Notes under the pieces: model-generated
What the model saw: the letters and a program-made list of their open reading frames with translations, nothing else
What the model was told of the DNA's origin: nothing
Databases searched by the model: none
Shown here: in pieces, positions 1-64,000 of the stretch
Layout: each line of letters starts with the position of its first letter
Position numbering within the stretch: position 1 is the stretch's first letter
Made by a program: the position numbers and the translations under genes
Virus record (IMG/VR): IMGVR_UViG_3300047445_000122
DNA from: a virus
Lineage: Duplodnaviria > Heunggongvirae > Uroviricota > Caudoviricetes
DNA length: 64,000 bases
Reading direction: 5' to 3' (one strand)

Positions 1-69
1 TGGTTGGTGTCTCTCCAGATGGGATGCCTTCAGCATCTTCATGGAGTTTCGCCCGGTATTCCTTGAAAC

Positions 70-402
70 TCATGGGTTGATTTCCTTGATCAGACGTTTG
101 TAGAGTTCGACATCATGATCTGGTAGTTGAGCTGCGCCTATGGCATTCAAGACAGAGCGGGCTTTAGAGCCATTCTCAGTCTCTGCCAGTAGGAGGTACA
201 GTTCAGTAGCCGCAGAGGGCAGGAAGGTGTTGAAGAACGTCACAGCACTGTTGATTGCTGCCCTGACGTTTCCTTCCTCCAGACTCTGTCCCAGCTGAGT
301 TGGCAACAGCAAGACTGAGGCCAGGTCATTGACCATGATCGGCCTCCGCTTGAGGTTGTCAATAGCAAAGGGCAGATAATTGTCCTTGCTAAGGGCTTCC
401 AT
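70..402 (-). CDS. hypothetical protein (110 aa)
   Basis: Complete ORF sharing 1 nt stop/start overlap with the upstream ORF 402..731 in the same orientation. No recognisable motif. Confidence 0.45.
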   Translation of the reverse strand: MEALSKDNYLPFAIDNLKRRPIMVNDLASVLLLPTQLGQSLEEGNVRAAINSAVTFFNTFLPSAATELYLLLAETENGSKARSVLNAIGAAQLPDHDVELYKRLIKEINP

Positions 403-731
403 TACTCAGCAGATTCAGTCTTCACTTCTTCAACTGGCTTTGGTTTTGGACCTGGTTTCGGGCCTGGCTTCTTCGGGGCAACAGGAGCCGGGGCGGCTTC
501 CTTCTCTGGCTCAGCAACAGCCACTTCTGGAGCCTTGCGGGCTTCTTCAGTGTACAGGGCGAAGGCTTCAGGGAACAGTTGGTCAATGGCTGGATAGCTG
601 ACAAGCAGCTCCTCGAAGCCGTTGGCCAGGCGTTGAGCAACGCCTTGGGGCACCAGATAGGCTTTCTCATCAACCAGATGAGAGGCCACTACGGTTGGGA
701 AATGTTCAAATGGGTTCTTGGTAGCAGACAT
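402..731 (-). CDS. hypothetical protein with a Pro/Lys-rich C-terminal tail (109 aa)
   Basis: Complete ORF. The conserved promoter motif lies about 40 nt upstream (around 770..830 on the minus strand). Low-complexity PKPGPKPKP tail. Confidence 0.45.
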   Translation of the reverse strand: MSATKNPFEHFPTVVASHLVDEKAYLVPQGVAQRLANGFEELLVSYPAIDQLFPEAFALYTEEARKAPEVAVAEPEKEAAPAPVAPKKPGPKPGPKPKPVEEVKTESAE

Positions 732-783
732 GTTAGTTCCTTGTGGAATGGTTGTTCGATGAAGTATTTAGGCGGTTGTGAGC

Positions 784-831
784 AAAATATTTCTCGGAAC
801 CACTTTACTTCCTCAAGAAATGGTCTATAAT
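784..831 (+). promoter_or_regulatory. conserved phage promoter (AAATATTT upstream element, CACTTTACTT at about -35, GGTCTATAAT at -10)
   Basis: Motif 29 nt upstream of ATG 860. The same roughly 50-bp architecture recurs at least 9 times in the window. Confidence 0.6.
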
Positions 832-859
832 CCTGAATATCAACTCAACGGAGCCTAAC

Positions 860-1135
860 ATGACCAAGCTGAATGAACACCAGAAGCGCACTCTCATCCG
901 CCTGACCAACCGCATCCACACTTTCTATGGTTGCGGCGACAGAGGTTTCCGCAACGGTGTCGCCTTCCACGTTGAGCACCATCCAAGCGGCAGCATCATG
1001 TTGGTATTCAACAACTCTGACGGTCTGCCTTGGTACGAGACCTTTTACATGGGTTGTATCAACATCGGCGTCCGGGGAGGTATCCACCACTACAATGGCG
1101 AAGGCGTCAAGTGGAAATACATCATCGGGAATTGA
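860..1135 (+). CDS. hypothetical protein (91 aa)
   Basis: Plus-strand ORF immediately downstream of the conserved promoter (AAATATTT / CACTTTACTT / GGTCTATAAT at 784..831). ATG with upstream GGAG. Confidence 0.5.
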   Translation: MTKLNEHQKRTLIRLTNRIHTFYGCGDRGFRNGVAFHVEHHPSGSIMLVFNNSDGLPWYETFYMGCINIGVRGGIHHYNGEGVKWKYIIGN

Positions 1136-1138
1136 ACC

Positions 1139-1188
1139 AAAAATATTTCTCGAAACAGCTTTACTTTCTCAATATCCAGGCGTATGAT
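1139..1188 (+). promoter_or_regulatory. conserved phage promoter (variant with a TATGAT -10)
   Basis: AAATATTTCTCG...GCTTTACTTT...GCGTATGAT upstream of ATG 1231. Confidence 0.55.
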
Positions 1189-1230
1189 TCTCTTCATTGG
1201 TAGCGAAACTCAACTGAAAGGAACTACACC

Positions 1231-1545
1231 ATGACCAACATCGCCAAAATCGTCCCAGGCACCTTCAAGACCGAACAGGACATGACCAACCTCAACTATC
1301 GTGAAGAAGTTGAGGGCGTCGTGACGGTTGAGTTCGAGGGCAAGACCTTCGAGACCAAAGCAACCTTCACTGCCGGCGTCGATATCATCATCGCCCACGG
1401 TTTCGTTGGACAAGCCAAGACCGGCAAGGTTGTGTGGGAGGCGCGTGTATCCTACCGTGTGAAGAGCGATGAACACGACTGCCGACTGGGCGGTGCAATC
1501 GCCCTGGACAAGATGTGGTACGATCCTGAAGCAAAAATCGGCTGA
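1231..1545 (+). CDS. hypothetical protein (104 aa)
   Basis: Plus-strand ORF downstream of a second copy of the promoter motif (1139..1188), followed by a bidirectional terminator at 1560..1595. SD-like AAAGGAAC upstream. Confidence 0.55.
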   Translation: MTNIAKIVPGTFKTEQDMTNLNYREEVEGVVTVEFEGKTFETKATFTAGVDIIIAHGFVGQAKTGKVVWEARVSYRVKSDEHDCRLGGAIALDKMWYDPEAKIG

Positions 1546-1559
1546 TCAAGGACAGACAA

Positions 1560-1595
1560 AGAAAAAGCCCCTGGTCTCCCAGGGGCTTTTGTTTT
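1560..1595. terminator. bidirectional rho-independent terminator
   Basis: AAAAAGCCCCTGG-tctc-CCAGGGGCTTTTGTTTT, located between convergent genes. Confidence 0.7.
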
Positions 1596-1800
1596 AGGCC
1601 ATATTCAAGACGGTCAGACCACGAGAAACCATTGCCTGGCCCAGCTTGATCAACTCGCCCGGAGGCATGTTGATGACACTGGCAATTTGGTCACCTTGAG
1701 TACGAACAGACAGGATGGTGGAACCATTGTCCTGACCACTCAAGTTCACGTATTCAGGATACGAGGCAAATGGGGCTGTGTAGGCGTAGATGTTGTCCAT
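1594..1800 (-). CDS. hypothetical protein (about 68 aa; ATG at 1800 preferred over the TTG at 1824)
   Basis: The internal ATG at 1800 is preceded by AAGGAA. The track start at 1824 would be a TTG. Confidence 0.4.
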   Translation of the reverse strand: MDNIYAYTAPFASYPEYVNLSGQDNGSTILSVRTQGDQIASVINMPPGELIKLGQAMVSRGLTVLNMA

Positions 1801-1820
1801 GTGTTCCTTGTGTAAGTTGA

Positions 1821-2603
1821 TCAACCAAGCAGAGCAGCGACTGGCTTGGACTTGTTATCCTTCTCGGAGTACAGAGCTGTCAGGAACTTCTTCACGAAGT
1901 CGGAACGCACGATATCATCAAGACCGAACTTCACAACCGGGATGCCAATGTCATTGCGGCGTGCGAACTTCTCCAACCAGCTGATGCCAGGCTCACCCTG
2001 GAGGTCATGCTGGAACGGATCGCCCATCAGAACAGTCCGGCCTGACTCGAAGCGGGTGCACACGGCGACCACATCATCAGGCTTCAGGTTTTGGGCTTCA
2101 TCAACGATCACGAAGGTGTCTTTGAAGCTCAAGCCCCGGACGTACTCAAAGGGCAACATCTCAATTTTCTTCTTGCGCAGACAGTACTCATATACAGCAT
2201 CCCCCAGCTGACGCCGCAGGACGTTGAGAATTGGGAGGAGCAGTGGGGTCATCTTCTCCTCCAGGGTACCAGGAAGCATACCAATGGACTTGCCTACAGT
2301 CTCATTGGCGCGAGTCAGAATGATCTTGTCAATCTGGTGATCGCAAATCATTTGGGCAGCGAGTGAGGCGACAGTGTATGTCTTACCAACTCCTGCTGGA
2401 CCGATGGCCACGGTCACTTCGTTCGAGCGTACAGAGGTTGCCAACGTCTTCTGATTGTCCGTCTTTGGATGGAATTCGATCCGCTTGTGGAACTTTACAT
2501 TCTCCATGCGGTATTCATCAGCAGCTTGTTGGTTACGCTGTTCAGCTTGAGCTTCAGCAACAGCGGAATGTCGTTTTTGACGCTTGGTCAATTGTTTGGC
2601 CAT
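1821..2603 (-). CDS. phoH: PhoH-like phosphate-starvation-inducible ATPase
   Basis: Walker A motif GPAGVGKTY, a DEAQN-type Walker B motif, and overall PhoH-family length and order. A strong SD (AGGAG) precedes the ATG at 2603. Confidence 0.85.
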   Translation of the reverse strand: MAKQLTKRQKRHSAVAEAQAEQRNQQAADEYRMENVKFHKRIEFHPKTDNQKTLATSVRSNEVTVAIGPAGVGKTYTVASLAAQMICDHQIDKIILTRANETVGKSIGMLPGTLEEKMTPLLLPILNVLRRQLGDAVYEYCLRKKKIEMLPFEYVRGLSFKDTFVIVDEAQNLKPDDVVAVCTRFESGRTVLMGDPFQHDLQGEPGISWLEKFARRNDIGIPVVKFGLDDIVRSDFVKKFLTALYSEKDNKSKPVAALLG

Positions 2604-2760
2604 GAACTACTCCTGGTGGATTGGGGCAATTAAGGGCTTGCTGCACCCTTCTGAGTAGTTAGCGCTTAGAATCTGCCCTTCACGTTGATGTTGATGGTGA
2701 TCGTCTTGAGCTGCTTCAACAGCCGCCCGATCAAGTCACCAAGCTTGTCCCAGAACTTCT

Positions 2761-3306
2761 TCATTGGTTGAACTCCAACTTGGTTTCATGTTCCAGGCAA
2801 TCATGGATGTTGGTCTCAGTGCACTTGGGCATGAGCTTGCTTTGTTCCAGCCTGAAGAAGCGCTCCAGGCGGCGGTCATAGCGGTAGACCTTCACACCAT
2901 GATCAAGCAGGTACTTGATGCCATCCCGGTCGCGGTAGTCATTCTCATACACGAAGCCAACCACGCCAGACAGTACCATGTCGGTTGCACATGGATAGCA
3001 AGCTGCGTGGGTACAGAACATGACGGAGCCTTCGGAAGACTCTGAGGACTTGCGCAGCTTGTTCAGGGCGTTGATCTCAGCATGGCGAACATCAGAGCGG
3101 GTCTTCAACCCACCATGACCATCGCACTCTTCGCAGACATTCGGTTCGCCGGGGAGGCGTCCATTCCAACCTTGGGCAACCGGAATGTCTCCGGTCTCGC
3201 CCTTGACGAGCAAAGCGCCCACACGCAGACGTTGAGCATGGGAGTTGGCAGCGTAGCAGGCCGCAGCGTTCAGGTGGGCAATTGCGTGGCGGGTCTTGAT
3301 GTTCAT
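2761..3306 (-). CDS. dCMP deaminase (cytidine/deoxycytidylate deaminase zinc-binding family)
   Basis: HAEINAL followed by CTHAACYPCA (HxE ... PCxxC zinc motif). Start reassigned to ATG 3306 (MNIKTRH), which has a perfect AAGGAAA SD; this creates an ATGA overlap with ORF 3303..3608. Confidence 0.8.
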   Translation of the reverse strand: MNIKTRHAIAHLNAAACYAANSHAQRLRVGALLVKGETGDIPVAQGWNGRLPGEPNVCEECDGHGGLKTRSDVRHAEINALNKLRKSSESSEGSVMFCTHAACYPCATDMVLSGVVGFVYENDYRDRDGIKYLLDHGVKVYRYDRRLERFFRLEQSKLMPKCTETNIHDCLEHETKLEFNQ

Positions 3307-3608
3307 GCGTTTCCTTTGTTGTCGTACCAGAAGGCATCGCCCTTCTTCAGTGGGTTGGGCGTGAGGAACCTGTCTTGGTGCCACTTCTGTCCATCATAGG
3401 TCCAGAAGATAGCAATCAGGGTACGGATACCGGGGATGACGATGTTGTATTGACCAGGTTCAGCAGGAGGGTCTTCAGCGCAGTCGCGTGGGCCGTTGCT
3501 TGGTGGGGCGGGTTCTTTCTTGCCAAAGATGGCATCCCAACCCTTTTGGTACATGGGAGTTGATGTGCGGGTGGCGATGCGGTCGCCAGTGATGTCGTTG
3601 TGACTCAT
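3303..3608 (-). CDS. hypothetical protein (101 aa)
   Basis: Complete ORF translationally coupled to the dCMP deaminase gene. A -10-like TATAAT (minus strand, 3641..3646) lies upstream. Confidence 0.45.
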   Translation of the reverse strand: MSHNDITGDRIATRTSTPMYQKGWDAIFGKKEPAPPSNGPRDCAEDPPAEPGQYNIVIPGIRTLIAIFWTYDGQKWHQDRFLTPNPLKKGDAFWYDNKGNA

Positions 3609-3654
3609 GATTCCTTTCGAGAGGGGTTGCTATGGTCAGGATTATACCGTCAAC

Positions 3655-3775
3655 CCATGGCCGTTGACCCCTGGTGTGGGGACTGGAATATTCCAGTTCT
3701 AAGTGGTTGATATTACAAGCTTGAAATCTTGACTTCAGGCGTTTTGCTGTTGTGAATTCGGAGTCGCCCGTACAT
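3655..3775. repeat. intergenic repeat element, copy A (degenerate)
   Basis: Shares TGACCCCTGGTGTG, TAAGTGGTTGAT, TTGACTT and TGCTGTTGTGAATTC with copies B-D. Confidence 0.5.
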
Positions 3776-4144
3776 TGCCTCAAACTTCCACAACAAGCCA
3801 TAGGCAACGGCCTCCGCTTCCTCCTCATAATGGTCAGTGTGCTTGACGTGATGAGAGTGATCGACGGCGTGGGAGAGTTGTTGTACATGAGCCAGTTCGT
3901 GGAACAGCGTATGGACAATTTCACGAAGGTCAGAGCAGGAGCCAGCATAGACGATGACTGACAGGTTCGTGGGGGTAGAGTTGGTGAGACCGCGATGCGT
4001 TGAACTGCGGCTCGATACGACACGCAGGTTCAGGTTTTTAGACAGGGTCTGTTCGCTGATGGACAGCTCTTGGAGACCGAAGGCAACGGCAGCACTCACC
4101 AGCCTCTCCTCCGGGACAGAGGGATAGACTTTGGTGGTGATCAT
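3713..4144 (-). CDS. putative Zn-metallopeptidase-like protein (HExxH motif; SprT-like?)
   Basis: HELAHV motif followed by additional His residues. Family assignment from memory only. Confidence 0.35.
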   Translation of the reverse strand: MITTKVYPSVPEERLVSAAVAFGLQELSISEQTLSKNLNLRVVSSRSSTHRGLTNSTPTNLSVIVYAGSCSDLREIVHTLFHELAHVQQLSHAVDHSHHVKHTDHYEEEAEAVAYGLLWKFEAMYGRLRIHNSKTPEVKISSL

Positions 4145-4248
4145 TAGGTGGGGATTGAGAAGTACAGACGAAAAAAGACCCGCCAGGGGAGGGGCGGGTC
4201 AAAGCCTTTGGAGAGGCTGGTTGATCTGATAGGATCGGAGACTGGGGA

Positions 4249-4890
4249 TTACTTGAAGACGATGTTGATGTTGTCCGGCTTACTCAGCTTGTACACGCGA
4301 TCCTTACCGGCCTTTGCTTCAGACAGAAGCTCGCAGCCGTATTGTTTCGGGTAGTAGTACAGGTACGAGGTCACGCCGGTCTCGGACACATCCATCGCCT
4401 TCATCAGCTTCGGCACGGTGGAGCCGTCCTTCAGCATCAGTTGGCTCATGAGCTTGCCGATCTTGCTTGCTTTCTTGATCGTGACCGTGGTGATGCCGTT
4501 TTCGGTCACTGGAGAACCAGCAGTTGGAACACCAGACGCTGCCTGAGCTGCGTCTTGCTTCGCTGCGGGCTTCACAGCCGGTGCCGCGCCGCCTTTAGCT
4601 TGATTCGCCGCCTTCGTTGCCGGAGCCTTAGCGGCTGGGGCAGCACCGACAGCACCCAGGTTCTGGAGGGTCATCGCTGCCATTACGCCGGGGTGGATAC
4701 CTGCGGCGGTCAGCTTCGAGACATCCATGAACGGAATCACCGGTTTCGGCAGCACTTCAACTTCCATCATGATCTGTACGCTCTTTACCGTACCGAACTG
4801 ACCGGTGGAGGCGTCCAGGATGCTTAGGGCTTCAGCGCCTTCAACGGAGCCGGTGGACAGTTTCAGGTTGATGGTTTTGGTGTTCGACAT
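4249..4890 (-). CDS. hypothetical protein with an Ala/Lys-rich low-complexity centre (213 aa)
   Basis: Start reassigned to ATG 4890 (MSNTKT) with GGAG 8 nt upstream. AAKAPATKAANQAKGGAAPAVKPAAK repeat-like segment. Confidence 0.45.
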   Translation of the reverse strand: MSNTKTINLKLSTGSVEGAEALSILDASTGQFGTVKSVQIMMEVEVLPKPVIPFMDVSKLTAAGIHPGVMAAMTLQNLGAVGAAPAAKAPATKAANQAKGGAAPAVKPAAKQDAAQAASGVPTAGSPVTENGITTVTIKKASKIGKLMSQLMLKDGSTVPKLMKAMDVSETGVTSYLYYYPKQYGCELLSEAKAGKDRVYKLSKPDNINIVFK

Positions 4891-5034
4891 TTTGATTCTC
4901 CATTTCAAAGTAAGTTTGTATTTGTTGATGAGACTTGTTTCACTTCAAGGCCACTTGGGTCTTTTCGCTACTCCGGTTTTTCTCAACCGATGAATAGAAT
5001 CATAGTCTTGGTCTTTTGAAAAGTAAAGAGATTT

Positions 5035-5511
5035 TTAGAAAATTTTCTCGACCTCAATATTTTCCCGGCTACGTTGTTGAATGCCGTACAACTCCAAGAC
5101 ACCTTGAGTTCCACCGTATGCCTCGATTTCCCAGGGCAGAGCAATGAATTGCTCAGCATTCTCAGGCGGGCGGTAAAGAGTCCCATCCCAGAGGAAACCC
5201 CACTTAATACCGGCGTCAGTGCGCATCAAGGTATATTGCAAACGACCCTCGGAGAGCTGACGAGCGTGAATCGATTCGTGGGCCAACACCTCACGGATTT
5301 TGTCCAAGCTGTCGTTATCATTGCGGTTGTAGTACACCAGCAAGTTGCCCTTTTCCTCTTGAACGAACGCCTTACACAGCCCGGAGTCATCAAACTGCTG
5401 GAAGCGGATGATGACGTCATTGTATCGGGTTTGTGAGAACGCGAACAGACCGAAGTGTTCAATGTCCTTCACGGCGGATTGCGTCAAACCTACAGATTCT
5501 ACATATAGCAT
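5035..5511 (-). CDS. hypothetical protein with an HExxH motif (possible metallopeptidase)
   Basis: AHESIHARQ motif. A promoter -10 (TATAAT on the minus strand at 5585..5590) and a terminator at 5645..5680 lie upstream. Confidence 0.35.
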   Translation of the reverse strand: MLYVESVGLTQSAVKDIEHFGLFAFSQTRYNDVIIRFQQFDDSGLCKAFVQEEKGNLLVYYNRNDNDSLDKIREVLAHESIHARQLSEGRLQYTLMRTDAGIKWGFLWDGTLYRPPENAEQFIALPWEIEAYGGTQGVLELYGIQQRSRENIEVEKIF

Positions 5512-5644
5512 ACAGCTTAATCCCCTTTCTCCGAGGTACGCGGTTATTCATGTCTTGTTGTGTCTATGCTGCTTGACCGGGGGAATTATAGGCGCGTTAA
5601 TCGTTATTCTCCTAGAGAAATATTTCTATTGAGCGGCTTGACAA

Positions 5645-5680
5645 GAAAAATGCCGGGCCAAGAATCACCCGGCATTTCAT
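5645..5680 (-). terminator. rho-independent terminator
   Basis: GCCGGG..CCCGGC hairpin flanked by A and T runs. Confidence 0.5.
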
Positions 5681-5699
5681 AGAGCGAGAGGAAGGAAAA

Positions 5700-6710
5700 T
5701 CAACCGCGCAGCATCATCGTTTCTGCGGTGTCCAACCACTCATCGCCGTCCGTCTTCATATAGCTCGCCAGCTTCAGCACGGAGCGGATCGACAACTCAC
5801 GCATACGCTCGGCATGAGTAGACAGCCATTCGATCAGCATCTCACCCTCTTCTTCATTCAGGCCTTGCTCCGAGATCAGGTCAGAGGTGGCGATGACTTG
5901 CTTGATGCGGATCAAGATTTCACGGTTGGTGTGAACTTTCAAGTCCAGGTAGTTCGAGCGGGAGATCAGCGCCTTGAAGTGCTCCGACATCGTGCCGCCC
6001 TTCTCGATCACGCGGTCAAAGTCCTTGTTGGTGATGAAGGCGATGGTGCCTTCAAAATCAAACTCTTGAGGGATGCCGTTTTCCTCGAACCAGGAGGAGG
6101 CGGAAGGGTAGGACAGGTTGCGAGAGCCGGTGTCCAGCGCTGCCTTCAGGAAGTTCAGGCAATCCTCGTCAGCGAACACGGAGTCAATATCATCGAACAC
6201 CAGAACTTGACCCGGATTCGAGTGTTGGAACAGTTGGGTGTACAGGCCCAGTGGGGTGATCTTGCCGCGCAGGTGGGTGAACTTCTCAATCTCACGACCG
6301 CGCAGGGCTTTGTGAAGGCGCTTCTCCAGGGTGTAGGTCTTACCCACGCCTGGGGCTGCGGAAATGATCAGGGCTTTCACGGAGCCGGTCACCAGGCCTT
6401 CCACCATACGATCCATCACGCGGAAGCGCTTGGCGATGATCTCACCCAGTTCTTCGTCAGTCAACTCAATCGAAGCAGCGTGAGGCTGGACCATCGGGCT
6501 GTTAGCGCCGGTCATCTCAGCAGGTACGCCGTCAATCGTCATGTCCTTACGCCAAGCCTGAACGCCGATCTTCTTGCCGTCGCGGATGATGTACACGTAC
6601 ACATCGCGCTTGTTCTCCTTGTCGCCGCTGATGATTTCCACCAGAGGGAAGGTGCCGGTCAGTTCACGGCCATAGTAGGTTGCGGAGGTCAGGGTGATGG
6701 TTTTGAACAT
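5700..6710 (-). CDS. AAA+ family ATPase
   Basis: Walker A motif AAPGVGKTYT and Walker B motif VLVFDDIDS. Start reassigned to ATG 6710 (AAGGAAA SD), because the conserved promoter -10 at 6751..6756 lies inside the longer track ORF. Confidence 0.6.
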   Translation of the reverse strand: MFKTITLTSATYYGRELTGTFPLVEIISGDKENKRDVYVYIIRDGKKIGVQAWRKDMTIDGVPAEMTGANSPMVQPHAASIELTDEELGEIIAKRFRVMDRMVEGLVTGSVKALIISAAPGVGKTYTLEKRLHKALRGREIEKFTHLRGKITPLGLYTQLFQHSNPGQVLVFDDIDSVFADEDCLNFLKAALDTGSRNLSYPSASSWFEENGIPQEFDFEGTIAFITNKDFDRVIEKGGTMSEHFKALISRSNYLDLKVHTNREILIRIKQVIATSDLISEQGLNEEEGEMLIEWLSTHAERMRELSIRSVLKLASYMKTDGDEWLDTAETMMLRG

Positions 6711-6750
6711 GATGTAGTTTCCTTCAGTTGATATTGTTTCGATGAGGTCT

Positions 6751-6798
6751 ATTATACGCCAATTATTGAGCAAGTAAAGTGGTTTCGTAAAAATATTT
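6751..6798 (-). promoter_or_regulatory. conserved phage promoter for the AAA+ ATPase gene
   Basis: Minus strand reads AAATATTTT..CCACTTTACTT..GGCGTATAAT. -10 lies 35 nt upstream of ATG 6710. Confidence 0.55.
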
Positions 6799-6838
6799 TC
6801 GACCCACCGAAGCAGCGCCCCGGAGGGCGCTTTTCATC

Positions 6839-7306
6839 TTACATCAACCAGAGGAGAGGTTGAGCCTTGCCCATCAACTTCTCGTTGAAATCCTCATCCC
6901 AAGGGAACTTGCCCTTGTCGTCAGTCAGAACCATTTGAAGGTAGACAGGAGCCGATTCACCCTTGTTGTAGTAGTATTCCAGACCCTGAACAGCCCAGTC
7001 ATCGACTTGCTTGGTGGTCAGCTTCTTGAACACCACCGGGAACCTTCCAACGTTCAGGGAGGAGGAACCGTCAGTGAACTTGCGACCGGACTTGATCTCA
7101 TCCACAGCTTTGTGAATCAGGTAGTGACCGATTTCCTGACGGACACCCATGACGATGATTTCTGGGTGGTCAAGGGTATCTTTCAGACCGACAGTGTAGC
7201 AGAACGGTGGAGTCATGGCGTCAGGATCAGCGAAGACGCCCATCACAGCAAAGCCATAGTCTGGGTTCTTGATGTCACTCTTGATCTTTTGTTGGATGAT
7301 GTCCAT
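6839..7306 (-). CDS. DUF4262-like protein (155 aa)
   Basis: Size and the CYTVGL / HPEIIV pattern are reminiscent of the DUF4262 family. Start reassigned to ATG 7306 (AAAGGA SD). Low certainty. Confidence 0.3.
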   Translation of the reverse strand: MDIIQQKIKSDIKNPDYGFAVMGVFADPDAMTPPFCYTVGLKDTLDHPEIIVMGVRQEIGHYLIHKAVDEIKSGRKFTDGSSSLNVGRFPVVFKKLTTKQVDDWAVQGLEYYYNKGESAPVYLQMVLTDDKGKFPWDEDFNEKLMGKAQPLLWLM

Positions 7307-7375
7307 TCTGTAGTTCCTTTCAGTTTGATCTCGCGGTATTGCTCGACCTGAAAAGATTATACTTGGTAACTTGAT

Positions 7376-7424
7376 AAAAGAAAAGCCCCTGAGACGAATC
7401 TCAGGGGCTTTTTCGTTACTTCGT
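7376..7424. terminator. bidirectional rho-independent terminator
   Basis: AAAAGCCCCTGAGA-cgaa-TCTCAGGGGCTTTTT. Confidence 0.7.
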
Positions 7425-7712
7425 GGCTCTGTTGTACGTATCCCACGATTCCTTGTGGCGTTCATACTCACGCACTACGTCCCGGAACCAGGCGGTCATC
7501 TCATTCACAGGGAAGCGACTGGCTTGACCCTCGTTGTACTGGATCCCCGTTCCCGGCGATTCCCAGACCCGCTTGTGGTACTTGAACTTGAAGCCAAAAA
7601 TCTTGACTTCCTTCTGAACATACAAGCGGACAACAGCCTTGGAGTATTCAGCAACCGTCCAGCGACATTGATAGTCACCCAGACGGCCTTTGATCAACAT
7701 GGAGTTGCGCAT
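7416..7712 (-). CDS. hypothetical protein (98 aa)
   Basis: Complete ORF, coupled to the upstream ACP-fusion gene, followed by the terminator at 7376..7424. Confidence 0.4.
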   Translation of the reverse strand: MRNSMLIKGRLGDYQCRWTVAEYSKAVVRLYVQKEVKIFGFKFKYHKRVWESPGTGIQYNEGQASRFPVNEMTAWFRDVVREYERHKESWDTYNRATK

Positions 7713-9070
7713 TACTTGGTGTTGTACAGTTCGCGGCCATAGGCCTGGCTGACATCACCCAGCACGATGTACTTACAGCAACGGCACTTGTCGAAGTTGT
7801 AGTCAGTCGGTACGGACACGATGTCGCGTGGATCGACCTTGACTTCAACCAGGCGGTCGCCGCCGCTGGAGCTGGAGAAGTGACGGACATAGCCCGGAGC
7901 ACAGATGTGCAGACCGTGGGAGCAAGTCACGTTGTCGCGGTCATCGACCTTGGAACGTGGCATCTCGACAGTCAGGCCTGGGTTGTTCTTCATCGTACCA
8001 GTGTACTTGTCCAGGTAGTTGTTGCGTACAACCTTCAGGGCGATGATGTCGCCGTCGCCGTCGATGCGGAGGCCAGTCTTGGTCACGAAGTTGAACAGGT
8101 TCTTGTTGACGCGGAAGGAATGGGATTCTTCCAGCTTCTCGAAGAAGCGGCTGAACTTCTCCAGACCCTTTTCATCGGAGTCTTCCAGGCAGCGCATCAT
8201 CACGCCAGCCAGTTCGGAGTCGATGCGCTTGCCATCGAACGTCACACCCTGGGCGGTCACGACCATCTTGCCACTGGACCAGCGCGACAGAGCACCAACC
8301 ATGTCGATCAGATCGTACAGCAGTTGCAGGTCTTTCTTGTAAATCTGGTTGTTCTGGACGTTGGCCACAATCGCGCTGATCTTGTCATAGTTCTTGTGGG
8401 TCTTGTCAATCTGCAGTGGAGTGCTGTCGCGCACCACAGTCAGAACTTGAGGCAGGACGATGGCCTGGAACGGCACCAGAACATCAGGCTCGGTGTCATC
8501 CGCAGCCAGGGAGTTGGTAGGCAGTTCATCGACCGCCTTCATGATGAACAGAACAGCATCCTTGACGGTCTTGATCTTCTCAACATCTTCATCTGGAATC
8601 TCGATGTCGAACTCATCTTCCAGAGCCATAGCCAGCTCAACGGTGTCCAGGGAATCAGCGCCCAGGTCATCGATGAAGTGGGATTCTGGGGATACATCAC
8701 CGGCATCAACGCCCAGTTGATCAATGATGACTTCGATGGTCTTGTTCAGGATGGTGGTGTTCAGCTCAGGCTCCGGGGCCGGAACGATCTTGGCTTCAGC
8801 CGGGATCGCCTTGGACTTGCGTGGCTTGGCTTCCTTCTTCGCCTTCGGTTTGCGCACACGCTTCGGCGCGGCTGCTTTCTTGGCCTTCTTGGTGGTCTTG
8901 GCCTCAACCTGTTCTTCGGTTGGCTTCGGTGCGTTCTCTGCTACAGCCCAGCGAGCCAGGGTGGAGCGGGAGATACCAACCTTGTCAGCCGCTTCCGACT
9001 TGCTCAGACCATTGGCCTGGTAGTTCTGGAAGCTGATAACTGCTTGGATTTGTTGACTCGTCAGAATCAT
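7712..9070 (-). CDS. multidomain protein: N-terminal HTH, Lys-rich linker, acyl-carrier-protein (ACP) domain, and a C-terminal 250-aa domain of unknown function
   Basis: Residues about 115..185 ([59 protein letters not shown]) match bacterial AcpP almost motif-for-motif, including the DSL phosphopantetheine-attachment serine. N-terminal [20 protein letters not shown] helix-turn-helix. Strong SD before ATG 9070. Confidence 0.7.
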
Positions 9071-9145
9071 GTAGTTATTCCTTTCAGTGGATAATACAGG
9101 GAATTATAGCGTCAAGTGGGTTCAACCAAGAACCCACTTACTTGA

Positions 9146-12058
9146 TCAAGGCATCAAGATTGACTTGGCTTTCTCAAGCGCCGCTTCAAACTCCAGGGTG
9201 TCCCGGTCAAAGAAGCTGCCAAACAACACGGCCTTGTACTGTTCCTTGATGTATTGCTCACGGAACTTCTTGAAGTTGCCCTTGGCATGCTCATACAACT
9301 CATTGTGGTAGAAGCGGCCTGGTTTGGATGGCTCGAAGCCGGGAGCGAAGGTGGTGCGCTTCGCAAAGTCCATCGCCAGACGACTTGCCTCAACCAGAGA
9401 CAGCTTCACGCCGTAGTGTTGGGCGTATCGATAGCCGAAGGCGATCACAGGCGGAATGTCATATTGATCGTGATGATACAGAGCACCGCCATTCTTCAGC
9501 GAGTACAATGCCATCTTCAAGTGCTTGTTGATCCGGGACGGCGGGAGGTTCGTGGACTCCTGGAAATTCAGGAACTTGGACGACCACACTTTCGTGTAAT
9601 AATCCTTCTTCCGCAGGGCGATGTCTGTACCTGGGCTGTCCTTGTAGGCATTGGCCAAAGTGAACGCCTTGTAACGGCGCTGGAATTGACGGGAGCCCAC
9701 TTGGTTGTAACCAACGCTGTCAAGGAAGTCGGACAGAGGTGTGATATTCAACTCATCCTTGTACTTGTCAACGTTCTTGAAGTTCATCGGAGTGATGCGG
9801 TACAGGTTGAAGTTCTCTTCAGCCAGGGAGGCCACTGTGACCAACAATCCCATGTTCAGGCTCATTGGGAACTCGCGTGTCAACTCCATGTCCAGGTAGG
9901 ACTTCTCAGACTTGCCGTCATTGTACAACAAGAAGCCTGGTTCAACCTTGTCTGTCGAAGCCGGGATGGCTGAGAAGGAACTGCGCTGGTTGTTATTGAG
10001 ATTGGCCGGGGATTGCATACCATACTTCATGGAGCGTTTCTCAATCTCCAGGATGCGCATACCGCGCACAGAGACCTTCAGAGGATCGCGCTCAGCCTTC
10101 GGTACAGTCACAGTGCTCAGGCGGATGATCTTGGGTTTGTACTCCAGGCTCTGGCTCCAAGCCTCATAGAAGGCAAAGCCGTCTTCAGTGTCGGAACGCA
10201 CCAAAACCACACGGCAACGCAGCTCCCATGGATTGAGGGTCAAGCGGTCTTGAACATCAGCAATACCGCGTTGCTCACCCAGGGTGTTGCGCATGATCCA
10301 AGTGATGCGCCTTGACATCTCATTGTCGGTATCAACATACACAACAATGTCGTTGTGGCGGAAGTGTTGGTCATTCACCGGAACTTGAGACAGGTCGGTG
10401 TAGCTACCGTAACTTGGGCTGACAGTGCCATGGCTTGGAACCACAGAGTGGGTCGCCCGGAGGACAGGCAGGTATTGCTTGACATTGCGCTTGAAGAGAA
10501 CGCGCTGGGCAGTCATGTAGCCGCCCTGTTCCCAGTCACGAACTTGTTCAGGTTCCCCAGACAAGGCAGCGAAGTCAGGTTCCCAACCAGCAGCCACCAT
10601 AGCACCAATTTGGTCATTGCCACGAGCAGTGTACTCGATAGAGCGGTTGGTGGTGACGACTTGAGTGATGCCGTTGACAACCACATCCATGGTATCGGTC
10701 TCAACTGAAACATCAACAGCCACGTGTTTGGTTTCCTCAACCTCACGCTCCATGTGAGGGAATGTGATCTTGACGTCCTGGGTGAGGCGGCGCGGCTGGG
10801 ATGCGTTCAACTGCAGCTTGCCGTTGACTGGCAAGCCCTTGGAGTTGATCACAGGCGGGAGGTTGCAACCCATGTCCATTTCCCACTCGACCTCCTTCAT
10901 GGCAAAGATCATCTCACTGTTCACGCCATGGTTGGTCCAATCGCAGTAGTTCAACACACGTAACAGACTGGCGGACAGAGTCTGGATGCTGGTGTCGTCA
11001 GTGACCGCTCGAACGTGGTTCTGTAAGGTTGGGATGAACTCCTCAACCAACTTCTCCAGGCGCAGGAGGATGTTGTAACAAGTCTGAGCGTCATACTCCA
11101 GCGCTTCCCGGCTCGGCGGAATCTCAAGGTCACCGATCCCGAAGAACAGAGCAAACACTGAGTCCTTGGCGGATGGGGAGAACTTCTCAACTTGGCGGAT
11201 GACCTCACCAATGCGACCGGACAGACCTTCCACATACACGCCGCTTTCCTTCAGGGTGTTGATGTAGTCATCTTCCAAGTCGATGTTGATCAACTGGTTC
11301 ATGTCCAGAGGGTAGGACACGCCGCCCATGTTGGCCAGGAATTGACCATAATAGCGAGACAGACCCTGGGAGTGTACATACTTCCAGTCGGTGCCTTCAA
11401 ACTTGATGTCGCCGTAGTTCTCCCAGATGTCAGCGGAGTTTTGACCCACAACGATTGGGCGCGGCTCGAAGAAGAACAGCTGCGCCGCGACAGAGCGCGC
11501 ATAGGTCTCGTAACGCCCAACGCTGGACGGAACCTTGTACGTGATGCCGTTTGGCTCCTCCGTTGGCTTAGAGCCAATGTGAACCAGCTTCGGGATGCTA
11601 CCCTTGGCACGGAAGAATGAGAAGCTGTGTAGCTGGCCCTCGAACCGGCTCTCAATGATGTAGGAGTCAGTGACGGCGAACGGCGACTTGGAACCCAGAC
11701 CATAGGCACCAATGGACATGTTCTCGTTCTCTTTCGTGGACTCAAACAGGTTGCCCAGATAGCGCTTGACGTTCTCGATGGACAGGCCGGTGCCGTTGTC
11801 GCTGATGATCAGCTCGTGAGTCATGTGGCTCGGCAGATGGATGTGCCATTGACCAGGGGCCGTACCAGTGAGGCGTGCGAGGTCATGCATTGCGTCGCGG
11901 GCATTCGCGCCTAGCTCACGCACCACCGCATCTTCCTTCTTGGTATACAGTTTGTCAATCATCAGGGAGAACGACTTGCCGTTCATCTTGGCGCCCATGT
12001 CACTGACGCCCCCGATGTTGCTAACTGTTACGACTGATTCTTGTTCATGTGTGATCAT
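9146..12058 (-). CDS. large GHKL/Bergerat-fold ATPase-domain protein (970 aa), function unknown
   Basis: N-terminal N-box ELGANARDAMHD, G1 box ISDNGTGL and G2 box GAYGLGSKSPFAV (Hsp90/GyrB/MutL-like). No toprim or topoisomerase active-site motifs were found in the remaining 800 aa. Confidence 0.5.
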   Translation of the reverse strand: MITHEQESVVTVSNIGGVSDMGAKMNGKSFSLMIDKLYTKKEDAVVRELGANARDAMHDLARLTGTAPGQWHIHLPSHMTHELIISDNGTGLSIENVKRYLGNLFESTKENENMSIGAYGLGSKSPFAVTDSYIIESRFEGQLHSFSFFRAKGSIPKLVHIGSKPTEEPNGITYKVPSSVGRYETYARSVAAQLFFFEPRPIVVGQNSADIWENYGDIKFEGTDWKYVHSQGLSRYYGQFLANMGGVSYPLDMNQLINIDLEDDYINTLKESGVYVEGLSGRIGEVIRQVEKFSPSAKDSVFALFFGIGDLEIPPSREALEYDAQTCYNILLRLEKLVEEFIPTLQNHVRAVTDDTSIQTLSASLLRVLNYCDWTNHGVNSEMIFAMKEVEWEMDMGCNLPPVINSKGLPVNGKLQLNASQPRRLTQDVKITFPHMEREVEETKHVAVDVSVETDTMDVVVNGITQVVTTNRSIEYTARGNDQIGAMVAAGWEPDFAALSGEPEQVRDWEQGGYMTAQRVLFKRNVKQYLPVLRATHSVVPSHGTVSPSYGSYTDLSQVPVNDQHFRHNDIVVYVDTDNEMSRRITWIMRNTLGEQRGIADVQDRLTLNPWELRCRVVLVRSDTEDGFAFYEAWSQSLEYKPKIIRLSTVTVPKAERDPLKVSVRGMRILEIEKRSMKYGMQSPANLNNNQRSSFSAIPASTDKVEPGFLLYNDGKSEKSYLDMELTREFPMSLNMGLLVTVASLAEENFNLYRITPMNFKNVDKYKDELNITPLSDFLDSVGYNQVGSRQFQRRYKAFTLANAYKDSPGTDIALRKKDYYTKVWSSKFLNFQESTNLPPSRINKHLKMALYSLKNGGALYHHDQYDIPPVIAFGYRYAQHYGVKLSLVEASRLAMDFAKRTTFAPGFEPSKPGRFYHNELYEHAKGNFKKFREQYIKEQYKAVLFGSFFDRDTLEFEAALEKAKSILMP

Positions 12059-12074
12059 TCTTGATTATTGTTCC

Positions 12075-12353
12075 TTATTGGTTAATGACCAGGATCGCCA
12101 GATTGACGCAGCCCGGATACTTCAACTCAGATTGTTTGGTGGGATGGTAGATCCAATTATCCACCCGCCCTTCAGTTTTCTCTACCTGGGACAGCTCGAA
12201 GGTCACACAAGCCCCGGTAAGCTGCGAGGTGAGGCTAATTTTGGTGTCCTGCGGGTCTTCCTTCGTGAAGTCGGTCATCTCAGACGCCTCAACAACATAA
12301 CGGCCAGTGGTCTTGCTAAAGTGAAACAGTTCGGAGGCAAAGATGAGATTCAT
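12075..12353 (-). CDS. hypothetical protein (92 aa)
   Basis: Complete ORF. Minus-strand -10 TATAAT at 12394..12399 upstream. Confidence 0.4.
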   Translation of the reverse strand: MNLIFASELFHFSKTTGRYVVEASEMTDFTKEDPQDTKISLTSQLTGACVTFELSQVEKTEGRVDNWIYHPTKQSELKYPGCVNLAILVINQ

Positions 12354-12429
12354 GAGACCAGTATTCCCTAAGTGGTGCGGTTACGATAGGGAAATTATAC
12401 CGGCCAGAGGAGGCGTTGAGTTAGCCATT

Positions 12430-12580
12430 GATATTGGGTCGCCACACAGTGGGTCAACCCAATCAATATTCCAACCGTAAGTGCTTGATTCTACAGGTTG
12501 AGAAAATTGACTTTATTGGAATTGCTGTTGTGAATTCCGAGACAAGAAAAAGCCCCTGGTGGGAACCAGGGGCATGTTGT
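12430..12580. repeat. intergenic repeat element, copy B
   Basis: CCGTAAGTGCTTGATTCTACAGG ... TTGACTT ... GGAATT-GCTGTTGTG-AATTCC hairpin ... AAAAAGCCCCTGG..CCAGGGGC terminator ... ATGTTGTTA. Confidence 0.65.
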
Positions 12581-12858
12581 TACTTGAGAATCGCCAGACA
12601 GCTTTCTCGGTCTTTGTTCAGAGAGTCAGTCCACTGAACCACTGCCATGTCGCGGATCGAAGTGACCAGGGCTTCGACATCCCAATTGGTCAGATCGGCT
12701 TCGATGAACATGACCTTGCCATCATCCAGACGCCAGTTACACACCAGGTCAACCTTCAGTGTCTTCGGGCCGTTGTCTACATCGACACGCATCCAAGACA
12801 CGAACCAACCGGCGTTGATGGTGGCCAGGAGCTCATCAACAGTATACAGACGGCGCAT
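12580..12858 (-). CDS. hypothetical protein (92 aa)
   Basis: Complete ORF with an ATGA overlap to the TAXI gene. Followed by repeat-element copy B with its terminator. Confidence 0.4.
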   Translation of the reverse strand: MRRLYTVDELLATINAGWFVSWMRVDVDNGPKTLKVDLVCNWRLDDGKVMFIEADLTNWDVEALVTSIRDMAVVQWTDSLNKDRESCLAILK

Positions 12859-13841
12859 TACTTCTTGGCCTTAGCTGCTGGGCCGTTGAAGCGCGGCAGA
12901 TCGGATACCGTGGCGTCAACGTTCTTGATCTCATTCCAGCCCGGTTCATAGCGGCCTTCCTTCAGTTCCTCCAGGTTGGAGGCGATGAGTTGCTTCAGGC
13001 GGGCAACTTCTTGAGCCTTCTGGCCAGTGAACGGGCGGGTTACCAGGACGTTTTGGATGGCCAGGGCTGGGATGTTGTAGGCGCCAATGTTCTTGTAGTT
13101 GAACGGCTTGACGTTGTATGGACTACCAATCGGAGCATCGAACGGGATCAGGGTCAGACCGCTGTTCGCATCCAGAGCCTTGATCGAGGCAACCGGCCAA
13201 CCGGCGACAGTGAAGGCAGCTGCGACTTTGCCGGTGCGCACCAGTTCAAATGCAGCTTCATCAGTCTTCACCGAAGTGAAGCGCATGCCGTAGCCCAGTT
13301 GCTTGTTCAGAACAGCGCCCAGGAGCTCAGCACTGCCCACGGCGGCGACGTTCTGGCCGCGCAGGGAGCTGAAGGAGGTCATGCGGACGTTCTTCAGGTC
13401 GCCGTCCATGAAGCCATACTTCTTCTCGCCACGAACGTTGTAGCCGTTGGCCAGGGCCACAATGTGCAGGTAGTTGTTGTTCAGCGGCATGACCACTTGC
13501 AGGGAGGCGATGTTGTCGTCACCTTGACCCATGGTCTTCAGGGTATCGACTTGAGCCAGGCCCAGATCAGCTTGCTTCTCGCTCAGATCAGTCAGGTTGT
13601 CAAGACCGCCCTTGGTGGTCTTTTCGCAGATCGCCATGTTGTTGCCGACAACCTTCTTGATGTCGCGGTACATGGCTGCGTAGCCTTTGTTGGAAGCGCC
13701 GGTGGCGATGGTCAGACCGTCGCAATCAGCTGCTGGAGCGCCGTCCATCTTGGCTGCGTGAGCCGGGAGGGACATAGTTACAGCAGCCAAGATGCCGAGA
13801 GCGCTGATGCTGGACAGGGCGATGAGTTTGGACAGTTTCAC
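12858..13841 (-). CDS. TAXI-family TRAP-transporter periplasmic solute-binding protein (secreted)
   Basis: Signal peptide MKLSKLIALSSISALGILAAVTMSLPAHA. Segments GLTIATGASNKGYAAMY, KGGLDNLTDLSEKQADLGLAQVD, YLHIVALANGY and GKVAAAFTVAGWP align to the TAXI consensus remembered from bacterial proteins. Likely GTG start with AAGGAG SD. Confidence 0.7.
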   Translation of the reverse strand: MKLSKLIALSSISALGILAAVTMSLPAHAAKMDGAPAADCDGLTIATGASNKGYAAMYRDIKKVVGNNMAICEKTTKGGLDNLTDLSEKQADLGLAQVDTLKTMGQGDDNIASLQVVMPLNNNYLHIVALANGYNVRGEKKYGFMDGDLKNVRMTSFSSLRGQNVAAVGSAELLGAVLNKQLGYGMRFTSVKTDEAAFELVRTGKVAAAFTVAGWPVASIKALDANSGLTLIPFDAPIGSPYNVKPFNYKNIGAYNIPALAIQNVLVTRPFTGQKAQEVARLKQLIASNLEELKEGRYEPGWNEIKNVDATVSDLPRFNGPAAKAKK

Positions 13842-13853
13842 GGTATAGCTCCT

Positions 13854-14002
13854 TACAGGTTGAAGTTGGTTGCAGGCGGATGATCCTGCGGAGTTGTTAC
13901 AACAGGGGTCTCGCCTTCCGGCGTTGCTGGCTTGGAGGTGAACACATAGAGCGCACCCAGGACAGCCAGCATCAACACGATACCAATGACGGTGAGTTTC
14001 AT
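13854..14002 (-). CDS. small single-pass membrane protein (49 aa), not in the ORF track
   Basis: ATG 14002 with AAGGA 7 nt upstream. Sequence MKLTVIGIVLMLAVLGALYVFTSK followed by a Pro/Thr-rich tail. Sits 12 nt upstream of the TAXI gene. Confidence 0.35.
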
Positions 14003-14011
14003 GATGATTCC

Positions 14012-14782
14012 TTATGCGACAGAGAGGGCCGGAGCCTTCAGCTTGTTGATGTCCAGGATGCTACCCAGGACAGGGGCGCCAGCAGCGTCATATTGGACTT
14101 GACGGGTCTGCTCGGTCTGGGTGATGTTCTTCTTCACGAAGTCATCATCCACCAGTGCCATACGCAGGTTGGCCAGGGCTGTGGAGTTGGCCTTGTCGAT
14201 AGCATCGAAGGCTGTTTTCTCACGGTAGATCGCCATGAAGTCCTTGCCCTTGTTGAACGACTTGCCCAGTTCAGCATCAGCCACAGCCATCTCATAGATC
14301 GCTTCTGCCTTCTCCACGACGGCCATGAAGTTCTGGGTTTCCGCCTTGGCTTGCTTGAACATGTCGGTACGATACACAAACAACTGTTCATAACCAGCCA
14401 GCTGTTCGTTGATCTCAGCGCTGTCTTCAGGGTAGCGCTTGTTGAAGTTCATGGCCTTGCGCTTGAACTCTGCCAGAGCTGCAGCTTGCTGGTGCAGGAT
14501 ATCGCGCTGCTCAGCCAGATCGTCTGAACGCTCCTTCGCACGTTGGTGAAGGGTCTCGACCGGGGCGCGGCTGATCACAACCTTCATGGCCTGGAACTTC
14601 AGCTGCGCCATCTTCTCGGTGAAGGCTGGCGTCAGTGCCATCACCAGACCGCCAATCACAGCCGCCGCAACCAGACCCACGAGACCGGTGATGGCCAGGA
14701 AGATGATTGGCGCTACGAACAGACCCGCAGCTAGCATCACGCCAACGCCCAGGTACTTCTTGAACTTCTCACGTTTGTCCAC
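14012..14782 (-). CDS. membrane-anchored coiled-coil protein (2 N-terminal TM helices; PspA/TelA-like?)
   Basis: Hydrophobic stretch at residues 10..55, then a long predicted coiled coil. The conserved promoter lies upstream (14822..14873). Confidence 0.45.
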   Translation of the reverse strand: MDKREKFKKYLGVGVMLAAGLFVAPIIFLAITGLVGLVAAAVIGGLVMALTPAFTEKMAQLKFQAMKVVISRAPVETLHQRAKERSDDLAEQRDILHQQAAALAEFKRKAMNFNKRYPEDSAEINEQLAGYEQLFVYRTDMFKQAKAETQNFMAVVEKAEAIYEMAVADAELGKSFNKGKDFMAIYREKTAFDAIDKANSTALANLRMALVDDDFVKKNITQTEQTRQVQYDAAGAPVLGSILDINKLKAPALSVA

Positions 14783-14821
14783 TTACCGCTCCTTTGTTTG
14801 ATTGGATGTAACTGGAGAGCT

Positions 14822-14873
14822 ATTATAGACCAGTTGATTTCGCAAAGTAAAGTGATATTGAGAAAATAAAAAT
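14822..14873 (-). promoter_or_regulatory. conserved phage promoter
   Basis: Minus strand reads TTTTTATTTTC..TCACTTTACTTT..CTGGTCTATAAT, 40 nt upstream of ATG 14782. Confidence 0.5.
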
Positions 14874-14899
14874 GCCCCGGATTTCTCCGGGGCTTTTCT
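14870..14899. terminator. rho-independent terminator
   Basis: AAAAATGCCCCGGA-tttc-TCCGGGGCTTTTCTT. Confidence 0.65.
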
Positions 14900-15072
14900 T
14901 AGCTGACTTTGATGCGGTAGTCGTTATCTGGCCATCCAGCCTGGTACCACTTCAAGCCGCGCTCCGCATCGGCCATTGTTGGGAATGACCACTCTGACTT
15001 GTCCCCGTTGAAGCGGGATGGATTCCGACAGATGACCTCTCCACCTTCCCTATTCAGGACGATCTGGATCAT
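14900..15072 (-). CDS. small hypothetical protein (57 aa), not in the ORF track
   Basis: ATG..TAA ORF located just before the terminator at 14874..14899. Weak. Confidence 0.25.
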
Positions 15073-15126
15073 GCGAACATCATGTGTTTGAAGGCTTGGC
15101 TTACGATGCGTGTTGCTGAGTCTGGC

Positions 15127-15321
15127 TCAGGTTCGCATAGTGCCCACTGCGCGAAGTCGGCAGGACATGTTGGGATTCAACAGACCCAATGCCTTGTCTG
15201 TGTACTGGCCACGCATCGACATACGCAGACACACCAGCTTCAGGAACTGGGGATTCACCAGCCGCTCCTCGGAGGTCATCGCCTTCAGATGGTCCTCCAA
15301 CATTACCAGAGGCGTCTTCAT
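15127..15321 (-). CDS. small hypothetical protein (64 aa)
   Basis: ATGA overlap with the upstream ORF 15321..15707 suggests a genuine coupled gene. Confidence 0.3.
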   Translation of the reverse strand: MKTPLVMLEDHLKAMTSEERLVNPQFLKLVCLRMSMRGQYTDKALGLLNPNMSCRLRAVGTMRT

Positions 15322-15707
15322 TAGGCTTGACCAGTGGCTTCATTGATCGCTGCCTGGATGACATCTTCTGGAGCATCCAGGACGACAGTGGCGCCGCCCA
15401 GAGCAACAGCCTTGTTGACGTTGGGGTTGTTGATCGCCACGTACAGGGCTTCCAGGTTCTCAACCTCATCGGTCAGCTTCTGGACGCCGCCCTCGTTGAT
15501 CACATTAGCCAGCTTGCGCAGGGTGTTGTTCGGCAGCTTGGTGGCTTCCGCCAGTTCCTTGAAGATCGCAGTCTGGAGGTCGCGCTCAGCGGCGGCGCGC
15601 ACTTTCGATTCCTCCACCTTGTTCAGGTCGGTACGGATGCGAGCCAACAGCAGTGGGTCTTTTGGGATGTCGAATGCTTGGGTTTCTTCTGCGGTTACGA
15701 TGGTCAT
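15321..15707 (-). CDS. hypothetical protein (128 aa)
   Basis: Complete ORF directly downstream of the helicase gene. Confidence 0.45.
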   Translation of the reverse strand: MTIVTAEETQAFDIPKDPLLLARIRTDLNKVEESKVRAAAERDLQTAIFKELAEATKLPNNTLRKLANVINEGGVQKLTDEVENLEALYVAINNPNVNKAVALGGATVVLDAPEDVIQAAINEATGQA

Positions 15708-15722
15708 GTGGTTTCCTTTCTG

Positions 15723-17111
15723 TTAGGTCGATGCGAATGTCCAATCTGCGGCCTTCTTCGAGACCGGAGTTGGTGTTTGTACGGAGGCGTGGGCTGCGTA
15801 TTCGGAGTCATCCATCACAGCCCGTTGATCGTCATCGCTGACGTCATAATACTTTTGCTTGTCATTGTTAAGTCCTATCATGAACTTACCAATGGTCTGC
15901 TTGTTAGCAAACCTGTTCTTGAGAACCTTGCCGAGCGCCTTACCCAGCTTTGCGATATCATCAGGAGCCATGAAGGCCACCATGAAGTCTGCTACAGCCG
16001 CGATACCAATGGCCGCACCGATGTCGGACATGGACACGTTATCACTGTCTTGACCAGTCCTGTTGAACTGAGCAGCAGTCCATCCGATCACATCAAACTC
16101 GATCATCAGGCCGCGCAATTCTTCAGCGACAGAGGTGAAGTAGGTGTTGGTGTTGGATTTAGCGGAGGAAGGCAGGAGGGAGGACAACATCAGGGTCAGG
16201 TAATCGACAATGATGACGTCGATCTTGATGTTTTCCTTGGTCTTGATCTCATTCAGCGCATGGCGGAAGTGACCAACGTGAACGGAGGAGGAGGGGAACT
16301 CACGGATGATGAACTCACCCTTGGTCTTGTCGCGCAGCTTCTTGACTCGGTTGAGGTATGGAACCTTCTCCATCGCCCGGAGCTCATCAAACGTCAAATC
16401 ATTGAAGCAGACGTCAGAGCGCTCACGGATCACTTCCTCAGCCACCTCTAGCGTGAAATACGCCACGTTCAGGCCTTGTTCCAGGTAGTTCTCTGCCATG
16501 TTGATGAGCCATGTGGTTTTACCCACGTTAATACCGGCTTGAACGATGGACAGCGTCTTCCTGGTGCAACCGCCCTTTGTCACTCGATTCATGATGTCCA
16601 GGTTGAAGGGCACCTTGTTGAGTACGTTGTGGTAGTATTCCCACTGCAGTTCCGCGTCACGGAAGTAGTTGTGACCAACCCGGCTATCGAAGCAGACTCC
16701 CAGGGCGTCCTGGAGAATCTTTGGGATGGCGTGTTTATCATGCTTCTTGTCGTTCCCTTCGAGGATCGAAATGGATTGCATGATGCTGTTGTAAATTGCT
16801 CTTTCTTGACACCACTTCTCGGTCGTGTCCAACAACCATTGATCATCAGAAGGCTCATGAATAGCGAACTGGATGATCTGGGAGGCTTCCTTGTGGATGC
16901 CATCGCCCATTTGCTTCTCGTTCAGTTCGATCAACAGGGCTTCTTTGGGGGGGATGGTGTTGTACTTGCCGACGAATGCTTTGACCAGCTTGAAGACTTC
17001 TTGGTATGCACCAGATGAGAAATACTCATTGGTGATGAATGGGAGGACTTTTCGGGTGTAACGCTCGTTGTGGATCAAGTTGTTAATGACTGTTTGTTCG
17101 AGGTCGGCCAT
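15723..17111 (-). CDS. replicative DNA helicase (DnaB family; T4 gp41-like)
   Basis: Walker A motif GINVGKTTWLINMA, plus the RecA-like core and an arginine finger region. AAGGAG SD before ATG 17111. Gene order helicase then UvsX matches T4. Confidence 0.8.
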   Translation of the reverse strand: MADLEQTVINNLIHNERYTRKVLPFITNEYFSSGAYQEVFKLVKAFVGKYNTIPPKEALLIELNEKQMGDGIHKEASQIIQFAIHEPSDDQWLLDTTEKWCQERAIYNSIMQSISILEGNDKKHDKHAIPKILQDALGVCFDSRVGHNYFRDAELQWEYYHNVLNKVPFNLDIMNRVTKGGCTRKTLSIVQAGINVGKTTWLINMAENYLEQGLNVAYFTLEVAEEVIRERSDVCFNDLTFDELRAMEKVPYLNRVKKLRDKTKGEFIIREFPSSSVHVGHFRHALNEIKTKENIKIDVIIVDYLTLMLSSLLPSSAKSNTNTYFTSVAEELRGLMIEFDVIGWTAAQFNRTGQDSDNVSMSDIGAAIGIAAVADFMVAFMAPDDIAKLGKALGKVLKNRFANKQTIGKFMIGLNNDKQKYYDVSDDDQRAVMDDSEYAAHASVQTPTPVSKKAADWTFAST

Positions 17112-17150
17112 GTAACTCCTTGTTGTTGCTAGGCGGTTATTATACCCTGT

Positions 17151-17438
17151 TTAGGTACCAGAAGGGGACAGGCAGAATGTATTGACAAGGAGTTCATCAA
17201 GGATCGTATTGATCAGCTCCTTGAAGTTGCGGTCGTTGTCCAGGTCCAGGTTGTTCGGGTTCTTCAACACCTCAAACATGTAACGCACAACTGGTTCCCC
17301 ACGGACAGTCTCGAATTTGAGATTGCCATAGGCGTACACAACGCCTTCATACGGGGTCTTCATCAGCTCAACATGAGACTGGTTGGTAGGACCAGTGTCG
17401 ATCAACTTGTAGTGCTCGGTCAACTTCTCTTGGGTCAT
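17151..17438 (-). CDS. hypothetical protein (about 95 aa)
   Basis: Start reassigned to ATG 17438 (MTQEKL), which has an AAGGAG SD. Confidence 0.4.
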   Translation of the reverse strand: MTQEKLTEHYKLIDTGPTNQSHVELMKTPYEGVVYAYGNLKFETVRGEPVVRYMFEVLKNPNNLDLDNDRNFKELINTILDELLVNTFCLSPSGT

Positions 17439-17501
17439 GGGTTTCTCCTTGGTAATCTGAATCAAGCCACCTCCGGGGAGGAGGCTTTGTTCAAACAACT
17501 G

Positions 17502-17759
17502 TTAGGTTGTCTTGACTTGGTGTTGCAGTACGCCCATCGGGATAGCCTCACGACGCAGTTGCGCCTGGCTGTCGAAGAAGATGGTGTGTACGCTATCACC
17601 CACAACGTGATCGACGGTCATCAGAGGCCAGCAGTTGCCCTTCAGATGGACTACATCGCCAGTCTTGTACTCCGGGGTTGGGATGATCCGGCGTTCCCCG
17701 ATAGGGCCGTAGCCCGTATCAACTTGTTTGTCCCATGCTTTATCAGCAGAGCTACCCAT
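17502..17759 (-). CDS. small protein, DUF2158-like (85 aa)
   Basis: KTGDVVHLKGNCWPLMTV resembles the DUF2158 KxGDxVxLKSGGPxMTV motif. Confidence 0.35.
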   Translation of the reverse strand: MGSSADKAWDKQVDTGYGPIGERRIIPTPEYKTGDVVHLKGNCWPLMTVDHVVGDSVHTIFFDSQAQLRREAIPMGVLQHQVKTT

Positions 17760-18844
17760 TACTTCACCTCGCCGGTGTCAGGATCAACAGTCTCATCACC
17801 CTGGACGCCCAGCTTCTGGGAGGTCAGAGCATACTCATCGCGCACAAAGTCGCGGAACCCTTGGTTGACGATGATCGGCTCCCAGAAGGCATCATCAGCC
17901 ATCAGTTCCTTCAGGCGATACTTCTTGTCGTCCTTGACGCCGCACAGAGGCGTGCGCTGGTAGTAGCCAGAGGTTGGCATGATGATGTAGCCTGCCTTCT
18001 TGGCCAGCTCGAACATGGAGCTGCGCTTGTCGATACCGCCGTCATACGTGACGTGGATCGTGAACTTGGCTTTCTCCTTGACAAAGCGCGACTTCATGAT
18101 GCTGTAGTTGAAGTTCCAGCCCAGCAGTTCCTTGGTGGTGTCGTCCTTGTCTTGGGAACGAGTCACGAACCAGATAGCATCAGAGCTCAGGAAGTTCTGC
18201 TTGCCACCCTTAATGATCGGCTCGGCGTATGGGCTGGACGTGTCATCGTAGTAGGAGTTGATGAAAAAGAAGGGTTGGCCCTTCAGATTCAGTTGTGGAG
18301 TGATGATGCGGAAGAAGGAGTTGATGGACTTCGCACGAGTCATGTCAGTTACAGACTTTTGATCCTCAGCGTCTTCCGCTTCCTTCTTGGAGGCCACCTG
18401 ACTGATGGAGTCCACGAACCACAGGACTTTCTCACCAATCTTCGCCTCACCCAGCATACCCACGACTTGGAAGGTCAGTTCCTCAACGTTGGTGAACGGT
18501 ACGTGGATGATGCGGGTCATATCACAGCCGCGAGTTTCAAACGCAGCCATACCGCCGAATTCACAGTCACCGAAGATGACGATGGCCTCAGGATCGTGTT
18601 GGAGCCATGCGTAGATGATTTCCACACAGAGGTTGGTCTTGAAGGTACGGGAATCACCAACAATCTGGGTGATACCGGCAGTGATACCGCCGTCCATGTG
18701 ACCGGAGCACATGACGTTCAGGATATCAACCATTGTTTTACAGATCACGCGTTTGTCGCCAAACGCGGAGGCATCCAGGGTAGTTGCCAGGGTTTTCGGG
18801 CCTGCTGCCTTGATGAGGCGCGAGGCCAGACTTGAAATTGCCAT
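17759..18844 (-). CDS. uvsX: UvsX recombinase (RecA-like)
   Basis: Close collinear similarity to T4 UvsX as remembered: SRLIKA at the N-terminus; DSISQVASKKEAEDAEDQKSVTDMTRAKSINSFFRIITP versus T4 DSLGNLASKKETEDALNEKVVSDMTRAKTMKSLFRIVTP. Start reassigned to ATG 18844 with AAGGAA SD. Confidence 0.9.
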   Translation of the reverse strand: MAISSLASRLIKAAGPKTLATTLDASAFGDKRVICKTMVDILNVMCSGHMDGGITAGITQIVGDSRTFKTNLCVEIIYAWLQHDPEAIVIFGDCEFGGMAAFETRGCDMTRIIHVPFTNVEELTFQVVGMLGEAKIGEKVLWFVDSISQVASKKEAEDAEDQKSVTDMTRAKSINSFFRIITPQLNLKGQPFFFINSYYDDTSSPYAEPIIKGGKQNFLSSDAIWFVTRSQDKDDTTKELLGWNFNYSIMKSRFVKEKAKFTIHVTYDGGIDKRSSMFELAKKAGYIIMPTSGYYQRTPLCGVKDDKKYRLKELMADDAFWEPIIVNQGFRDFVRDEYALTSQKLGVQGDETVDPDTGEVK

Positions 18845-18854
18845 GCGGGATTCC

Positions 18855-19460
18855 TTATTGGATTGTGACGAACGATTGTTCAATGAAGTCATCGTCCTCC
18901 ATGCCCAACTTATCTGCCATGCGACGCAGGAGATTCATGAGGCTGTTGGTATGGACGATTTGTGAGTTGTAAACCTTGAGACCTGCCAGCTGCTCTTGGA
19001 ATTTAGCAACTTGGTTCTTCAGACTCACGACCTCGGAGAGAGCCGAAATTATAGTGGATTTGGTCTCGAAAGTAAAGGAGCTGAGCTTGTTGAACAAGGC
19101 CTGTTCCTCAACTGTGATCGTGCCATAGATGTGGGCTCCCACAAAGCAAACCTCATCATACTCAAACCCCAGTTCCTCCAGCTTGCTGCTGTTCATGCTC
19201 ATCAGCTCGAAAGCCGCGTCCATGGTCAGCGGCCACAGAGTCCGGTCCAGGACGTTCACTTGGGCAACAACGATGTGTGTCCCGATGACGTCTTTCTGGT
19301 CGTTAGGCAAGATTCCGGCGGCTGGTGACCCGAATTGGTTGAGGTGGTGAGAAAGCTCAACGTACAAGCGTTTAGCCACCTCCTCGGTCAAGCACACGAA
19401 GCGCATGCTCAGAGTCTTCGCGGTCGGGTTCTCCTTGAAGTTCTTCACGTCGTCAAGCAC
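18855..19460 (-). CDS. hypothetical protein (201 aa)
   Basis: Complete ORF between the MazG-like gene and uvsX. Confidence 0.4.
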   Translation of the reverse strand: MLDDVKNFKENPTAKTLSMRFVCLTEEVAKRLYVELSHHLNQFGSPAAGILPNDQKDVIGTHIVVAQVNVLDRTLWPLTMDAAFELMSMNSSKLEELGFEYDEVCFVGAHIYGTITVEEQALFNKLSSFTFETKSTIISALSEVVSLKNQVAKFQEQLAGLKVYNSQIVHTNSLMNLLRRMADKLGMEDDDFIEQSFVTIQ

Positions 19461-20065
19461 AGAGCCTCCTCATTGGCTTTCACATCGACTCCCTTCATCA
19501 CGCCCTTCGCCACGCGCTCATGGTTGCGCTTGTTCTTGAGCATGTAGGCTTCATACAACTCATCGTTGTTGTAGCCCAGGAAGGCGATGCCATGTTGGAT
19601 GAAGTCGATCAAGTACGACATCGTGAACTTGGCTTGGGACATTGCCAACTTGTATGTGTTGGAGCGTGCCGGGCTGATGTCATTCCAGAAATGACGGTAG
19701 GCATCAGACAACTTCGAGTAGAAGTTGGGCTGGTCTGGGGTGACCACATAGCCGGTCGGGAGCGCTTCAATGTCGTCAATCTCGATCATTGGGTAGTGCT
19801 TGACGTATCCGGCGAGCATGAAGTGGATCACATCTACCAGCTCGAACAGGGCTGCTTCACGGTTGAAGACAGGCTTGCGTTCATACCACTTCCACTTCTC
19901 CGTGACTTCCTCCAGGAATTCAGCCAGTTCAGTGTCTGCGGCGGCGTTGAAACGCCAAGCGAATGTTGGGTCAGTTCTCCAGCCGTCGCCATTGTAAGCC
20001 GTGTTGAGGGCTTCTTGAGAACGGCACATGGAACGAATTTGATGGAGGGTCACGATATGGGACAT
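19445..20065 (-). CDS. MazG-like NTP pyrophosphatase (T4 gp56 dCTPase/dUTPase-like)
   Basis: KWKWYERK...ALFELVDVIHFMLAGYV parallels T4 gp56 KWKARYIEAQEK...EIKFELVDIFHFVLNMFVG. Confidence 0.65.
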   Translation of the reverse strand: MSHIVTLHQIRSMCRSQEALNTAYNGDGWRTDPTFAWRFNAAADTELAEFLEEVTEKWKWYERKPVFNREAALFELVDVIHFMLAGYVKHYPMIEIDDIEALPTGYVVTPDQPNFYSKLSDAYRHFWNDISPARSNTYKLAMSQAKFTMSYLIDFIQHGIAFLGYNNDELYEAYMLKNKRNHERVAKGVMKGVDVKANEEALCLTT

Positions 20066-20646
20066 TAGTAGGTCACGCCTTTCTGTTCAGCGAAGTGTTT
20101 GAAGAAGTCAAGGAACGGACCAGTGCCATCCAGACAGTTGTTGAAGGTCGCATGGAAGTCGTTGAAACCACGGATGTACTCCTCGAAGGGGTGTGGAGCG
20201 AGACCTGATTTGCGTTCAACCTTGATGATGGGAACGTCCAGAGGCTTCAACAGCTCCTCATACTCATCCTCAGTGCGGAAGTCAGTGATCACGTACAGGC
20301 GTTCTGGATTTGCGATCACAGCCGGCATCTGATTCTTGATGAAGGCACGGACGAAATACTTGGAGTCCACTTCACGTACCTTGCCGGCCACCAGGATGAT
20401 GTCCCGGCCTGTCGCGCCTGTGGTATTGTTCGGGTGTTCATACACCTTGTCTTTCTGTTCATCGGGCATGTATGCGTTGAACCAAGGGAACATAACCTGT
20501 GCCAGGTTCCGTACTTCATCACTGAAGGACAGACGGACAGCATTATGTTCCTTGACGAGGATGGAGGCAAGGTAATCCTTGCCCACCCTACGTTCACCAC
20601 ACAAACACACCAGATTCTTTCGAGCTGGGCGTGCGATGGTATTCAT
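20065..20646 (-). CDS. deoxynucleoside monophosphate kinase (T4 gp1-like)
   Basis: P-loop CGERRVGKD (T4 gp1 has GVKRSGKD) and the YVITDFRTEDE region (T4 has YIVPDTRQDHE). Translationally coupled to the neighbouring genes. Confidence 0.65.
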   Translation of the reverse strand: MNTIARPARKNLVCLCGERRVGKDYLASILVKEHNAVRLSFSDEVRNLAQVMFPWFNAYMPDEQKDKVYEHPNNTTGATGRDIILVAGKVREVDSKYFVRAFIKNQMPAVIANPERLYVITDFRTEDEYEELLKPLDVPIIKVERKSGLAPHPFEEYIRGFNDFHATFNNCLDGTGPFLDFFKHFAEQKGVTY

Positions 20647-20647
20647 G

Positions 20648-21724
20648 TTACTCCATAATGTTGAATTTGCGGAACGGCGACCAGGTCACGGCGCTCAGGA
20701 GGTCGCCTTGGAGGCGGCGCGTTACGCGGTGTTGGTAGATCACACCCTTCTTCGACAGGATATATCCATACACCAGAGCAGCGTATTCATACATCAGGTC
20801 GCCGTAACCGACAGCATAGCGATCAAAGATGTCTTCGATCTGGTTCCAGTGTTTGCCCCTCTCAGCTTCCAGGATTTCAGTGGTCTGGGTGATCATGGAA
20901 CCGTATTGAGCAATCAGCTCGCTGAAGAAGTGTTCCCACACCAGGTGACCGCCAACTGGACCAACCAGAGCAACATCATTCTCATGGAAGTTCTGTTTCT
21001 CCTCCAGGACAGCATCGAACTGGTCAATGAAGTCGCTGTAGACGTGGGCATTGGTGACGTGCCAGCGGTAGGAACCCAGCTTCACAGTCGGGTGGATCTT
21101 CTTCACCTCATTGTACATCAGCTCGTGGATGAAACTGAACTCGAATGGGTTGATCGAGCCAGTACCAAACAACAGGTCGCCAGAGCGTTGGATACACTTG
21201 GTGTGGAACTCACCATTCTCCACATAGAAGTGGAGCTCACGATTGCATGGGATGTCTTTTGGTACATGACCTTCACCATACACAGCTTCGATGGCTTCCA
21301 GGTTGTCGATGGTTGGGTCAGCAATCGTGACGAAGGAGCGGCGGGTGTTGATACCGTCATTGCGGAATTGATCAACAGCAGTCTGGAACTGGCTGTAACG
21401 ATGGAGGCGAGGGCCGTATGCGCCGTGCCAGGTAACTCCATCATCGCTGTAGTTCTTTGCGCGGGGCAGGAAGAAGTCCAGGTATGGGGTCACTGCGTTG
21501 GCTCCAGCCATGACCCAGAAGGTCTCAGCGATCAGCTGGAAGATGTTGGATTTGCGTCCGTGGAGGTGTAGGTGGCGGGAGCGGGGATTTTTGAACTCCA
21601 GCGTCGTGTCGTACATCGCCAGAGCGTACCCATTGCGGGTGTCTTGTTTGATACCTTCCTTTTGAAGGGCTTGGAAGGCTCGGTGGATTGTGTGTGAGAC
21701 GGTGTTGCCTCGGATAGTTCTCAT
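20648..21724 (-). CDS. ThyA-superfamily enzyme (thymidylate synthase or dUMP/dCMP hydroxymethylase) with about 90-aa C-terminal extension
   Basis: ThyA landmarks in order: RNGYA, ETFWVM, YGP, NTRRSFVT, catalytic PCN, QRSGDLLFG...N, AHVYS. The sequence continues a further 90 aa beyond the canonical fold. Confidence 0.75.
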   Translation of the reverse strand: MRTIRGNTVSHTIHRAFQALQKEGIKQDTRNGYALAMYDTTLEFKNPRSRHLHLHGRKSNIFQLIAETFWVMAGANAVTPYLDFFLPRAKNYSDDGVTWHGAYGPRLHRYSQFQTAVDQFRNDGINTRRSFVTIADPTIDNLEAIEAVYGEGHVPKDIPCNRELHFYVENGEFHTKCIQRSGDLLFGTGSINPFEFSFIHELMYNEVKKIHPTVKLGSYRWHVTNAHVYSDFIDQFDAVLEEKQNFHENDVALVGPVGGHLVWEHFFSELIAQYGSMITQTTEILEAERGKHWNQIEDIFDRYAVGYGDLMYEYAALVYGYILSKKGVIYQHRVTRRLQGDLLSAVTWSPFRKFNIME

Positions 21725-21802
21725 GAAACTCCTTCTTGTTGCTAGAGGTCGTATTATACCTCAGGCTGTTGGTAGTTGGAAACCCAGGGGTCAAGACCAA
21801 GA

Positions 21803-22003
21803 TCAATCGAATAGCGCTGTATATTGATGGCGCTTGTTGTCGTATTGAGGATGCTCTCTGTAGTTACACCCTTGGCGCATTGCCCACACTGTGAAATCGT
21901 TCTTCAGAGCCAGCAACCCACAGCCCGAACAAATGGGCCATGGCAGTCGCTTGGTCTGGACGAATGAGTGTGGATCAGGCTTATACGCTGGCTGTTTTGC
22001 CAT
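21803..22003 (-). CDS. small Cys-containing hypothetical protein (66 aa)
   Basis: Complete ORF in the same orientation as its neighbours. Confidence 0.3.
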   Translation of the reverse strand: MAKQPAYKPDPHSFVQTKRLPWPICSGCGLLALKNDFTVWAMRQGCNYREHPQYDNKRHQYTALFD

Positions 22004-22093
22004 TGGTTGCGGGAGCCGGGGGAGGAGGGGGAGGCGGGAACCAGAGACTGAAGATCATCATCCCCAGAATCTGGCTGACCGCTGATGCGCTGA

Positions 22094-23275
22094 TCATTTC
22101 TGTTTCTTCTCTTTGGCGAGCAGGTAGCTGTTGGAGATAACCTTGAAGGTGAACTCCGGGCGGGTCGTGGACTTGTACACATGGCCCTCACGCTTGACGT
22201 CCTTGTTCATGCCTGGGCCTTCAGCCAGTTCCAACAGCTTTGGAACAATCAAGTCGCCCTCGTTCATCAGTTCACTCAGTGGACCAATGAAGTCGATTGG
22301 GGTGTGCTTGACCTCGAATTCATCGGCCATCGCTTGGCGCTCGGCGGCAGTCCAGTACTTCTGCTTGTCAATGTCATACACATCAAACAGGCGGAACTCC
22401 AGGCCTTTGACCTTCTCGTGGTTGTCCTGGATGTTAGGTGCCAGGAGCTCACCTTGGAGGGCATGGGAGCCGTCCAGGCATTCCAGAACTTGGATCAGTT
22501 GTTGGTTATTCACAGCGGCCCAGAAGTTCGAGCCGTCATCGTCGCGCAGTTGCAGGTTGCGCGAGCAAACAGCAGTCACAGGCTCCTTGTACAGACCGAA
22601 CTTGAGCTTGAAGCCGTGTATCAGCTTCCGAATCAAGCCTGGATTCGAGGCTTTGAACTTGAGGTTGATCGCTTCATTGAAGTGTTTCGAGTCCGGGCGA
22701 ACCAGATACGCAGTCAGGGAGGAGCCATCCAGCTTGATCGTGCGCTCAAACACCTCACCCTTGTGGGTGGCAGAGCTCACGGTTTGAACCATGTTCTGGA
22801 CACGCGGTTGATCGGTCTTCGACACGAAGGAAGGAAACACGCGGATTGCGCCGCCGCCATTCGATGCGCCGCCGTTGTTGGTCTTGGCTTCCTCAACAGG
22901 CTCCCACTTCACAATCTTCAGATCGCTGGTGACGTCATCGCCTTCTTTCCAGTTGATCAGCTTCAGTTCCTTGAACTCCTGGATTGGCATCAACAGACCC
23001 TGGGACAGAGTACCACGCAGCTTGATGGTCTTGACACGCATACCGCGACGGCCATCCCAGTTGCTAAAGCGCTCCTCAAAGGAAGCATAGCGTGGATCAG
23101 AGGCATCAAGCCAGCTGTCCACTTCCATGTACACGGCCAGATCGCCTTCCATGTACAGTCCTTTCTGGACCACACATTGCCAGCCGTCGATCAGGGCCAG
23201 TTGAATCTTGTCAGCGCCTTCGATAGGCAGCAGTTGTGAGATGCGGCGAATTGTCGCCAGCTTACGTTCAGTCAT
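22094..23275 (-). CDS. ATP-dependent RNA/DNA ligase-family nucleotidyltransferase with a 180-aa N-terminal domain (Rnl5/DraRnl-like architecture)
   Basis: Motif I KLDGSS about 180 aa from the N-terminus. Start reassigned to ATG 23275 (MTERK) with GGAG SD. Confidence 0.45.
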   Translation of the reverse strand: MTERKLATIRRISQLLPIEGADKIQLALIDGWQCVVQKGLYMEGDLAVYMEVDSWLDASDPRYASFEERFSNWDGRRGMRVKTIKLRGTLSQGLLMPIQEFKELKLINWKEGDDVTSDLKIVKWEPVEEAKTNNGGASNGGGAIRVFPSFVSKTDQPRVQNMVQTVSSATHKGEVFERTIKLDGSSLTAYLVRPDSKHFNEAINLKFKASNPGLIRKLIHGFKLKFGLYKEPVTAVCSRNLQLRDDDGSNFWAAVNNQQLIQVLECLDGSHALQGELLAPNIQDNHEKVKGLEFRLFDVYDIDKQKYWTAAERQAMADEFEVKHTPIDFIGPLSELMNEGDLIVPKLLELAEGPGMNKDVKREGHVYKSTTRPEFTFKVISNSYLLAKEKKQK

Positions 23276-23399
23276 TGATACTCCGGGAATAGGATATGAA
23301 GATGCGTCCTGGACACGCGAGAGCATGGCTAGGAGCAGTGAGGAGGGGATGACCCAAGGATAGGGTCACAAAGCGGGAGGAGACAGCCCGGAACGGGCC

Positions 23400-23432
23400 T
23401 TAAAACGGAAAGCGCCCCGGAGGGCGCTTGAT
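23400..23432 (-). terminator. rho-independent terminator (minus strand)
   Basis: GCGCCCCGG-a-GGGCGC with a T-run on the minus strand. Confidence 0.55.
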
Positions 23433-23436
23433 GGAA

Positions 23437-23721
23437 CTACTGACGTATGATGCGGTGCGCGTAGACTTCAACCGCGACTTTGATCATTGAGGGTTGCCCA
23501 TCCACCACTTGGGCGATGTAGAGTAGACCTTGCGGCAATTGGAACTTGTCCAATTGCGACTTGATGCCCTCTTCTGTACTGTATAAAGCCGGATCAAGCT
23601 TCATACGAACTCCCATGAAGGTCGCGTGATCGCACTTGTCAATCAACTTTCGATCTTCTGCTGAGTACGTCAAAAGTTCAAGGATGGTCTTGGTGTGACC
23701 AACACTCTTGATTCGGTCCAT
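23437..23721 (-). CDS. hypothetical protein (94 aa)
   Basis: Complete ORF followed by a terminator. Confidence 0.4.
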   Translation of the reverse strand: MDRIKSVGHTKTILELLTYSAEDRKLIDKCDHATFMGVRMKLDPALYSTEEGIKSQLDKFQLPQGLLYIAQVVDGQPSMIKVAVEVYAHRIIRQ

Positions 23722-23722
23722 G

Positions 23723-23905
23723 TCAGGCGAAGAACCAGCTGAAGGTCTGCTTGATGACAGACAGGGTCAGTTTGTGAGTGATCAGCCAGTACGGCAGTGA
23801 GATCCACCAGAAGATCCAGTTCAGGATCGCGTAACCGATGCTGTGGTGGAGAGTCCATCCCACCATCGCGCTGAAGCAAGCCACCAGAACGTAGAGCACT
23901 TTCAT
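23723..23905 (-). CDS. small membrane protein (60 aa)
   Basis: Two hydrophobic helices; coupled to its neighbours. Confidence 0.3.
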   Translation of the reverse strand: MKVLYVLVACFSAMVGWTLHHSIGYAILNWIFWWISLPYWLITHKLTLSVIKQTFSWFFA

Positions 23906-24333
23906 TCGCAGCCTTTCAAGTGGTTGTCAACAACTTGAGCAGCCAGCTTGCCATCGTACATGCCGTTGAAGTTGTCCTTGAGGTACTTCATCAGCGCACC
24001 TTTGTTCATAGGCAGGGTCACGGCGCGGAGAGCAGCGGTCAGATCGGCCACGCCCATTTGTTTCGGCAGGTACGCTTCCAGGATCGAGCGCTCAGCCAAC
24101 AGTTCATTGACGCGGGTCTCGGCCTTCGTGAAGCTGTGCTCCTCGTCAACCGTCTTGATGGATTTGCGAACTGCGTCAACGGCGTCAGCGTCAGTCGCTT
24201 CGCGGTTGCCGTCTTTCTTGGCCACAGCTGCGATTGCGCCGATGAGGTTGGCCAGTTTCCCGGCCTTGAACTTGTCGCCAGCCTTCAGGGCGTCTTCACG
24301 GTCTTGCTTGATACGGTCAATCAGAGTCGTCAT
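23902..24333 (-). CDS. GatB/YqeY-domain protein
   Basis: Length and sequence pattern typical of the YqeY family. Confidence 0.45.
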   Translation of the reverse strand: MTTLIDRIKQDREDALKAGDKFKAGKLANLIGAIAAVAKKDGNREATDADAVDAVRKSIKTVDEEHSFTKAETRVNELLAERSILEAYLPKQMGVADLTAALRAVTLPMNKGALMKYLKDNFNGMYDGKLAAQVVDNHLKGCE

Positions 24334-24518
24334 CTGTTTCCTTTCATGATATTGTCGATCAGCGCCTCAGCCGACTGGATTTGTACCAGGGCCAGGCGCA
24401 GGGTTTCGTTGCCTTGGAGGGTCACCGGGCAGTCATACTGCAAGGCTTCCTTGATGCCACGCTTGTCCTTCCAGTACTCCCACATGTGGCGTTCGGTTGG
24501 TTCAACGAATTTGTTCAT
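24330..24518 (-). CDS. small hypothetical protein (62 aa)
   Basis: ATGA-coupled ORF. Confidence 0.3.
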   Translation of the reverse strand: MNKFVEPTERHMWEYWKDKRGIKEALQYDCPVTLQGNETLRLALVQIQSAEALIDNIMKGNR

Positions 24519-24753
24519 CTTTCTTCCTCCAAGGCCAGTAGGTTTCCAGGCAGTGAGCCAGGATGAGTGTGTTGAGGATCGGAACCAGGATGGCGATCAG
24601 AAGGAGGGTCAGAGCGGCCAGCTTGTCTTCCATAACGCGGGTTGGGCGTGTAGTCTTATTGACCATATCGTACCAACCGCTCAACATCCAGATGATCTGG
24701 ACGCCGACGCCGATTGCTGAGACCAGGTAGACGATGACCAGGAATTTGATCAT
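24502..24753 (-). CDS. small membrane protein (83 aa)
   Basis: Hydrophobic helices. Confidence 0.3.
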   Translation of the reverse strand: MIKFLVIVYLVSAIGVGVQIIWMLSGWYDMVNKTTRPTRVMEDKLAALTLLLIAILVPILNTLILAHCLETYWPWRKKDEQIR

Positions 24754-25028
24754 TTGTCTTCCTTCATGAACTTCTCCACGAACAGAGCCTCAGCTTTCGC
24801 CACGGTCTCGGATTCAACCCACTTCATCTGCGTCCACAGACGGCCATTGCCGTTCAGGAAGTCCGCAGCCACAGCGAAGGTCTTGTGCTCTTCCTTCGTG
24901 AGGGCGGTCTTGATTTTCATCGCGCCGATGATGTTGAAGGCTTGGGCCTTCTTGCCGGCATTGAAGCACTCAATCGCCTTGGCGATGTTGTTCATTGGAG
25001 GCAGGGATGGTTTGGTGGAGTTGTTCAT
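24750..25028 (-). CDS. hypothetical protein (about 92 aa)
   Basis: Start reassigned to ATG 25028, preceded by AAGGAAC and located 29 nt downstream of the promoter -10 at 25057..25062. Confidence 0.4.
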   Translation of the reverse strand: MNNSTKPSLPPMNNIAKAIECFNAGKKAQAFNIIGAMKIKTALTKEEHKTFAVAADFLNGNGRLWTQMKWVESETVAKAEALFVEKFMKEDK

Positions 25029-25056
25029 AATGTAGGTTCCTTTCACAGATGAGTCT

Positions 25057-25104
25057 ATTATACGGACAACATCTGTGAAAGTAAAGTGGTCTGAAGAAAT
25101 ATTT
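25057..25104 (-). promoter_or_regulatory. conserved phage promoter
   Basis: Minus strand reads AAATATTT..CCACTTTACTTT..GTCCGTATAAT. Lies upstream of ATG 25028. Confidence 0.55.
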
Positions 25105-25123
25105 TATTGACCTGCGCGCTTGA

Positions 25124-25324
25124 CTACCTTTTGAATGTGATCCAGTTGGTGAACATGAAGACTGCCAGGAGGGCAACTAACATCACCCAGAGAGCCCATT
25201 GGGTCTTGGAGGTTGGTTGGTCATTGATTGGCCAGAGACACCAGAGCGCCAGGAAGCCGGAACCGCCGAAGAAGAACATGGCCTTCATACAGCCTTCGAG
25301 GAATTTGAGGATTGAGATTTCCAT
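25124..25324 (-). CDS. small membrane protein (66 aa)
   Basis: Two TM helices. Terminator at 25336..25358 upstream. Confidence 0.3.
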   Translation of the reverse strand: MEISILKFLEGCMKAMFFFGGSGFLALWCLWPINDQPTSKTQWALWVMLVALLAVFMFTNWITFKR

Positions 25325-25329
25325 GATGT

Positions 25330-25358
25330 AAAGAAAAAGCGCCCCGGAGGGCGCTGGG
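25330..25358 (-). terminator. rho-independent terminator (minus strand)
   Basis: AAAGAAAAAGCGCCCCGGAGGGCGC. Confidence 0.55.
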
Positions 25359-25362
25359 TTAA

Positions 25363-25773
25363 TCAGAACAGCTTTTCAAAGCCGAAGGATTTGATCATCC
25401 AGAATTCATCACCCATCTGGATGATGTTGCCCACGCTCATGGAGGTGTGGCTGAGACCCTTGCTGATGATCAACTCGCGCGCTTGACCGTCTGGAGACCA
25501 GAAGTCACCCTGGAGAACGCCATAGATGTGTTCCAGATGCTCAAACACGGTCTCGCCTTCGTTGATGGCTGGACCGACAAAGCTGCCCAGCTCCACATAC
25601 TTCTCGGTCAGGGTTTCGCGGGTCGGCAGCAAGCCCTCTTCCTTCATGAAGTTGTAGCCCATCAGGGAGTCGCGCACGAAGGTGGAGTTGGCGTACCAGG
25701 CCTTGTACTTGTCGCCAACAGCGAGGATCGGTTGGTGTTGGGCTGCGTCGTTGAGGGTCTTGAACATTTCCAT
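25363..25773 (-). CDS. hypothetical protein (136 aa)
   Basis: Complete ORF; terminator downstream. Confidence 0.45.
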   Translation of the reverse strand: MEMFKTLNDAAQHQPILAVGDKYKAWYANSTFVRDSLMGYNFMKEEGLLPTRETLTEKYVELGSFVGPAINEGETVFEHLEHIYGVLQGDFWSPDGQARELIISKGLSHTSMSVGNIIQMGDEFWMIKSFGFEKLF

Positions 25774-25841
25774 GATGTAGTTTCCTGTAGTTGAGGTTGA
25801 CCGGATTGATCAACTTGAGAAGGATTATAAACCCATTCCAG

Positions 25842-25875
25842 GAAAAAGAAAAGCCCCTTTCGGGGCTTATTTTAA
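25842..25875. terminator. bidirectional rho-independent terminator
   Basis: AAAAGAAAAGCCCC-tttc-GGGGCTTATTTT. Confidence 0.6.
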
Positions 25876-26474
25876 ACTTGCTGAGACCACTCTTGGAGGG
25901 CTGTCTGGAACAAGTCATACATCTTGTCGCGCTTGTCGTTGTCGCTGAAGGGCATGGAGCCGCTGCGGGTGTCATCAGAACAACCCAGAAGCCAGATGCG
26001 GTCTGTTTGGATGTCCATCCGGCTGCGAGTGATGACCTCCACACCGTTGCTGGCCTTGAACACGATAGGCGTGTCGTCAGTCCCGCGATTGCGTGTGTAC
26101 TCATCCTGGTAGATGATGTCGAACGTGAGGCGGCGCTCGGTCTTGATAAGGCTGTAGCGCAGCAACACACGGTCGCGCTTGTCCAACAGGTCGTGGTACG
26201 AGGGGACAGGCGGGTTGTACATGTTGGTGATACGCCTGTGTTGTTCCTTCTGCCACTTCAGGAATTCATCCATCATGCCCATAGCCATACCGGCTTCGGA
26301 GTCCTCGTCATCAGGGTCGCCGCTGTAGAAGGAGCGGATGAACTCACGCGCCTTCATCTTGTCGGGCATGGGCACTTGTCCCAGTTGATGTTCAACACCG
26401 TCCTTGATGCCGATGCCTTCACACATCTCAGGCAGGTTGGTGCTCATGTCTTGTGGTTTGTACTTGGTTTCCAT
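25872..26474 (-). CDS. hypothetical protein (about 200 aa)
   Basis: The ATG at 26474 (METKYK) is preferred over the TTG at 26492. Confidence 0.45.
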   Translation of the reverse strand: METKYKPQDMSTNLPEMCEGIGIKDGVEHQLGQVPMPDKMKAREFIRSFYSGDPDDEDSEAGMAMGMMDEFLKWQKEQHRRITNMYNPPVPSYHDLLDKRDRVLLRYSLIKTERRLTFDIIYQDEYTRNRGTDDTPIVFKASNGVEVITRSRMDIQTDRIWLLGCSDDTRSGSMPFSDNDKRDKMYDLFQTALQEWSQQV

Positions 26475-26481
26475 TGTTCCC

Positions 26482-26844
26482 TCAGTGTACAACGATTGCG
26501 TTCATATAGCCTTCCCAGAACAGGTCTTGCTGCTCGCGGGTTGGTTCCGGTTCGGCACCAAACAGAATGTCCTGGGCCTTCTCAACTTCCATCTTCATCA
26601 CCTTGCAGTTGCGTCCCCAGAGGTAGAAGTCTGGGTTGAGAGTGTCGATGGACACGACTGGGGTGAGCTCAACAGCCGGCTGTTGGGTCTGCTCTTCCAG
26701 GTGGATCAAGCTCAAGGTCGGGGTGAAGCGCTCGGTCTCCTTGTCCTTCCAGAACATGTGTTGGGCCTTCTCGAACACACGGTGGCCGATGCGTACTTGA
26801 GTGCCCAAGAGATAGGCGTGCAGCTTGGTCTGTTGTGGTGCCAT
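26482..26844 (-). CDS. hypothetical protein (120 aa)
   Basis: Complete ORF. Confidence 0.4.
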   Translation of the reverse strand: MAPQQTKLHAYLLGTQVRIGHRVFEKAQHMFWKDKETERFTPTLSLIHLEEQTQQPAVELTPVVSIDTLNPDFYLWGRNCKVMKMEVEKAQDILFGAEPEPTREQQDLFWEGYMNAIVVH

Positions 26845-26859
26845 GATATAGTCCCTTCG

Positions 26860-27246
26860 TTAGCTGAGGAGGTCGGTCAGGTGTTCATCCATCTGATCAA
26901 AGAATCCATCTGGCGGCCAGCAGATGGTTCCATACTTGCTGATTGGGACTTCCACCGCGCCGCCTGGACGGTGGAACATGAACACCACTTCGTCCAGGAT
27001 ATGGCTGCGCTCGCCCCTGTCCATATCCTGGAACTTCTGGCGGATCGCAACGCGGAGGCCGTTGAAGACCACGTCAATGTTGCTGAAAACAACTTGTTCG
27101 ATGTGCTCTGCATCAGCCAGCAGTTGTTTACCAATGTCCGACATATGCTTGCCAGTCTGCCAGACTTGACTGATGACGCGGAGGCTGGCTTGCGTCTTCG
27201 GGTCGATTTGACTCCAGTCACCACAATGGAATGTGAGTTTCTTCAT
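26860..27246 (-). CDS. hypothetical protein (128 aa)
   Basis: GGAG SD. The conserved promoter lies 33 nt upstream of the ATG. Confidence 0.45.
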   Translation of the reverse strand: MKKLTFHCGDWSQIDPKTQASLRVISQVWQTGKHMSDIGKQLLADAEHIEQVVFSNIDVVFNGLRVAIRQKFQDMDRGERSHILDEVVFMFHRPGGAVEVPISKYGTICWPPDGFFDQMDEHLTDLLS

Positions 27247-27278
27247 GTTTTCTCCAGTTTGCTACCAACATTGAAGCG

Positions 27279-27326
27279 ATTATAGACCACTTTATTGAGA
27301 AAGTAAAGTGGTCTCAGGAAATATTT
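27279..27326 (-). promoter_or_regulatory. conserved phage promoter
   Basis: Minus strand reads AAATATTTCC..CCACTTTACTT..GTGGTCTATAAT, 33 nt upstream of ATG 27246. Confidence 0.6.
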
Positions 27327-28030
27327 TCTGACACGCCTCGTGGACCAAAGTTGTCCAACTTGAAGTCCAACATGTCTGTGATCTTGATAGGACGCACCCC
27401 AGTCAGCTTCAGGTCAGCAGGGATGATATAGGGGCGCTCCTTCAGGATTTTCACTGTAGCGCGTCCATCAACAATTGGACCAACTTCAATAATCGGCGCT
27501 TCCTGGTCAATCTGTCTCTCGACATACTTGGCGTTTTCGATTGGGACGCAATGCTCCATCCCATCCTCGAAGTTGAGAGCCGAAGTGACGTTGACAGACT
27601 TGTAGTTGGCGTGATGGCTATACTCGATCACGCCAACGCACTCAGGGCGCTTGATATCCGCCATCCCCTTGCACCATTCCTCATGACGCTTGAAATGGAT
27701 CTCAATGTCCTTGACGATGTTGCGTACAGTATCGCCGGAAGCCACGAAGTCATCCAGGATCAGGTAGCGGGTCACATCAACGTTCCGCGTGCCTTCAATC
27801 TTCTCTCCGTGGCTCGATTCACCATCCTTGCGAACAACAATCAACGGGAAGTCGATCAACATCAGGGTGGCGAAGGCGAACGACAGACCGCTTTTGCCGG
27901 TCACTGCAATCGCCTGGGCGTCATACTTCTTCAGGAGGAATGGGATGACCTTGGACAGCCTCTGGGCGTGATGACGCAGAGAGACTGGATCGAACTGGAT
28001 GTCTGAGTAACCGCTGGGGCGAAATTCCAT
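27314..28030 (-). CDS. phosphoribosyltransferase (type I PRTase) domain protein with a C-terminal extension
   Basis: Canonical PRPP-binding motif RYLILDDFVASGDTV. Confidence 0.55.
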   Translation of the reverse strand: MEFRPSGYSDIQFDPVSLRHHAQRLSKVIPFLLKKYDAQAIAVTGKSGLSFAFATLMLIDFPLIVVRKDGESSHGEKIEGTRNVDVTRYLILDDFVASGDTVRNIVKDIEIHFKRHEEWCKGMADIKRPECVGVIEYSHHANYKSVNVTSALNFEDGMEHCVPIENAKYVERQIDQEAPIIEVGPIVDGRATVKILKERPYIIPADLKLTGVRPIKITDMLDFKLDNFGPRGVSENIS

Positions 28031-28109
28031 GAGTGGCTCAATGAGTGGTTGAAGTTACCGGAAGTATAATGTCAACCACTTCTCCCGGTCTAGAACTTTT
28101 TTACCAATA

Positions 28110-28262
28110 TCAACCACGCTCTGACCCCTGGTGTGTCCTGTGGGATTTACCACTCGTAAGTGCTTGATTTTAAAGAGCGTAAAACTTGACTTCTCCCGAA
28201 ATGCTGTTGTGAATTTCGGGCAATAAAAAGCCCCTGGAGGCCGAAGTCCAGGGGCAGATGTT
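28110..28262. repeat. intergenic repeat element, copy C
   Basis: TGACCCCTGGTGTG ... TCGTAAGTGCTTGATT ... GCGTAAAACTTGACTT ... CCCGAAAT-GCTGTTGTG-AATTTCGGG hairpin ... AAAAAGCCCCTGG..CCAGGGGC ... GATGTTGTTA. Confidence 0.65.
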
Positions 28263-28271
28263 GTTATCTTG

Positions 28272-28502
28272 TTAGCGTCTTAGTTGCTCTACAGCTTTGT
28301 TGAAGTCTTGAACCGGAATCTTGACCCCTTTCTTCCAGAGGTCACCGTGCATTTCTTCCCAACACTCAACTGACAGAGTCCAAGATAACGTCGTCTGGGG
28401 CAGGGTCAACTGAACAAACAGGACTTCTGGCACTCCTAACTTCCGTTTCAATACCCTCAAGTTAGCACTGTAGTCTTTGAACACAAATTCCAGACTCTCC
28501 AT
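28272..28502 (-). CDS. small hypothetical protein (about 76 aa)
   Basis: Start reassigned to ATG 28502 (AAAGGGGG SD) to remove the 108-nt overlap with ORF 28565..29611. Confidence 0.3.
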   Translation of the reverse strand: MESLEFVFKDYSANLRVLKRKLGVPEVLFVQLTLPQTTLSWTLSVECWEEMHGDLWKKGVKIPVQDFNKAVEQLRR

Positions 28503-28564
28503 AGCGCCCCCTTTGTTGAGGAAGGCATAGTATAACGTTAACGATTCACAACCGTAAAGGAAAA

Positions 28565-29611
28565 TTAAATCAGGCTGTGCGTTGTCGCTTTCGGCTGGGG
28601 AGCGCCTGCGCCGTTGTACTTCGAGCGTACTTGACCACCTTCCTTCAGCCGCAGATACTTGTCTGTTTCGCACAACAGGTTACTGCCGATGTTGTGGGCA
28701 TCTTCGAGGTGGAATTGTACAAGGGCTTCAACTTCAGCGCTGTAGCCATGCTGAATAGCAACTTGTGGCAATGCGACCTTCACCGCCTCCGACAGTTGAG
28801 CAAGCTCAAGGTAGTGTTGAGCTACCGGGATGGACTTGGTCAGTGGGCGACCATGAAGGCGATTCAAGAAGCGAACCGGGCCAGGGCCGATTGGCGCCCA
28901 GGTCTTCCAATCCGGGGCATCGCGCATGGTCATGTACTTCAAGTCTGCGATTTGCTGACCTGCCATGAAGTCACCGTTGGACTTGGCCTTGGTGAGGCGG
29001 CTGTGATAGCTCTGAAGGGTCTCCCCGGCTTCTGGCGGGCCAATTTCATAGATCGCCTTGAAGACGACATGAGCCAGGAAGTAGCGCTTGTCCTTGCACT
29101 TCTCGTACAACTCCAGGTCACCATCGACTTCAGCCGGGTTCCCGCAACCACGGATCATGTAGGCACCGGTGAACAGCTTGTCTTCCCTGCCGACAGCGCA
29201 GAAGCGGGTATACAGGTCATCAGCGTCATAGCCGTTCGTCAAGTCAGTCCAACCCAGCTTCAGGACGGTCGGAGACCAGTTGATCCAGCGCGCTACAGCG
29301 ACGTTGAACCACATGTCCTTGGAGTGATGATGTGGAGTGTAGAACTCCTTGAACAAAATCTCAGTCTCCTTGTCGTGCATGCGGTTGACGTTACAAAAAC
29401 GATGGTCGCGGATGAAGGTGTCTTCGGTCCACGGCTTGGGTTGACCTTCAGCTTTCTTGATGCGGACGGTCTCCCGCTCCAGTGCCCACTCACAGGCAGC
29501 GATCACATGGTTATGATAGTTGGCGGCGAACTCACCGTTGGCCTTGATCTGGTCTTCCAGGGTCTGGGACAGTTCAACAGCCTTGTCAAGTTTTTCAATC
29601 AGTGTGTTCAT
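28565..29611 (-). CDS. hypothetical protein (348 aa); candidate DNA-modification enzyme
   Basis: Conserved-looking globular protein with no motif I can name. Coupled by an ATGA overlap to the downstream P-loop kinase gene. Confidence 0.45.
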   Translation of the reverse strand: MNTLIEKLDKAVELSQTLEDQIKANGEFAANYHNHVIAACEWALERETVRIKKAEGQPKPWTEDTFIRDHRFCNVNRMHDKETEILFKEFYTPHHHSKDMWFNVAVARWINWSPTVLKLGWTDLTNGYDADDLYTRFCAVGREDKLFTGAYMIRGCGNPAEVDGDLELYEKCKDKRYFLAHVVFKAIYEIGPPEAGETLQSYHSRLTKAKSNGDFMAGQQIADLKYMTMRDAPDWKTWAPIGPGPVRFLNRLHGRPLTKSIPVAQHYLELAQLSEAVKVALPQVAIQHGYSAEVEALVQFHLEDAHNIGSNLLCETDKYLRLKEGGQVRSKYNGAGAPQPKATTHSLI

Positions 29612-30396
29612 ACAAAGAACCCTCCCAGGGCATTGGATGTTGGTTTCGGCTCCTCCTTCGGAGCAGGAGCATATTGGGCGATCATTTCTGGGGTCGGCGC
29701 CACTTGACCCATATCAGTCCAGCGCTTGAGCTCAGCGTTGCGCTTGTTGATGTCGAACTTGCGAATGAGGCGATAATCCACATCAGACAAACCGTCAGTA
29801 GCAAGCAAATTCAACATCTGTAAGACATCATTCCGGTCGCCATAGTGCGTCCAGATACCATAGTCAACCGCCTTGTTATGGGAGGTCATGACTGGGCGAT
29901 ACTTGGCACAGACCTTGTCAGTATCCAGAGGATCAATGTTGCCCTTCGAGACCCGGCGCTTCAGGATCGAGTTGAACACCACTTCAGGGTCAATATCAAT
30001 GGTGAACCAGAAGTATGGCACGTTGGCTGTCTTGAGGTCATCATAGATCACTTGAGAACCCTTGAAGGTTGTAGACGACAGCACACCCTCTGCCAGAGTG
30101 GTCTTGATCTTGGCCAGGTGCATGATAGCACGCTGTCCGGCCTCAAACGACTTCATGCCTTGGTCAGTCTTCTTGTCGTGGGTGCCCTTTACAGCGTCCA
30201 GACCACCACAGTCAGTCTCATACTTGCCAACGATGTGATGGGTACCACAGTCATAGTAGTGACAGCCGAACTCCGGGAGGTGTTTCAGCTCAGCATTGGG
30301 CGGCAGGAAGTTGCGGATGATGGTGCTCTTGCCAGTACCATTGGTGCCACGGATATTGATGTATCCAGGATCACCCCATTTCCAGTTTGGGTTCAT
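29608..30396 (-). CDS. P-loop kinase-family protein (polynucleotide / nucleotide kinase-like)
   Basis: Walker A GTNGTGKST within the first 30 residues. No HAD phosphatase DxDGT motif. Confidence 0.5.
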   Translation of the reverse strand: MNPNWKWGDPGYINIRGTNGTGKSTIIRNFLPPNAELKHLPEFGCHYYDCGTHHIVGKYETDCGGLDAVKGTHDKKTDQGMKSFEAGQRAIMHLAKIKTTLAEGVLSSTTFKGSQVIYDDLKTANVPYFWFTIDIDPEVVFNSILKRRVSKGNIDPLDTDKVCAKYRPVMTSHNKAVDYGIWTHYGDRNDVLQMLNLLATDGLSDVDYRLIRKFDINKRNAELKRWTDMGQVAPTPEMIAQYAPAPKEEPKPTSNALGGFFV

Positions 30397-30477
30397 GTTG
30401 CTCCTTTCATTGTTTGGGGGATTATACTACCAATCGAGAAAAATAAATAGCCCCCAGATTTCTCTGGAGGCCATTGT

Positions 30478-30663
30478 TCATTGAAGCAGAGAGGCGCGCA
30501 CGAAGCAGTCTTTGGCCTCCAGCAGCTTGCGCATACCAGCTTCCTTCTCAGGACTGGTTGGCAGCTCATCCATCTTCAGCATGAGCTCGAAGATCGGCTC
30601 ACTGACATCTTGAAGATGTGGAGGTAGGTGGGCGAAAGCGAAGAAGCGGCGATCAACTCTCAC
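30478..30663 (-). CDS. small hypothetical protein (61 aa)
   Basis: Complete ORF preceded by the terminator at 30445..30470. Confidence 0.3.
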   Translation of the reverse strand: MRVDRRFFAFAHLPPHLQDVSEPIFELMLKMDELPTSPEKEAGMRKLLEAKDCFVRASLLQ

Positions 30664-31010
30664 TTGCAGTCCTTGTTCTTCTGCTTGTCGCAGGTCGGTT
30701 GCGAGGCCACAGGAGTTACCGGGCGGGCCGGGAACATGAATGGCGTAGCAGCCGATTGACGAGCCGCCGTCACATGAGCAGGTTCAGTAACCACAGGAGC
30801 AGGACGCGGGGCCGGGGCCGGGGTTGCTGGACGGGCAGTCACCGTCGCAGGGCGAGCATACATCGTTGGATGGGATGCCACGCTCACGTGAGGCGAGACA
30901 TGAGCCACGCTAATGGCCCAGGCGCTGGAGGCGAACACGGAACCAACCAGAGCGGCGATCAGGGCCAGGTTACGCACTTGCCTTCTCCTTCTTCTGGGTC
31001 TTGATACCAC
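30660..31010 (-). CDS. secreted Pro/Ala-rich small protein
   Basis: An RRRRR stretch followed by a hydrophobic segment ending in AWA (signal-peptide-like), then PAPAPRPAP repeats and a C-terminal Cys pair. Confidence 0.35.
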   Translation of the reverse strand: MVSRPRRRRRQVRNLALIAALVGSVFASSAWAISVAHVSPHVSVASHPTMYARPATVTARPATPAPAPRPAPVVTEPAHVTAARQSAATPFMFPARPVTPVASQPTCDKQKNKDCK

Positions 31011-31179
31011 GAGCCTTCTTGCCGGCCTCAGTCAGACCGTCCTTGTCGTAGTACACACGGTCAGGCGATTTGCCGTGCTTGGCGGTAGTGGTTGCTGGAC
31101 CACGAGCGCCGTTCAGATGCATCTTGGTGATGGACTTTGCCAGTTCTTTGGTCTTGGCTGCTTTGGATTGGCGGGACAT
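30970..31179 (-). CDS. small basic protein (69 aa)
   Basis: Lys-rich; possible nucleic-acid binder. Weak. Confidence 0.3.
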   Translation of the reverse strand: MSRQSKAAKTKELAKSITKMHLNGARGPATTTAKHGKSPDRVYYDKDGLTEAGKKARGIKTQKKEKASA

Positions 31180-31210
31180 AGTGTTTCCTTTCAGTTGTTA
31201 CGTGTGTTGT

Positions 31211-31324
31211 TTATTTTGCTACCAGATAGCCGATGCCGATCCCTACAGCGAGGAGACCTACACCGACTACCAGAATGATCTTCACTACAAAGCCTGCAGC
31301 GGCGTCAGCGAGTTCAGTCAGCAT
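31211..31324 (-). CDS. tiny hydrophobic peptide (37 aa), not in the ORF track
   Basis: ATG..TAA. Sequence MLTELADAAAGFVVKIILVVGVGLLAVGIGIGYLVAK. Confidence 0.25.
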   Translation of the reverse strand: MLTELADAAAGFVVKIILVVGVGLLAVGIGIGYLVAK

Positions 31325-31326
31325 GG

Positions 31327-31449
31327 TTAGTGAGTCAGGAATTGTACCAGGGAGTATACACCCCAGATTGTTAGGCCCAGCATCGACAGGGCGCTGAAAA
31401 TGATGGCCGCGAAGGCCAACTTGAAGAAACCAGCAAAGCCATCAGCCAT
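31327..31449 (-). CDS. tiny hydrophobic peptide (40 aa), not in the ORF track
   Basis: ATG..TAA. Sequence MADGFAGFFKLAFAAIIFSALSMLGLTIWGVYSLVQFLTH. Confidence 0.25.
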   Translation of the reverse strand: MADGFAGFFKLAFAAIIFSALSMLGLTIWGVYSLVQFLTH

Positions 31450-31469
31450 GATTTTAACTCCGTCAGTGA

Positions 31470-32327
31470 TCATTGCGCCGACTTGAACATGGTAGGCATG
31501 GTACCCAGATACTGGATCTTGGTATCGCGCAGTGCTTCAGCCTGCATGCGAGCAATTTCCATCTGCATGACTTGCGGGTTGTTACGATAGGCTTGACCAC
31601 GCAGTTCGATGGCCTTGGCTTCAGCTTGAGCGACTTCCACTTGGGCTTGAGCGGTCACAACAACCTTCTCTTGCTCGGCCTTGGTGCGGCGCACTTCGTT
31701 CTCCACCTTCATGGCGTCCTGAGTCGCTTGAATCTTGGCATTGATCGAGGCCACAACGTTATCCGGGAAGTGCAGCTTGCCCAGGTAGCTGATGGATTCA
31801 ACCGTGATACCGATGGTGGCGGCGCGTTTGATTACAGCGTCATTGACTTCCTTCAGCAGCTTGGCCTTGCCGTCGCCTTGCAGGGACTCAACATCATACT
31901 TGGTGCCGGCTTCGTTGAACTCGTCACGAACGAACGTGCGCAGGAAACTGTCGCTGATGACGTCGATGGGCTGGCGGTACTTCTGGAACACCTTGATGGC
32001 GTTCGCCTTCTCCACATGGTAGGAGATTTGGATGTCCGTGGACACGCCGATACCACCGGCCACCTGGAACTGGATCGACTGATCCGGCTTCTTGCTCTCT
32101 TCACTGCGGGCTGTCCACATGTCGGCTTGGGTGAAGGTCGGCAGCAGTTCCACGCTGGTGTTCCAGCCAGCCATGTAGCGACCTGGATCCAGAACCTTGG
32201 AGTCAACGCCACGGTCATCACCGAACTTGTTGAACTGGACGCCAACAAAGCCGTTCGGGACGTTGTTACAGGCCGACAGGCCCAGAGCCAGGGCGGCGAT
32301 AGCTACGAAACGCATCAGACGGTTCAT
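31470..32327 (-). CDS. SPFH/band-7 (stomatin/HflC-like) domain lipoprotein
   Basis: SPFH core with a coiled-coil tail (EVRRTKAEQEK...). Start reassigned to ATG 32327, giving the lipobox MNRLMRFVAIAALALGLSAC. The stop of the upstream small membrane ORF overlaps this ATG. Confidence 0.65.
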   Translation of the reverse strand: MNRLMRFVAIAALALGLSACNNVPNGFVGVQFNKFGDDRGVDSKVLDPGRYMAGWNTSVELLPTFTQADMWTARSEESKKPDQSIQFQVAGGIGVSTDIQISYHVEKANAIKVFQKYRQPIDVISDSFLRTFVRDEFNEAGTKYDVESLQGDGKAKLLKEVNDAVIKRAATIGITVESISYLGKLHFPDNVVASINAKIQATQDAMKVENEVRRTKAEQEKVVVTAQAQVEVAQAEAKAIELRGQAYRNNPQVMQMEIARMQAEALRDTKIQYLGTMPTMFKSAQ

Positions 32328-32536
32328 TGACATACCACCTTGTTCTGGTTGTACAGATGGGTCAGGTACTTGATAGTGAAGTACGCCGCCAGGGCGGTTC
32401 CGACCAGAGCCAGGACCAGCAGAATGGAGGATGCGATTTTCAGGATCGCAGGCAGGACGAAGCCGGTGAAGACCAGCCACAGTACGATGACCAGCAGCAG
32501 TCGCACCACCAGGCCAAATTCTTTGGAATTAAACAT
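32324..32536 (-). CDS. small 2-TM membrane protein (NfeD-like partner of the SPFH protein?)
   Basis: Hydrophobic 70-aa ORF, translationally coupled (ATGA) to the SPFH gene. Confidence 0.4.
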   Translation of the reverse strand: MFNSKEFGLVVRLLLVIVLWLVFTGFVLPAILKIASSILLVLALVGTALAAYFTIKYLTHLYNQNKVVCQ

Positions 32537-32617
32537 GTTTCTCCTTGTTTGTTATCGGGGATTCGATAGGGAGAATTATATGGAACCCTCCCATGATCGT
32601 AAATCTTGATTGGTTGA

Positions 32618-33199
32618 TCAAGCCCACCAACGATCAAGCTCAATGTTGGAGTCGTACACTGTGGTCTCCAGCTTGACCTCAAGGACTTCGATCTGTGGGT
32701 TGTTGATCTTCAGCAGCTGCGCATAGGCGTTGCACCAGGTATCCACTCCATGAACCTTCCCATAGCGATACCGGGCGTTCAGGAAGACGGTCTTGTGGCT
32801 GTCAGTGACCTCCATAGGGTTCCTGGACTCCACAAAGTCCTTCAGTGGGTTATCCAAGACAAGATCAACAGGCATCCTGATCTTGATATGGCACTCCCTG
32901 TAGTTGTTGTCCGAAGGAGTCAGGGTTGGAAGGTTTTCATGCTCCAGCTTCTGGCGCGTCACCCTCCTGCGGTTCATGGTCAACGACAACCCAGCCCTGC
33001 GGATTTCAGCCATGATGTCGTTGATGTTATTGTAGCCGCCCTTGCCAAGGACAAAGTGGCGAGTGATCATGACATCAGTTTGCTCGCGCTCCTCGCCCTT
33101 CAAGAGGATGATGGTGGGCTTCCAACCGGGGATATGGTACTGATCCCCGGTGTAGGTGACGTGGGCATGGAAATGCCCCTTCAGCTCGGAGACCTTCAT
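32618..33199 (-). CDS. hypothetical protein (193 aa)
   Basis: Complete ORF coupled to the helicase gene. Confidence 0.45.
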   Translation of the reverse strand: MKVSELKGHFHAHVTYTGDQYHIPGWKPTIILLKGEEREQTDVMITRHFVLGKGGYNNINDIMAEIRRAGLSLTMNRRRVTRQKLEHENLPTLTPSDNNYRECHIKIRMPVDLVLDNPLKDFVESRNPMEVTDSHKTVFLNARYRYGKVHGVDTWCNAYAQLLKINNPQIEVLEVKLETTVYDSNIELDRWWA

Positions 33200-34833
33200 T
33201 CTGGGATCACCAGAGACTCAAGGTACCAGTCAGGGAACATGTCCATGTTCTCCCGCAGCAGGCGCGTGAAGTTCGAGTCAAGGATGTATGTCTTCGCGTG
33301 GTCATTCACACCCCGGATGGAACGACCGGAGGCCTGGACAATGCGGAGGATGGCTTTGCGTGCGTACCAGCGCGGTCGGCGCTCTACGTTGAGTTTCACC
33401 AGAGGGTCACCCAGGTACAGGAACGGCACCTTGGCGATGATCTGGAACCTTGACATGTCGTCCTTGAAGTCATATCCCTTCTCGATGGAAGCCGACAGGA
33501 TCACACGCCCGGAGTTGTGTTGCTTCAACTCGTTCATGATCTCATGGCGCTCCTTGGAGACCAGCATCTGCTTGCGCTTCGTGGAGTTGAGGTAGATTTG
33601 GTTGGCCAAGGCATAGGACACAGTGTGAATGATACCGTTCGCCGGGGCATGCAGTTGGATCAGCTTGTCGACGTGGTTCGCCAACTTCTTGATGTCGAAG
33701 GCTCCGCTGATCCTTTGTTGGCCCAAGACATACACCTTGCGGTTCGCAACCGGGATTGGGTTGGGAATGTCAAAGAACTCATACTCACCCTCAACGATAC
33801 CCAGGGAGCCAGCATACTCCTCAACCCCACAGATGGTGGCTGACAGATGTAGGAAATGTTGGGCCTTGCGGAACAGAGCATAGTTGGATACTTGCCATGC
33901 GTACACTGGCTTGATGCTGACATAGCCGGTATCATACTCATCAATCATCCACTCGCCACCGTTCACAGAGTCGAAAATCTCTGTCTTGTCCCCGATTTGT
34001 TGGAGCTGTTCCAGAGCTTCGCCCACCTGGTCGTGATCGCGGCGGTTGGTATCCTTCATCATGTCCTCGAAGGTGTCGATCAGTTCCTCAACCTTGTCGT
34101 GCATGATGGCCATGCCTTCCATCATCTCACGAGTCACAGAGAACGGCTCACCAATCCGCACGCTCTTGAAGCTATTGATGTAATTCTCCATGTCCTTCAC
34201 GAATCCGCCATAGCCGAACTTGGTCAGCATCTGATACTCGTTGGCGCGGAGGCGGATGGTGGTGTGATCCACGATAGCATCATCCAACTCATGGCACTCA
34301 TCCGCGATGATGAGGGTTGCCTTGTTCTCATCCTTCATACACAGAGAGGTACATGCCTCAATCTGGAAGGAGTTGTTGGTCATGCGCAGATCGGCCTTGT
34401 TGCACCATTGAATCCGGCGCTGGACGTATGGACACTCATACTTCGGGGAGCAAGCCTTGCGACCCACATGAGCACGACAAGCACCAGAGTTGTACGGGCC
34501 TTTGTCGTGTGGGCAGCTGTAGTTGGTCTTGCCCTTCAAGTCAAACACATCCTTGAACTCGTTGAGGATTTGATCCTGGAGACCCTTGGACGCAGTGATG
34601 ATAGTCGTGCGATGCTTGTCGAACAACTCCTTCATCATCTTGTGAACAGTGTAAGAAATGGCCGATTTGCCGATTCCTGTTGGGGCTTGGGCGATGACAT
34701 GTTTCCGCCCCAAGCGGAACATTCGGACAGCTTCTACACACACTTCCAGCTGTCCTGGGTTCGGGGTGGGATAAGGAAACCATTTGCGAGCCAGCGCCAG
34801 GAGCATTTCACGTTCTTGATCAATAGTTGTCAT
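33196..34833 (-). CDS. DinG/Rad3 (XPD)-family Fe-S DNA helicase
   Basis: Motif I AQAPTGIGKS, DEAH box IADECHELDD, and a 4-Cys cluster between them (YSCPHD...ACRAH...CSPKYECPY). Start reassigned to ATG 34833 with AAGGAAAG SD. Confidence 0.7.
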   Translation of the reverse strand: MTTIDQEREMLLALARKWFPYPTPNPGQLEVCVEAVRMFRLGRKHVIAQAPTGIGKSAISYTVHKMMKELFDKHRTTIITASKGLQDQILNEFKDVFDLKGKTNYSCPHDKGPYNSGACRAHVGRKACSPKYECPYVQRRIQWCNKADLRMTNNSFQIEACTSLCMKDENKATLIIADECHELDDAIVDHTTIRLRANEYQMLTKFGYGGFVKDMENYINSFKSVRIGEPFSVTREMMEGMAIMHDKVEELIDTFEDMMKDTNRRDHDQVGEALEQLQQIGDKTEIFDSVNGGEWMIDEYDTGYVSIKPVYAWQVSNYALFRKAQHFLHLSATICGVEEYAGSLGIVEGEYEFFDIPNPIPVANRKVYVLGQQRISGAFDIKKLANHVDKLIQLHAPANGIIHTVSYALANQIYLNSTKRKQMLVSKERHEIMNELKQHNSGRVILSASIEKGYDFKDDMSRFQIIAKVPFLYLGDPLVKLNVERRPRWYARKAILRIVQASGRSIRGVNDHAKTYILDSNFTRLLRENMDMFPDWYLESLVIPE

Positions 34834-34854
34834 TGACTTTCCTTTGTTCGTAAA

Positions 34855-34892
34855 GAAAAAGCCCCTGGACGGACCAGGGGCTTTTTGTATTT
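34855..34892 (-). terminator. terminator at the end of the tRNA array
   Basis: AAAGAAAAAGCCCCTGGAC-g-GACCAGGGGCTTTTTG, immediately 3' of the last tRNA (minus sense). Confidence 0.7.
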
Positions 34893-34970
34893 TGGTGCCC
34901 GTTGCACGGATTTGAACCTGCGACCCCACCCTTACAGGGGGCGTGCTCTACCAGACTGAGCTAAACGGGC
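34893..34970 (-). tRNA. tRNA, probably Thr (anticodon TGT)
   Basis: Perfect acceptor stem GCCCGTT/AACGGGC plus encoded CCA, and a D-arm TAGCTCAGTCTGGTAGAGC. Anticodon loop reads CCTGTAA. T-stem is imperfect by eye. Confidence 0.5.
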
Positions 34971-34971
34971 T

Positions 34972-35046
34972 TGGCATACCGGGATGGGATCGAACCACCG
35001 ACACCAGGTTTTGGAGACCTGTGTTCTACCACTGAACTACCGATAC
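34972..35046 (-). tRNA. tRNA-Trp (CCA)
   Basis: Manual cloverleaf: anticodon loop CTCCAAA, T-loop TTCGATC, encoded CCA end. Confidence 0.7.
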
Positions 35047-35228
35047 ATTGTGTTGTTACTTATACTGCTTGGCCAGAGCCATCAGACCCTTCGCAGCTTC
35101 ATCGCCATAGGTCTTGAAGAATGCTTCAGTGGTCTTGTCATAGATGCTCTTGGCCAGAGCTGGATTCTTGTCGTCCAGAGCCTTAGCCAGCTGACTACCT
35201 TTGGCGGCGTGCGTATCCTTGTAGCGGA

Positions 35229-35516
35229 TCACTTGATCACAACCAGGATGTCTTCGTTGGACAGGATCAGATATTCCACGCCGTCAACCTTCACACCCTG
35301 ACCGGCGCCACGCTTGTGGACGATCTTGTCGCCCTTGTGGAAGGGTTCTGATTCACGCAGAGCGCCGGTGCTGACGTGGGAGACTTCAACCACAATGCCT
35401 TCAGAGACAGAAGCAGCAGGAGCCGGGGCGACGATGATACCGCCAGCTGAGGTTTCAGGGGCGGATTCACGCGTGATCACGCAGTAGCCTGGAGTTGGCT
35501 TGATTTGTTTGGACAT
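35229..35516 (-). CDS. GroES-like co-chaperonin (Hsp10; T4 gp31 analogue)
   Basis: IVHKRGAGQGVKVDGVEYLILSNEDILVVI matches the GroES C-terminus. Start set to ATG 35516 (MSKQIKPT) with AAGGAAA SD, because the longer track ORF would run into tRNA genes. Confidence 0.7.
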   Translation of the reverse strand: MSKQIKPTPGYCVITRESAPETSAGGIIVAPAPAASVSEGIVVEVSHVSTGALRESEPFHKGDKIVHKRGAGQGVKVDGVEYLILSNEDILVVIK

Positions 35517-35534
35517 GGTTTCCTTTTGATTGAA

Positions 35535-35608
35535 TGGAGGCGTGTGGGTGAATCGAACACCCGTCTTAGGCTTTGCAGGCCCAGACCTAACCACTCAGAC
35601 AACACGCC
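35535..35608 (-). tRNA. tRNA-Cys (GCA)
   Basis: Perfect acceptor stem, anticodon loop CTGCAAA, T-arm GGGTG TTCGATT CACCC. D-arm is unusual. Confidence 0.6.
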
Positions 35609-35614
35609 ATTGAT

Positions 35615-35697
35615 TGGTGGGGATACAGGGACTCGAACCCAGACGCCGAAGCCGGAGCGTTTGAAACTCCTGTGTCTACCAATTTCACCATATCCCC
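35615..35697 (-). tRNA. tRNA-Leu (CAA), class II
   Basis: Anticodon stem GGAGT/GCTCC with loop TTCAAAC, and a long variable arm. Confidence 0.6.
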
Positions 35698-35818
35698 AAA
35701 TTTCAACACCATCCTTACGCCCTCGCCCATCTATCGTGACAAGTTAGCAGAACTTCGGTGCACCTCACTTCAAGCAGTGCTGGCTACGCTGCACGGACTG
35801 CCGAATGATGTTGAAATT

Positions 35819-35894
35819 TGGAGCGGGTGACAGGTCTCGAACCTGCGCATGCCGGCTTGGAAGGCCAGTGCTTTACCAACTTAGCTACACCCGC
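35819..35894 (-). tRNA. tRNA-Gly (TCC)
   Basis: Perfect acceptor stem GCGGGTG/CACCCGC, anticodon loop CTTCCAA, encoded CCA. Confidence 0.8.
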
Positions 35895-35896
35895 AA

Positions 35897-35972
35897 TGGC
35901 GCCCAGGGCCGGAATCGAACCAGCGACACGTGGATTTTCAGTCCACTGCTCTACCAACTGAGCTACCTGGGC
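35897..35972 (-). tRNA. tRNA-Phe (GAA)
   Basis: Acceptor stem GCCCAGG/CCTGGGC, anticodon loop CTGAAAA, T-loop TTCGATT. Confidence 0.8.
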
Positions 35973-36107
35973 ATTGAAGCGTTTTGCATGGAAGTAGACT
36001 TCAATGCTATTCATGGACAATATACGCTGACTAGAACTGTAGAGACAGGGATGAGAACGTACAATGCTGCTTCACCACATATCAGGGAGCGACCCAGAAC
36101 ATTCAAT

Positions 36108-36193
36108 TTGGTGCGAACGGAGGGACTCGAACCCATCACGCCTAGTGGCACATCCCCCTCAAGGATGCGTGTCTGCCAATTTCACCACGTTCG
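36108..36193 (-). tRNA. tRNA-Leu (GAG), class II
   Basis: Anticodon stem CATCC/GGATG with loop TTGAGGG, and a long variable arm. Confidence 0.65.
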
Positions 36194-36269
36194 CATTGCC
36201 CCGGAGCCTGAAGAAACCATCCGGGCAGACCTGCTTCAGATCAAGTCTGGGGAGCAACCCCGCTAGAAC

Positions 36270-36524
36270 TCAATTCAACAAGCGACTCAACAACCGCTGG
36301 CTCTTGTTTCCATGTTTGGGTGAGTTGATGGTGACGTCCGGGAAGTCTGACTTGTTGAGCTGACGCCCAATCCGAGTCTCAAGACAACCCACGCACAACA
36401 TACCAACTATCGACCCAACAACCTTCATCCACAAATCAGTGTTGATGAAGTAGTGCTCGTTGGCCTTGCCGGTGTCTACACAGCAATCCAAACACAGCCA
36501 CTTTCGTCTTGATTTACACGCCAT
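36270..36524 (-). CDS. small Cys-rich protein (84 aa) embedded in the tRNA array
   Basis: The CLDCC...CVGC pattern suggests a zinc-ribbon-like fold. No tRNA overlaps it. Confidence 0.35.
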   Translation of the reverse strand: MACKSRRKWLCLDCCVDTGKANEHYFINTDLWMKVVGSIVGMLCVGCLETRIGRQLNKSDFPDVTINSPKHGNKSQRLLSRLLN

Positions 36525-36541
36525 GTGACTCCCATATCAAT

Positions 36542-36618
36542 TGGCGCGCCGAAGTGGACTTGAACCACTGACCCTGGGATTAGAAGGCCCATGCTCTATC
36601 CAGCTGAGCTACCGGCGC
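36542..36618 (-). tRNA. tRNA-Arg (TCT)
   Basis: Acceptor stem GCGCCGG/TCGGCGC, anticodon loop CTTCTAA (one mismatched closing pair), T-loop TTCAAGT. Confidence 0.55.
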
Positions 36619-36629
36619 GGCGCTGTTCG

Positions 36630-37151
36630 TTATGGAAGAATTATAAGTGAGGAGGTCAGAGGAGCAGAAACTTGTACTTGCTTCTCAACCACAACGTAGA
36701 AGCGGGAGAATGCCGCTGCCTTCTTGGACACTGGATACGGTCGCCTCATCAACTGACACTTAACCTTAGTCCAGAATCCCACCTTGATATCCACCAATTC
36801 AGTGATGTCAGCGGCGAAGCGGAACAGACCTCCAGTGGTATCAGCATCCAACATCTTACGCAGTTGTTCGCCGCCAGGAGTGTTGAAGACTGAGATCAGC
36901 ATGGTCTTGTCATGATCCATCTTGGTGACCAGGAAGTCGGCATATTCACTCGACTTGTCCAGACTGCCATAGATCACATCCACGAGGCCGTATTGAGCCT
37001 TGGTAGGGCGCTTACCCTCTCCCAGCCATTCCACGTTTTGAGCTTCCTGGGCTTTGTTCAGGGCATCGATGGCGTCAGTGTAGTCCAAGTCTGCCAGTGC
37101 GCCACGAGGCTCGAACTGGACTTGGTACTCACCAATGATTTCTTGTAGCAT
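36630..37151 (-). CDS. hypothetical protein (173 aa) within the tRNA array
   Basis: Complete ORF flanked by tRNA genes. Confidence 0.45.
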   Translation of the reverse strand: MLQEIIGEYQVQFEPRGALADLDYTDAIDALNKAQEAQNVEWLGEGKRPTKAQYGLVDVIYGSLDKSSEYADFLVTKMDHDKTMLISVFNTPGGEQLRKMLDADTTGGLFRFAADITELVDIKVGFWTKVKCQLMRRPYPVSKKAAAFSRFYVVVEKQVQVSAPLTSSLIILP

Positions 37152-37231
37152 ACACGCCCTCTTGATGTTCGGAGCAGCCTTCCACTGAAGGAGGTCAAGG
37201 AAAGGAGGAAAACTTGACGGCTGCGGTTGAT

Positions 37232-37309
37232 TGGTCTCCGCGACAGGATTTGAACCTGCGACCCCTCGCTCCCAAAGCGAGTGCTCTACACGGGCTGAGC
37301 TACACAGAG
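37232..37309 (-). tRNA. tRNA-Pro (TGG)
   Basis: C1-G72 acceptor stem (typical of tRNA-Pro), anticodon stem CTCGC/GCGAG with loop TTTGGGA. Confidence 0.7.
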
Positions 37310-37506
37310 AATGTTAGGTGTCAATGCTGGATTGTTGTGGAAGGATTTCAAGTGTTATGCCCTTGTTCTCCAACATTGACGGGGATGGTCGGCAGACTAC
37401 CCTTATGTAGTGTGACATTCCTCCAACCGGACATATTCTAACGCATGTTGGCGTCTAGTCTATCCGGCGGAATGCCGTTTTGGTTTTAAACTACTGCCGT
37501 TTGATC

Positions 37507-37582
37507 TTGGTGGTAGGGGCAGGGATCGAACCTGCGACCTGTGGATTATCGGTCCACTGCTCTGCCAACTGAGCTACCCCAC
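37507..37582 (-). tRNA. tRNA-Ile (GAT)
   Basis: Perfect anticodon stem GTGGA/TCCAC with loop CCGATAA. Note C at position 33. Confidence 0.6.
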
Positions 37583-37597
37583 CGGGTTGGTACTTAG

Positions 37598-37685
37598 ACC
37601 ATACATAACAACACTCGCGCCTTCTCTGAACATGTAGGCACTGTAGTGGGTTTCTGTTCCTCAGGAGGAGTGTTGTTATGTATGG
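37598..37685. repeat. 18-bp perfect inverted repeat (CCATACATAACAACACTC / GAGTGTTGTTATGTATGG) with a 52-nt loop
   Basis: Seen directly in the sequence. The right arm overlaps the 3' end of tRNA-Ser(TGA) by 3 nt. Confidence 0.6.
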
Positions 37686-37775
37686 CGGAAATGGTGAGAC
37701 TCGAACTCACACAGCGGTTGCCCGCCCTTCAGTTTTCAAGACTGCTGCCGCTAGGCCAACTCGGCTAACATTTCC
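37683..37775 (-). tRNA. tRNA-Ser (TGA), class II
   Basis: Acceptor stem GGAAATG/CATTTCC, anticodon loop CTTGAAA, long variable arm. Confidence 0.65.
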
Positions 37776-37776
37776 G

Positions 37777-37868
37777 TGGCGGAGACTGTTGGATTTGAAC
37801 CAACGGAGCCACTTGCGTGACTCGGTGCCTTAGCAGGGCACTGCAATAGACCGCTCTGCCAAGTCTCC
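37777..37868 (-). tRNA. tRNA-Ser (GCT), class II
   Basis: Acceptor stem GGAGACT/AGTCTCC, anticodon stem GTGCC/GGCAC with loop CTGCTAA, long variable arm. Confidence 0.7.
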
Positions 37869-38221
37869 AGTGTTTGGTGTGATCTCCTTGATACCGCCTC
37901 AGACCCTGTCTATGCATTCGGGCGTCACACTCTTCAGGTTTCAATCCCGGTTACAGCGTCCGGGGAACTAACGCCAGGCCCACTAGACGGAGGCTGGTGC
38001 TCTGTTGTACTGACTCTCTCAAATTGCACTTGAGGGCGTGTGCGCGGGAGTCTGCTTTTGCCCTGAATTCTGTCCACCCGAAAATCAAGTACATCCACTG
38101 TCCGCTGACTGGAAGCGGGGTTCGTATCAATCTTGATGTTGGGAAAGGGTGTCTCCATCTGATTCCAACGTTGCCTCCAACCCCTCTCGACCAGTCAGCC
38201 CGATACTCATTGGATATTCTG

Positions 38222-38296
38222 TGGCCGGAAGGACAGGAATCGAACCTGTGTACCAAGGCTATCCCGCCCCTGCTCTACCAACTGAGCTACCTCCCG
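38222..38296 (-). tRNA. tRNA-like gene with unresolved anticodon (possibly degenerate)
   Basis: Good acceptor, D and T arms (ACAGG TTCGATT CCTGT) and an encoded CCA. The anticodon arm does not fold canonically by eye. Confidence 0.4.
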
Positions 38297-38369
38297 GAAG
38301 CACAACCCATATTCCTGCAATCAGCATGCGTTCCCAATGGATTGTGGCCGTTCTATCACGACTGTCAAC

Positions 38370-38447
38370 TGGTTGCGACGGGCTGGATTTGAACCAGCGA
38401 CCTGAGGATTATGAGTCCTCTGCTCTACCTGACTGAGCTACCTCGCC
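38370..38447 (-). tRNA. tRNA-Met-like (CAT) with an imperfect acceptor stem
   Basis: Anticodon stem GAGGA/TCCTC with loop CTCATAA. The 3' end GCAACCA resembles an initiator tRNA. Two acceptor-stem mismatches including 1-72. Confidence 0.5.
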
Positions 38448-38454
38448 TTTGATC

Positions 38455-38530
38455 TGGCGCCGTGAGCTGGATTTGAACCAACGTGACACCCGCAACATGG
38501 GTGCATCCTAAGCCTCTAGATGATCACGGC
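38455..38530 (-). tRNA. tRNA with a GTT anticodon (Asn-like) and an atypical anticodon loop
   Basis: Perfect acceptor stem GCCGTGA/TCACGGC. Anticodon stem CACCC/GGGTG with loop ATGTTGC. Confidence 0.4.
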
Positions 38531-38618
38531 AAAACTACTGAAGTGAGAATCCTCTACATCGCGGCGGCAAGGACGCATCAGGCGTCCAATGTAGTTGACT
38601 CTCGCTTCAGGAGTCTGA

Positions 38619-38694
38619 TGGCGTCTCCAACGAGATTTGAACTCGTGTACCCACCTTGAAAGGGTGGTGTCCTAGACCGCTAGACGATGGAGAC
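38619..38694 (-). tRNA. tRNA-Glu (TTC)
   Basis: Near-identical architecture to E. coli tRNA-Glu: TCGTCTAGCGGTCTAGGACACC..CTTTCAA. Confidence 0.8.
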
Positions 38695-38696
38695 AG

Positions 38697-38778
38697 TGGA
38701 AGGGGCGACAGGATTTGAACCTGTGACGTATGCTGGGATCAAAACCCAGTGCCTTGAACCGAACTTGGCGACACCCCT
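38697..38778 (-). tRNA. tRNA-Gln (TTG)
   Basis: Anticodon stem CTGGG/CCCAG with loop TTTTGAT. A1-U72 acceptor stem. Long D-loop. Confidence 0.55.
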
Positions 38779-38786
38779 ATTGTTTT

Positions 38787-38863
38787 TGGCTCCCCAGGCT
38801 GGACTCGAACCAGCGACCAACACATTAACAGTGTGCTGCTCTACCAAACTGAGCTACTGAGGA
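38787..38863 (-). tRNA. tRNA-Asn (GTT)
   Basis: Anticodon loop CTGTTAA, D-arm TAGCTCAGTTTGGTAGAGC, T-loop TTCGAGT. Confidence 0.75.
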
Positions 38864-38920
38864 TTTGTTACTACAGCAGGGTATCAGTTCGCCGGAGCGG
38901 AATTGCTCGACGTGAAGAGA

Positions 38921-38953
38921 ATTATAGACCACTTCTGCTAAGAAGTAAAGCTC
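38921..38953 (-). promoter_or_regulatory. promoter of the tRNA array
   Basis: Minus strand reads GCTTTACTT..GTGGTCTATAAT, about 55 nt upstream of the first (highest-coordinate) tRNA. The 24-nt leader is identical to the one at 43684..43711. Confidence 0.55.
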
Positions 38954-38972
38954 AACTTACTTGACAACCGAA

Positions 38973-39890
38973 TTACATGTTGTTGTCGTACATCCACTGC
39001 ATCTGCGCCTTCACGTTTGCGAGGGAACCCACGATCACGTAGTTGACGAAGATGTAAACGCCGTCTGGGACGATGTTAGGGATGCGGAACACAGCATTCC
39101 ACTTCACAACCGGGTTGATGCCAGTCGCCTGATAGTTCCAGCGACCGAAACCCGCACCAGGGTAAGTCGATTGTGGCAGGGAACGGTTGTAGATACCCAT
39201 TGCATGAGTACCATTGCTGTTAGCGAAGATCAGCGGAAGACCTTGTTCAGGGCTGCAAGTCGCATAGGGCGGCGTGCAGTAGCTGATCGAGGCCAGTTGA
39301 CGACTGCCCTTCACATCCAGGGTGTAGAAGTTGTTGAACTCAACAGGCATGTAGCCGGTCAGGGTCTCGAACTTACCACGCACCCAGGATGGTTCGCCGG
39401 TGCTCTTGGGTGCTGCGTATTGAACTTCATAGCGCATGTAGGTCGCATAGGAACCTTCATACAGCTGGATGTTCTTGGTCAGCAACCAGTTGGACCGGGC
39501 CACACCGTTCACAGGGCGCCAGTACGACATCATGTTCACGCCCTTGACGGTCGGAGGAGTCGCCAGGGTGCTGTAGTTCACAGCGATACTCGTGGAGGCA
39601 GAAGGATTGACGCCGTTGTAGGGCACTTCCGCCCCGGCTTCGTTGGGGTTGTAGTTCTCTTCCAGGTCGCCAGACGCATTGCTGACAGTCATGGAGGATT
39701 GGAGTTGACGGCCATGGTCATAGTCGTCAATGAACTCCTTGCCGCTCCACTTCACGGAGCAAACTGCTTCAGCATCCCAGGAGCAGGTCTTAACAGTCAC
39801 ACCACGCGACGGCGAGGTGATAGTGTAGTCTGCCCAAGCCGGGGAGGAGATACCAACGATCATTGCCATTGCTGCGATAATACGCTTCAT
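38973..39890 (-). CDS. secreted protein of unknown function (306 aa)
   Basis: Start reassigned to ATG 39890 (AAGGAAA SD), giving the signal peptide MKRIIAAMAMIVGISSPAWA. Several Cys pairs. Confidence 0.5.
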   Translation of the reverse strand: MKRIIAAMAMIVGISSPAWADYTITSPSRGVTVKTCSWDAEAVCSVKWSGKEFIDDYDHGRQLQSSMTVSNASGDLEENYNPNEAGAEVPYNGVNPSASTSIAVNYSTLATPPTVKGVNMMSYWRPVNGVARSNWLLTKNIQLYEGSYATYMRYEVQYAAPKSTGEPSWVRGKFETLTGYMPVEFNNFYTLDVKGSRQLASISYCTPPYATCSPEQGLPLIFANSNGTHAMGIYNRSLPQSTYPGAGFGRWNYQATGINPVVKWNAVFRIPNIVPDGVYIFVNYVIVGSLANVKAQMQWMYDNNM

Positions 39891-39989
39891 GCCATTTCCT
39901 TTATGGTTGTTTTCTTTCGCGCCGCCCCGAATGAGGCGACGGAAAGAATTATAAACCACAATATCAACGGCGTAAAGATCAATATTTTA

Positions 39990-40511
39990 TCAACCCATCT
40001 TCTTCCCCGCTTGGATCAGGCGTTTCCGCTTGATCTTGAAGCTGTCGGATGAAGTCCCGCCGAACATCTCAGCATTCGCATACAGTTCGGCCCAGGCAGT
40101 GAGGTACAACATGTGAGAGAGTGGATGTTTCCACAACTCCACTACGTCATCCCCGCGCCGGGTGTGGAACTCCATGTCCATCCTCATGAGTTCAGCAACG
40201 GTATTGTCCTCAGGATAGAGGGCCAGCCATTGAGCAGCGCTCGCTTGGGCATGATCCGGGAACCTACCAGACCCGTCAGCAACAAGTGGCTTCCCGCAGT
40301 CGTGATAGATTTGATAGGTCTCCAGGATCAAGTCATCGTGGACATCGATCTTGCTTTTCAAGAAGGAGTAGTGAGGGCAGGTATCATCAGTCAGCTTCAG
40401 ATACGCCTCCCGCACCCTATAACCATGCTCTAAGACATTCAAGCTGGTTGTTTGGGACGTTTCCTGCATCAGCTGCTCTAAAGCGCCTATAGTGGCCGCT
40501 AGATGTCTCAT
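39990..40511 (-). CDS. HD-domain phosphohydrolase
   Basis: H...HD motif (HYSF...IYHDCGK). Start ATG 40511 overlaps the stop of the PTH2-like gene (ATGA). Confidence 0.5.
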   Translation of the reverse strand: MRHLAATIGALEQLMQETSQTTSLNVLEHGYRVREAYLKLTDDTCPHYSFLKSKIDVHDDLILETYQIYHDCGKPLVADGSGRFPDHAQASAAQWLALYPEDNTVAELMRMDMEFHTRRGDDVVELWKHPLSHMLYLTAWAELYANAEMFGGTSSDSFKIKRKRLIQAGKKMG

Positions 40512-40813
40512 TTCGTACCTCCCTTGAACAGGCGGTACTTCTTGAAGGCAGGGCGCTGATGTTGATACACAGGCTCCGACGCGAATGAGGTGAACCCATA
40601 GTCCCAATCGGGCTCATGGAACCTCACGAACTTTATCCCGCTGTCTTGAAGTTTGGCATACGCCTTCTCCAGTTCATCCTTGTTCTTGACTTGGATGACA
40701 ATCAGCGAGTTGGGTTCAGCTGTCGGATTCGGGAAGGCCAGGCCGCTCTCTTGGGCAGCGTGGCAAGACTGAACCAGTATTTGCTCAATAGGCAAGTCCA
40801 TGCGAATGAACAC
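40508..40813 (-). CDS. peptidyl-tRNA hydrolase, PTH2 family-like
   Basis: VQSCHAAQ (PTH2 motif is QCxHAA) and LIVIQVKNKDELEKAYAKL...GIKF parallel the PTRH2 family core. Probable GTG start. Confidence 0.5.
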   Translation of the reverse strand: MFIRMDLPIEQILVQSCHAAQESGLAFPNPTAEPNSLIVIQVKNKDELEKAYAKLQDSGIKFVRFHEPDWDYGFTSFASEPVYQHQRPAFKKYRLFKGGTK

Positions 40814-40874
40814 ATAGATCCATGCCTTGTCAGTGCACCTACTGGTTGATGATTGTTTCTTGGGATTTCATGGA

Positions 40875-41222
40875 TTACTCCTGAGGTTTGGTTGAGAAAA
40901 TACTGCGATATGTGTAGCTCTGATGGCGTCCACTTCCGTGGGTCTTGCGAATCATGAGGTTCCACTTGTTGAAAGCGAAGCACTCATCATTGACCGTCTT
41001 GCCCCACACAAACATACTGATCAGGAAGCCAACCAGATTCTGGGCAATCACCAGAGGCGAGAGGAACGCTGCGACAGTGAGGTGGACGATCATGACGCCG
41101 ATAGTTTGGGCGACATTGTGAGTCTTGGCCTCCATAGTGAACGGAGTCCAGGTTGCCATCGTCTCAGAGAACACTGTCAGAACGACGCCGACGCAATAAG
41201 CCAAGAAAATCAAGCTAGACAT
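40875..41222 (-). CDS. small 3-TM membrane protein (115 aa)
   Basis: Start reassigned to ATG 41222 (MSSLIFL) with GGAG SD. Three hydrophobic helices. Confidence 0.4.
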   Translation of the reverse strand: MSSLIFLAYCVGVVLTVFSETMATWTPFTMEAKTHNVAQTIGVMIVHLTVAAFLSPLVIAQNLVGFLISMFVWGKTVNDECFAFNKWNLMIRKTHGSGRHQSYTYRSIFSTKPQE

Positions 41223-41350
41223 AAAATCTCCATTTGTTGACCACATTGGAACACCCTCAACTCCCATCAACCGCGCACTTGCGGTCTATGAAGATCGACC
41301 TCTGTCAAGGCCATTTCTGAGTGACAGCTCATCTCAAGGACGTTCTAATG

Positions 41351-41428
41351 TGGTGCGTCGTACAGGAATCGAACCCGTGACCTGTCTGGTTAGGCGCCAG
41401 ACTGCTCTGCCAACTGAGCTAACAACGC
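41351..41428 (-). tRNA. tRNA-Arg (CCT)
   Basis: Acceptor stem GCGTTGT/ACGACGC, anticodon stem TCTGG/CCAGA with loop CGCCTAA, T-loop TTCGATT. Confidence 0.5.
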
Positions 41429-41432
41429 ATTA

Positions 41433-41519
41433 TGGTGGGCGTGGTTGGATTTGAACCAACGAAGTACAGAGACACCGGATTTACAGTCCAGCGCAGATTA
41501 CCGCATCTGCAACACACCC
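41433..41519 (-). tRNA. tRNA-Tyr (GTA), class II
   Basis: Anticodon loop CTGTAAA, long variable arm, acceptor stem GGGTGTG/CACGCCC. Confidence 0.65.
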
Positions 41520-41557
41520 ATTACTGCTGGCTACAGTGTATATAGCCAGCAGGTTTC

Positions 41558-41761
41558 TTACATTTCCGACAACGCCGATTCGATCTGGCGCTTGCTATGC
41601 TTGTCCCGCTTTGGGACTACATGAGCCCCGCCCTTGCGAAGGATATTGCTATCCTCACTTGGCTTGTGACGGGGCTTCATAGCCTGTTGACGCTGTTCAC
41701 GGCTGCTCTTCGTCATGACCGCGTCTTGCACGAAGCCATTGCGATACTGGTTGGTACGCAT
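41558..41761 (-). CDS. small basic protein (67 aa)
   Basis: Lys/Arg-rich and probably disordered; coupled to the upstream gene. Confidence 0.3.
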   Translation of the reverse strand: MRTNQYRNGFVQDAVMTKSSREQRQQAMKPRHKPSEDSNILRKGGAHVVPKRDKHSKRQIESALSEM

Positions 41762-42186
41762 TACTGAGCCTTCACCAGTTCGTAAGTGGCAACCACATCG
41801 CGGTCTTTCCAGTTGAACTCTGGGTACAACCGGTTGATGTCAGCCATGCGACCGGAACTGATATCCAGAATCACCAGACCAGGATGCAAGCTCTTGCTCT
41901 GGTCATAGATGTCCTTGGCTTCCTTCAGACCACTGTTGGTGATCGTGCGGATCATCTTGATCGTTGGCACTGCCCACTCATTGTTAGTGGTGTAGGCAGG
42001 GTAGTTGATCGTGACGCGATAGCGCTCACCGAAGGCTTCTGGCTTTTCCAGTCGCTTTTGGAGCGAGTTCAAGTCCACGGTGTTAACGTACATGGGTTCA
42101 TCATCGCCAGCACGATGACGGTGGCGATTCACCTCAGGGAGGATCATCGCAGCCAGTACCTTGGCTTCATTATCAGTCAGGTTCAC
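41761..42186 (-). CDS. protein with a ribosomal L7/L12 C-terminal-domain-like segment
   Basis: TIKMIRTITNSGLKEAKDIYDQSK versus E. coli L7/L12 [25 protein letters not shown]. Confidence 0.45.
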   Translation of the reverse strand: MNLTDNEAKVLAAMILPEVNRHRHRAGDDEPMYVNTVDLNSLQKRLEKPEAFGERYRVTINYPAYTTNNEWAVPTIKMIRTITNSGLKEAKDIYDQSKSLHPGLVILDISSGRMADINRLYPEFNWKDRDVVATYELVKAQ

Positions 42187-42236
42187 AGTTCTCTTTCAAG
42201 AAAGAGGCTCCAGGCCTTCCCGGAGCCGGTAGTTGA

Positions 42237-42896
42237 TTACAGAGCCAGCTTGATGTGGGTAGTGGCGTTCACAGCCGACAGGGCGTAGTCGATTTCATCG
42301 GTCACGGCTGCGATCTCATCTTCCAGAGTCTTGATCAGGGTCTTGACGTCCAGTGGGTCGATCATGTTCAGCTCGTGCATGTCCATGATCGCATCCTTGG
42401 TGGAAGTGATCAGAGCCTGGTTCTGCTCGACTGCGGACTTGTTCTTCACATCAGTGCCCAGCAGGCGGTCGATGGAGCCTTGAACATTGGTCTCGATCTC
42501 CAGGCGGGAGCGTTCCATGTTGTTGGCGGCTTGTGCCAGCTGCAGCTTCAGAACGGCGACCAGGGATTGCTTGTAGGCAACAACATTCTTCATGTCGATT
42601 GCTTCCACGATGGACATTTCCTTGCCATTGATGGTGACCTTGGTTTTGACGTTCGCTTCAGCGATGGCGAACTTGATCGCACTGCGGCGCTTGATCAGAT
42701 CGTCCAGGGACTGATGATTGGACTTGATCGCGGCGGCGACTTCGGCGGCGTCCTTGAACTGGGCCAGAATCGGCTTCGGTTCCTTGCGACCCTTGGTCAG
42801 GGACACGAACAGGGTGGTTGGCTTGGTAGCCGCCAGGATACGTGCATCCAGGGTCTTCAGCTCGACCAGAGCGCGGTTCAGCAGAATTTCAGACAT
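42237..42896 (-). CDS. coiled-coil hypothetical protein (219 aa)
   Basis: Complete ORF downstream of a roughly 800-nt untranslated leader. Confidence 0.45.
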   Translation of the reverse strand: MSEILLNRALVELKTLDARILAATKPTTLFVSLTKGRKEPKPILAQFKDAAEVAAAIKSNHQSLDDLIKRRSAIKFAIAEANVKTKVTINGKEMSIVEAIDMKNVVAYKQSLVAVLKLQLAQAANNMERSRLEIETNVQGSIDRLLGTDVKNKSAVEQNQALITSTKDAIMDMHELNMIDPLDVKTLIKTLEDEIAAVTDEIDYALSAVNATTHIKLAL

Positions 42897-42911
42897 TATG
42901 TAGCTCCTTTA

Positions 42912-43105
42912 GGGTTGATCTTTACGTGTATCCATTGAGATGTTCACCACATTACAGCCTGGCGTACACTCATGGGCCTATTATTGGTCACCACTCAAAC
43001 GATAGCCCAGGATTTCATGAACTGTCAGCTTTGTCGTTTGCGAGAAGCATCTTTACCAATAGTCATCTTTGCGGGTTGATCTTTGCCCATTAATCTTTGA
43101 CCTTT
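42912..43105. repeat. cluster of short direct repeats (T/C)ATCTTT(A/G)C(C/G), at least 5 copies (iteron-like)
   Basis: TTGATCTTTACG 42915, GCATCTTTACC 43047, GTCATCTTTGCG 43063, TTGATCTTTGCCC 43076, TAATCTTTGACC 43091. Confidence 0.45.
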
Positions 43106-43325
43106 GACTGGTCGTCCCATAGAATAGGACAAGAAATGGTTGACATTTAGTTCATCGCTCTACCACTGAGCTACCTATCGGGCAGGAGTCGAACCTGCGA
43201 CATATGAATTGGATTAGTCGTTATCACGCCGGATAATTTTTGGTTGCCACTTTTTATACGGGGTGGCTTACCCCGCCAATAAGTTCTGAGTGTTCGTAAC
43301 TGATGAACATCTCAATGGATACATC
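42927..43325. repeat. 20-bp perfect inverted repeat pair (TGTATCCATTGAGATGTTCA at 42927..42946; reverse complement at 43306..43325) flanking about 360 bp
   Basis: Seen directly in the sequence. The enclosed segment contains ATCTTT(G/A)C direct repeats and tRNA-half-like fragments. Confidence 0.6.
43155..43200 (-). other. tRNA-derived fragments in a permuted order: T-arm plus 3' acceptor-like segment immediately followed by a D-arm-like segment
   Basis: Minus-strand RNA reads ..GCAGG TTCGACT CCTGC CCGATAG | G TAGCTCAGTGGTAGAGC G... No anticodon arm is present, so it cannot fold into a cloverleaf. Confidence 0.4.
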
Positions 43326-43706
43326 ATTAAAGACCCTCATGGGAAGGTATTTAATGATGCGGTCTGACGACTACAGTGGTTGGTCACCGTAGCGGTTCCG
43401 ACAGACCTGATGAAGTTGGGATGGCCGTCCCATTCACGCGTCTGGTCAGCTGAAAGCACGACCTCGGCGGGAACTTCACTTAACATCACCTGGGAGCCCA
43501 AAGCTCTTCGCAGTATCTCCCAGTATCGGGTGGTTGAGCACTAAGCCACCCTAGGTCATTCTCTCCGACAGGCTATGCGGAGTCAGCCTCACCGTGGGAC
43601 TACGGCGACTTGTTTGAGGCTGTACCAGATTCCACGACCCTTGCTCAAGGGTGTCGTTTAGTCCCTCTTGTTATTCGGTAACTTCATTTGCTCGACGTGA
43701 AGAGAA

Positions 43707-43740
43707 TTATACTGTATCCATCCAACCACGTAAAGGGGAC
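43707..43740 (-). promoter_or_regulatory. promoter driving the roughly 800-nt untranslated leader upstream of gene 42237..42896
   Basis: Minus strand reads CCCCTTTACGTG..ACAGTATAAT, followed by the same 24-nt leader (TCTCTTCACGTCGAGCAA) as the tRNA-array promoter. Confidence 0.45.
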
Positions 43741-43765
43741 CAAACTTGACAAGTGGTTGGTATTG

Positions 43766-44092
43766 TCAACCGAAGAACACAGTTTGCATCCTGAGCATGC
43801 GCGGATATACATCTTCCATGTAGGTCTGGAATGTTGGGTCGATGGCATAGCCGGTGAAAGCCTTATATTCCTTCACTTCAGGAGCAGCATCTGGTTGGCG
43901 CTTCAGGGAGATACTTAGCCCGCCTTTATCCCATATGGCTACAGAGCCGTTGTTGTCGAAGTAGTCGATGAAGCCCCGCAGGTTTTGATCGATGTGTAGA
44001 CCGAAGTGGCGGGAGGTAGAGACCTCCACGATAACACCGGGGATCGGCAGTTGGCGTTTTTGGACTTTGATTTCCATTTGTTGGTTGTTCAT
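43766..44092 (-). CDS. hypothetical protein (about 108 aa)
   Basis: Start reassigned to ATG 44092 (AAAGGA SD). Confidence 0.4.
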   Translation of the reverse strand: MNNQQMEIKVQKRQLPIPGVIVEVSTSRHFGLHIDQNLRGFIDYFDNNGSVAIWDKGGLSISLKRQPDAAPEVKEYKAFTGYAIDPTFQTYMEDVYPRMLRMQTVFFG

Positions 44093-44529
44093 GTCATTCC
44101 TTTCACAATATAACACATTAGGGCGAAGCCCGTTTAATTCAGGGTAGGTGAGGAGAAAGGCAAAACAGTCCCACAGAATCTCCCCAGTTAGGTTCTGATT
44201 CTGTCGGAGTTCTGCCTGTTTCAGTGCCGGAGCCGGATCAGGAAGCGCCATTCAATATCGTCTGGGCGCTCTAGTTCCCACATTGACTCGCGAACGTGTG
44301 AGCCGTAACACCCCTGGGAACGTCCAGACCAGATAGCCTGGGAACAGTGGGGCGGAGATTCGTTACACCCTGGTATCTCCGAGAACAACAAGTCATAGCC
44401 ACGTACAACAAAGAACCGCCTATGACGAACGCAGGATTATATAGACAAGTGGACTACCAAGTAAAGACACACTGGTTGACAACCCAATCCTGCCTAAGTA
44501 AAGGGATTCATACACTATAAGGTGACGAT

Positions 44530-46326
44530 ATGTCTAATACCAGATTCACCACCAGTTTCGACTACGCCGACATCATCAATGCTCTGCAGACATTCATGCG
44601 AGCCTCAGATGACTTCCGCGATGTGAACTGGGACGGCAGCATGGCCAAGACTCTGTTGAGAGTGCTGTCCTACAATACCCAGCTTCAACAAGTAGCCAAC
44701 GGCTTCCTGTTCAATGAGCTCAGCATCGACAGCGCGACGATCCAGAACAACGTCAACTCCATCGCTTCCGGCGCTCTGGGCTACATGCCACAGGGTATCC
44801 GCGCTGCTGTGTACTACGCCGATGTGACTGTGTCCGTCCCGGTAGGCACCAACAACCCTCCTCCATACATCAACATCGACCGCAGCTCCAAGTTCTTCGC
44901 AGCCAAGGACGGTGTGGCCCTGAACTTCGTGGCAGATACCAGCTACACAGCCCCTCTGTCAGAAGACGGACTGACCTATCAATTCAAGGGCGTGAAGCTG
45001 ATCCAAGGCAATTGGGTCTCCAATTCCTTCGTTTGTCAGGTATCCAACAACGTTGAATCATACGTCCTGCCGAATAAGGACATCGACGTTGACTATTTGA
45101 GCGTGGCTGTGACCGTACCCACAGCACTCCAATCTCTGGCTGCGTATAAGCGCGTTAGAGGTGTCTTTGATCTGGGTGCAACCAACAAGTCCTACTTCCT
45201 GAGTTTGAACAAGGCCGGGAACTACGCACTTGAGTTTGGTGATGACAAGCTCGCACGCCGCATCCAGTATGGCGAGGTGGTGTTGGTTGACAGTCTCCAG
45301 ACCCTGGGTTCACTTGGCAATAACGCATCGAACGTGTCTGCTGTCGGTTCCATCGGCGGCTTCTTCGACATCAAGGTTGTAGGCAACCAAGAGTTCTCCT
45401 ATGGCGGTGACGAAGCAGAGGACATCGAGACCACACGTAAAATCGCCCCTATGGCGTTTTCAGCACAGGGGTCAGCCGTATCCAGTGGCGACTATGTTGC
45501 GCTGACGAAAGAGCTGTTCTCAGAGGCCGATAGTGTGTCTTCATGGGGTGGTGAGTATGATGAGCCTCCGAAGTTCGGCTATCAGATCGTTGCGGTCAAG
45601 CCAAAGAACAGCAAGACCCTGAACGACAGCCAGAAACAAGTTCTTGCTGGGATTCTCCAAGAGCGTTGCGTGGGCTCCATCAGTCCTATCATCAAAGACC
45701 CGGACTACACCTACATCAACCTTGAATCCAACGTTGTGTATGCCAAGAACTCAACCCTGCTGAGTGAACAATCCCTGCGGGTGAAGATTGATCAATCCCT
45801 GAAGACCTATTCCAAGAATGTGTTGGAGTTCTTCGGCGGCGACTATCTGCACTCCAACCTCACGACCTTCATCACTGCGGTCGATCCATCCTTCACTGGC
45901 AACGTGACGACTGTGAAGTTCACGAAGAAGTTTCTGCCTGTCCTCAAGGCCACCGGCACATACACCTTCAACTTCGGCGTCCCAATCCGCCCGAACAGCG
46001 TTGATGTTGTCAACTTCAAGATTCTGGATGCGACGTACAGCACCTGGGACTTCCACTTGATTGATGACGGCAACGGGAGTGTCTTCTGCCAGCGCGTGAA
46101 CCCTGTACTGTCCTCGGACACTTACACGTACCCAACGGCTGTAGGAACAGTGGATTACGCTGGCGGGATCGTGGTGCTCAACAAGTTCGCGCCTATCTCT
46201 GTGTTGGGGATTGAAGGAATGGTGGCCTTGACCATCACCCCGGATGCCCAAGACCCATCGTTGCTGTCCACTCGCTCCTCGATCAACGTGATCGACAAGA
46301 CTGTGATCAGCTTCACTGCCCGTTGA
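44530..46326 (+). CDS. baseplate wedge protein (T4 gp6 / P2 gpJ family)
   Basis: The N-terminal region (DYADIINALQTF...AKTLLRVLSYNTQL) parallels T4 gp6 (LNVLCDLLAYNTLY). Size 598 aa. First gene of the plus-strand virion module. Confidence 0.5.
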   Translation: MSNTRFTTSFDYADIINALQTFMRASDDFRDVNWDGSMAKTLLRVLSYNTQLQQVANGFLFNELSIDSATIQNNVNSIASGALGYMPQGIRAAVYYADVTVSVPVGTNNPPPYINIDRSSKFFAAKDGVALNFVADTSYTAPLSEDGLTYQFKGVKLIQGNWVSNSFVCQVSNNVESYVLPNKDIDVDYLSVAVTVPTALQSLAAYKRVRGVFDLGATNKSYFLSLNKAGNYALEFGDDKLARRIQYGEVVLVDSLQTLGSLGNNASNVSAVGSIGGFFDIKVVGNQEFSYGGDEAEDIETTRKIAPMAFSAQGSAVSSGDYVALTKELFSEADSVSSWGGEYDEPPKFGYQIVAVKPKNSKTLNDSQKQVLAGILQERCVGSISPIIKDPDYTYINLESNVVYAKNSTLLSEQSLRVKIDQSLKTYSKNVLEFFGGDYLHSNLTTFITAVDPSFTGNVTTVKFTKKFLPVLKATGTYTFNFGVPIRPNSVDVVNFKILDATYSTWDFHLIDDGNGSVFCQRVNPVLSSDTYTYPTAVGTVDYAGGIVVLNKFAPISVLGIEGMVALTITPDAQDPSLLSTRSSINVIDKTVISFTAR

Positions 46327-46334
46327 GGTGACCA

Positions 46335-47129
46335 ATGAAGTATGAACTCGGACAATTCGTCCAGACCCAATTGCCGCGACACTTCTTGGATGAGAATCCA
46401 AGGTTTGTCCGGCTCATGGAGTTGTACTACCAGTGGTTGTATCGCAAGGATGGACCCGCTGAGGATGAGATTGACTTCGTGCGGGCTGACATCAGCAAGT
46501 GGTCCAAGGTAGACATCGACCGCTTTGTTCAAACCAACTCTCCGCGCTTCAACTCCTTCCGGGGTTCAGATGAAGCTGTGGTTGCTGAGGTCTTGAGTTG
46601 GCGCGCTCCGGGCGCTATCTCTGAGCGCTTCCAAGCCCAATACTTCCTGGAGCGTGAGTTTGACAGCTTCGTGACGGCTGATGGTGACTACTTTCTTGAT
46701 GGATCAGGTGTCCCGCTTGAGACCTCATTCGTGATTGAGGATGTGATTCAGAACTGGGCCAACAAGTTCAACATGGAACGCCTTGTGGACTCCGTGAGCT
46801 TGAACCCGCACGATGAGATTCTGCTCTTGAAGAGCATGAAGATGATGTACGCGGCGAAGGGCACTCAGAAGTGTATTGAGTTGTTCTTCAAGGTGTACTT
46901 CAACGAGGACATCACTGTCTACATTCCAAAGCATGATATCCTGGCGATTGATGGTGCGCCCTCGATTGACATGCCGATATTCGTGAGGGACGACTGGCGC
47001 TTCCAAGAATTCTGCTACGTGATCCAGACCACCAATGATCCAGCTCCATACCGCGATGTGTTTGAACGCATCTACCTCAAACAATTCCATCCAGGTGGCT
47101 TCAATGTCATCATGGAACAGAAACCATAA
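46335..47129 (+). CDS. baseplate protein (P2 gpI / Mu gp48-like?)
   Basis: Assignment by position (directly after the gpJ/gp6-like gene) and size only. Confidence 0.3.
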   Translation: MKYELGQFVQTQLPRHFLDENPRFVRLMELYYQWLYRKDGPAEDEIDFVRADISKWSKVDIDRFVQTNSPRFNSFRGSDEAVVAEVLSWRAPGAISERFQAQYFLEREFDSFVTADGDYFLDGSGVPLETSFVIEDVIQNWANKFNMERLVDSVSLNPHDEILLLKSMKMMYAAKGTQKCIELFFKVYFNEDITVYIPKHDILAIDGAPSIDMPIFVRDDWRFQEFCYVIQTTNDPAPYRDVFERIYLKQFHPGGFNVIMEQKP

Positions 47130-47137
47130 GGGACATC

Positions 47138-48010
47138 ATGTCAGATAACAGCCAAACAACTCAATTCCCACAAGGGATCAACACCCCTTCGTTGAGTGGT
47201 GTATCAACTATCTCATTCAATGATGGGTTGGTGATCAACTCCACTCCGACTCCTGTGTCTCTGGCCTTGGGTGGCGCGAATGTAGGAACGTTCACCCATG
47301 CCATCGTCACAGGTAACGCCATCAACGGCACATATCAAATCAAGGCGTCTATGGGCGGCGCTCTGAGTCTGGTGAACTTGGAGATTGCTGTCCAATCCTT
47401 CGTGGGTGCAACCTCTGTGACCAACCAAGTGACGGTCACCAGTGTATCCGACAGCGACAAGAGTGTGTTGTGTTTCAAATACGCTTCAGTCCAAAAGAAC
47501 ACCATCAACAATGAGATGGCCGTCCTGTTGTCCTACACATGTAACTCTCCGGGATCAACGAACATGAGTGTGAATGTGGACTCGATTGGCAACCCGGCGA
47601 CGATGAACGTCACCACGACCATCGCTCCATGGAACACTTCGGTCAGCTACCGCTATGTGGATTCCCGCGACATGATGCTGGCCCTGTCGCAACGCGTGAA
47701 TGGTTCCGTGATCTCTCTGAACTCCATCACGGTTCCAAGTACAGTGTCTTGCAACCCTGCTGACGTACCTTCCCGCCCAACCGGCTCGAACGGCTATGGC
47801 TCTTGTATCACGATCAGCGGCGGCGACACCAAGTTGCAACTGTCTCAGATTTTCCATGACACCCAAACCGGACGTATGTGGTCACGCTTCATGACTGGTG
47901 ATGGAGTTACCTGGAGTGCATGGAACAACATGATCACCCAGGCCGATATCTCAGACACTCTGGCGAAGTCAGCCCAAGCAACAATCATGGATTCCATTAT
48001 CTTCGGGTAA
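47138..48010 (+). CDS. tail fibre / baseplate structural protein (290 aa)
   Basis: Ser/Thr/Asn-rich beta-type sequence within the structural module. Confidence 0.35.
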   Translation: MSDNSQTTQFPQGINTPSLSGVSTISFNDGLVINSTPTPVSLALGGANVGTFTHAIVTGNAINGTYQIKASMGGALSLVNLEIAVQSFVGATSVTNQVTVTSVSDSDKSVLCFKYASVQKNTINNEMAVLLSYTCNSPGSTNMSVNVDSIGNPATMNVTTTIAPWNTSVSYRYVDSRDMMLALSQRVNGSVISLNSITVPSTVSCNPADVPSRPTGSNGYGSCITISGGDTKLQLSQIFHDTQTGRMWSRFMTGDGVTWSAWNNMITQADISDTLAKSAQATIMDSIIFG

Positions 48011-48090
48011 TGGCTCAATAAGTACACAATGTGGCCAGGAGGGTGTTCCTCCTGGCCTTTATTACCATATAATCCACAAGGATCAAGAGA

Positions 48091-48423
48091 ATGAGCACTT
48101 TGAATTCCTACGCCAGCGCCGATCTTGGAACGTCCCAGATTGCTGTCTATACTTGTCCCGGTAGTAAGGTGGCTGTGATTGTCGGCTCCAACATCGCCAA
48201 CAAGCTGGACGTGTCCATCACTGTCGACATCAAGATTCGCAAGGGCGGCACCGACTACTGGTTGCTGCGCCAAGTCCTGATTCCACCATTTACTGCCTAT
48301 GTGTCTTCTGGCGACGAACAGAAGACTGTTCTGAACGCAGGCGACAGCATCCAAATGAAATCCAGCGCTGTTGCATCCGCTGATATTCTGATGTCTGTTT
48401 CTGAATTCGCTGACACTGTTTAA
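48091..48423 (+). CDS. hypothetical structural-module protein (110 aa)
   Basis: Complete ORF with its own SD (AAGGA..GAGA). Confidence 0.3.
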   Translation: MSTLNSYASADLGTSQIAVYTCPGSKVAVIVGSNIANKLDVSITVDIKIRKGGTDYWLLRQVLIPPFTAYVSSGDEQKTVLNAGDSIQMKSSAVASADILMSVSEFADTV

Positions 48424-48436
48424 TTGGAGGTGACAT

Positions 48437-50545
48437 ATGTCTCTCGCAGGTTTTCCATCTGGCGGTCAGCCGCCACTGTTTGCGTATCCTGATGGGTACA
48501 ATGCCACATCGACCACCTCTTTGGCGGTTGGTACTGGCTCGAAGACTTTGACTGTCCAGCCCAATAAGGCATACGCCATTGGCAACAACATCAAGGTCTT
48601 GAAGGACGTCAACAACTGGATGTTTGGTGACGTCACTGCCTACAACTCCTTGACAGGGGTTTTGACGTTCAACTGTGTAACCATTGCTGGATCTGGGACT
48701 TACACGAGCTGGAACATCACCATGTCGGGTCCACAAGGTATCCAAGGCAATCCTGGTGTGAACGCCCCAGGTCTTGGAGGCACCACCACGACCGGCGACA
48801 TTGTGATCAGCGCGTCTGTCTCTGCGATCTTCGCAACACCACCAAACCCAGGTTATTTCGCCACTCTGCCTGACGCCACAACCCTCTCCGGTAAGGGTAC
48901 AGCCGCCATCAGCATCTACAATGATGGTGACTTTGACTATGGTATCCGCGACTCGACCGGGAAGAAGTTGGGTTGGGTTCGTGCCCACACTGGTGCGGTT
49001 CTGGGTTGTGCAGACAATTCGACTGCCGGCGGCATCTGGACGATGTATGGTGTTGAGAAGACCGGTCTGACCGCCTCTCTGTATCACTCCACGTTCAACA
49101 ACAACAGCTCTGTCCGATTCCAGCGACTCACGTATGATGCGACCCGTGATGTGATCTTGTATGCGAATCCGTCTGGTGGCGATTTGTATGGTATGGTATA
49201 TGACAAGACCACTAAGTTGATCGGCAATCCCACGTTGATTATTGCGGCAACCAACTGTTGGGCGGCTTGTAAGACATCTGTGGCTGGTCAGTTGGCATTG
49301 TTCGCAGCCACCAACCCAACAGCTTGTTATGCTCGCATCCTTACAATCTCCTCTGGCGTCGTTGCCTCAATTGGTGCCGCCTCCTGGACGGCTACGACAA
49401 CCCAATCCAACGCAGTTGCTATCAGCAACTCATCTGGTGGCAGCGGTAATGCCACAGCATCCGGGACGATATCAGTAGCAGCTATCACCCAAGTTGGGAC
49501 GAGCAATCAATTTGTGGTGGCGTTCAGCGACACATCGCCACAAACATTCACATACGCATTCACCACTTCCAATGGCGGCACCACTCTAACTGTGGGGAGT
49601 GAGAAGTTCATCAATAACTCAAGTTCCAGTTACTATAAAAGGTTGTATTCCATTGACAACACGACAGTTGTCCTTGCTTACATGTATTCCGGTTCGGCGT
49701 TTTTCGTTCCAATTCGATTGGCCGGTAACGTTCAAACTCTTGGGGGCACAATTGCTAACATGAACGTAGGTGGATCGTATGAGAGTTATTGCAAGTTTTA
49801 CGACATTCTTTCTGACGGTCGCATTCCTTGTCACTCATACCAAGGCGCCAGCGGCAATTTCTTCGCCTTGATCAATGTCAACTCAGGCGCATTGACGACT
49901 ACTACATATCAATCTTCCTCAACGACTATGGCCGATGTCGGGTCCCTCCCAACTGTCAGCGATTACATTGCTATGAGCGGTACGTCAACTTTCGCAACGT
50001 TCTCAGCATCAACTTCCAATAGCGGAGGAGGGTCTGTTGCAATTTGTACAACCAGCGGAACGACTTTGACCACCAACTCAGTGTTGGTATTGCCCACGTT
50101 CGTACCTCAATGGCAAACTAGCGCAGGAGCGATTCTGTCCTATTCAGCAACCACTAACAAGCTGAGGGTGGTGTTCAGAGGCGCGTTGTACGTGATCGAC
50201 ACGACTAACATCAACGCGCCATTCATTGTTGATGTCACTATGCCGGCAGTCACTAGCACATCAGGTTATACGACGATTCTTAGCCCAAGCGGTATGTCGC
50301 CATATGGTGAGCGTGATTTCCGCTTCCTCTGGGCTCCTGACAACAAGAACGTGATCGGCATCAACGCAGGTAACACTGGTGCTGGTTATCCTTGGACCGC
50401 GTGGTATGGCACCAACCGCATCAAATTGATCACTCCGATTGGCAACATGTTGGATCAATACAGCGGTGTGACCGGCGATCCTGGGGCTGGTGAATCGTGG
50501 GCCATGAGCAAATATGTCCTCCAAAAATTCGAGAGTGCAGCATGA
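48437..50545 (+). CDS. tail fibre protein (702 aa)
   Basis: Gly/Ser/Thr/Asn-rich and repetitive; directly followed by a chaperone-like ORF with an ATGA overlap. Confidence 0.45.
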   Translation: MSLAGFPSGGQPPLFAYPDGYNATSTTSLAVGTGSKTLTVQPNKAYAIGNNIKVLKDVNNWMFGDVTAYNSLTGVLTFNCVTIAGSGTYTSWNITMSGPQGIQGNPGVNAPGLGGTTTTGDIVISASVSAIFATPPNPGYFATLPDATTLSGKGTAAISIYNDGDFDYGIRDSTGKKLGWVRAHTGAVLGCADNSTAGGIWTMYGVEKTGLTASLYHSTFNNNSSVRFQRLTYDATRDVILYANPSGGDLYGMVYDKTTKLIGNPTLIIAATNCWAACKTSVAGQLALFAATNPTACYARILTISSGVVASIGAASWTATTTQSNAVAISNSSGGSGNATASGTISVAAITQVGTSNQFVVAFSDTSPQTFTYAFTTSNGGTTLTVGSEKFINNSSSSYYKRLYSIDNTTVVLAYMYSGSAFFVPIRLAGNVQTLGGTIANMNVGGSYESYCKFYDILSDGRIPCHSYQGASGNFFALINVNSGALTTTTYQSSSTTMADVGSLPTVSDYIAMSGTSTFATFSASTSNSGGGSVAICTTSGTTLTTNSVLVLPTFVPQWQTSAGAILSYSATTNKLRVVFRGALYVIDTTNINAPFIVDVTMPAVTSTSGYTTILSPSGMSPYGERDFRFLWAPDNKNVIGINAGNTGAGYPWTAWYGTNRIKLITPIGNMLDQYSGVTGDPGAGESWAMSKYVLQKFESAA

Positions 50546-51132
50546 TTAAACTTTTGGTATCTGATAAATCCATCCTCTATGTCGGGGCTTCCTACACACT
50601 GGAAGGCAAGAACTATGTGTGTAAGAACCCAGACATGGTCATCAACATTGAGTCGTTCCCCAACATCTATGAAGCATCCGCTGAGTCTCTCCCGGCTGAC
50701 TTCAATGTTGGTAAGTATGGCTTCGACAACAACGCCTTCTTCTTGAAGTCTGTACCACCGGAGTTGTTGAAGACTATGCGTGCCCAGAAGATGCTTGACA
50801 TCTACAACTGGCGCGACCGCATGAACACCTCCACCTTCCCACACATTGGTCATCGCATCAAGTGCGACCGCTTGGCGCGCTCTGACATTGAGGCAACTGA
50901 AGGCTACATTGCTCTGTATGATGAATACCATCCTATGTTTCCGAGGGCTTGGGAAACTGCGGATGGAGTCATCATCCCGATGCCTGATCCGGCTGACTTC
51001 AAGGCCATGTACGGCTCTATGGTAACACAAGGGTTGATCTTGTACGGCATGTCCCGTCAATTCGAGGCTCTGGCTGCTATTGCACAGAACCAAGCTGAGC
51101 TGGATGCCATCATCCTCCCTGATCAGGTGTAA
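50542..51132 (+). CDS. putative tail-fibre assembly protein (196 aa)
   Basis: Start reassigned to ATG 50542 (MIKLLV), which overlaps the stop of the fibre gene. Size and position typical of Tfa proteins. Confidence 0.3.
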   Translation: MIKLLVSDKSILYVGASYTLEGKNYVCKNPDMVINIESFPNIYEASAESLPADFNVGKYGFDNNAFFLKSVPPELLKTMRAQKMLDIYNWRDRMNTSTFPHIGHRIKCDRLARSDIEATEGYIALYDEYHPMFPRAWETADGVIIPMPDPADFKAMYGSMVTQGLILYGMSRQFEALAAIAQNQAELDAIILPDQV

Positions 51133-51134
51133 CC

Positions 51135-51383
51135 ATGTCGGTAGCGAAAGTGGAACGCTACTTTTGGAACATCTTCCTGTGGTTGGACCAGGGTCTCAAT
51201 ACTCTCTTGGGCGGTGACCCAAGAGAGACCCTGTCCAGTCGCATGGGTAAGTATCTGAGAGACAAACGAAAATGTGTCCTATGTAAGGTCTTGTGTACCC
51301 TCTTGAACGTGATTGACAAAAATCACTGTGCTGAGAACATCGAAGACTCACTGGGATCAAAATCACTTACAGGGAGATACTGA
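51135..51383 (+). CDS. small hypothetical protein (82 aa)
   Basis: Complete ORF. Confidence 0.3.
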   Translation: MSVAKVERYFWNIFLWLDQGLNTLLGGDPRETLSSRMGKYLRDKRKCVLCKVLCTLLNVIDKNHCAENIEDSLGSKSLTGRY

Positions 51384-51967
51384 TGACATACGCTGGATGG
51401 GATCCAGCGTTTCGCACTTTCCAAACGTCACAATTCGTGGCGGTTGGCGGTGAAACTACGATCCCGAACAAGGGAGTGCCTGAATCGGTACTCTTCAAGA
51501 ATGGCGCCCTGTTGGACCCCAGAACTGACTACTCTCTCGACTACAACACAGGCGTCATCACGCTGACTGTAGCGGCGACGGCTGGTCAGAGGTTCCAACT
51601 GGTCAATTTTTCAACCTATCACATTTCTGATACCTACACCAAGGCACAGATCGACGCGATCACACTTTTTAGCACGTTTGTGACCGCAACCAATGCTTCC
51701 CCTGTCGCGTTGACGACAGCTGCTACGGTAGTGGATATGGACTGTTCTGCGGGCAACGCTTATGCGACTCTGCCGGCAGTTCCGAAGTCTGGTGTTGTGT
51801 ACCGCTTCCGCGATAAGTTGGCTACTGTATCTACAGTCAATCGCTTCACAGTGAAGCGCAATGGCGGAACTGGTACCATTATGGGCATTGCTGAAGACAT
51901 GGAAGTGACTCAACCGCGAGCCAGCTTTGGTATGATGTGGAATGGTTCCGATTGGAGGGTTTTCTAA
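51383..51967 (+). CDS. structural protein (194 aa)
   Basis: Thr/Ala/Val-rich; in the structural module. Confidence 0.35.
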   Translation: MTYAGWDPAFRTFQTSQFVAVGGETTIPNKGVPESVLFKNGALLDPRTDYSLDYNTGVITLTVAATAGQRFQLVNFSTYHISDTYTKAQIDAITLFSTFVTATNASPVALTTAATVVDMDCSAGNAYATLPAVPKSGVVYRFRDKLATVSTVNRFTVKRNGGTGTIMGIAEDMEVTQPRASFGMMWNGSDWRVF

Positions 51968-53838
51968 TGAGTAATCTTGCCCAATTTCTGGGTCAATATA
52001 GCAACGCAGGTGGATTTGAACTGTTGAATAACGGTTCGATTGAGATGGCCGGTTCAAGTATCAATCGTGCTGTCGTTATCAACCCAGTGACTCTGGCGTC
52101 TTTGAACACCACACCCGCCACCATCGGTGCGTATCTGAACATTGAAGGGTTCGCGCCTGTTCGGTTCAGCACTGCGTTCCCGCCTAGTGCAACGTCTGGT
52201 GTACAAATGACCGTCCCCAATTCTGTTCCGCAACAGCTGATTGACAACACCGTCCCGCAGGGTATTTGGCAACCACTTGTCGCCACTCCATCTACCGCCC
52301 CGGATACTCAACGCATCACTTATGGTCGTGCAACTCAGTTGTCCGGCAAGTCCTACAAGGCGTCAGTTGTAGTCAACGCGAATTGTACTTTGATTGTGAC
52401 GGCTGACGCCCTGAACTTCTATGTGTACGCCTACAATCCAACCACAAGGGTGCTCAGCGCCCCGTTTACGTACAGCGCTTTGAGTTTGCACACCAACTGG
52501 GGTTCCGGTAATGGCGTCCACTTGATGGGTTGTGTGGTTAGGTTGTTCCCAATCGACTCATCAAACGTGATGATGACTGTGAACACCAGCAACCAGTACT
52601 TCTATCAAGGCACTCCGGCAGGCTGGGGAGCAGTTGTTTTGTCAGTCAACGGATCGAACGTTGTTAGTGCTGGAGCGACCACGCAACAATCGAAGGTTCC
52701 TGTGGCGCCTTCATACAGCTATGCGCATTATGTTGAATTCGTCCAATTGACTTCTACAACGTTCGCCTATGTCCTTCAAGCAGCAACGACCAATGTTGAT
52801 GTCGGGGTCATCACAACCAGCGGCACGACAACCACTTTCAACACAGCTTTGAACTGGAACGTTGGGAACAGCAGCGACATTTGCGATTTGATTGTTGTTT
52901 CGCCCACGCTGCTTCTGCTCAGCGGCCACAAAGGCTCCTATATATCATTCGTGACCACATTTAGCATTTCCGGCACCACGGTCACTCTAGGAAACACAGT
53001 AAGTCCGTTTATTACGGGCGATTCCTCAGGATCATTCGCAACAATTTCGTTGTTCAAGATTGATGCAAGCAACTACGTCCAAGTGGCACAGGACAATGTC
53101 GGTGCCTATACATTCCGCTCACGTCCTTTCAGTTTGACTGGGTCCACTATCAACCCAGGCACTGCACAAACTTGGGCTGTTACTGGTATCAATGGTGCGA
53201 ATCAAAACCCATCACGCGACTACATCGTGACGAGGACTGATGCTTATAAAATCAGACACATCATCGGCATCGGCGGTGGCGGCGGGAATCCAATATTTAC
53301 AAACGGCACTTTGGTTATTCCTCGTGTTGTTTATGGACCGCTTGTGTTCTCTGTCAGCGGTACTGGCGTGCTCACTAGTGCCAATGGATCGAATCTCACT
53401 GAATACACAGGAATGACTTGGGGTGGCAACGCAACGCGCCAATGGTGGACGACTGATGGTAAGTTGTATCTCAGTCCCTATGACGGCTCGGCCATTAAAC
53501 TAGCCACCATCGGGAGCGGCACCATCACTCTGGGTGCTGACTACTTTGTGCCTCCGAGCACCATTGGAGCTGGGTCTGATTTTCCGCGATCTTCCGAAGG
53601 GTTCATTGTCACAGACACTTTTGGATTCGGTACACTCAAGACTTCATCTGGTAATAGAACCTATCCGTTGACTGTCTCGAATAGATTCAACGTCAACGTT
53701 ACCTTGACAGTACCTGCATACAGCGCCGAAGCTGCTCTGACAGCCAACGGTTCTGCTTTGGTTGTTTCTGATCAAACCAGATGTTGGGCTGGCGGTATCG
53801 CTAACAACTCAGTCTATCTGCTGGATGGTTGTGTATAA
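51937..53838 (+). CDS. tail fibre-like protein (633 aa)
   Basis: Ser/Thr/Gly/Asn-rich. Followed by a plus-strand terminator at 53851..53882. Confidence 0.4.
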   Translation: MEWFRLEGFLMSNLAQFLGQYSNAGGFELLNNGSIEMAGSSINRAVVINPVTLASLNTTPATIGAYLNIEGFAPVRFSTAFPPSATSGVQMTVPNSVPQQLIDNTVPQGIWQPLVATPSTAPDTQRITYGRATQLSGKSYKASVVVNANCTLIVTADALNFYVYAYNPTTRVLSAPFTYSALSLHTNWGSGNGVHLMGCVVRLFPIDSSNVMMTVNTSNQYFYQGTPAGWGAVVLSVNGSNVVSAGATTQQSKVPVAPSYSYAHYVEFVQLTSTTFAYVLQAATTNVDVGVITTSGTTTTFNTALNWNVGNSSDICDLIVVSPTLLLLSGHKGSYISFVTTFSISGTTVTLGNTVSPFITGDSSGSFATISLFKIDASNYVQVAQDNVGAYTFRSRPFSLTGSTINPGTAQTWAVTGINGANQNPSRDYIVTRTDAYKIRHIIGIGGGGGNPIFTNGTLVIPRVVYGPLVFSVSGTGVLTSANGSNLTEYTGMTWGGNATRQWWTTDGKLYLSPYDGSAIKLATIGSGTITLGADYFVPPSTIGAGSDFPRSSEGFIVTDTFGFGTLKTSSGNRTYPLTVSNRFNVNVTLTVPAYSAEAALTANGSALVVSDQTRCWAGGIANNSVYLLDGCV

Positions 53839-53850
53839 GGTATAATACCT

Positions 53851-53882
53851 GAGCCCCTGGATTCGTCCAGGGGCTTTTCTTT
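53851..53882 (+). terminator. rho-independent terminator (plus strand)
   Basis: GCCCCTGGA-ttcg-TCCAGGGGCTTTTCTTTT, after fibre gene 51937..53838. Confidence 0.7.
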
Positions 53883-53934
53883 TGTCTTCCACTAAATACA
53901 CTATAAATTCAACCATGTTCCGATAGGGGAATTC

Positions 53935-56900
53935 ATGTCACTTCAAAAAACCGACCTCAATGTCGCCCCGTTCTATGATGATTACGATGAGTCCAAAGGA
54001 TTCCATCGTGTGCTGTTCCGCCCAACCAAGTCCGTTCAGGCCCGTGAACTGACTCAGGCTCAAACCATCCTCCAAGAGCAAATCAACCGCTTCGGTCGTC
54101 ACTTCTTCCAAGAAGGCTCTGTTGTCGTTCCTGGTGGCATCAACGCCATCCCTGCCAAGGACACCATCGCAGTATCCCTGGGTGGCAACATTGATCCAAA
54201 CGTCCTGACCCTCAACAAAGACAAGCTGTACATTGTGTCCACCTCCTCTGGTGTGGAAGCCCACATGGTCAAGTTTGTTCCTGCTGCTAATGGCGACCCA
54301 ACTGCCTTCGCACTCGACTACCGCAAGACCGCAACTGACGGCGTGACTCGCACATTCCAAGCTGGAGAGACCTGCAACTTGGTGATCCGCGACGACAGCG
54401 GCGATACCATCGTCATCAACATGGTGGTGAACTCTGTCCAGAAGGGCACGTATGTTGCTGTTCTGCCTGGTGTGTACTTCGTGCGTGGCCATATGGTGCG
54501 TTGCGAGTCCCAAGACATCGTCGCCACACCATTCCGCAACGATCAGAACGTGCATGTGGGCTTCAAGATCAATGAGTCCATCATCAGCGAGACCCAAGAC
54601 GCCTCCCTGTTGTCGAACGCCCTGGGCGCTCCCAACTACAAGGCTCCGGGCGCTGCTCGCCTGAAGATCGAACTGACCCTGGCGTCCTACATTGGCGACT
54701 ACAACGACAACTCCTTCGTGGAGATTGTGACGTTTGCCAACGGTGAGCTGCAAAACAAGGTTGTCTCGACTGACTACAGCTACCTGATGAACAACATCGC
54801 GCAGCGTCAGTATGAGACCAACGGCAACTTCACTGTCGCGCCGATCCCGCTGAACATCTATGACCACATGCGGAATGAAGACTTCAAAGACGGTCTGTAC
54901 ACCCCTGCTCTGGGCGGCGACGCAACCAAGCTGGTGTATCGTCTGGGTCGTGGTATTGCCTACACCAACGGCTTCCGTTCTGAAATCCAGAACTACTACG
55001 ACATTGTAGCAGACAAGGCCATCGATACCAACACCCTGCGCAACGCAGTGTTGCCAACCTCCTTCGGCTCCTACTTCCTGTGTACGACTGCGACGGCTGT
55101 ATCTCTGCCACCACTCGACCTGAAGAAGCGTGTGAACCTGTTGGACGGCTCCAACGCTGTGATCGGTACTTGCCTGGTGCGTTCCGTGAAGTACAATGGC
55201 TATGACGCCATCATCGCCGGTAACACCATCCGCCTGTATGTGATGGACGTGCGGTTCAACACTGGCAAGAGCCTGGCTGACTTGGCTTCTGTGAAGTATC
55301 AAGACTCATCCAACAACTTCTCCGCTCCTGTGTATGGCAAGCGTGTGTACGACAGCACTGTGGACTCCATGCTCTTCAAGCTGCCGTATGATGCTGTGAA
55401 GTCTCTCTCGACCCAATCAGGCATCAACACCTCATACAGCGTCGTGCGTTCCTACGACATCACCCTGAACGGCTCTGGTGTTGGCTCTGTGTCTCTCCCA
55501 GCGAATGAGTATTTCGTGGCTCTGAACGGCTTCGATTATGCTGCTGCTCTGACCGGTTCCGGGACTCCAGGCACTGCGTTCGGTACAGACAAGCTCGCCC
55601 TCGGCGGTACGGGTGGGAATAAGACACTGACAGTGAATGTTGGTGCGTCGTACAGCGGTCAGGTCGTTCGCGTCATCGCGCCAGTCTATAAGGCCGTTAC
55701 GGGTCACAAGACGAAGACCCTCACCAGCCGTACCCAAACCATCGCCTTCGCAAACCAGAGCTCAGCAATCCTCGACCGTTGTGATGTGTACAAGCTCGAC
55801 AGCGTGATCTTGGTGAACCCTGATCTGACTGAAGTTGACGTGTCCAATCAATTCGGTATCAACTCAGGCAGCAAGCCGAACTGGTATGAGAACGGGAGCC
55901 TGTACAAGCTCGACAGCACGAAGGTGACTGGCAACTACCGTGTGACCTATGAGTATTTCAACCACTCCAGCGGCGACTACTTCACTGTGGACTCGTATGG
56001 TGGTATGCTGCGTGAAGACATCCCGCTGACGTCTGACACATTTGACAAGACCGTCGTGAGCTTGGCCGACTGTCTGGACTTCCGCCCTCTGCGCGATGCC
56101 TCGACAGCTACTGGCTCTGTGATTGGTGACTTCACCTCCGCTTCTTGGCTGGGTGACCTCATTGACCCGAACGACAGCGTCAACTATGACGTCACGTACT
56201 ACACCAACCGCATGGACTTGGTGTTTGCGGCTCCTGATGGCAGCTTCAGTGCTATGCGTGGTATCCCTGGCGACAACCCAAGCCCACCTCCTGTTCCGAA
56301 CGATTGTATGGCTTTGTACCAAGTGTACATTCCGGCCTACACTGTGGACGTGTCTAAGGTGCGTCTGTTCTCCTTCGACAACAAGCGCTACACGATGCGC
56401 GACATTGGCAAGCTGGAAGGTCGCATCGGCAACCTGGAATACTACACCTCTCTGAACCTCTTGGAGAACAAGGTGGAGCGTACCCAGGTGTTGGATCAGA
56501 ACGGTCTGAACCGTTTCAAGAACGGCTTCAGCGCCGACAACTTCCTGAGCACGACTCTGGGCGATGTGACTGATCCTCTGTGGGCTGCGTCCTATGACTT
56601 GAAGAACGGTCTGTTGCTGGGTTCCTACAAGGAAAGCCCTGCCGACATGATCTACAAGTCCGGTACCAATCACAAAATCGGCCGTTCTGCTGTGATGGAC
56701 TTCACGACCTCCGTTGCGATCAAACAGCCTCTGGCCACGCAAACTATCAACGTCAACCCATATGCTGTGTATACCTGGTCTGGCTCTGTGGAACTGTTCC
56801 CGGCGTCTGACTTCTGGAAAGACACTGTGTACTTGCCACCGATCACCCGCTCAGCTAATGGCCGTGTGACTTCCTCTGGCAATTCGTCTGGTCCAAGCGC

Positions 56901-59097
56901 TTCTGCGATCCAGGACTACAACGATCAGTATCTGTACCTCAAGGCGACTCCTGAGACTATGCAGAAAATCTGGGGCAGCGACTCCTCGATTCAAACCCCT
57001 GGCGCTCTGTTGACTTGGCAAACGCAATCTGGTACAGTGGTGACGATTCCTAACACCACCATCCCTGGTTCAAGTGTTGGCGGTCTCCCGGTTCCGACCT
57101 GGGCCATCACACCATACACCTTGGCAGACGTACCTGGCTTCACTCCCGGCACCACACTGGCTGGCTTCCCGCTGCCTCCTGCTGGTATCCCGATCTGGTC
57201 TCCATCCGCACCTACACAGGGCAACTCTGTACGTTGGGGCGTGACTGGTAGCCATGTGGAAACGACTGTCACCAATCAGTACTTCGATGACTTGATCGCA
57301 ACCGCAGTGATCCCATGGATGCGTAGTATCCAAATCACAGCCCGCCTCAAAGGCTTCCGCCCATTCACCAAGTTGTTTGCATTCTTCAACGGTATCAGTG
57401 TTGACGCTTACATCCAGCAGACGAAACCGGCGTTGGGAACCCTGGGTGCGAACATTGTGGTTGATGATACTGGTGCAGCTGAAGCAGTCTTCACGATCCC
57501 AAGCGATGTCAACATGCGCTTCCCTGTAGGCGATGCGACTCTGCGGTTCACTGATGACCCTGTGAACGGCGCGACCAACGCTCAATCCTTCACCTCTGGC
57601 GAGACTGTGTTCAAGTCCGGTGGTACTCTGGAAACCCGCCAGCAGACAACCGTGACCACTGTCACTCAAACCGTTGTGGAAGACTGGGGCTGGGTATCTC
57701 CTCCGCGAGACCCTGTTGCTCAAACCTTCTATGTGTCTGACTCTGGTGGTATCTGGGTTCCGAAGATTGACGTTGCATTCTCCACGAAGGCCAAGAAGCT
57801 GCCGATCACTCTGCAAGTGCGTTCTGTGACGGCTGGTCTCCCAACCAACGTTGTCGCTGCTGGCGGTCAAGTTATTCTGGACCCGTCCCAAGTGAATGTG
57901 TCTGCTGACGGCTCCGTGATGACCTCGTTCGTGTTTGATGACCCGATCTACCTGGCTGGCAAGACTGAATACGCCATCGTGCTCCTGGCCGACACCCAAG
58001 AGTACAACGTGTTCATCGCTACCATGGGTCAACGTGTGATTGGCAAGAACTTGAATGTGGCGGAGCAGCCTAACATCGGCGTGTTCCTGACCTCATCCAA
58101 CGCTTCAACCTGGTCTCCCGATCAACTGAGCGATCTGACCTTTGCTGTTCACAAGTGCGTGTTCGACACCAACACGACGACTCAAGTTGTCTGGGAGTGC
58201 TTCCGCCCTATGGCCCAGATCACAACTCTGCATCCGATCACTACCACTTCCGGTAGCAACATTGTGAAGTTGAATGTGCGTTCCCACTCTCTGAAGGCGG
58301 GTGACACGTTCCCGATCTACGTTGCTGAGGACGGTGCTGGTATCCCATCTACAGAGTTCATCGGCACGAAAACAGTTTTGTCCTCCGGTCTTGACTGGGT
58401 GACTTTCGCTGTAACAACCAATGCCAATGCATCAACTAACGTTGGTGGTGTGGTCAGCTTGACGGCGAACTATCCTGTGACTGAGTTCCGTCCTGATATC
58501 ATCCAGAACACTCTGCCAGGTACCACAGTTGCTTGGGAATATCAATATGTGTCTCAAGCCAGCCGCGCAACCTCTGCTTGGACGTTGTTCACGAACACAA
58601 ACGAAACCAATGGTCTTCCTTCTGAAGGCGTCATCCGCCAAGATGGTGACTTTAAGATTCGCGCCACGTTCAAGACGACTGATCCAAACCTGACCCCTCA
58701 GGTGAAGTTGAACGGTATGGGTGTCCAGCTGATTGGTCGCCGTCTCACAAACGACGCAACCAACCCAGCATTCAACTATGTGACGAAGGCTGTGAAGTTT
58801 GATAATGCCAACACCTCCATGCGCGCCTACATCGGTGTGAACCTCCCTGGTTCTACCAACATGAAAGCGTACTACAAGCTGTTGGCAACCGGCTCCGATG
58901 ATCTGAGCAAGGTAGCATGGACTGAGGTTCTTCCTCAGACCTCAATCATCAACCAACAGAAGGGCTTCGTTGAGTATGAGTACCGTGTGAACTCAACCAC
59001 CCCGTTCGTTGGCTACAAGATGATGATTTGCTTCTTTGGTCCAGACCCTGTCGATTGCCCAATCGTTCAGGACTTCCGCTCGATAGCGTTGGCATGA
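53935..59097 (+). CDS. very large virion structural protein (1720 aa)
   Basis: Uninterrupted 5.2-kb ORF in the tail/baseplate module immediately upstream of the gp13-like gene. Confidence 0.5.
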   Translation: MSLQKTDLNVAPFYDDYDESKGFHRVLFRPTKSVQARELTQAQTILQEQINRFGRHFFQEGSVVVPGGINAIPAKDTIAVSLGGNIDPNVLTLNKDKLYIVSTSSGVEAHMVKFVPAANGDPTAFALDYRKTATDGVTRTFQAGETCNLVIRDDSGDTIVINMVVNSVQKGTYVAVLPGVYFVRGHMVRCESQDIVATPFRNDQNVHVGFKINESIISETQDASLLSNALGAPNYKAPGAARLKIELTLASYIGDYNDNSFVEIVTFANGELQNKVVSTDYSYLMNNIAQRQYETNGNFTVAPIPLNIYDHMRNEDFKDGLYTPALGGDATKLVYRLGRGIAYTNGFRSEIQNYYDIVADKAIDTNTLRNAVLPTSFGSYFLCTTATAVSLPPLDLKKRVNLLDGSNAVIGTCLVRSVKYNGYDAIIAGNTIRLYVMDVRFNTGKSLADLASVKYQDSSNNFSAPVYGKRVYDSTVDSMLFKLPYDAVKSLSTQSGINTSYSVVRSYDITLNGSGVGSVSLPANEYFVALNGFDYAAALTGSGTPGTAFGTDKLALGGTGGNKTLTVNVGASYSGQVVRVIAPVYKAVTGHKTKTLTSRTQTIAFANQSSAILDRCDVYKLDSVILVNPDLTEVDVSNQFGINSGSKPNWYENGSLYKLDSTKVTGNYRVTYEYFNHSSGDYFTVDSYGGMLREDIPLTSDTFDKTVVSLADCLDFRPLRDASTATGSVIGDFTSASWLGDLIDPNDSVNYDVTYYTNRMDLVFAAPDGSFSAMRGIPGDNPSPPPVPNDCMALYQVYIPAYTVDVSKVRLFSFDNKRYTMRDIGKLEGRIGNLEYYTSLNLLENKVERTQVLDQNGLNRFKNGFSADNFLSTTLGDVTDPLWAASYDLKNGLLLGSYKESPADMIYKSGTNHKIGRSAVMDFTTSVAIKQPLATQTINVNPYAVYTWSGSVELFPASDFWKDTVYLPPITRSANGRVTSSGNSSGPSASAIQDYNDQYLYLKATPETMQKIWGSDSSIQTPGALLTWQTQSGTVVTIPNTTIPGSSVGGLPVPTWAITPYTLADVPGFTPGTTLAGFPLPPAGIPIWSPSAPTQGNSVRWGVTGSHVETTVTNQYFDDLIATAVIPWMRSIQITARLKGFRPFTKLFAFFNGISVDAYIQQTKPALGTLGANIVVDDTGAAEAVFTIPSDVNMRFPVGDATLRFTDDPVNGATNAQSFTSGETVFKSGGTLETRQQTTVTTVTQTVVEDWGWVSPPRDPVAQTFYVSDSGGIWVPKIDVAFSTKAKKLPITLQVRSVTAGLPTNVVAAGGQVILDPSQVNVSADGSVMTSFVFDDPIYLAGKTEYAIVLLADTQEYNVFIATMGQRVIGKNLNVAEQPNIGVFLTSSNASTWSPDQLSDLTFAVHKCVFDTNTTTQVVWECFRPMAQITTLHPITTTSGSNIVKLNVRSHSLKAGDTFPIYVAEDGAGIPSTEFIGTKTVLSSGLDWVTFAVTTNANASTNVGGVVSLTANYPVTEFRPDIIQNTLPGTTVAWEYQYVSQASRATSAWTLFTNTNETNGLPSEGVIRQDGDFKIRATFKTTDPNLTPQVKLNGMGVQLIGRRLTNDATNPAFNYVTKAVKFDNANTSMRAYIGVNLPGSTNMKAYYKLLATGSDDLSKVAWTEVLPQTSIINQQKGFVEYEYRVNSTTPFVGYKMMICFFGPDPVDCPIVQDFRSIALA

Positions 59098-59162
59098 CCT
59101 AAGCAGGTAACACAATGGAGGGGCTTCGGCTCCTCCATTGTTCTTGTACAGGAGTGACATGA

Positions 59163-59363
59163 ATGGACGAAATGAAAGTGAAAGACCATCCCCACCTGGT
59201 GCGCCGGAATGGGGTGATTGTAAACAAAGACCGGGAAGGCTTTGAGAGGTACGTGGCGACCCGCGAGGCACAAGAGACCAAGGATCAACAGATCAAGTCT
59301 CTGGGTGAGCGTGTGGATCAACTGACTGATCTAGTGAACCGGCTCCTGGAGGAACGAAAATGA
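59163..59363 (+). CDS. small coiled-coil protein (66 aa)
   Basis: ATGA-coupled to the gp13-like gene. Confidence 0.3.
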   Translation: MDEMKVKDHPHLVRRNGVIVNKDREGFERYVATREAQETKDQQIKSLGERVDQLTDLVNRLLEERK

Positions 59364-60118
59364 ATCGCAATAGCACACGTGCCGATCTCAAGAAGGAGAT
59401 TTTCACTGCCCTGGGTGCTCCTCTGATCAAGGTCAACTTGACTGACGAACAGATGGACTACATCATCAACTACTCAATCAAGAAGTACTGGCGTTGGCAC
59501 TATGAAGGCTCCTTTGAGACCTACTACTATGTGGATGTCACCCAAGCCGATGTCGATGCCGGGTATCTGACTGTCCCGCAACACTTCGACAGCGTGACCC
59601 AGATCATCCCCACGAACAGCCTCTCTTCCCAGCTTAATTGGGCCACTACGCAGTGGCAAATGACCGCCTCCAATATCCTCGCACAGAACCGCTTCATGCC
59701 CCTGAGTCTGGTTGACTATGTGGCAACCCAACAACTGGTGACTAACACTCGTGTGATCATGGGTGAGGACTACAAGCTGTTTGAGTTCGTGAAGCACCAG
59801 CGCCGGGTGAATCCTCACTTCCGCTGGGCGGCTGGCGATAGGCTGGTGTTGAAAGTGTTTGAGGTGATCGACCCTGACCGCACCGATCCGGCCGCAGTAA
59901 ACAGCTCCCTGCTGTTTGACGATGACGTTTTGCGCGACCTCTGCGTGGCCAAGGCGAAACAACAATGGGGTTCGATCCTTGAGCGCTTCTCCGGGGCGGT
60001 ACTTCCGGGCGGCGTCACCATCAGCGGCTCCCGCTTGATTGAGGAGGGCAAGGCTGAGGAAGAGGCTTGGCAACAACTCGTGCGTGACCAAACGGTTGAC
60101 TTTATGGTGGTGGGCTGA
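59360..60118 (+). CDS. neck protein (T4 gp13-like)
   Basis: IFTALGAPLIKVNLTDEQMDYIINYSIKKY versus T4 gp13 [30 protein letters not shown]. C-terminus AVLPGGVTISGSRLIEEGKAEEEAW versus T4 [25 protein letters not shown]. Confidence 0.8.
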   Translation: MNRNSTRADLKKEIFTALGAPLIKVNLTDEQMDYIINYSIKKYWRWHYEGSFETYYYVDVTQADVDAGYLTVPQHFDSVTQIIPTNSLSSQLNWATTQWQMTASNILAQNRFMPLSLVDYVATQQLVTNTRVIMGEDYKLFEFVKHQRRVNPHFRWAAGDRLVLKVFEVIDPDRTDPAAVNSSLLFDDDVLRDLCVAKAKQQWGSILERFSGAVLPGGVTISGSRLIEEGKAEEEAWQQLVRDQTVDFMVVG

Positions 60119-60250
60119 CCCCTGGTACAGCCCCATGGATTTATGGCCCGTAAGTGGTTGATTCTACAGGGCGTAAAATCCCACTTAACTGGATTTGTTG
60201 TTGTGAAATCCAGACAATAAAAATGCCCTGGGACTTCCTCCCAGGGCATT
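60110..60250. repeat. intergenic repeat element, copy D
   Basis: TGACCCCTGGTACAG ... CCGTAAGTGGTTGATTCTACAGGGCGTAAAAT ... CTGGATTT-GTTGTTGTG-AAATCCAG hairpin ... AAAAATGCCCTGGG..CCCAGGGCA ... CTTGTTATTA. Confidence 0.65.
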
Positions 60251-60257
60251 CTTGTTA

Positions 60258-60560
60258 TTACAACATCATGACACTGATGCCGTTCTTTCTCAGGGTCTCG
60301 ATCAGGCAGGGGAATGTGTAAGTTTCAATCGCATCGCTGATCGACTCAACCGGGATATGAGCCCGGTCTAGCGCCGTCCGTAAGTCTGACGCGTGATCCC
60401 AAAACGCCTCCTTCAGCTGACGCCTTGTGATCACGCCGTTCAGTGACTTCTCTCGACAGTCTTGGACAAATACGGCGGTCGCATAGTCCTCAACCTTGTC
60501 CATGATCATGCCGCTAACGCCACCTTGTCTATCCGGGTCACTACTGGGCGGGTGCCACAT
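60258..60560 (-). CDS. hypothetical protein (100 aa), minus-strand insert in the structural module
   Basis: Complete ORF convergent with gp13. Confidence 0.35.
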   Translation of the reverse strand: MWHPPSSDPDRQGGVSGMIMDKVEDYATAVFVQDCREKSLNGVITRRQLKEAFWDHASDLRTALDRAHIPVESISDAIETYTFPCLIETLRKNGISVMML

Positions 60561-60997
60561 GCGACCGTATTCACGAGAGACAGAAATTGCTCATTGCCGG
60601 TGGCCAGACTGATCCCCCGCGATTCCGCGAGATACTTGGCGGCGTTATTGGCCACCATGTGTCGAATCGTCGCCATTCGGCCCTCAGCCTCAATGTACTG
60701 GTTGACGAGGCCCATCAGATGAGTGTCGATTGCGCGCATATTGTTCCCTTCAGGTTGGTCAAACATACGATTATCAGGTATCACTCCATTAAAGGCATCT
60801 AAAGCAGCCAACACGGCATTGTACTTGTCTGAACCCGGAGCGAGGTCACAGGCCGGTACGATCTGGTACACCGATCTGGGGCTCATACCCATTGAGCGAA
60901 CAATGAAGGCTTCCCCAGTGTCGAAATTGATATATTGCTCACTGTCCCAAAGACCGGGAAGGCTTGAGGCAACTACGTGTAGTGCTTTCATATCCAT
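60506..60997 (-). CDS. hypothetical protein (about 160 aa), minus-strand insert in the structural module
   Basis: Start probably at ATG 60997/60991 (MDMKALHV). Promoter motif upstream at 61026..61057. Confidence 0.35.
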   Translation of the reverse strand: MDMKALHVVASSLPGLWDSEQYINFDTGEAFIVRSMGMSPRSVYQIVPACDLAPGSDKYNAVLAALDAFNGVIPDNRMFDQPEGNNMRAIDTHLMGLVNQYIEAEGRMATIRHMVANNAAKYLAESRGISLATGNEQFLSLVNTVACGTRPVVTRIDKVALAA

Positions 60998-61025
60998 CCT
61001 AGTTGAGAAGTGACAGGTTAATACA

Positions 61026-61057
61026 ATTATACCTGAATTTTCCGAAAAGTAAAGCTC
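61026..61057 (-). promoter_or_regulatory. promoter for the minus-strand insert genes in the structural module
   Basis: Minus strand reads GAGCTTTACTTTTCGG..TCAGGTATAAT, upstream of ATG 60997. Confidence 0.45.
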
Positions 61058-61110
61058 TAAAGGGGAGTGGGACACTAAGTACAGGATAGAACTCAATAAG
61101 GAATGCTGAA

Positions 61111-61779
61111 ATGACGACAATCAGCCTATTGAACAATCAAGATAACTGGCTCACTAATGAGATGGATGTGGTCCAGGACTTGATTGACGAAAACATTCAA
61201 GCGACAGGCTCTGACTTGCGCTACTTCCCGAAGGAACAACTGAACCTCAATGAGATGTTCGGTGAATCCACAGTGTCCAAGTTCAAGAGCGGCTTTGACA
61301 TTGAAATGTACCTCGCTCGCGTGACCCACCATAACGGCGAGGATGACATCTTCAGCAAGTTCGGCATGGTACGCAATGACGAAGCAACCTTGCTCGTGTC
61401 CGTGCGGCGCTTCTCTATCGTGGGGCAAGACCATGGGTTGAAGCAACCTCTCGAAGATGACGTGATCTACATGCCATTCTCCAATACCCTGTGGAAGATC
61501 AGGAAGGTGAAGCATGACGAAGAGTATTTCCAATTCGGACAGAACCGCGTGTGGCGTCTTGAAGTGGGCTTGTTCGATCCGTCCCACGAGACCTTTGAGA
61601 ATGACGACATCACACCTGAAGACCTCCAACAAGTGGCGCGCCAGGTTGATGATCTTGGGTTGACTTCCCTCTTGGGTATCTCGGAGGAGTTGAAGCAAGA
61701 TGAAGGTGAGGTCTTCAAGGAGGTGATTGAACAATCGCTCCCAACGACCTTTGACTCAGACAATCCATTCGGAGAGTAA
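61111..61779 (+). CDS. neck protein (T4 gp14-like, by position)
   Basis: Sits between the gp13-like and gp15-like genes. Acidic 222-aa protein. Confidence 0.45.
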   Translation: MTTISLLNNQDNWLTNEMDVVQDLIDENIQATGSDLRYFPKEQLNLNEMFGESTVSKFKSGFDIEMYLARVTHHNGEDDIFSKFGMVRNDEATLLVSVRRFSIVGQDHGLKQPLEDDVIYMPFSNTLWKIRKVKHDEEYFQFGQNRVWRLEVGLFDPSHETFENDDITPEDLQQVARQVDDLGLTSLLGISEELKQDEGEVFKEVIEQSLPTTFDSDNPFGE

Positions 61780-61781
61780 CC

Positions 61782-62543
61782 ATGGGACTGTTCGGTAAAG
61801 AGAAAGCATTCTATCAAGGACAAGTCAAGAAATACTCTGCCCTGTTCGGCAATCTGTTCTCCGACCTCTACATTGTGAGGAAGACAGACACGAAGACAGA
61901 GTATGTCCATGTACCAATCAAGTATGGACCAGGCAACCTCCGCAACAAGGCCAACACTGACTTTGGTTTGGTGCGTACTGGAATTCACCTCCCGGCGATG
62001 TCGTTTGAGTTGCGAGGGATCGAGAAAGACCCAGGACGGCTGATCAACCAGAATCTAGGCTATCGCCGGGGATCGCCTGAGGTGGGTACGTTGAACGAAT
62101 TGACGACACGTGTGCCCGTACCCCATGACATCAACTATCGTCTCACTATCGCCACTAAGACCATTGAGGAAATGCTCATGATCATCGAGCAGGTAGTGGA
62201 CGTGTTCAACCCCCAAGTCACAATCCGGCTTCTCGACAACAACCCAATCGGGATTGAGCGCGACATCACTGTGAAGATGACCAGTGATGGCTATGAGATT
62301 GACGATAACTATGAACGTTCACAGGAAGAGAACCGCCGCCTGGAAGTCTTCATTGACTTCACAGTGAAGGGCTATCTGTATCACAACAGCGTTGAAAAGC
62401 CTGTGACCCTGGAAATGGTGTTGGGTTCCGACGCATTCCAGTTCAACAGCGCAGCCTCATCCACTGAGGTCAAAGACTACATCCACTCAGCCACACCAAA
62501 CAATATCGGAGATAAGATGGCTGAGGTAACCAAAGGAATCTAA
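61782..62543 (+). CDS. tail sheath stabiliser / tail completion protein (T4 gp15-like)
   Basis: N-terminus MGLFGKEKAFYQGQVKKYSALFGNLFSDLYIVRK...HVPIKYG versus T4 gp15 MFGYFYNSSFRRYATLMGDLFSNIQIKRQ...RVPITYA. Confidence 0.75.
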   Translation: MGLFGKEKAFYQGQVKKYSALFGNLFSDLYIVRKTDTKTEYVHVPIKYGPGNLRNKANTDFGLVRTGIHLPAMSFELRGIEKDPGRLINQNLGYRRGSPEVGTLNELTTRVPVPHDINYRLTIATKTIEEMLMIIEQVVDVFNPQVTIRLLDNNPIGIERDITVKMTSDGYEIDDNYERSQEENRRLEVFIDFTVKGYLYHNSVEKPVTLEMVLGSDAFQFNSAASSTEVKDYIHSATPNNIGDKMAEVTKGI

Positions 62544-62545
62544 TC

Positions 62546-63154
62546 ATGAGTGGAACTCAAATGAGCGACGGCCTGGCGGCTCTGCTTGGAATAACTCCAT
62601 CTGGAGAGGACATTGTGGACCGCATGGACTCCTCCGGGGAGTTCGATGAGTTCAAGGATGAGCCACGGCCTGAAGTGAAGTTTGAGCTTCAGGTCAAGGA
62701 GACCTCTGTACCAGACCTGCAGTTGTCAGACGCGAAGGTGGACTATGCCTATGCGCGCTCCATGAACTACACGCTCTTGGAAATGACGACCCAGGCTCTG
62801 GCTCGTGCTCTGGCCGTGGCGAATGAAACTGAACACCCACGCGCATTTGAGTCGTTCAACTCACTGGCAACCACTGCCCGTGGACTCACCCAAGACTTGT
62901 TGGCCCTCCAGAAGGTGTTCAAGGAAGTCACGAAGGGACGTACAGAGCTGGATCCACCGCCTGTTGCCCAAACCAACATCCAAATCAACGGTGATGTCAA
63001 TACAGGCGGCGCCAAGGGCGGATCGTCAGTGGACATCATGAACTTGCTCCGCGACTCCATCGCCAGAGGCGAGATCAGCCCATTGGGCGTTGGTCACGTC
63101 AGCGATGTTGAGGACGTGGAAGTGAAGGAGGTCAAAGATGGCGAAGCAAGCTGA
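62546..63154 (+). CDS. terminase small subunit (T4 gp16-like)
   Basis: Central region VDYAYARSMNYTLLEMTTQALARALAVANETEHPRAFESFNSLATTARG parallels T4 gp16 [49 protein letters not shown]. Overlaps the TerL start. Confidence 0.65.
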   Translation: MSGTQMSDGLAALLGITPSGEDIVDRMDSSGEFDEFKDEPRPEVKFELQVKETSVPDLQLSDAKVDYAYARSMNYTLLEMTTQALARALAVANETEHPRAFESFNSLATTARGLTQDLLALQKVFKEVTKGRTELDPPPVAQTNIQINGDVNTGGAKGGSSVDIMNLLRDSIARGEISPLGVGHVSDVEDVEVKEVKDGEAS

Positions 63155-64000
63155 ATTTGCCCCAATCAAGGACGGTGGTGACTTCAAGTGGCCAGTTGCT
63201 GACGTCCAGATGCGCCTTGACCAGGTTCTGGTTGACAACAAGGCAGTGAAGCGTGCTGGGTCTACAGTCCGGTTCGAGACCCTGACGCCAGAACAACAGC
63301 TGGAGTACATGAAGTGTAAGCTGGATCCAATCTACTTCATTGAGACCTACTGCCGCATCATGTCTCTGGACCATGGTTTGATCCCGTTCAAGATGTACAA
63401 GTTCCAGAAGAAGATGGTGTTGGCTCTGGCGAACAACCGCTTCAACATCATTGCGACGGCCCGTCAGATGGGTAAGACCACGACTGTCGCCGCCTTCATC
63501 CTCTGGTATACCATCTTCAGCGACAAGCCGAAGCAATGCGCAGTTCTGGCCAACAAGGCTGACCAAGCCATGGAGATCATGGATCGTTGGCGTATGATGT
63601 ACGAGGAGCTGCCTTACTTCCTCCAACAGGGCGCTGACACCTTCAACCTGGGTGAGATTGAGCTTGAGAACAAGTCCAAAGTCTTCTCCGGTTCCTCCAA
63701 CCCCGACACTGTCCGTGGTAAGTCCATCAACTTTGTTATGTGGGATGAGGCAGCATTTACGGCGCGTGATGAAGAATTCTGGACATCCACGTTCCCTGTA
63801 CTGTCGTCCGGTAAAACCACCAAGATTGCTCTGGTGTCAACTCCCAAGGGCGCTCGTGGAGTGTTCCACAAGGTCTGGAAAGAGTCGCATTTGGATCAAG
63901 ACCATCCGATGTTCAATGGCTTCCATCACATCGAGATTCCATGGCACCACCACCCTGATCGCGATGAGAAGTGGAAGGCTGATACCATTTCCAAGACCAG
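63138..64000 (+). CDS. terminase large subunit (T4 gp17-like), 5' partial (runs off the window)
   Basis: AAGGAGG SD then ATG 63138. ETYCRIMS...ARQMGKTTTVAAFILWY (Walker A)...RGKSINFVMWDEAAF (Walker B) is collinear with T4 gp17. Confidence 0.9.
   Translation, partial: MAKQAEFAPIKDGGDFKWPVADVQMRLDQVLVDNKAVKRAGSTVRFETLTPEQQLEYMKCKLDPIYFIETYCRIMSLDHGLIPFKMYKFQKKMVLALANNRFNIIATARQMGKTTTVAAFILWYTIFSDKPKQCAVLANKADQAMEIMDRWRMMYEELPYFLQQGADTFNLGEIELENKSKVFSGSSNPDTVRGKSINFVMWDEAAFTARDEEFWTSTFPVLSSGKTTKIALVSTPKGARGVFHKVWKESHLDQDHPMFNGFHHIEIPWHHHPDRDEKWKADTISKT

Follow-up and report, generated by a model that had tools for sequence, protein, structure and literature searches.

Are the irregular members of a dense phage tRNA array errors, or are they genuine variant tRNAs? 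The question arose from a viral DNA stretch of 64,000 nucleotides (the window; IMG/VR record IMGVR_UViG_3300047445_000122), for which an initial annotation, folded by hand, listed 18 minus-strand tRNA genes in 4 kb and an Arg-CCT/Tyr pair at 41351..41519. Several genes looked non-canonical, and were taken to be either its own folding errors or atypical phage tRNAs, possibly decoys or suppressors.

ARAGORN gave matching coordinates: 18 minus-strand tRNA genes within 34893..38863, with Arg-CCT (41351..41428) and Tyr-GTA (41433..41519) outside the main array. In the Rfam search with RF00005 (gathering score 29 bits), 18 of the 20 genes passed the default filters, and all 20 scored above the gathering score under permissive filters. 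The lowest scores were those of Ser-TGA (35 bits), Leu-GAG (38.6 bits) and the gene at 38458..38530 (45.5 bits). About 12 tRNAs of the set were canonical. The members other than the six irregular ones were as follows.

38787..38863, minus strand: tRNA-Asn(GUU), canonical loop CTGTTAA (ARAGORN; Rfam 67.5 bits)
38697..38778, minus strand: tRNA-Gln(UUG), 82 nt, enlarged D loop, 8-nt variable region (Rfam 54.1 bits)
38619..38694, minus strand: tRNA-Glu(UUC), canonical (Rfam 62.1 bits)
37777..37868, minus strand: tRNA-Ser(GCU), type II (Rfam 54.1 bits)
37683..37775, minus strand: tRNA-Ser(UGA), type II, weakest Rfam score of the set (35 bits)
37232..37309, minus strand: tRNA-Pro(UGG) (Rfam 59.2 bits)
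36542..36618, minus strand: tRNA-Arg(UCU) (Rfam 59.1 bits)
36109..36194, minus strand: tRNA-Leu(GAG), type II, weak T stem (Rfam 38.6 bits)
35897..35972, minus strand: tRNA-Phe(GAA), canonical (Rfam 71.6 bits)
35819..35894, minus strand: tRNA-Gly(UCC), canonical (Rfam 66.1 bits)
35615..35697, minus strand: tRNA-Leu(CAA) (Rfam 49.1 bits)
35535..35608, minus strand: tRNA-Cys(GCA) (Rfam 50.7 bits)
34972..35046, minus strand: tRNA-Trp(CCA) (Rfam 61.7 bits)
41433..41519, minus strand: tRNA-Tyr(GUA), type II, in the separate two-gene cluster (Rfam 46.8 bits)

JGI and Logan assembled the array region independently, from several samples, and its sequence was 100% identical in the four assemblies; the odd tRNA features are not an assembly artefact. 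The presence of RIIA, the baseplate wedge protein gp6 and a Rad3-type helicase placed the phage in the T4 superfamily. With a gp6 44.7% identical to that of Delftia phage PhiW-14, its nearest named relative, the source is, judged by these markers, an uncultured T4-superfamily myovirus. The cluster is of an already known type, the phage tRNA cluster in the style of T4 and T5.

The GroES gene reported among the tRNA genes was found, and three further protein ORFs rather than two were interleaved with them, together with a structured spacer.

35229..35516, minus strand: GroES-like co-chaperonin, 95 aa (Pfam Cpn10 3e-15, phrog_3188)
35056..35232, minus strand: 58-aa ORF overlapping the GroES stop codon (gene call in the JGI and Logan records)
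36270..36524, minus strand: 84-aa zinc-ribbon ORF, CxxC..CxxC (phrog_6053)
36630..37151, minus strand: 173-aa ORFan inside the array (ORF call)
37310..37507, minus strand: structured spacer of 198 nt, flanked by tRNA-Ile and tRNA-Pro (MFE -60.7 kcal/mol)

The gene order Leu-CAA, Cys, GroES was kept in the relative L007. The 84-aa phrog_6053 ORF has homologues in other tRNA-rich phages, and that of phage Nanosmite adjoins an RtcB-like RNA ligase beside a tRNA array. A search of 5.8 billion proteins with the 173-aa ORF returned a fragment of itself as the sole match. The minimum free energy of the spacer lay well below that of shuffled sequences (-41.4 +/- 4.2 kcal/mol; z = -4.6), and no Rfam family matched it; the modeled fold makes it a possible candidate for a stable small RNA.

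The array was also said to have its own promoter and terminator, and both signals were located.

38921..38949, minus strand: promoter-like site TTTACT-N17-TATAAT (10/12 consensus matches)
34856..34886, minus strand: intrinsic terminator (G+C-rich hairpin of 13 bp, then a T run)

A gap of 58 nt separates the promoter-like site from the first tRNA, which lies downstream. The window has 12 copies of TTTAC-N17-19-TATAAT (11 on the minus strand), against none in 100 shuffles; by its motif, the site belongs to a family of phage early promoters. The hairpin at the end of the array is predicted to terminate transcription in either strand direction. A sigma-70-type early promoter (38949..38921) would drive the operon, and a single transcript would span the 18 tRNA genes and the four small ORFs, stopping at the hairpin. 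Cleavage of this transcript into tRNAs would fall to RNase P and 3' processing enzymes of the host. The Tyr and Arg-CCU pair lies 2.5 kb upstream of the operon. Expression of the operon and charging of its tRNAs would be expected.

Folding errors and genuine variation predict different results from automated finders. The programs returned the same irregularities as manual folding, not canonical folds, and most of the odd features recurred in other phages, which decided in favor of genuine atypical tRNAs. The C at position 33 assigned to the Ile and Thr genes appeared in the automated folds, and both variants were present in other phages.

37508..37583, minus strand: tRNA-Ile(GAU), C33 in loop CCGATAA, cloverleaf perfect in all other respects (Rfam 68.9 bits)
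34893..34970, minus strand: tRNA-Thr(UGU), C33, loop CCTGTAA (Rfam 52.7 bits)

U33 is almost invariant in cellular elongator tRNAs, and the phage specificity of C33 leans on this textbook near-invariance. An unbiased IMG/VR scan found 47 U33, 32 C33 and 1 A33 among 80 viral Ile-GAU genes. The stems of the C33 genes were all highly divergent with pairing kept. Such genes might be bacterial rRNA-operon tRNAs; this origin was ruled out, since the loci were tRNA-dense (median of 10 tRNAs per locus) and Ala-TGC adjoined C33 Ile-GAU in just 2 of 31. Cultured phages carrying C33 Ile-GAU include 44RR2.8t, PaGz-1, XM05 and RHph_Y65. Among other tRNAs, C33 reached only about 2% at loci collected with a different Ile pattern. 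C33 was rarer in viral Thr-UGU than in Ile-GAU (3/77 in the unbiased scan), and at least 105 viral C33 Thr-UGU genes, 95 of them unique, were collected. In the Thr gene of the window, the 3' strand of the T stem also has an additional G (GCAGG..CC[G]TGC), which the initial annotation missed. C33 and this bulge together define a viral subfamily, 12 of the 105 genes (77-81% identity), to which the Thr gene of the window belongs. Among relatives with data the closest is L105, whose helicase is 67% identical; its Thr-UGU has the normal U33.

The Met-like gene had been described as having an initiator-like GCAACCA end and acceptor mismatches, in agreement with the automated fold.

38370..38447, minus strand: initiator-like tRNA-Met(CAU) (Rfam 60.9 bits)

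Its acceptor combines a G1.A72 mismatch with G2-C71, C3-G70, G4-C69 and A73-CCA, and a G bulges out of its 3' strand; a bulged A occupies the same acceptor position in the RHph_Y65 homologue. The anticodon stem GAGGA/TCCTC is identical in phage Philippe, and the homologues in Philippe and RHph_X66 read CGCGGGG..CCCCGCAACCA. The C33 Ile and Thr variants are not errors, since they recur in many phages. Ile(GAU) with C33, Thr(UGU) with C33 and the bulge, and the initiator-like Met appear, from sequence comparison, to be the best-supported working conserved variants rather than errors or wrecks.

Three further genes had irregular anticodon arms.

38455..38530, minus strand: second GUU-anticodon tRNA, loop AUGUUGC (A32, G37, C38) (Rfam 45.5 bits)
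38222..38296, minus strand: Asn-like tRNA-like gene, G73, CCA (Rfam 49.9 bits)
41351..41428, minus strand: tRNA-Arg(CCU), G33, loop CGCCTAA, 6-bp anticodon stem (Rfam 48.4 bits)

The odd ATGTTGC loop noted at 38455..38530 was present in the automated fold. The body of this tRNA resembles tRNA-Asp, and its phage BLAST matches were mycobacteriophage tRNA-Asp genes only; tRNA-Asp of Nanosmite is similar in its D and T arms and likewise has G37. The loop was found in 0 of 63 other viral Asn-GUU loops. For 38222..38296, the acceptor, D and T arms were normal as reported, but the statement that no anticodon stem could be folded was too strong: a 5-bp stem (GGGGC/GCCTT) forms with an abnormal six-base loop, GGGATA, or alternatively 4 bp and a G.G pair enclose CGGGATA. 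The homologue in Xanthomonas phage JGB6 (82% identity) has the 6-nt loop GCGTGA, and aberrant anticodon arms also occur in the homologues L010, L110 and L119, the first two lying directly after Asn-GTT. The gene encodes an Asn-derived tRNA-like RNA that probably does not decode. Phage T5 offers a parallel, since its cluster is annotated with tRNA-like stable RNAs and a pseudo-tRNA. G33 of Arg-CCU had been overlooked, and a search for relatives with this feature found none. For neither Arg-CCU (G33) nor 38222..38296 (six-base loop) did the comparisons show a conserved counterpart with the same loop, and both genes may simply be defective.

What, then, would the variant loops be for? A decoy role is plausible for 38222..38296 only. 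Suppression was not borne out, as a search of the cluster's tRNAs for suppressor anticodons found none, and the whole set lacks an anticodon that reads a stop codon. Codon supply was assessed by comparing late structural with early genes of the phage. The share of TTG rose from 0.157 in early to 0.318 in late genes (p = 1e-11), that of TCA from 0.094 to 0.156 (p = 0.0015), that of ACA from 0.112 to 0.162 (p = 0.015) and that of AGA from 0.047 to 0.085 (p = 0.04). The enrichment was modest, and absent for AGG, CCA, CAA and GAA; ATC was used less in late than in early genes. Since the tRNA set partly matches late-preferred A- or G-ending and other codons (TTG, TCA, ACA, AGA), part of it would be ordinary codon supplementation.

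One known consequence of C33 concerns base modification. In vitro, E. coli TsaBCDE no longer forms t6A on tRNAs with C33 (PMC8887486), and the C33 tRNAs of the window would be expected to lack t6A. E. coli IleRS uses t6A37 as an identity element, so a C33 tRNA-Ile without t6A might be poorly charged. C33 also occurred at about 2% in non-ANN tRNAs, Val, Glu, Pro and Gly among them, so t6A avoidance cannot be a general explanation.

We tentatively favor an anti-defence reason for the loop changes, the likeliest of the reasons weighed, to which we give rather less than even probability. Phage tRNAs with anticodon-arm changes withstand host nucleases (PMC10264068; PMC12409363), and in phage T4 the PrrC-cleaved tRNA-Lys is repaired by the T4 tRNA ligase. 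The window carries an RNA ligase gene (22094..23326), which by analogy might have a T4-like tRNA repair role. It counts against this reason that U33 is found throughout the tRNAs of phage T5, on which the idea of anti-defence tRNAs is modelled, and in Thr-UGU of L105.

Taken together, the locus is very probably a phage tRNA operon holding genuine, conserved variant tRNAs. The searchable literature yielded no description of the C33 phage tRNA variants, which are widespread in phages and appear undescribed. Under the anti-defence proposal, host defences would attack or modify the anticodon loops of host tRNAs; a changed loop (C33, G33 or A32/G37/C38) would escape the host enzyme and still be used by the ribosome, and the variant loops would thereby keep phage decoding going.

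ARAGORN called 20 tRNA genes in the whole window, exactly the set of the initial annotation: 18 on the minus strand at 34893..38863, and Arg-CCT and Tyr at 41351..41519. All 20 belong to Rfam family RF00005, for which the curated gathering score of 29 bits was used as the membership threshold. Eighteen genes passed with default filters and all 20 with permissive filters on the 7-kb region; the two missed by the default filters scored 45.5 bits (38458..38530) and 38.6 bits (Leu-GAG). Between them, the genes serve 15 amino acids and leave out Ala, Asp, His, Lys and Val. The suggestion that some members could be suppressors was contradicted by the anticodon table, in which none of the 20 genes has a CUA, UUA or UCA anticodon that would read a stop codon. 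CCA is encoded in all 20 genes; in the Met gene it follows an extra A, beyond the ARAGORN call. The features discussed here are as follows.

Features of the tRNA gene array and the neighboring tRNA pair
34856..34886: 13-bp G+C-rich hairpin followed by a T run, terminator
34893..34970, minus strand: tRNA-Thr(UGU)
35229..35516, minus strand: GroES homologue (Cpn10 3e-15, phrog_3188)
overlapping the GroES stop codon, minus strand: 58-aa ORF inside the array
36270..36524, minus strand: 84-aa zinc-ribbon ORF, CxxC..CxxC (phrog_6053)
37310..37507, minus strand: 198-nt spacer between tRNA-Ile and tRNA-Pro
37508..37583, minus strand: tRNA-Ile(GAU)
38222..38296, minus strand: tRNA-like gene
38370..38447, minus strand: tRNA-Met
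38455..38530, minus strand: tRNA gene with loop ATGTTGC
38949..38921, minus strand: promoter TTTACT-N17-TATAAT
41351..41428, minus strand: tRNA-Arg(CCT), ARAGORN
41433..41519, minus strand: tRNA-Tyr(GTA), ARAGORN

The GroES gene described within the array was recovered, but the accompanying count of two further ORFs was too low: there are three, of 58, 84 and 173 aa, the last of which was an ORFan in the protein search. The ORFs are closely spaced with tRNA genes. The GroES start codon lies 18 nt past the end of tRNA-Cys, and a tRNA-Arg gene sits between the 173-aa and the 84-aa ORFs, 11 nt after the former and 17 nt before the latter.

A textbook anticodon loop (seven bases, U33, purine 37) was found in 16 of the 20 tRNAs. 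The exceptions, Thr-UGU (C33), Ile-GAU (C33), Arg-CCU (G33) and the gene at 38222..38296, should be classed as tRNA homologues whose loop is non-canonical rather than as textbook tRNAs. The Met gene (bulged G and G1.A72) and the Thr gene (an extra T-stem G) depart from a regular 7-bp acceptor stem and 5-bp T stem. Minor oddities are an 8-nt variable region in Gln, a weak T stem in Leu-GAG and a C-U mismatch at 31:39 in Arg-UCU.

The array was said to have its own conserved promoter and terminator, and both were confirmed. The promoter lies 58 nt upstream of the first tRNA, and the motif TTTAC-N17-19-TATAAT, often extended to TGGTCTATAAT, occurs 12 times in the window (at 804, 6751, 14822, 19048, 25057, 27279, 32575, 38921, 39948, 43706, 44436 and 61026), with 11 of the 12 copies on the minus strand and none in 100 shuffles. 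This motif marks the early transcription units of the phage. It resembles the early promoters of T4, whose -35 region is GTTTAC. The terminator lies just ahead of the helicase gene. The 18-gene array has one promoter and one terminator. A 10-bp hairpin (CTGCTGGCTA..TAGCCAGCAG) at 41541..41568 (minus strand), between the stop of an upstream 67-aa ORF and tRNA-Tyr, has no T run and thus may be a processing site rather than a terminator. The spacer at 37310..37507 had a minimum free energy of -60.7 kcal/mol, compared with -41.4 +/- 4.2 kcal/mol for shuffled sequences (z = -4.6), and no Rfam match. This spacer is possibly a small stable RNA of the sort found in the annotation of the T5 tRNA region. 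The structure of the 353-nt spacer at 37869..38221 was not significant against shuffles (z = -1.2).

Since the tRNAs had been folded by hand, the odd features could have been errors of folding, sequencing or assembly. However, ARAGORN and Infernal reproduced them, and they also occur in GenBank phage genomes. Furthermore, 11 kb including the array was 100% identical in JGI (the 165-kb metagenome contig Ga0495669_0000010, to which the window belongs) and Logan assemblies from different samples, four independent assemblies in all, and hence the odd bases are not assembly noise. Automated folds, identical assemblies and the recurrence of C33 described below together already refute this explanation, and we give it practically no chance. 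The array is a phage tRNA gene cluster of the T4/T5 type, a kind already known, of which this is a new and uncultured member. Its genes all have one orientation and share their strand with RIIA, the helicase gene and the genes of nucleotide metabolism, they have a promoter and a terminator, and they are interleaved with four ORFs, the tRNA-like gene at 38222..38296 and the structured spacer, whose structure is predicted from sequence.

The window encodes RIIA, a gp6 baseplate wedge protein, a Rad3-type helicase, and UvsX-like, DnaB-like and PhoH proteins. The nearest named phage is Delftia phage PhiW-14 (gp6 44.7% and helicase 50% identical); the source phage belongs to the T4 superfamily as a distant PhiW-14-like member that is uncultured. 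No near DNA relatives were found in INPHARED, where the sole match was 63 nt of tRNA-Phe. Scanning IMG/VR with the single helicase protein gave no matches; scanning it with a helicase profile gave 79 loci, all at most 52% identical, and only 3 of these have a tRNA array beside the helicase. PhiW-14 has no tRNA array beside its helicase. The closest helicase relatives (56-67% identical; viral loci L007, L008, L009 and L105-L109) lie on contigs that break next to the array or lack it, and therefore an orthologous alignment of the array was not possible. The relative L007 keeps the gene order Leu-CAA, Cys, GroES, and the relative L105 has a Thr-UGU gene with the normal U33.

Several other features of the window and its relatives were observed. 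An RNA ligase gene lies at 22094..23326 (minus strand), with a Pfam RNA_ligase match of 4e-19 and a PHA02142 OB-fold domain; a polynucleotide kinase was not seen in the window ORFs that were scanned. The regions 19445..21724 and 28565..29611 (minus strand) encode a 5-hmdU DNA kinase (HMUDK_hel 6e-33), a thymidylate-synthase-like enzyme, dUTPase_2 and a dNMP-kinase-like protein, which resemble the thymidine-hypermodification module of PhiW-14; the phage DNA probably carries modified thymidine. A 452-aa protein at 7712..9070 (minus strand) joins an N-terminal helix-turn-helix to a phosphopantetheine-attachment (acyl-carrier-like) domain (PP-binding 6e-14), which is unusual for a phage early gene. 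Homologues of the 84-aa ORF (phrog_6053) occur in 135 phage records, nearly all of tRNA-rich phages, including Streptomyces phages StarPlatinum and Jay2Jay, Stenotrophomonas DLP6, Erwinia UCB24 and Mycobacterium Nanosmite; in Nanosmite the homologue directly follows an RtcB-like RNA ligase and adjoins the tRNA array. This suggests a tRNA-related role for the ORF. Two related 158-kb phage contigs (L010, 775..8818, and L110, 1554..9003; NCBI MAG JAWVHA010000297.1 and JAWVHB010000167.1; helicase 52% identical) have about 21-24 tRNA genes each upstream of the helicase, with a YqeY-domain protein beside the array. Several of these tRNAs have six- or eight-base anticodon loops (ARAGORN '???'); there is one TTA anticodon, and L110 has an ATA 'Tyr'. 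In a distant relative (L028, IMG/VR 3300035661_000043), the tRNA at 15753..15828 has anticodon UUA in a canonical loop, CTTTAAG, and looks like an ochre suppressor.

U33 is nearly invariant in cellular elongator tRNAs and is among the most conserved nucleotides in biology. The initial annotation had placed C at position 33 of the putative Thr and Ile genes, and the automated loops CCTGTAA and CCGATAA bear this out; it had overlooked G33 in Arg-CCU. For the Thr, Ile and Arg genes, no alternative register yields a seven-nucleotide loop with U33. The Ile-GAU gene otherwise has the second-best Rfam score of the set (68.9 bits), and among the BLAST matches of another gene its loop also turned up in the tRNA-Ile genes of two phages, PaGz-1 of Pseudomonas and XM05 of Erythrobacter. 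Cultured carriers of C33 Ile-GAU are PaGz-1 and its Pakpunavirus relatives, Aeromonas phage 44RR2.8t and Rhizobium phage RHph_Y65.

Next, IMG/VR was searched with a pattern in which nothing but the D arm and GATAA is fixed and positions 26-33 are free. Among the first 80 viral Ile-GAU matches listed (77 unique sequences), 47 had U33, 32 had C33 and 1 had A33. The alignment showed that the C33 genes diverge throughout the acceptor, anticodon and T stems while pairing is kept in every stem. Their loci are dense in tRNAs, with a median of 10 per locus, and since only 2 of 31 adjoin Ala-TGC, an identity as bacterial rRNA-operon tRNAs is excluded. Aeromonas T4-like phages account for two of the loci; one of them, L180, is 44RR2.8t by BLAST, and the 44RR2.8t and phage 31 records annotate the gene as tRNA-Ile. 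When all other tRNAs were pooled from a set of related loci drawn with another Ile pattern, about 2% had C33 (22 versus 1179). The window gene has what is shared by the C33 tRNA-Ile(GAU) genes: a GAU anticodon in the loop C/U-C-G-A-U-A-A, an intact cloverleaf and a place in a viral array.

For tRNA-Thr(UGU), a scan restricted to C33 found at least 105 viral genes (95 unique) with loops CCTGTAA or TCTGTAA, and an unbiased scan found C33 in 3 of 77; C33 is thus a minority variant of Thr-UGU, yet numerous in absolute terms. The T arm of the window gene, GCAGG-TTCAAAT-CC[G]TGC, has an extra nucleotide in its 3' strand, and the same extra nucleotide (GCRGG..CC[N]TGC) was found in 12 of the 105 listed C33 Thr genes. 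Such genes make up 9 of the 12 best matches of the window Thr gene, at 76-81% identity, with acceptor stems that differ and are paired. Because two independent 'defects' are co-inherited across divergent genes, C33 together with the T-stem bulge represents a conserved subfamily, not decay.

In other phages, C33 was also found in tRNAs for Val, Glu, Pro and Gly; in frequency, Ile came first in the samples and Glu next. Two tRNA-Glu(UUC) genes of an IMG/VR locus (L020, 3300028804_000033, at 6768..6842 and 9481..9555) share the loop CCTTCAC, identical to the Glu loop of E. coli except for C in place of U33. Xanthomonas phage BUDD (L567, 1501..1576) has a tRNA-Val(GAC) with C33 in the loop TCGACAT, and no feature is annotated at the site. 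T5 has no C33 tRNA-Ile, and every one of its anticodon loops has U33. In the window, the three non-U33 tRNAs are all ANN decoders with U36-A37-A38 (3 of 7 such loops compared with 0 of 12 others; Fisher p = 0.036). In these sequence comparisons, C33 is both frequent and conserved in phage tRNA-Ile(GAU) and in one subfamily of tRNA-Thr(UGU), and it recurs at low frequency in other phage tRNAs. No description of C33 as a regular state of phage Ile(GAU) or Thr(UGU) was found in the literature searched. That the state is specific to phages is suggested by the textbook near-invariance of U33 and by the array context of the carriers.

The Met gene had been noted for an initiator-like 3' end, GCAACCA, with acceptor mismatches, and both observations stand. 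Its ends are best read as 5' GGCGAGG and 3' CC[G]TCGC-A-A-CCA, which gives an unpaired G1.A72, then G2-C71, C3-G70, G4-C69, A5-U68, a bulged G, G6-C67 and G7-C66, followed by A73 and CCA; U8 and A9 are canonical. The established determinants of fMet formylation are all present: no Watson-Crick 1:72 pair, G2-C71, C3-G70, G4-C69 and A73. Two textbook initiator marks are absent. The anticodon stem GAGGA/TCCTC has G29-C41, G30-C40 and A31-U39 in place of three G-C pairs, and the D stem GCTC/GAGC gives C11-G24 instead of A11-U24. E. coli tRNA-fMet and the window Met gene are alike in the unpaired 1:72, in G2-C71, C3-G70 and G4-C69, and in the 3' end GCAACCA; however, bacterial fMet has C1xA72, whereas the window gene has G1.A72 and adds the bulged acceptor G. 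The best phage matches are the annotated tRNA-Met genes of Stenotrophomonas phage Philippe and Rhizobium phage RHph_X66, whose ends CGCGGGG..CCCCGCAACCA are those of the E. coli initiator and whose anticodon stem is identical to GAGGA/TCCTC. The Met tRNA of RHph_Y65 has a bulged A exactly at the site of the bulged G, and that of the more distant L010 (GGCGGGG..CCCCGCAACCA) has G1.A72 as in the window. The homology to phage initiator-type tRNAs indicates that 38370..38447 is a predicted initiator-type tRNA lacking the two textbook marks.

The odd loop reported for 38455..38530, ATGTTGC, was the same in the automated fold, where it reads A32, U33, GUU, G37 and C38 in a good cloverleaf. A phage BLAST matched only mycobacteriophage tRNA-Asp genes. 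The tRNA-Asp of Nanosmite has similar D and T arms and also G37, with the loop CTGTCGA, and C38 and G73 of the window gene are Asp-like. The gene looks like an Asp-type body with anticodon GUU in place of GUC, and by the established AsnRS identity rules it should be charged by AsnRS, as judged from the anticodon and G73. The loop ATGTTGC was found in none of 63 other viral Asn-GUU loops. The gene does not have the U36-A-A-U motif, which is common to the tRNA targets of PARIS AriB (PMC12409363). Arg-CCU has a 6-bp anticodon stem, GTCTGG/CCAGAC, and the loop CGCCTAA with G33. No relative with this feature was found among the viral loops and phage matches compared, and Arg-CCU G33 is the member of the set most likely to be defective.

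The gene at 38222..38296 has normal acceptor, D and T arms, G73 and CCA. Its good arms had been recognized, but the claim that no anticodon stem can be folded was not sustained. ARAGORN gives 4 bp plus G.G with the loop CGGGATA (G33), and an alternative is a 5-bp stem, GGGGC/GCCTT, with a six-base loop, GGGATA. The body is closest to phage tRNA-Asn genes. A tRNA-Phe origin, prompted by the acceptor stem of the viral locus L091, was dropped since phage comparison and alignment favor an Asn-like origin. The homologues found are as follows.

Homologues of the tRNA-like gene at 38222..38296
Xanthomonas phage JGB6 (L123), 3001..3072: 82% identical; 5-bp stem, six-base loop GCGTGA
Related phage contig L010: directly after a normal Asn-GTT gene; loop AATTAGG
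Related phage contig L110: directly after a normal Asn-GTT gene; loop AATTTGG
IMG/VR locus L119: 4-bp stem, six-base loop ATAGCA

These homologues share the acceptor stem of the window gene. Their anticodon stems differ in sequence and all pair, and their loops share nothing. Xanthomonas phage RTH11 has a truncated copy. Such a pattern could reflect either an Asn-derived, non-decoding tRNA-like RNA or repeated decay, and it fits both equally. The nearest precedent is the T5 record, which has three tRNA-like stable RNAs, with no function assigned there, and a pseudo-tRNA. The JGB6 gene has no annotated feature at its site and lies just upstream of SPFH/prohibitin genes; in the window, a Band_7/SPFH gene is located at 31470..32480, about 2.4 kb past the end of the array. 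The pattern GGTAGCTCAG..CCTTCCGGCCA gave no matches in IMG/VR and 6 in GTDB genomes, all by chance. In the JGI metagenome set, which does not include the window's own contig, it gave mostly chance matches and one real tRNA-Phe with the same acceptor stem. A 5'-half pattern, CGGRAGGTAGCTCAGTT, led to two IMG/VR viral contigs of about 190 kb (L114, 3390..6183, and L121, 525..3588) that were judged unrelated. Several genes on these contigs score as tRNAs in Rfam (45-50 bits), yet they are 120-177 nt long, with 50-100-nt insertions in the anticodon region that are too short for group I introns.

The proposed comparison of anticodons with codon usage was run as late versus early genes, using 16 plus-strand (structural, late) and 54 minus-strand (early) ORFs. 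These were obtained by strand-restricted calling, as length-greedy calling on two strands picked long antisense ORFs. The long plus-strand ORFs 38961..40052, 28577..29707 and 42255..42938 are not genes; they are antisense to real minus-strand genes and a by-product of codon bias.

Codons enriched in late genes, with the cognate tRNA of the set
TTG (Leu-CAA): late 0.318, early 0.157, p = 1e-11
TCA (Ser-UGA): late 0.156, early 0.094, p = 0.0015
ACA (Thr-UGU): late 0.162, early 0.112, p = 0.015
AGA (Arg-UCU): late 0.085, early 0.047, p = 0.044

The shares of AGG, CCA, CAA and GAA did not differ between late and early genes, and that of ATC was lower in late genes. AGG is rare in the phage. The C33 Thr tRNA appears to be used, because its codon ACA is enriched in late genes. 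Codon supplementation accounts for part of the tRNA set, including the C33 Thr, but not for the G34 tRNAs (Ile, Asn, Phe, Tyr, Cys, Ser-GCU and Leu-GAG), which read C-ending codons that the phage already prefers.

T5 (NC_005859, about 28-41 kb) is the best architectural match for the array, the tRNA-like gene and the structured spacer. In both phages, the early region contains some two dozen tRNA genes of one orientation, interleaved with small ORFs, with promoters, terminators and an initiator among the tRNAs, and T5 annotates a pseudo-tRNA and the stable RNAs RNA1, RNA2 and RNA3. However, T5 is a siphovirus of E. coli with U33 in all its anticodon loops, whereas the window derives from a PhiW-14-like myovirus and has three non-U33 loops, GroES inside the array, and no Ala, Asp, His, Lys or Val tRNAs. 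T4 belongs to the same superfamily as the source phage and likewise has a single early/middle cluster with small stable RNAs among the tRNAs. The T4 cluster consists of eight tRNAs and two stable RNAs and is paired with an RNA ligase that repairs cleaved tRNA. An RNA ligase gene is present in the window as in T4, but the window has 20 tRNA genes compared with 8, and several of its loops are non-canonical.

Nuclease-insensitive phage tRNAs differ from the host copies at few positions of the anticodon arm and thereby escape a host nuclease; the known cases are mycobacteriophage C1 tRNAs against VapC, T5 Lys, Thr and Asn tRNAs against AriB, and T5 Tyr against a retron effector (PMC10264068, PMC12409363, PMC11555353). 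Isoacceptors targeted by AriB are also found among the odd tRNAs of the window, namely Thr-UGU and the two Asn-GUU readers. The published escape changes are at positions 39-41, at 16 or at VapC sites, whereas those in the window are at 33, and resistance of the window tRNAs would be a prediction. At position 33, the window tRNAs in question differ both from the universal U and from the loops usual in viruses, the comparison being with the viral set. Eukaryotic cytoplasmic initiator tRNA-Met is a known natural C33 class, which indicates that a C33 tRNA can work on the ribosome (PMC8887486). However, that tRNA is an initiator that binds directly to the P site, while the phage C33 tRNAs (Ile and Thr) are elongators.

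For the origin of the variants, we tentatively favor an anti-defense role, in which selection made their anticodon loops unlike those of host tRNAs. The early promoter would drive an operon of tRNAs and small ORFs, and the variant tRNAs would be functional but altered in the anticodon loop relative to host tRNAs. This is the leading reading because phage tRNAs bear anticodon-loop changes predicted to block VapC, PrrC and colicins (PMC10264068), T5 tRNA-Lys, Thr and Asn variants neutralize PARIS AriB (PMC12409363), and E. coli TsaBCDE no longer forms t6A37 in vitro when position 33 is C (PMC8887486). Against it, C33 occurs in Val, Glu, Pro and Gly tRNAs, and U33 is found in T5 and in the closest relative. 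In T4, the tRNA ligase repairs PrrC-cleaved tRNA-Lys, and by analogy the window RNA ligase may repair cleaved tRNA. A further point against the anti-defense role is that, since t6A is an IleRS identity element in E. coli, the C33 tRNA-Ile may be a poor IleRS substrate; a general explanation by t6A avoidance was downgraded, as C33 is also present in non-ANN tRNAs. If codon supplementation were the only reason for the set, with a host that is probably G+C-rich, the odd positions would be neutral variation under weaker constraint. U34-type tRNAs for four-codon boxes and readers of AGA, AGG and UUG are typical of phages of G+C-rich hosts, several of the matched codons are enriched in late genes, and the C33 background of about 2-4% over many viral isoacceptors could be relaxed constraint. 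Nevertheless, drift would not predict 40% C33 in very divergent Ile-GAU genes with perfect cloverleaves. Half of the set reads C-ending codons (ATC, AAC, TTC, TAC, TGC, AGC and CTC) that the phage, and presumably its host, already prefers, and ATC has no late-gene enrichment; we therefore consider this account rather doubtful.

Decay of the atypical members into pseudogenes or dying duplicates, especially 38222..38296, Arg-CCU G33 and 38455..38530 and possibly Thr and Met, would agree with the loss of decoding expected from a six-base anticodon loop or a purine at 33. It would also agree with the unconserved loops of the 38222-type genes (GGGATA, GCGTGA, AATTAGG, AATTTGG and ATAGCA), the truncated RTH11 copy, the pseudo-tRNA annotated in the T5 cluster and the rarity of AGG. 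We regard it as unlikely, since each defect is at one spot only and leaves the four arms, the conserved tertiary bases and CCA undisturbed, and since the varying anticodon stems of the 38222-type genes all still pair; recent decay is excluded for the Thr and Met bulges and for C33 of Ile and Thr, because all of these recur in distant phages. The 38222-type genes, with conserved acceptor, D and T arms and G73-CCA and an anticodon arm free to vary, would also suit decoys, odd members that mimic a tRNA and occupy a host nuclease, modifying toxin or sensor. They adjoin a real Asn-GTT gene in L010 and L110, tRNA-Asn is a target of PARIS AriB (PMC12409363), and T5 has tRNA-like stable RNAs of unassigned function. 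However, only five homologues are known, no phage tRNA decoy of such design is known and the same data fit decay, so that decoys seem quite improbable. The tRNAs and tRNA-like genes might instead serve mainly as RNase P and RNase Z cut sites that free the GroES, 58-, 84- and 173-aa mRNAs, with defective decoders kept for their shape. The ORFs tightly flanked by tRNAs (18 nt for Cys-GroES, 17 and 11 nt for Arg) and the single promoter and terminator are in line with this idea, which would account for keeping a good-armed element with a bad anticodon loop; but it leaves unexplained both the recurrent C33 in specific isoacceptors and the coverage of 15 amino acids by anticodons without redundancy, and we give it little chance. 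It is possible, though we would not call it probable, that non-U33 is a recurrent, selected counter-defense of phage elongator tRNAs that evades a host enzyme needing U33 while decoding is kept, and that the window holds a kit against tRNA-directed immunity. Candidates for the enzyme are an anticodon nuclease that cuts next to position 33 and the t6A37 machinery needed by a downstream toxin or sensor, and the kit would comprise the three non-U33 ANN decoders, the G37/C38 Asn reader, the Asn-like mimic and the RNA ligase.

Bacterial immune systems that cut tRNAs to end an infection include PrrC, PARIS, retrons, Cas13 and Schlafen-like nucleases. While phage tRNA clusters themselves have long been known, the reasons why phages carry tRNAs are under re-examination in view of such immunity. 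Several of the tRNA genes described here are unannotated in GenBank phage records, for example those of JGB6 and BUDD. The C33 idea is directly testable because cultured carriers exist and C33 is known to block bacterial t6A37 formation (PMC8887486). The presence of C33 in about 40% of the sampled viral Ile(GAU) genes, and in the Thr(UGU) subfamily, points to a selective pressure on phage anticodon loops that is specific, widespread and so far unnamed. Should this pressure come from a host nuclease or from a toxin that depends on modification, the C33 tRNAs would lead to that nuclease or toxin; otherwise, they show that working elongator tRNAs lack the U-turn uridine more commonly than is supposed.

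Follow-up and report, generated by a model that had tools for sequence, protein, structure and literature searches.

What fills the space between the tRNA genes of a phage, and why should one such space consist almost entirely of a single hairpin with a perfectly paired stem? The question is raised by an uncultured T4-like phage in which the gap between tRNA-Ser(UGA) and tRNA-Ile(GAU) is filled by an 87-nt hairpin, which we call H1. Phage tRNA arrays are studied mainly for their tRNAs, as a codon supply and as a means of escape from tRNA-cleaving defences; to our knowledge, the spacers of these arrays are usually ignored. We analyzed H1 within the 64,000-nt stretch of DNA that contains it (the window), which is part of a 165-kb JGI metagenome contig (3300046684, Ga0495669_0000010).

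A T4-type phage with a tRNA array on one strand

The gene content of the window is that of a T4-type myovirus, including rIIA/rIIB, a DnaB-like helicase, UvsX, an RNA ligase and the gp6 baseplate wedge, and the phage also encodes HMUDK- and thymidylate-synthase-like genes. Its closest cultured relatives are Delftia phage PhiW-14, Acinetobacter phages nACB2 and SH-Ab 15599, and Ralstonia phage RSP15, with a protein identity of about 50% or less. HMUDK_hel, dUTPase_2 and thymidylate-synthase-like genes are located at 28565-29611, 19445-20065 and 20648-21724, respectively, a set that suggests a hypermodified-thymidine DNA pathway as in PhiW-14. The rIIB homologue (7712-9070, minus strand) has an acyl-carrier-protein (PP-binding) domain at residues ~108-182, an unusual fusion.

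ARAGORN and Rfam place 20 tRNA genes between 34893 and 41519, all on the minus strand, and gene callers report no gene between 37151 and 38972. The following signals lie at the borders of the region that contains H1:

38921-38949, minus strand: sigma-70-like promoter match (TTTACT-17-TATAAT), upstream of the tRNA sub-array with H1
34856-34886, bidirectional: strong intrinsic terminator hairpin, directly after tRNA-Thr

The promoter match (38949-38921) is the likely start of the tRNA precursor transcript, and the terminator (34886-34856) is the likely end of the array transcript. Sigma-70-like matches of the form TTTAC(T/G)-17-TATAAT on the minus strand are carried by a 38-nt direct repeat (38918-38955 and 39945-39982, 71% identical), one copy of which sits just upstream of the main tRNA sub-array. 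The terminator hairpin is one copy of a repeated cassette, comprising five near-identical bidirectional hairpins built on AAAAAGCCCCTGG...CCAGGGGCTTTTT, and these are the elements that an earlier note on this DNA had called repeat-element terminators:

1558-1595, 7381-7412, 12544-12581, 34856-34886 and 60216-60256: copies of the terminator cassette, AAAAAGCCCCTGG...CCAGGGGCTTTTT

The array also holds a GroES/Cpn10 gene (~35229-35516, minus strand), positioned between tRNA-Cys and tRNA-Trp. A GroES gene inside the tRNA array is found as well in a relative of the phage, L007, and in Stenotrophomonas phage DLP6.

H1 occupies the gap between tRNA-Ser(UGA) and tRNA-Ile(GAU)

The gap and its borders are made up of the following parts, listed in the order of the transcript:

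37683-37775, minus strand: tRNA-Ser(UGA), the upstream tRNA (ARAGORN, Rfam), with its 3' GCCA drawn into the H1 stem
37668-37685, minus strand: 5' arm of H1 in the transcript, CCAUACAUAACAACACUC, which begins with the encoded CCA of tRNA-Ser(UGA) (37685-37683)
37617-37667, minus strand: loop of H1, 51 nt, with weak inner helices GAACA/UGUUC and CCU/AGG
37599-37616, minus strand: 3' arm of H1, GAGUGUUGUUAUGUAUGG; the U at 37598 may extend the stem
37584-37598, minus strand: 15-nt leader of tRNA-Ile, UCUAAGUACCAACCC, between H1 and the tRNA-Ile 5' end
37508-37583, minus strand: tRNA-Ile(GAU), the downstream tRNA (ARAGORN, Rfam)

The transcript therefore runs from the ...GCCA end of tRNA-Ser into H1, whose 5' arm begins on the CCA, and then through the leader UCUAAGUACCAACCC into tRNA-Ile. 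Read on the plus strand, the arms are CCATACATAACAACACTC at 37599-37616 and GAGTGTTGTTATGTATGG at 37668-37685, with complementarity at 18/18 positions and 51 nt between them. The earlier note had reported a perfect 18-bp inverted repeat between tRNA-Ile and tRNA-Ser(TGA), which is indeed present; it had placed the start of the left arm at 37598 and counted a loop of 52 nt, where the actual start is 37599 and the loop 51 nt. The overlap of 3 nt that it saw with the 3' end of tRNA-Ser corresponds to 37683-37685, which by ARAGORN coordinates is the encoded 3'-CCA. Together, the discriminator G (37686) and the U at 37598 could contribute an extra G.U pair on the minus-strand RNA, which on the plus strand is an A.C mismatch. 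Except for this first U, able to pair with G37686, the 15-nt leader is single-stranded.

The H1 stem is A/U in 11 of its 18 positions, and its AU-rich bases resemble the ordinary 3' trailers of the array's other tRNAs. The entire Ser(UGA)-Ile gap measures 99 nt (37584-37682), is ORF-free and contains no promoter or terminator match. A small ORF in the H1 loop was considered and rejected, as there is just a 19-codon frame that lacks a ribosome-binding site and runs into tRNA-Ile. The loop is without a T-arm, and we recognized no motif in it.

The H1 inverted repeat is not a chance occurrence

When loops of up to 200 nt are allowed, no other perfect inverted repeat in the 64-kb window is as long as H1. 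In dinucleotide-preserving shuffles (n=100), the longest repeat was usually 11-12 bp with a maximum of 17 bp, and 18 bp was reached in 0/100. The minimum free energy (MFE) of the 103-nt H1 RNA is -41.1 kcal/mol versus -19.7 +/- 3.1 for shuffled sequences (z = -7.0), none of which was equally stable (0/200). The H1 inverted repeat is real and non-random, and chance is excluded as its origin.

The MFE structure of H1 is identical to the centroid and has an ensemble frequency of 0.57. Its helix consists of 18 Watson-Crick pairs and one G.U pair, followed by one pair beyond a bulge and then three more. In the predicted co-fold with both flanking tRNAs, H1 and both acceptor stems all form. H1 shows little discrimination between sense and antisense strands (-41.1 vs -38.7) because its stem is perfectly Watson-Crick.

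H1 has no second copy and matches no known RNA family

BLAST found no second copy of H1 in the window, which covers 64 kb of the 165-kb genome, or in the related and comparison loci that were fetched. A search with a 17-mer of the arm across 185,579 prokaryotic genomes (596 Gb) returned 28 single matches and no inverted pair, with ~70 estimated by chance. On the basis of these copy-number searches, which covered 64 kb of the phage genome, we rejected a repeated mobile element. The earlier note had also linked a core sequence, TGTTGTTA, to the terminator repeats, a link that is not significant: the window has 5 matches against 1.39 expected, two of them being the H1 arms themselves, and of the three outside H1 only one (12575) abuts a terminator hairpin.

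None of the Rfam 15 covariance models, including those for tRNA, YrlA, self-cleaving ribozymes and sRNAs, matched at its gathering threshold. Among matches with E <= 10, H1 overlapped only a spurious mir-194 hairpin (17 bits versus a 52-bit gathering score). We rejected a hammerhead-like CUGAGGA...GAAA in the H1 loop, where the needed core-flanking helices cannot form and no ribozyme model scores, and a decayed tRNA in the spacer, for which the tRNA model has no match even at E <= 10.

Sister hairpins lie in the same array

We folded all inter-tRNA spacers in the window and found that H1 is not unique. Sister hairpins, here H2, H3 and H4, are located behind tRNA-Gly, tRNA-Glu and tRNA-Arg(CCU):

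35698-35818, minus strand: H2, the whole tRNA-Gly to tRNA-Leu(CAA) spacer; 17-bp stem, arms 35696-35712 and 35805-35821
38531-38618, minus strand: H3, the whole tRNA-Glu to tRNA-Asn spacer; MFE -40.6, z = -6.6; the stem stops 1 nt before tRNA-Asn
41240-41354, minus strand: H4, behind tRNA-Arg(CCU); arms 41337-41354 (starts at ACCA) and 41240-41257; z = -3.8

Each of these hairpins occupies a spacer or trailer and starts 0-5 nt from the upstream CCA. The stem of H2 (z = -2.2) has one G.U pair on the minus strand and ends at position -1 of tRNA-Leu. That of H4 is formed by 15 Watson-Crick pairs, two G.U pairs and one mismatch, and its 3' arm covers the ATG (41246) of a 123-aa ORF. The tRNA-sense strand is the stabler one in H2 (-40.8 vs -28.7 for antisense) and H4 (-46.2 vs -40.1), and also in the analogous hairpins of two relatives, L046 (-37.1 vs -30.7) and L012 (-46.9 vs -31.2), because of G.U pairs. 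A sense-strand preference of this kind is the signature of selection on RNA rather than DNA.

The CCA has a pairing probability of 1.00 in H1 and H4, which is reached by at most 1% of shuffled spacers. CCA sequestration does not hold for H2 or H3, and as a general rule of the hairpins we dropped it, given that it is true of H1 and H4 alone. Paralogy of H1, H2 and H4 was rejected as well: their arms share just an AU-rich tract and a CAAC-like motif, which is not significant, and their loops are unrelated.

The ORF-free tRNA-Ile to tRNA-Pro spacer (37310-37507, minus strand, 198 nt) folds into two hairpin domains (z = -4.59, 0/200 shuffles as stable) and includes a weak promoter-like match (37462-37435). 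A further structured spacer or a small RNA may be encoded here. The 353-nt stretch between tRNA-Ser(GGA) and tRNA-Ser(GCU) (37869-38221, minus strand) has no called gene and an ordinary fold (z = -1.2). A 74-codon ATG ORF (37934-38158) is present in this stretch and was left uncalled by the gene callers.

Hairpin spacers recur sporadically in distant relatives

None of the collections searched contained an H1 homologue or any homologous Ser(UGA)-Ile junction. IMG/VR yielded no relative when queried with the 173-aa ORF adjoining H1, the helicase and the 3' 23-mer of tRNA-Ser, and in INPHARED DNA searches, near and distant, the matches cover tRNAs only and never the H1 spacer. The 173-aa ORF is an orphan, its sole match being a fragment of itself. 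The contigs with this ORF (n=13), which come from several samples, all match the window; of the six that were fetched, five match at 100% and the sixth has a single gap, located outside H1. Samples with this phage include JGI 3300046684 and 3300046501, as well as SRR26075505, SRR26076575 and SRR26077541. The best helicase relatives are at most 67% identical. Some of the relatives' contigs are broken at the tRNA array (L007, L009, L010, L067 and L068), and in others the array has a different gene order (L008, L011, L012, L043, L045, L046 and L048). With the 328-aa ORF of the tRNA region as query, we obtained bacterial chromosomal homologues and no phage contigs. This ORF (38973-39959, minus strand) matched no PHROG family and has homologues in the hundreds, including a chromosomal gene in the genome of the myxobacterium Hyalangium with 55% identity; by its sequence matches it looks acquired from bacteria.

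In L007 (66% helicase identity), tRNA-Phe is followed by 12 nt and then by a tRNA-Leu(CAA) ~95% identical to that of the window. The unit of tRNA-Gly and H2 is absent from L007, which is the closest relative with data, and hairpin spacers are therefore evolutionarily labile and dispensable.

We next compared the duplex energy of the first and the last 30 nt of each spacer with that of shuffles, as a measure of end-to-end pairing. The set comprised 40 inter-tRNA spacers that lack ORFs and measure 45-260 nt, drawn from the window, L012, L043, L011, L045, L048, L046, DLP6 and RSP15, two of these arrays being near-identical. End-to-end pairing at p <= 0.03 was present in 10 of the 40 spacers, with ~1.2 expected, and the end-paired spacers of L046 and L012 include terminal stems of at least 18 bp. 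In L046, a relative with 48% identity, the 87-nt spacer between tRNA-Lys and tRNA-Arg (467-553) has a perfect 18-bp terminal stem (z = -6.35). The L046 hairpin encloses a T-arm-like CAUGGUUCAAUUCCAUG and is tRNA-like or Y-RNA-like, and ARAGORN does not recognize it. In L012, the CCA of a suppressor tRNA is immediately followed by an AU-rich stem of ~20 bp. In Stenotrophomonas phage DLP6 and Ralstonia phage RSP15, the majority of similarly long spacers do not form closed hairpins; therefore, such hairpins are no general requirement of phage tRNA arrays. Closed-hairpin spacers are recurrent but sporadic, and they occur in distant relatives too.

H1 resembles several known systems in part

The closest parallels are the processing stems cut by RNase III, such as the 16S and 23S stems of the E. 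coli rrn operon and the R sites of the T7 early region. Like them, H1 is a double-stranded helix of about two turns in a long precursor, situated between mature RNAs of the same strand (tRNA-Ser(UGA) and tRNA-Ile(GAU)) and beside the RNase P site of the next tRNA. With RNase III stems having ~20 bp or more, or two helical turns, the H1 helix is at the lower edge of typical substrates. An rrn stem is formed by sequences that flank a mature RNA, whereas H1 lies wholly within a spacer. T7 sites have characteristic internal loops; the H1 stem, in contrast, is perfect and has no sequence relationship to them.

The T4 RNAs rnaC (species 1) and rnaD (species 2) are non-tRNA structured RNAs of ~120-140 nt next to tRNAs and on the same strand, and H1 likewise lies within a phage tRNA cluster, on the same strand and without an ORF. 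However, the folds differ: rnaC carries a T-arm like that of a tRNA (CCGGGUUCGAAUCCCGG), and no long terminal stem dominates its structure, whereas H1, at 87 nt, is a plain hairpin that lacks tRNA-like elements. With H1 as the query, BLAST found no match in the T4 locus.

In Murid gammaherpesvirus 68, tRNA-miRNA-encoding RNAs (TMERs) are Pol III transcripts of a eukaryotic virus that pass through an RNase Z and Dicer pathway. H1 shares with TMERs the arrangement of a tRNA-shaped unit followed by a long hairpin, such that tRNA 3'-end processing would free the hairpin. It differs from them as a predicted hairpin of a bacterial virus, where TMERs use RNase Z and Dicer.

Closer to home, the terminators of the same phage (AAAAAGCCCCTGG...CCAGGGGCTTTTT) are, like H1, perfect or near-perfect intergenic inverted repeats, but they are GC-rich, have 4-5-nt loops, are flanked by both A- and T-runs, and exist in five copies, whereas H1 is AU-rich and unique. 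Miniature inverted-repeat transposable elements (MITEs) are similar to H1 as short elements bounded by terminal inverted repeats, which in H1 (~87 bp) would be the perfect 18-bp arms. Unlike MITEs, H1 exists as one copy and lacks an unambiguous target-site duplication, and no further copy turned up in the window, the related loci or the 185,579 prokaryotic genomes.

H1 as a proposed structured spacer of a tRNA precursor

What, then, is H1? The explanation that we favor, tentatively and at a little under even confidence, is that it acts at the RNA level, as a structured spacer or processing stem in a polycistronic tRNA precursor. The non-random stem with its AU-rich bases, the set of four hairpins, the strand preference, the excess of end pairing, the paired CCA of H1 and H4 and the lack of coding or other-class signal all count for a structured spacer. 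The perfect Watson-Crick stem of H1, the lability of such spacers, their sporadic occurrence, the unpaired CCA of H2 and H3 and the failure to find a phage RNase III among the proteins examined count against it. Of the functions offered by the earlier note, the RNase processing signal fits all of our observations and is the one we prefer, now as a sense-strand RNA structure of about two helical turns within a precursor, in which the cleavage itself is what we infer.

Alternatively, H1 might itself be the product, that is, a tRNA-linked small stable RNA of ~87-100 nt with a regulatory or anti-defence role that is freed by tRNA-Ser 3' processing and RNase P. T4 offers a precedent, since its tRNA cluster has two small stable RNAs annotated immediately after tRNA-Arg; a terminal stem of 18-20 bp would make a good exonuclease block; the hairpins H1-H4 and those of L046 and L012 are discrete and strongly folded, with z from -2.2 (H2) to -7.0 (H1); and the L046 element with its T-arm-like CAUGGUUCAAUUCCAUG resembles a designed RNA. 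Nevertheless, we consider a small stable RNA unlikely, as H1-H4 have no common loop motif and are unlike T4 rnaC, rnaD or any Rfam family, H1 has no T-arm, H2 is missing in L007, and our searches found no H1 homologue, which is unusual for a functional sRNA. An account in which H1 has no dedicated function deserves about as little credence: a quasi-palindrome in a decaying spacer could have been perfected by intrastrand template switching and tolerated as harmless. The DNA-perfect stem, without a G.U in 18 bp, is predicted by such templated correction and is not required by RNA-level selection; in addition, H1 is lineage-specific, hairpin spacers are labile between relatives, and the loop sequences are unconserved. 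Neutrality is harder to reconcile with four hairpins in one array that fit edge-to-edge with tRNA ends, with the sense-specific G.U pairs of H2 and H4, and with the excess of closing stems over shuffles (10/40 vs ~1.2 expected), which argues for selection on RNA structure.

A role at the DNA level, in which the inverted repeat would either bound a miniature mobile element or serve as a recombination, cruciform or endonuclease site in the shuffling of tRNA genes, appears very unlikely. It would account for 18-bp terminal inverted repeats around a short core with TA on either side, and for the variable tRNA content among relatives, such as the indel of tRNA-Gly and H2 relative to L007. Yet TA is palindromic and simply part of the repeat, which leaves the flanking TA ambiguous as a sign of a target-site duplication. 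H1 occurs once in the window and in none of the fetched loci, the 17-mer arm matches (28 in 596 Gb) are near chance, single and non-inverted, the repeat runs into a functional CCA, the sister hairpins form better pairs in sense RNA than in DNA, and no homing endonuclease gene is nearby. None of our observations supports the recombination site proposed in the earlier note, and the 51-nt loop is unfavorable for cruciform extrusion. The probability that H1 is a transcription terminator or attenuator dividing the tRNA array is close to negligible. It is a strong hairpin within a transcription unit, but no U-tract follows the stem on its 3' side, where the tail is UCUAAGUACC (leader UCUAAGUACCAACCC). 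The loop of 51 nt compares with 3-8 nt for intrinsic terminators, the terminator scan did not list H1, and the AU-rich stem stands against the GC-rich terminators of the window with their 4-5-nt loops and T-runs. A terminator here would also cost tRNA-Ile and eight further downstream tRNAs their only evident strong promoter. The attenuator of the earlier note fares no better, for it would need mutually exclusive structures: H1 has one dominant structure (frequency 0.57), the MFE fold equals the centroid, and neither a competing fold nor an alternative pairing with the flanking tRNAs was found.

For the structured spacer, a course of events can be proposed. Its enzymatic steps are all inferred, whereas our data directly show the structure itself, the preference of the sister hairpins for one strand, where the hairpin lies with respect to the tRNA ends, and that neither a coding signal nor a match to a known family is present. 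Transcription of the array would proceed along the minus strand, with the promoter-like site at 38949-38921 as its probable start and the terminator at 34886-34856 as its probable end. The 99-nt gap would then fold almost wholly into one hairpin, with a helix of 19-20 bp starting from the discriminator and CCA of tRNA-Ser, and the 15 nt left over would serve as the leader of tRNA-Ile. Such a helix could hold a long untranslated spacer double-stranded, preventing mispairing with tRNAs, Rho loading and random RNase E entry. RNase P would cleave at the 5' end of tRNA-Ile and remove the leader, and a double-strand-specific endonuclease, presumably of the host RNase III type, would cleave the two-turn helix. 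The proteins examined, which represent part of the window's ORFs, include no phage RNase III. The leftover AU-rich base of the stem might then melt, allowing 3' exonucleases to shorten the trailer of tRNA-Ser as far as the encoded CCA. Folding that is closed by a helix leaves the spacer sequence free, and this fits the absent sequence conservation and the lability.

H1 is best described as a further instance of an established type of element, namely the spacers in precursors of stable RNAs that are structured or serve processing. Its mildly unusual trait, in the predicted fold, is the inclusion of the upstream tRNA's CCA in the helix. By analogy with TMERs, the CCA-anchored hairpins (H1 and H4) could conceivably form a phage device in which 3' ends are locked, maturation is timed by a double-strand cut and the released hairpin RNAs are regulatory or anti-defence, a phage counterpart of TMERs that we regard as quite improbable. 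Most likely, H1 is a fairly ordinary element: the tRNA precursor transcript has several structured spacers, of which it would be one.

These results indicate that ORF-free spacers can consist almost entirely of long, sense-strand-specific hairpins that abut or include the tRNA 3' CCA. If the hairpins direct processing, they would set the amount and timing of each tRNA; if they are released as RNAs, they would make up a class of phage small RNAs that has been overlooked. The evidence so far shows the hairpins to be lineage-specific, labile and without sequence conservation, and their practical value is modest. We advise annotating H1 as a structured spacer and not as a terminator, mobile element or gene.

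Further features of related arrays

The arrays of the relatives hold other RNA genes. ARAGORN detects a permuted tmRNA (tag AAQAIAKARASAFAANDAYALAAA) beside the tRNAs in L011 (1190-1655) and L043 (1610-2075). L012, a relative with 52% identity, is a contig of NCBI assembly GCA_040384245.1. At 4816-4896, 5212-5289, 5673-5752 and 8728-8818, the L012 array contains its suppressor tRNA (anticodon tta) and several tRNAs with abnormal anticodon loops, and an additional, undetected tRNA lies at ~5040-5120.
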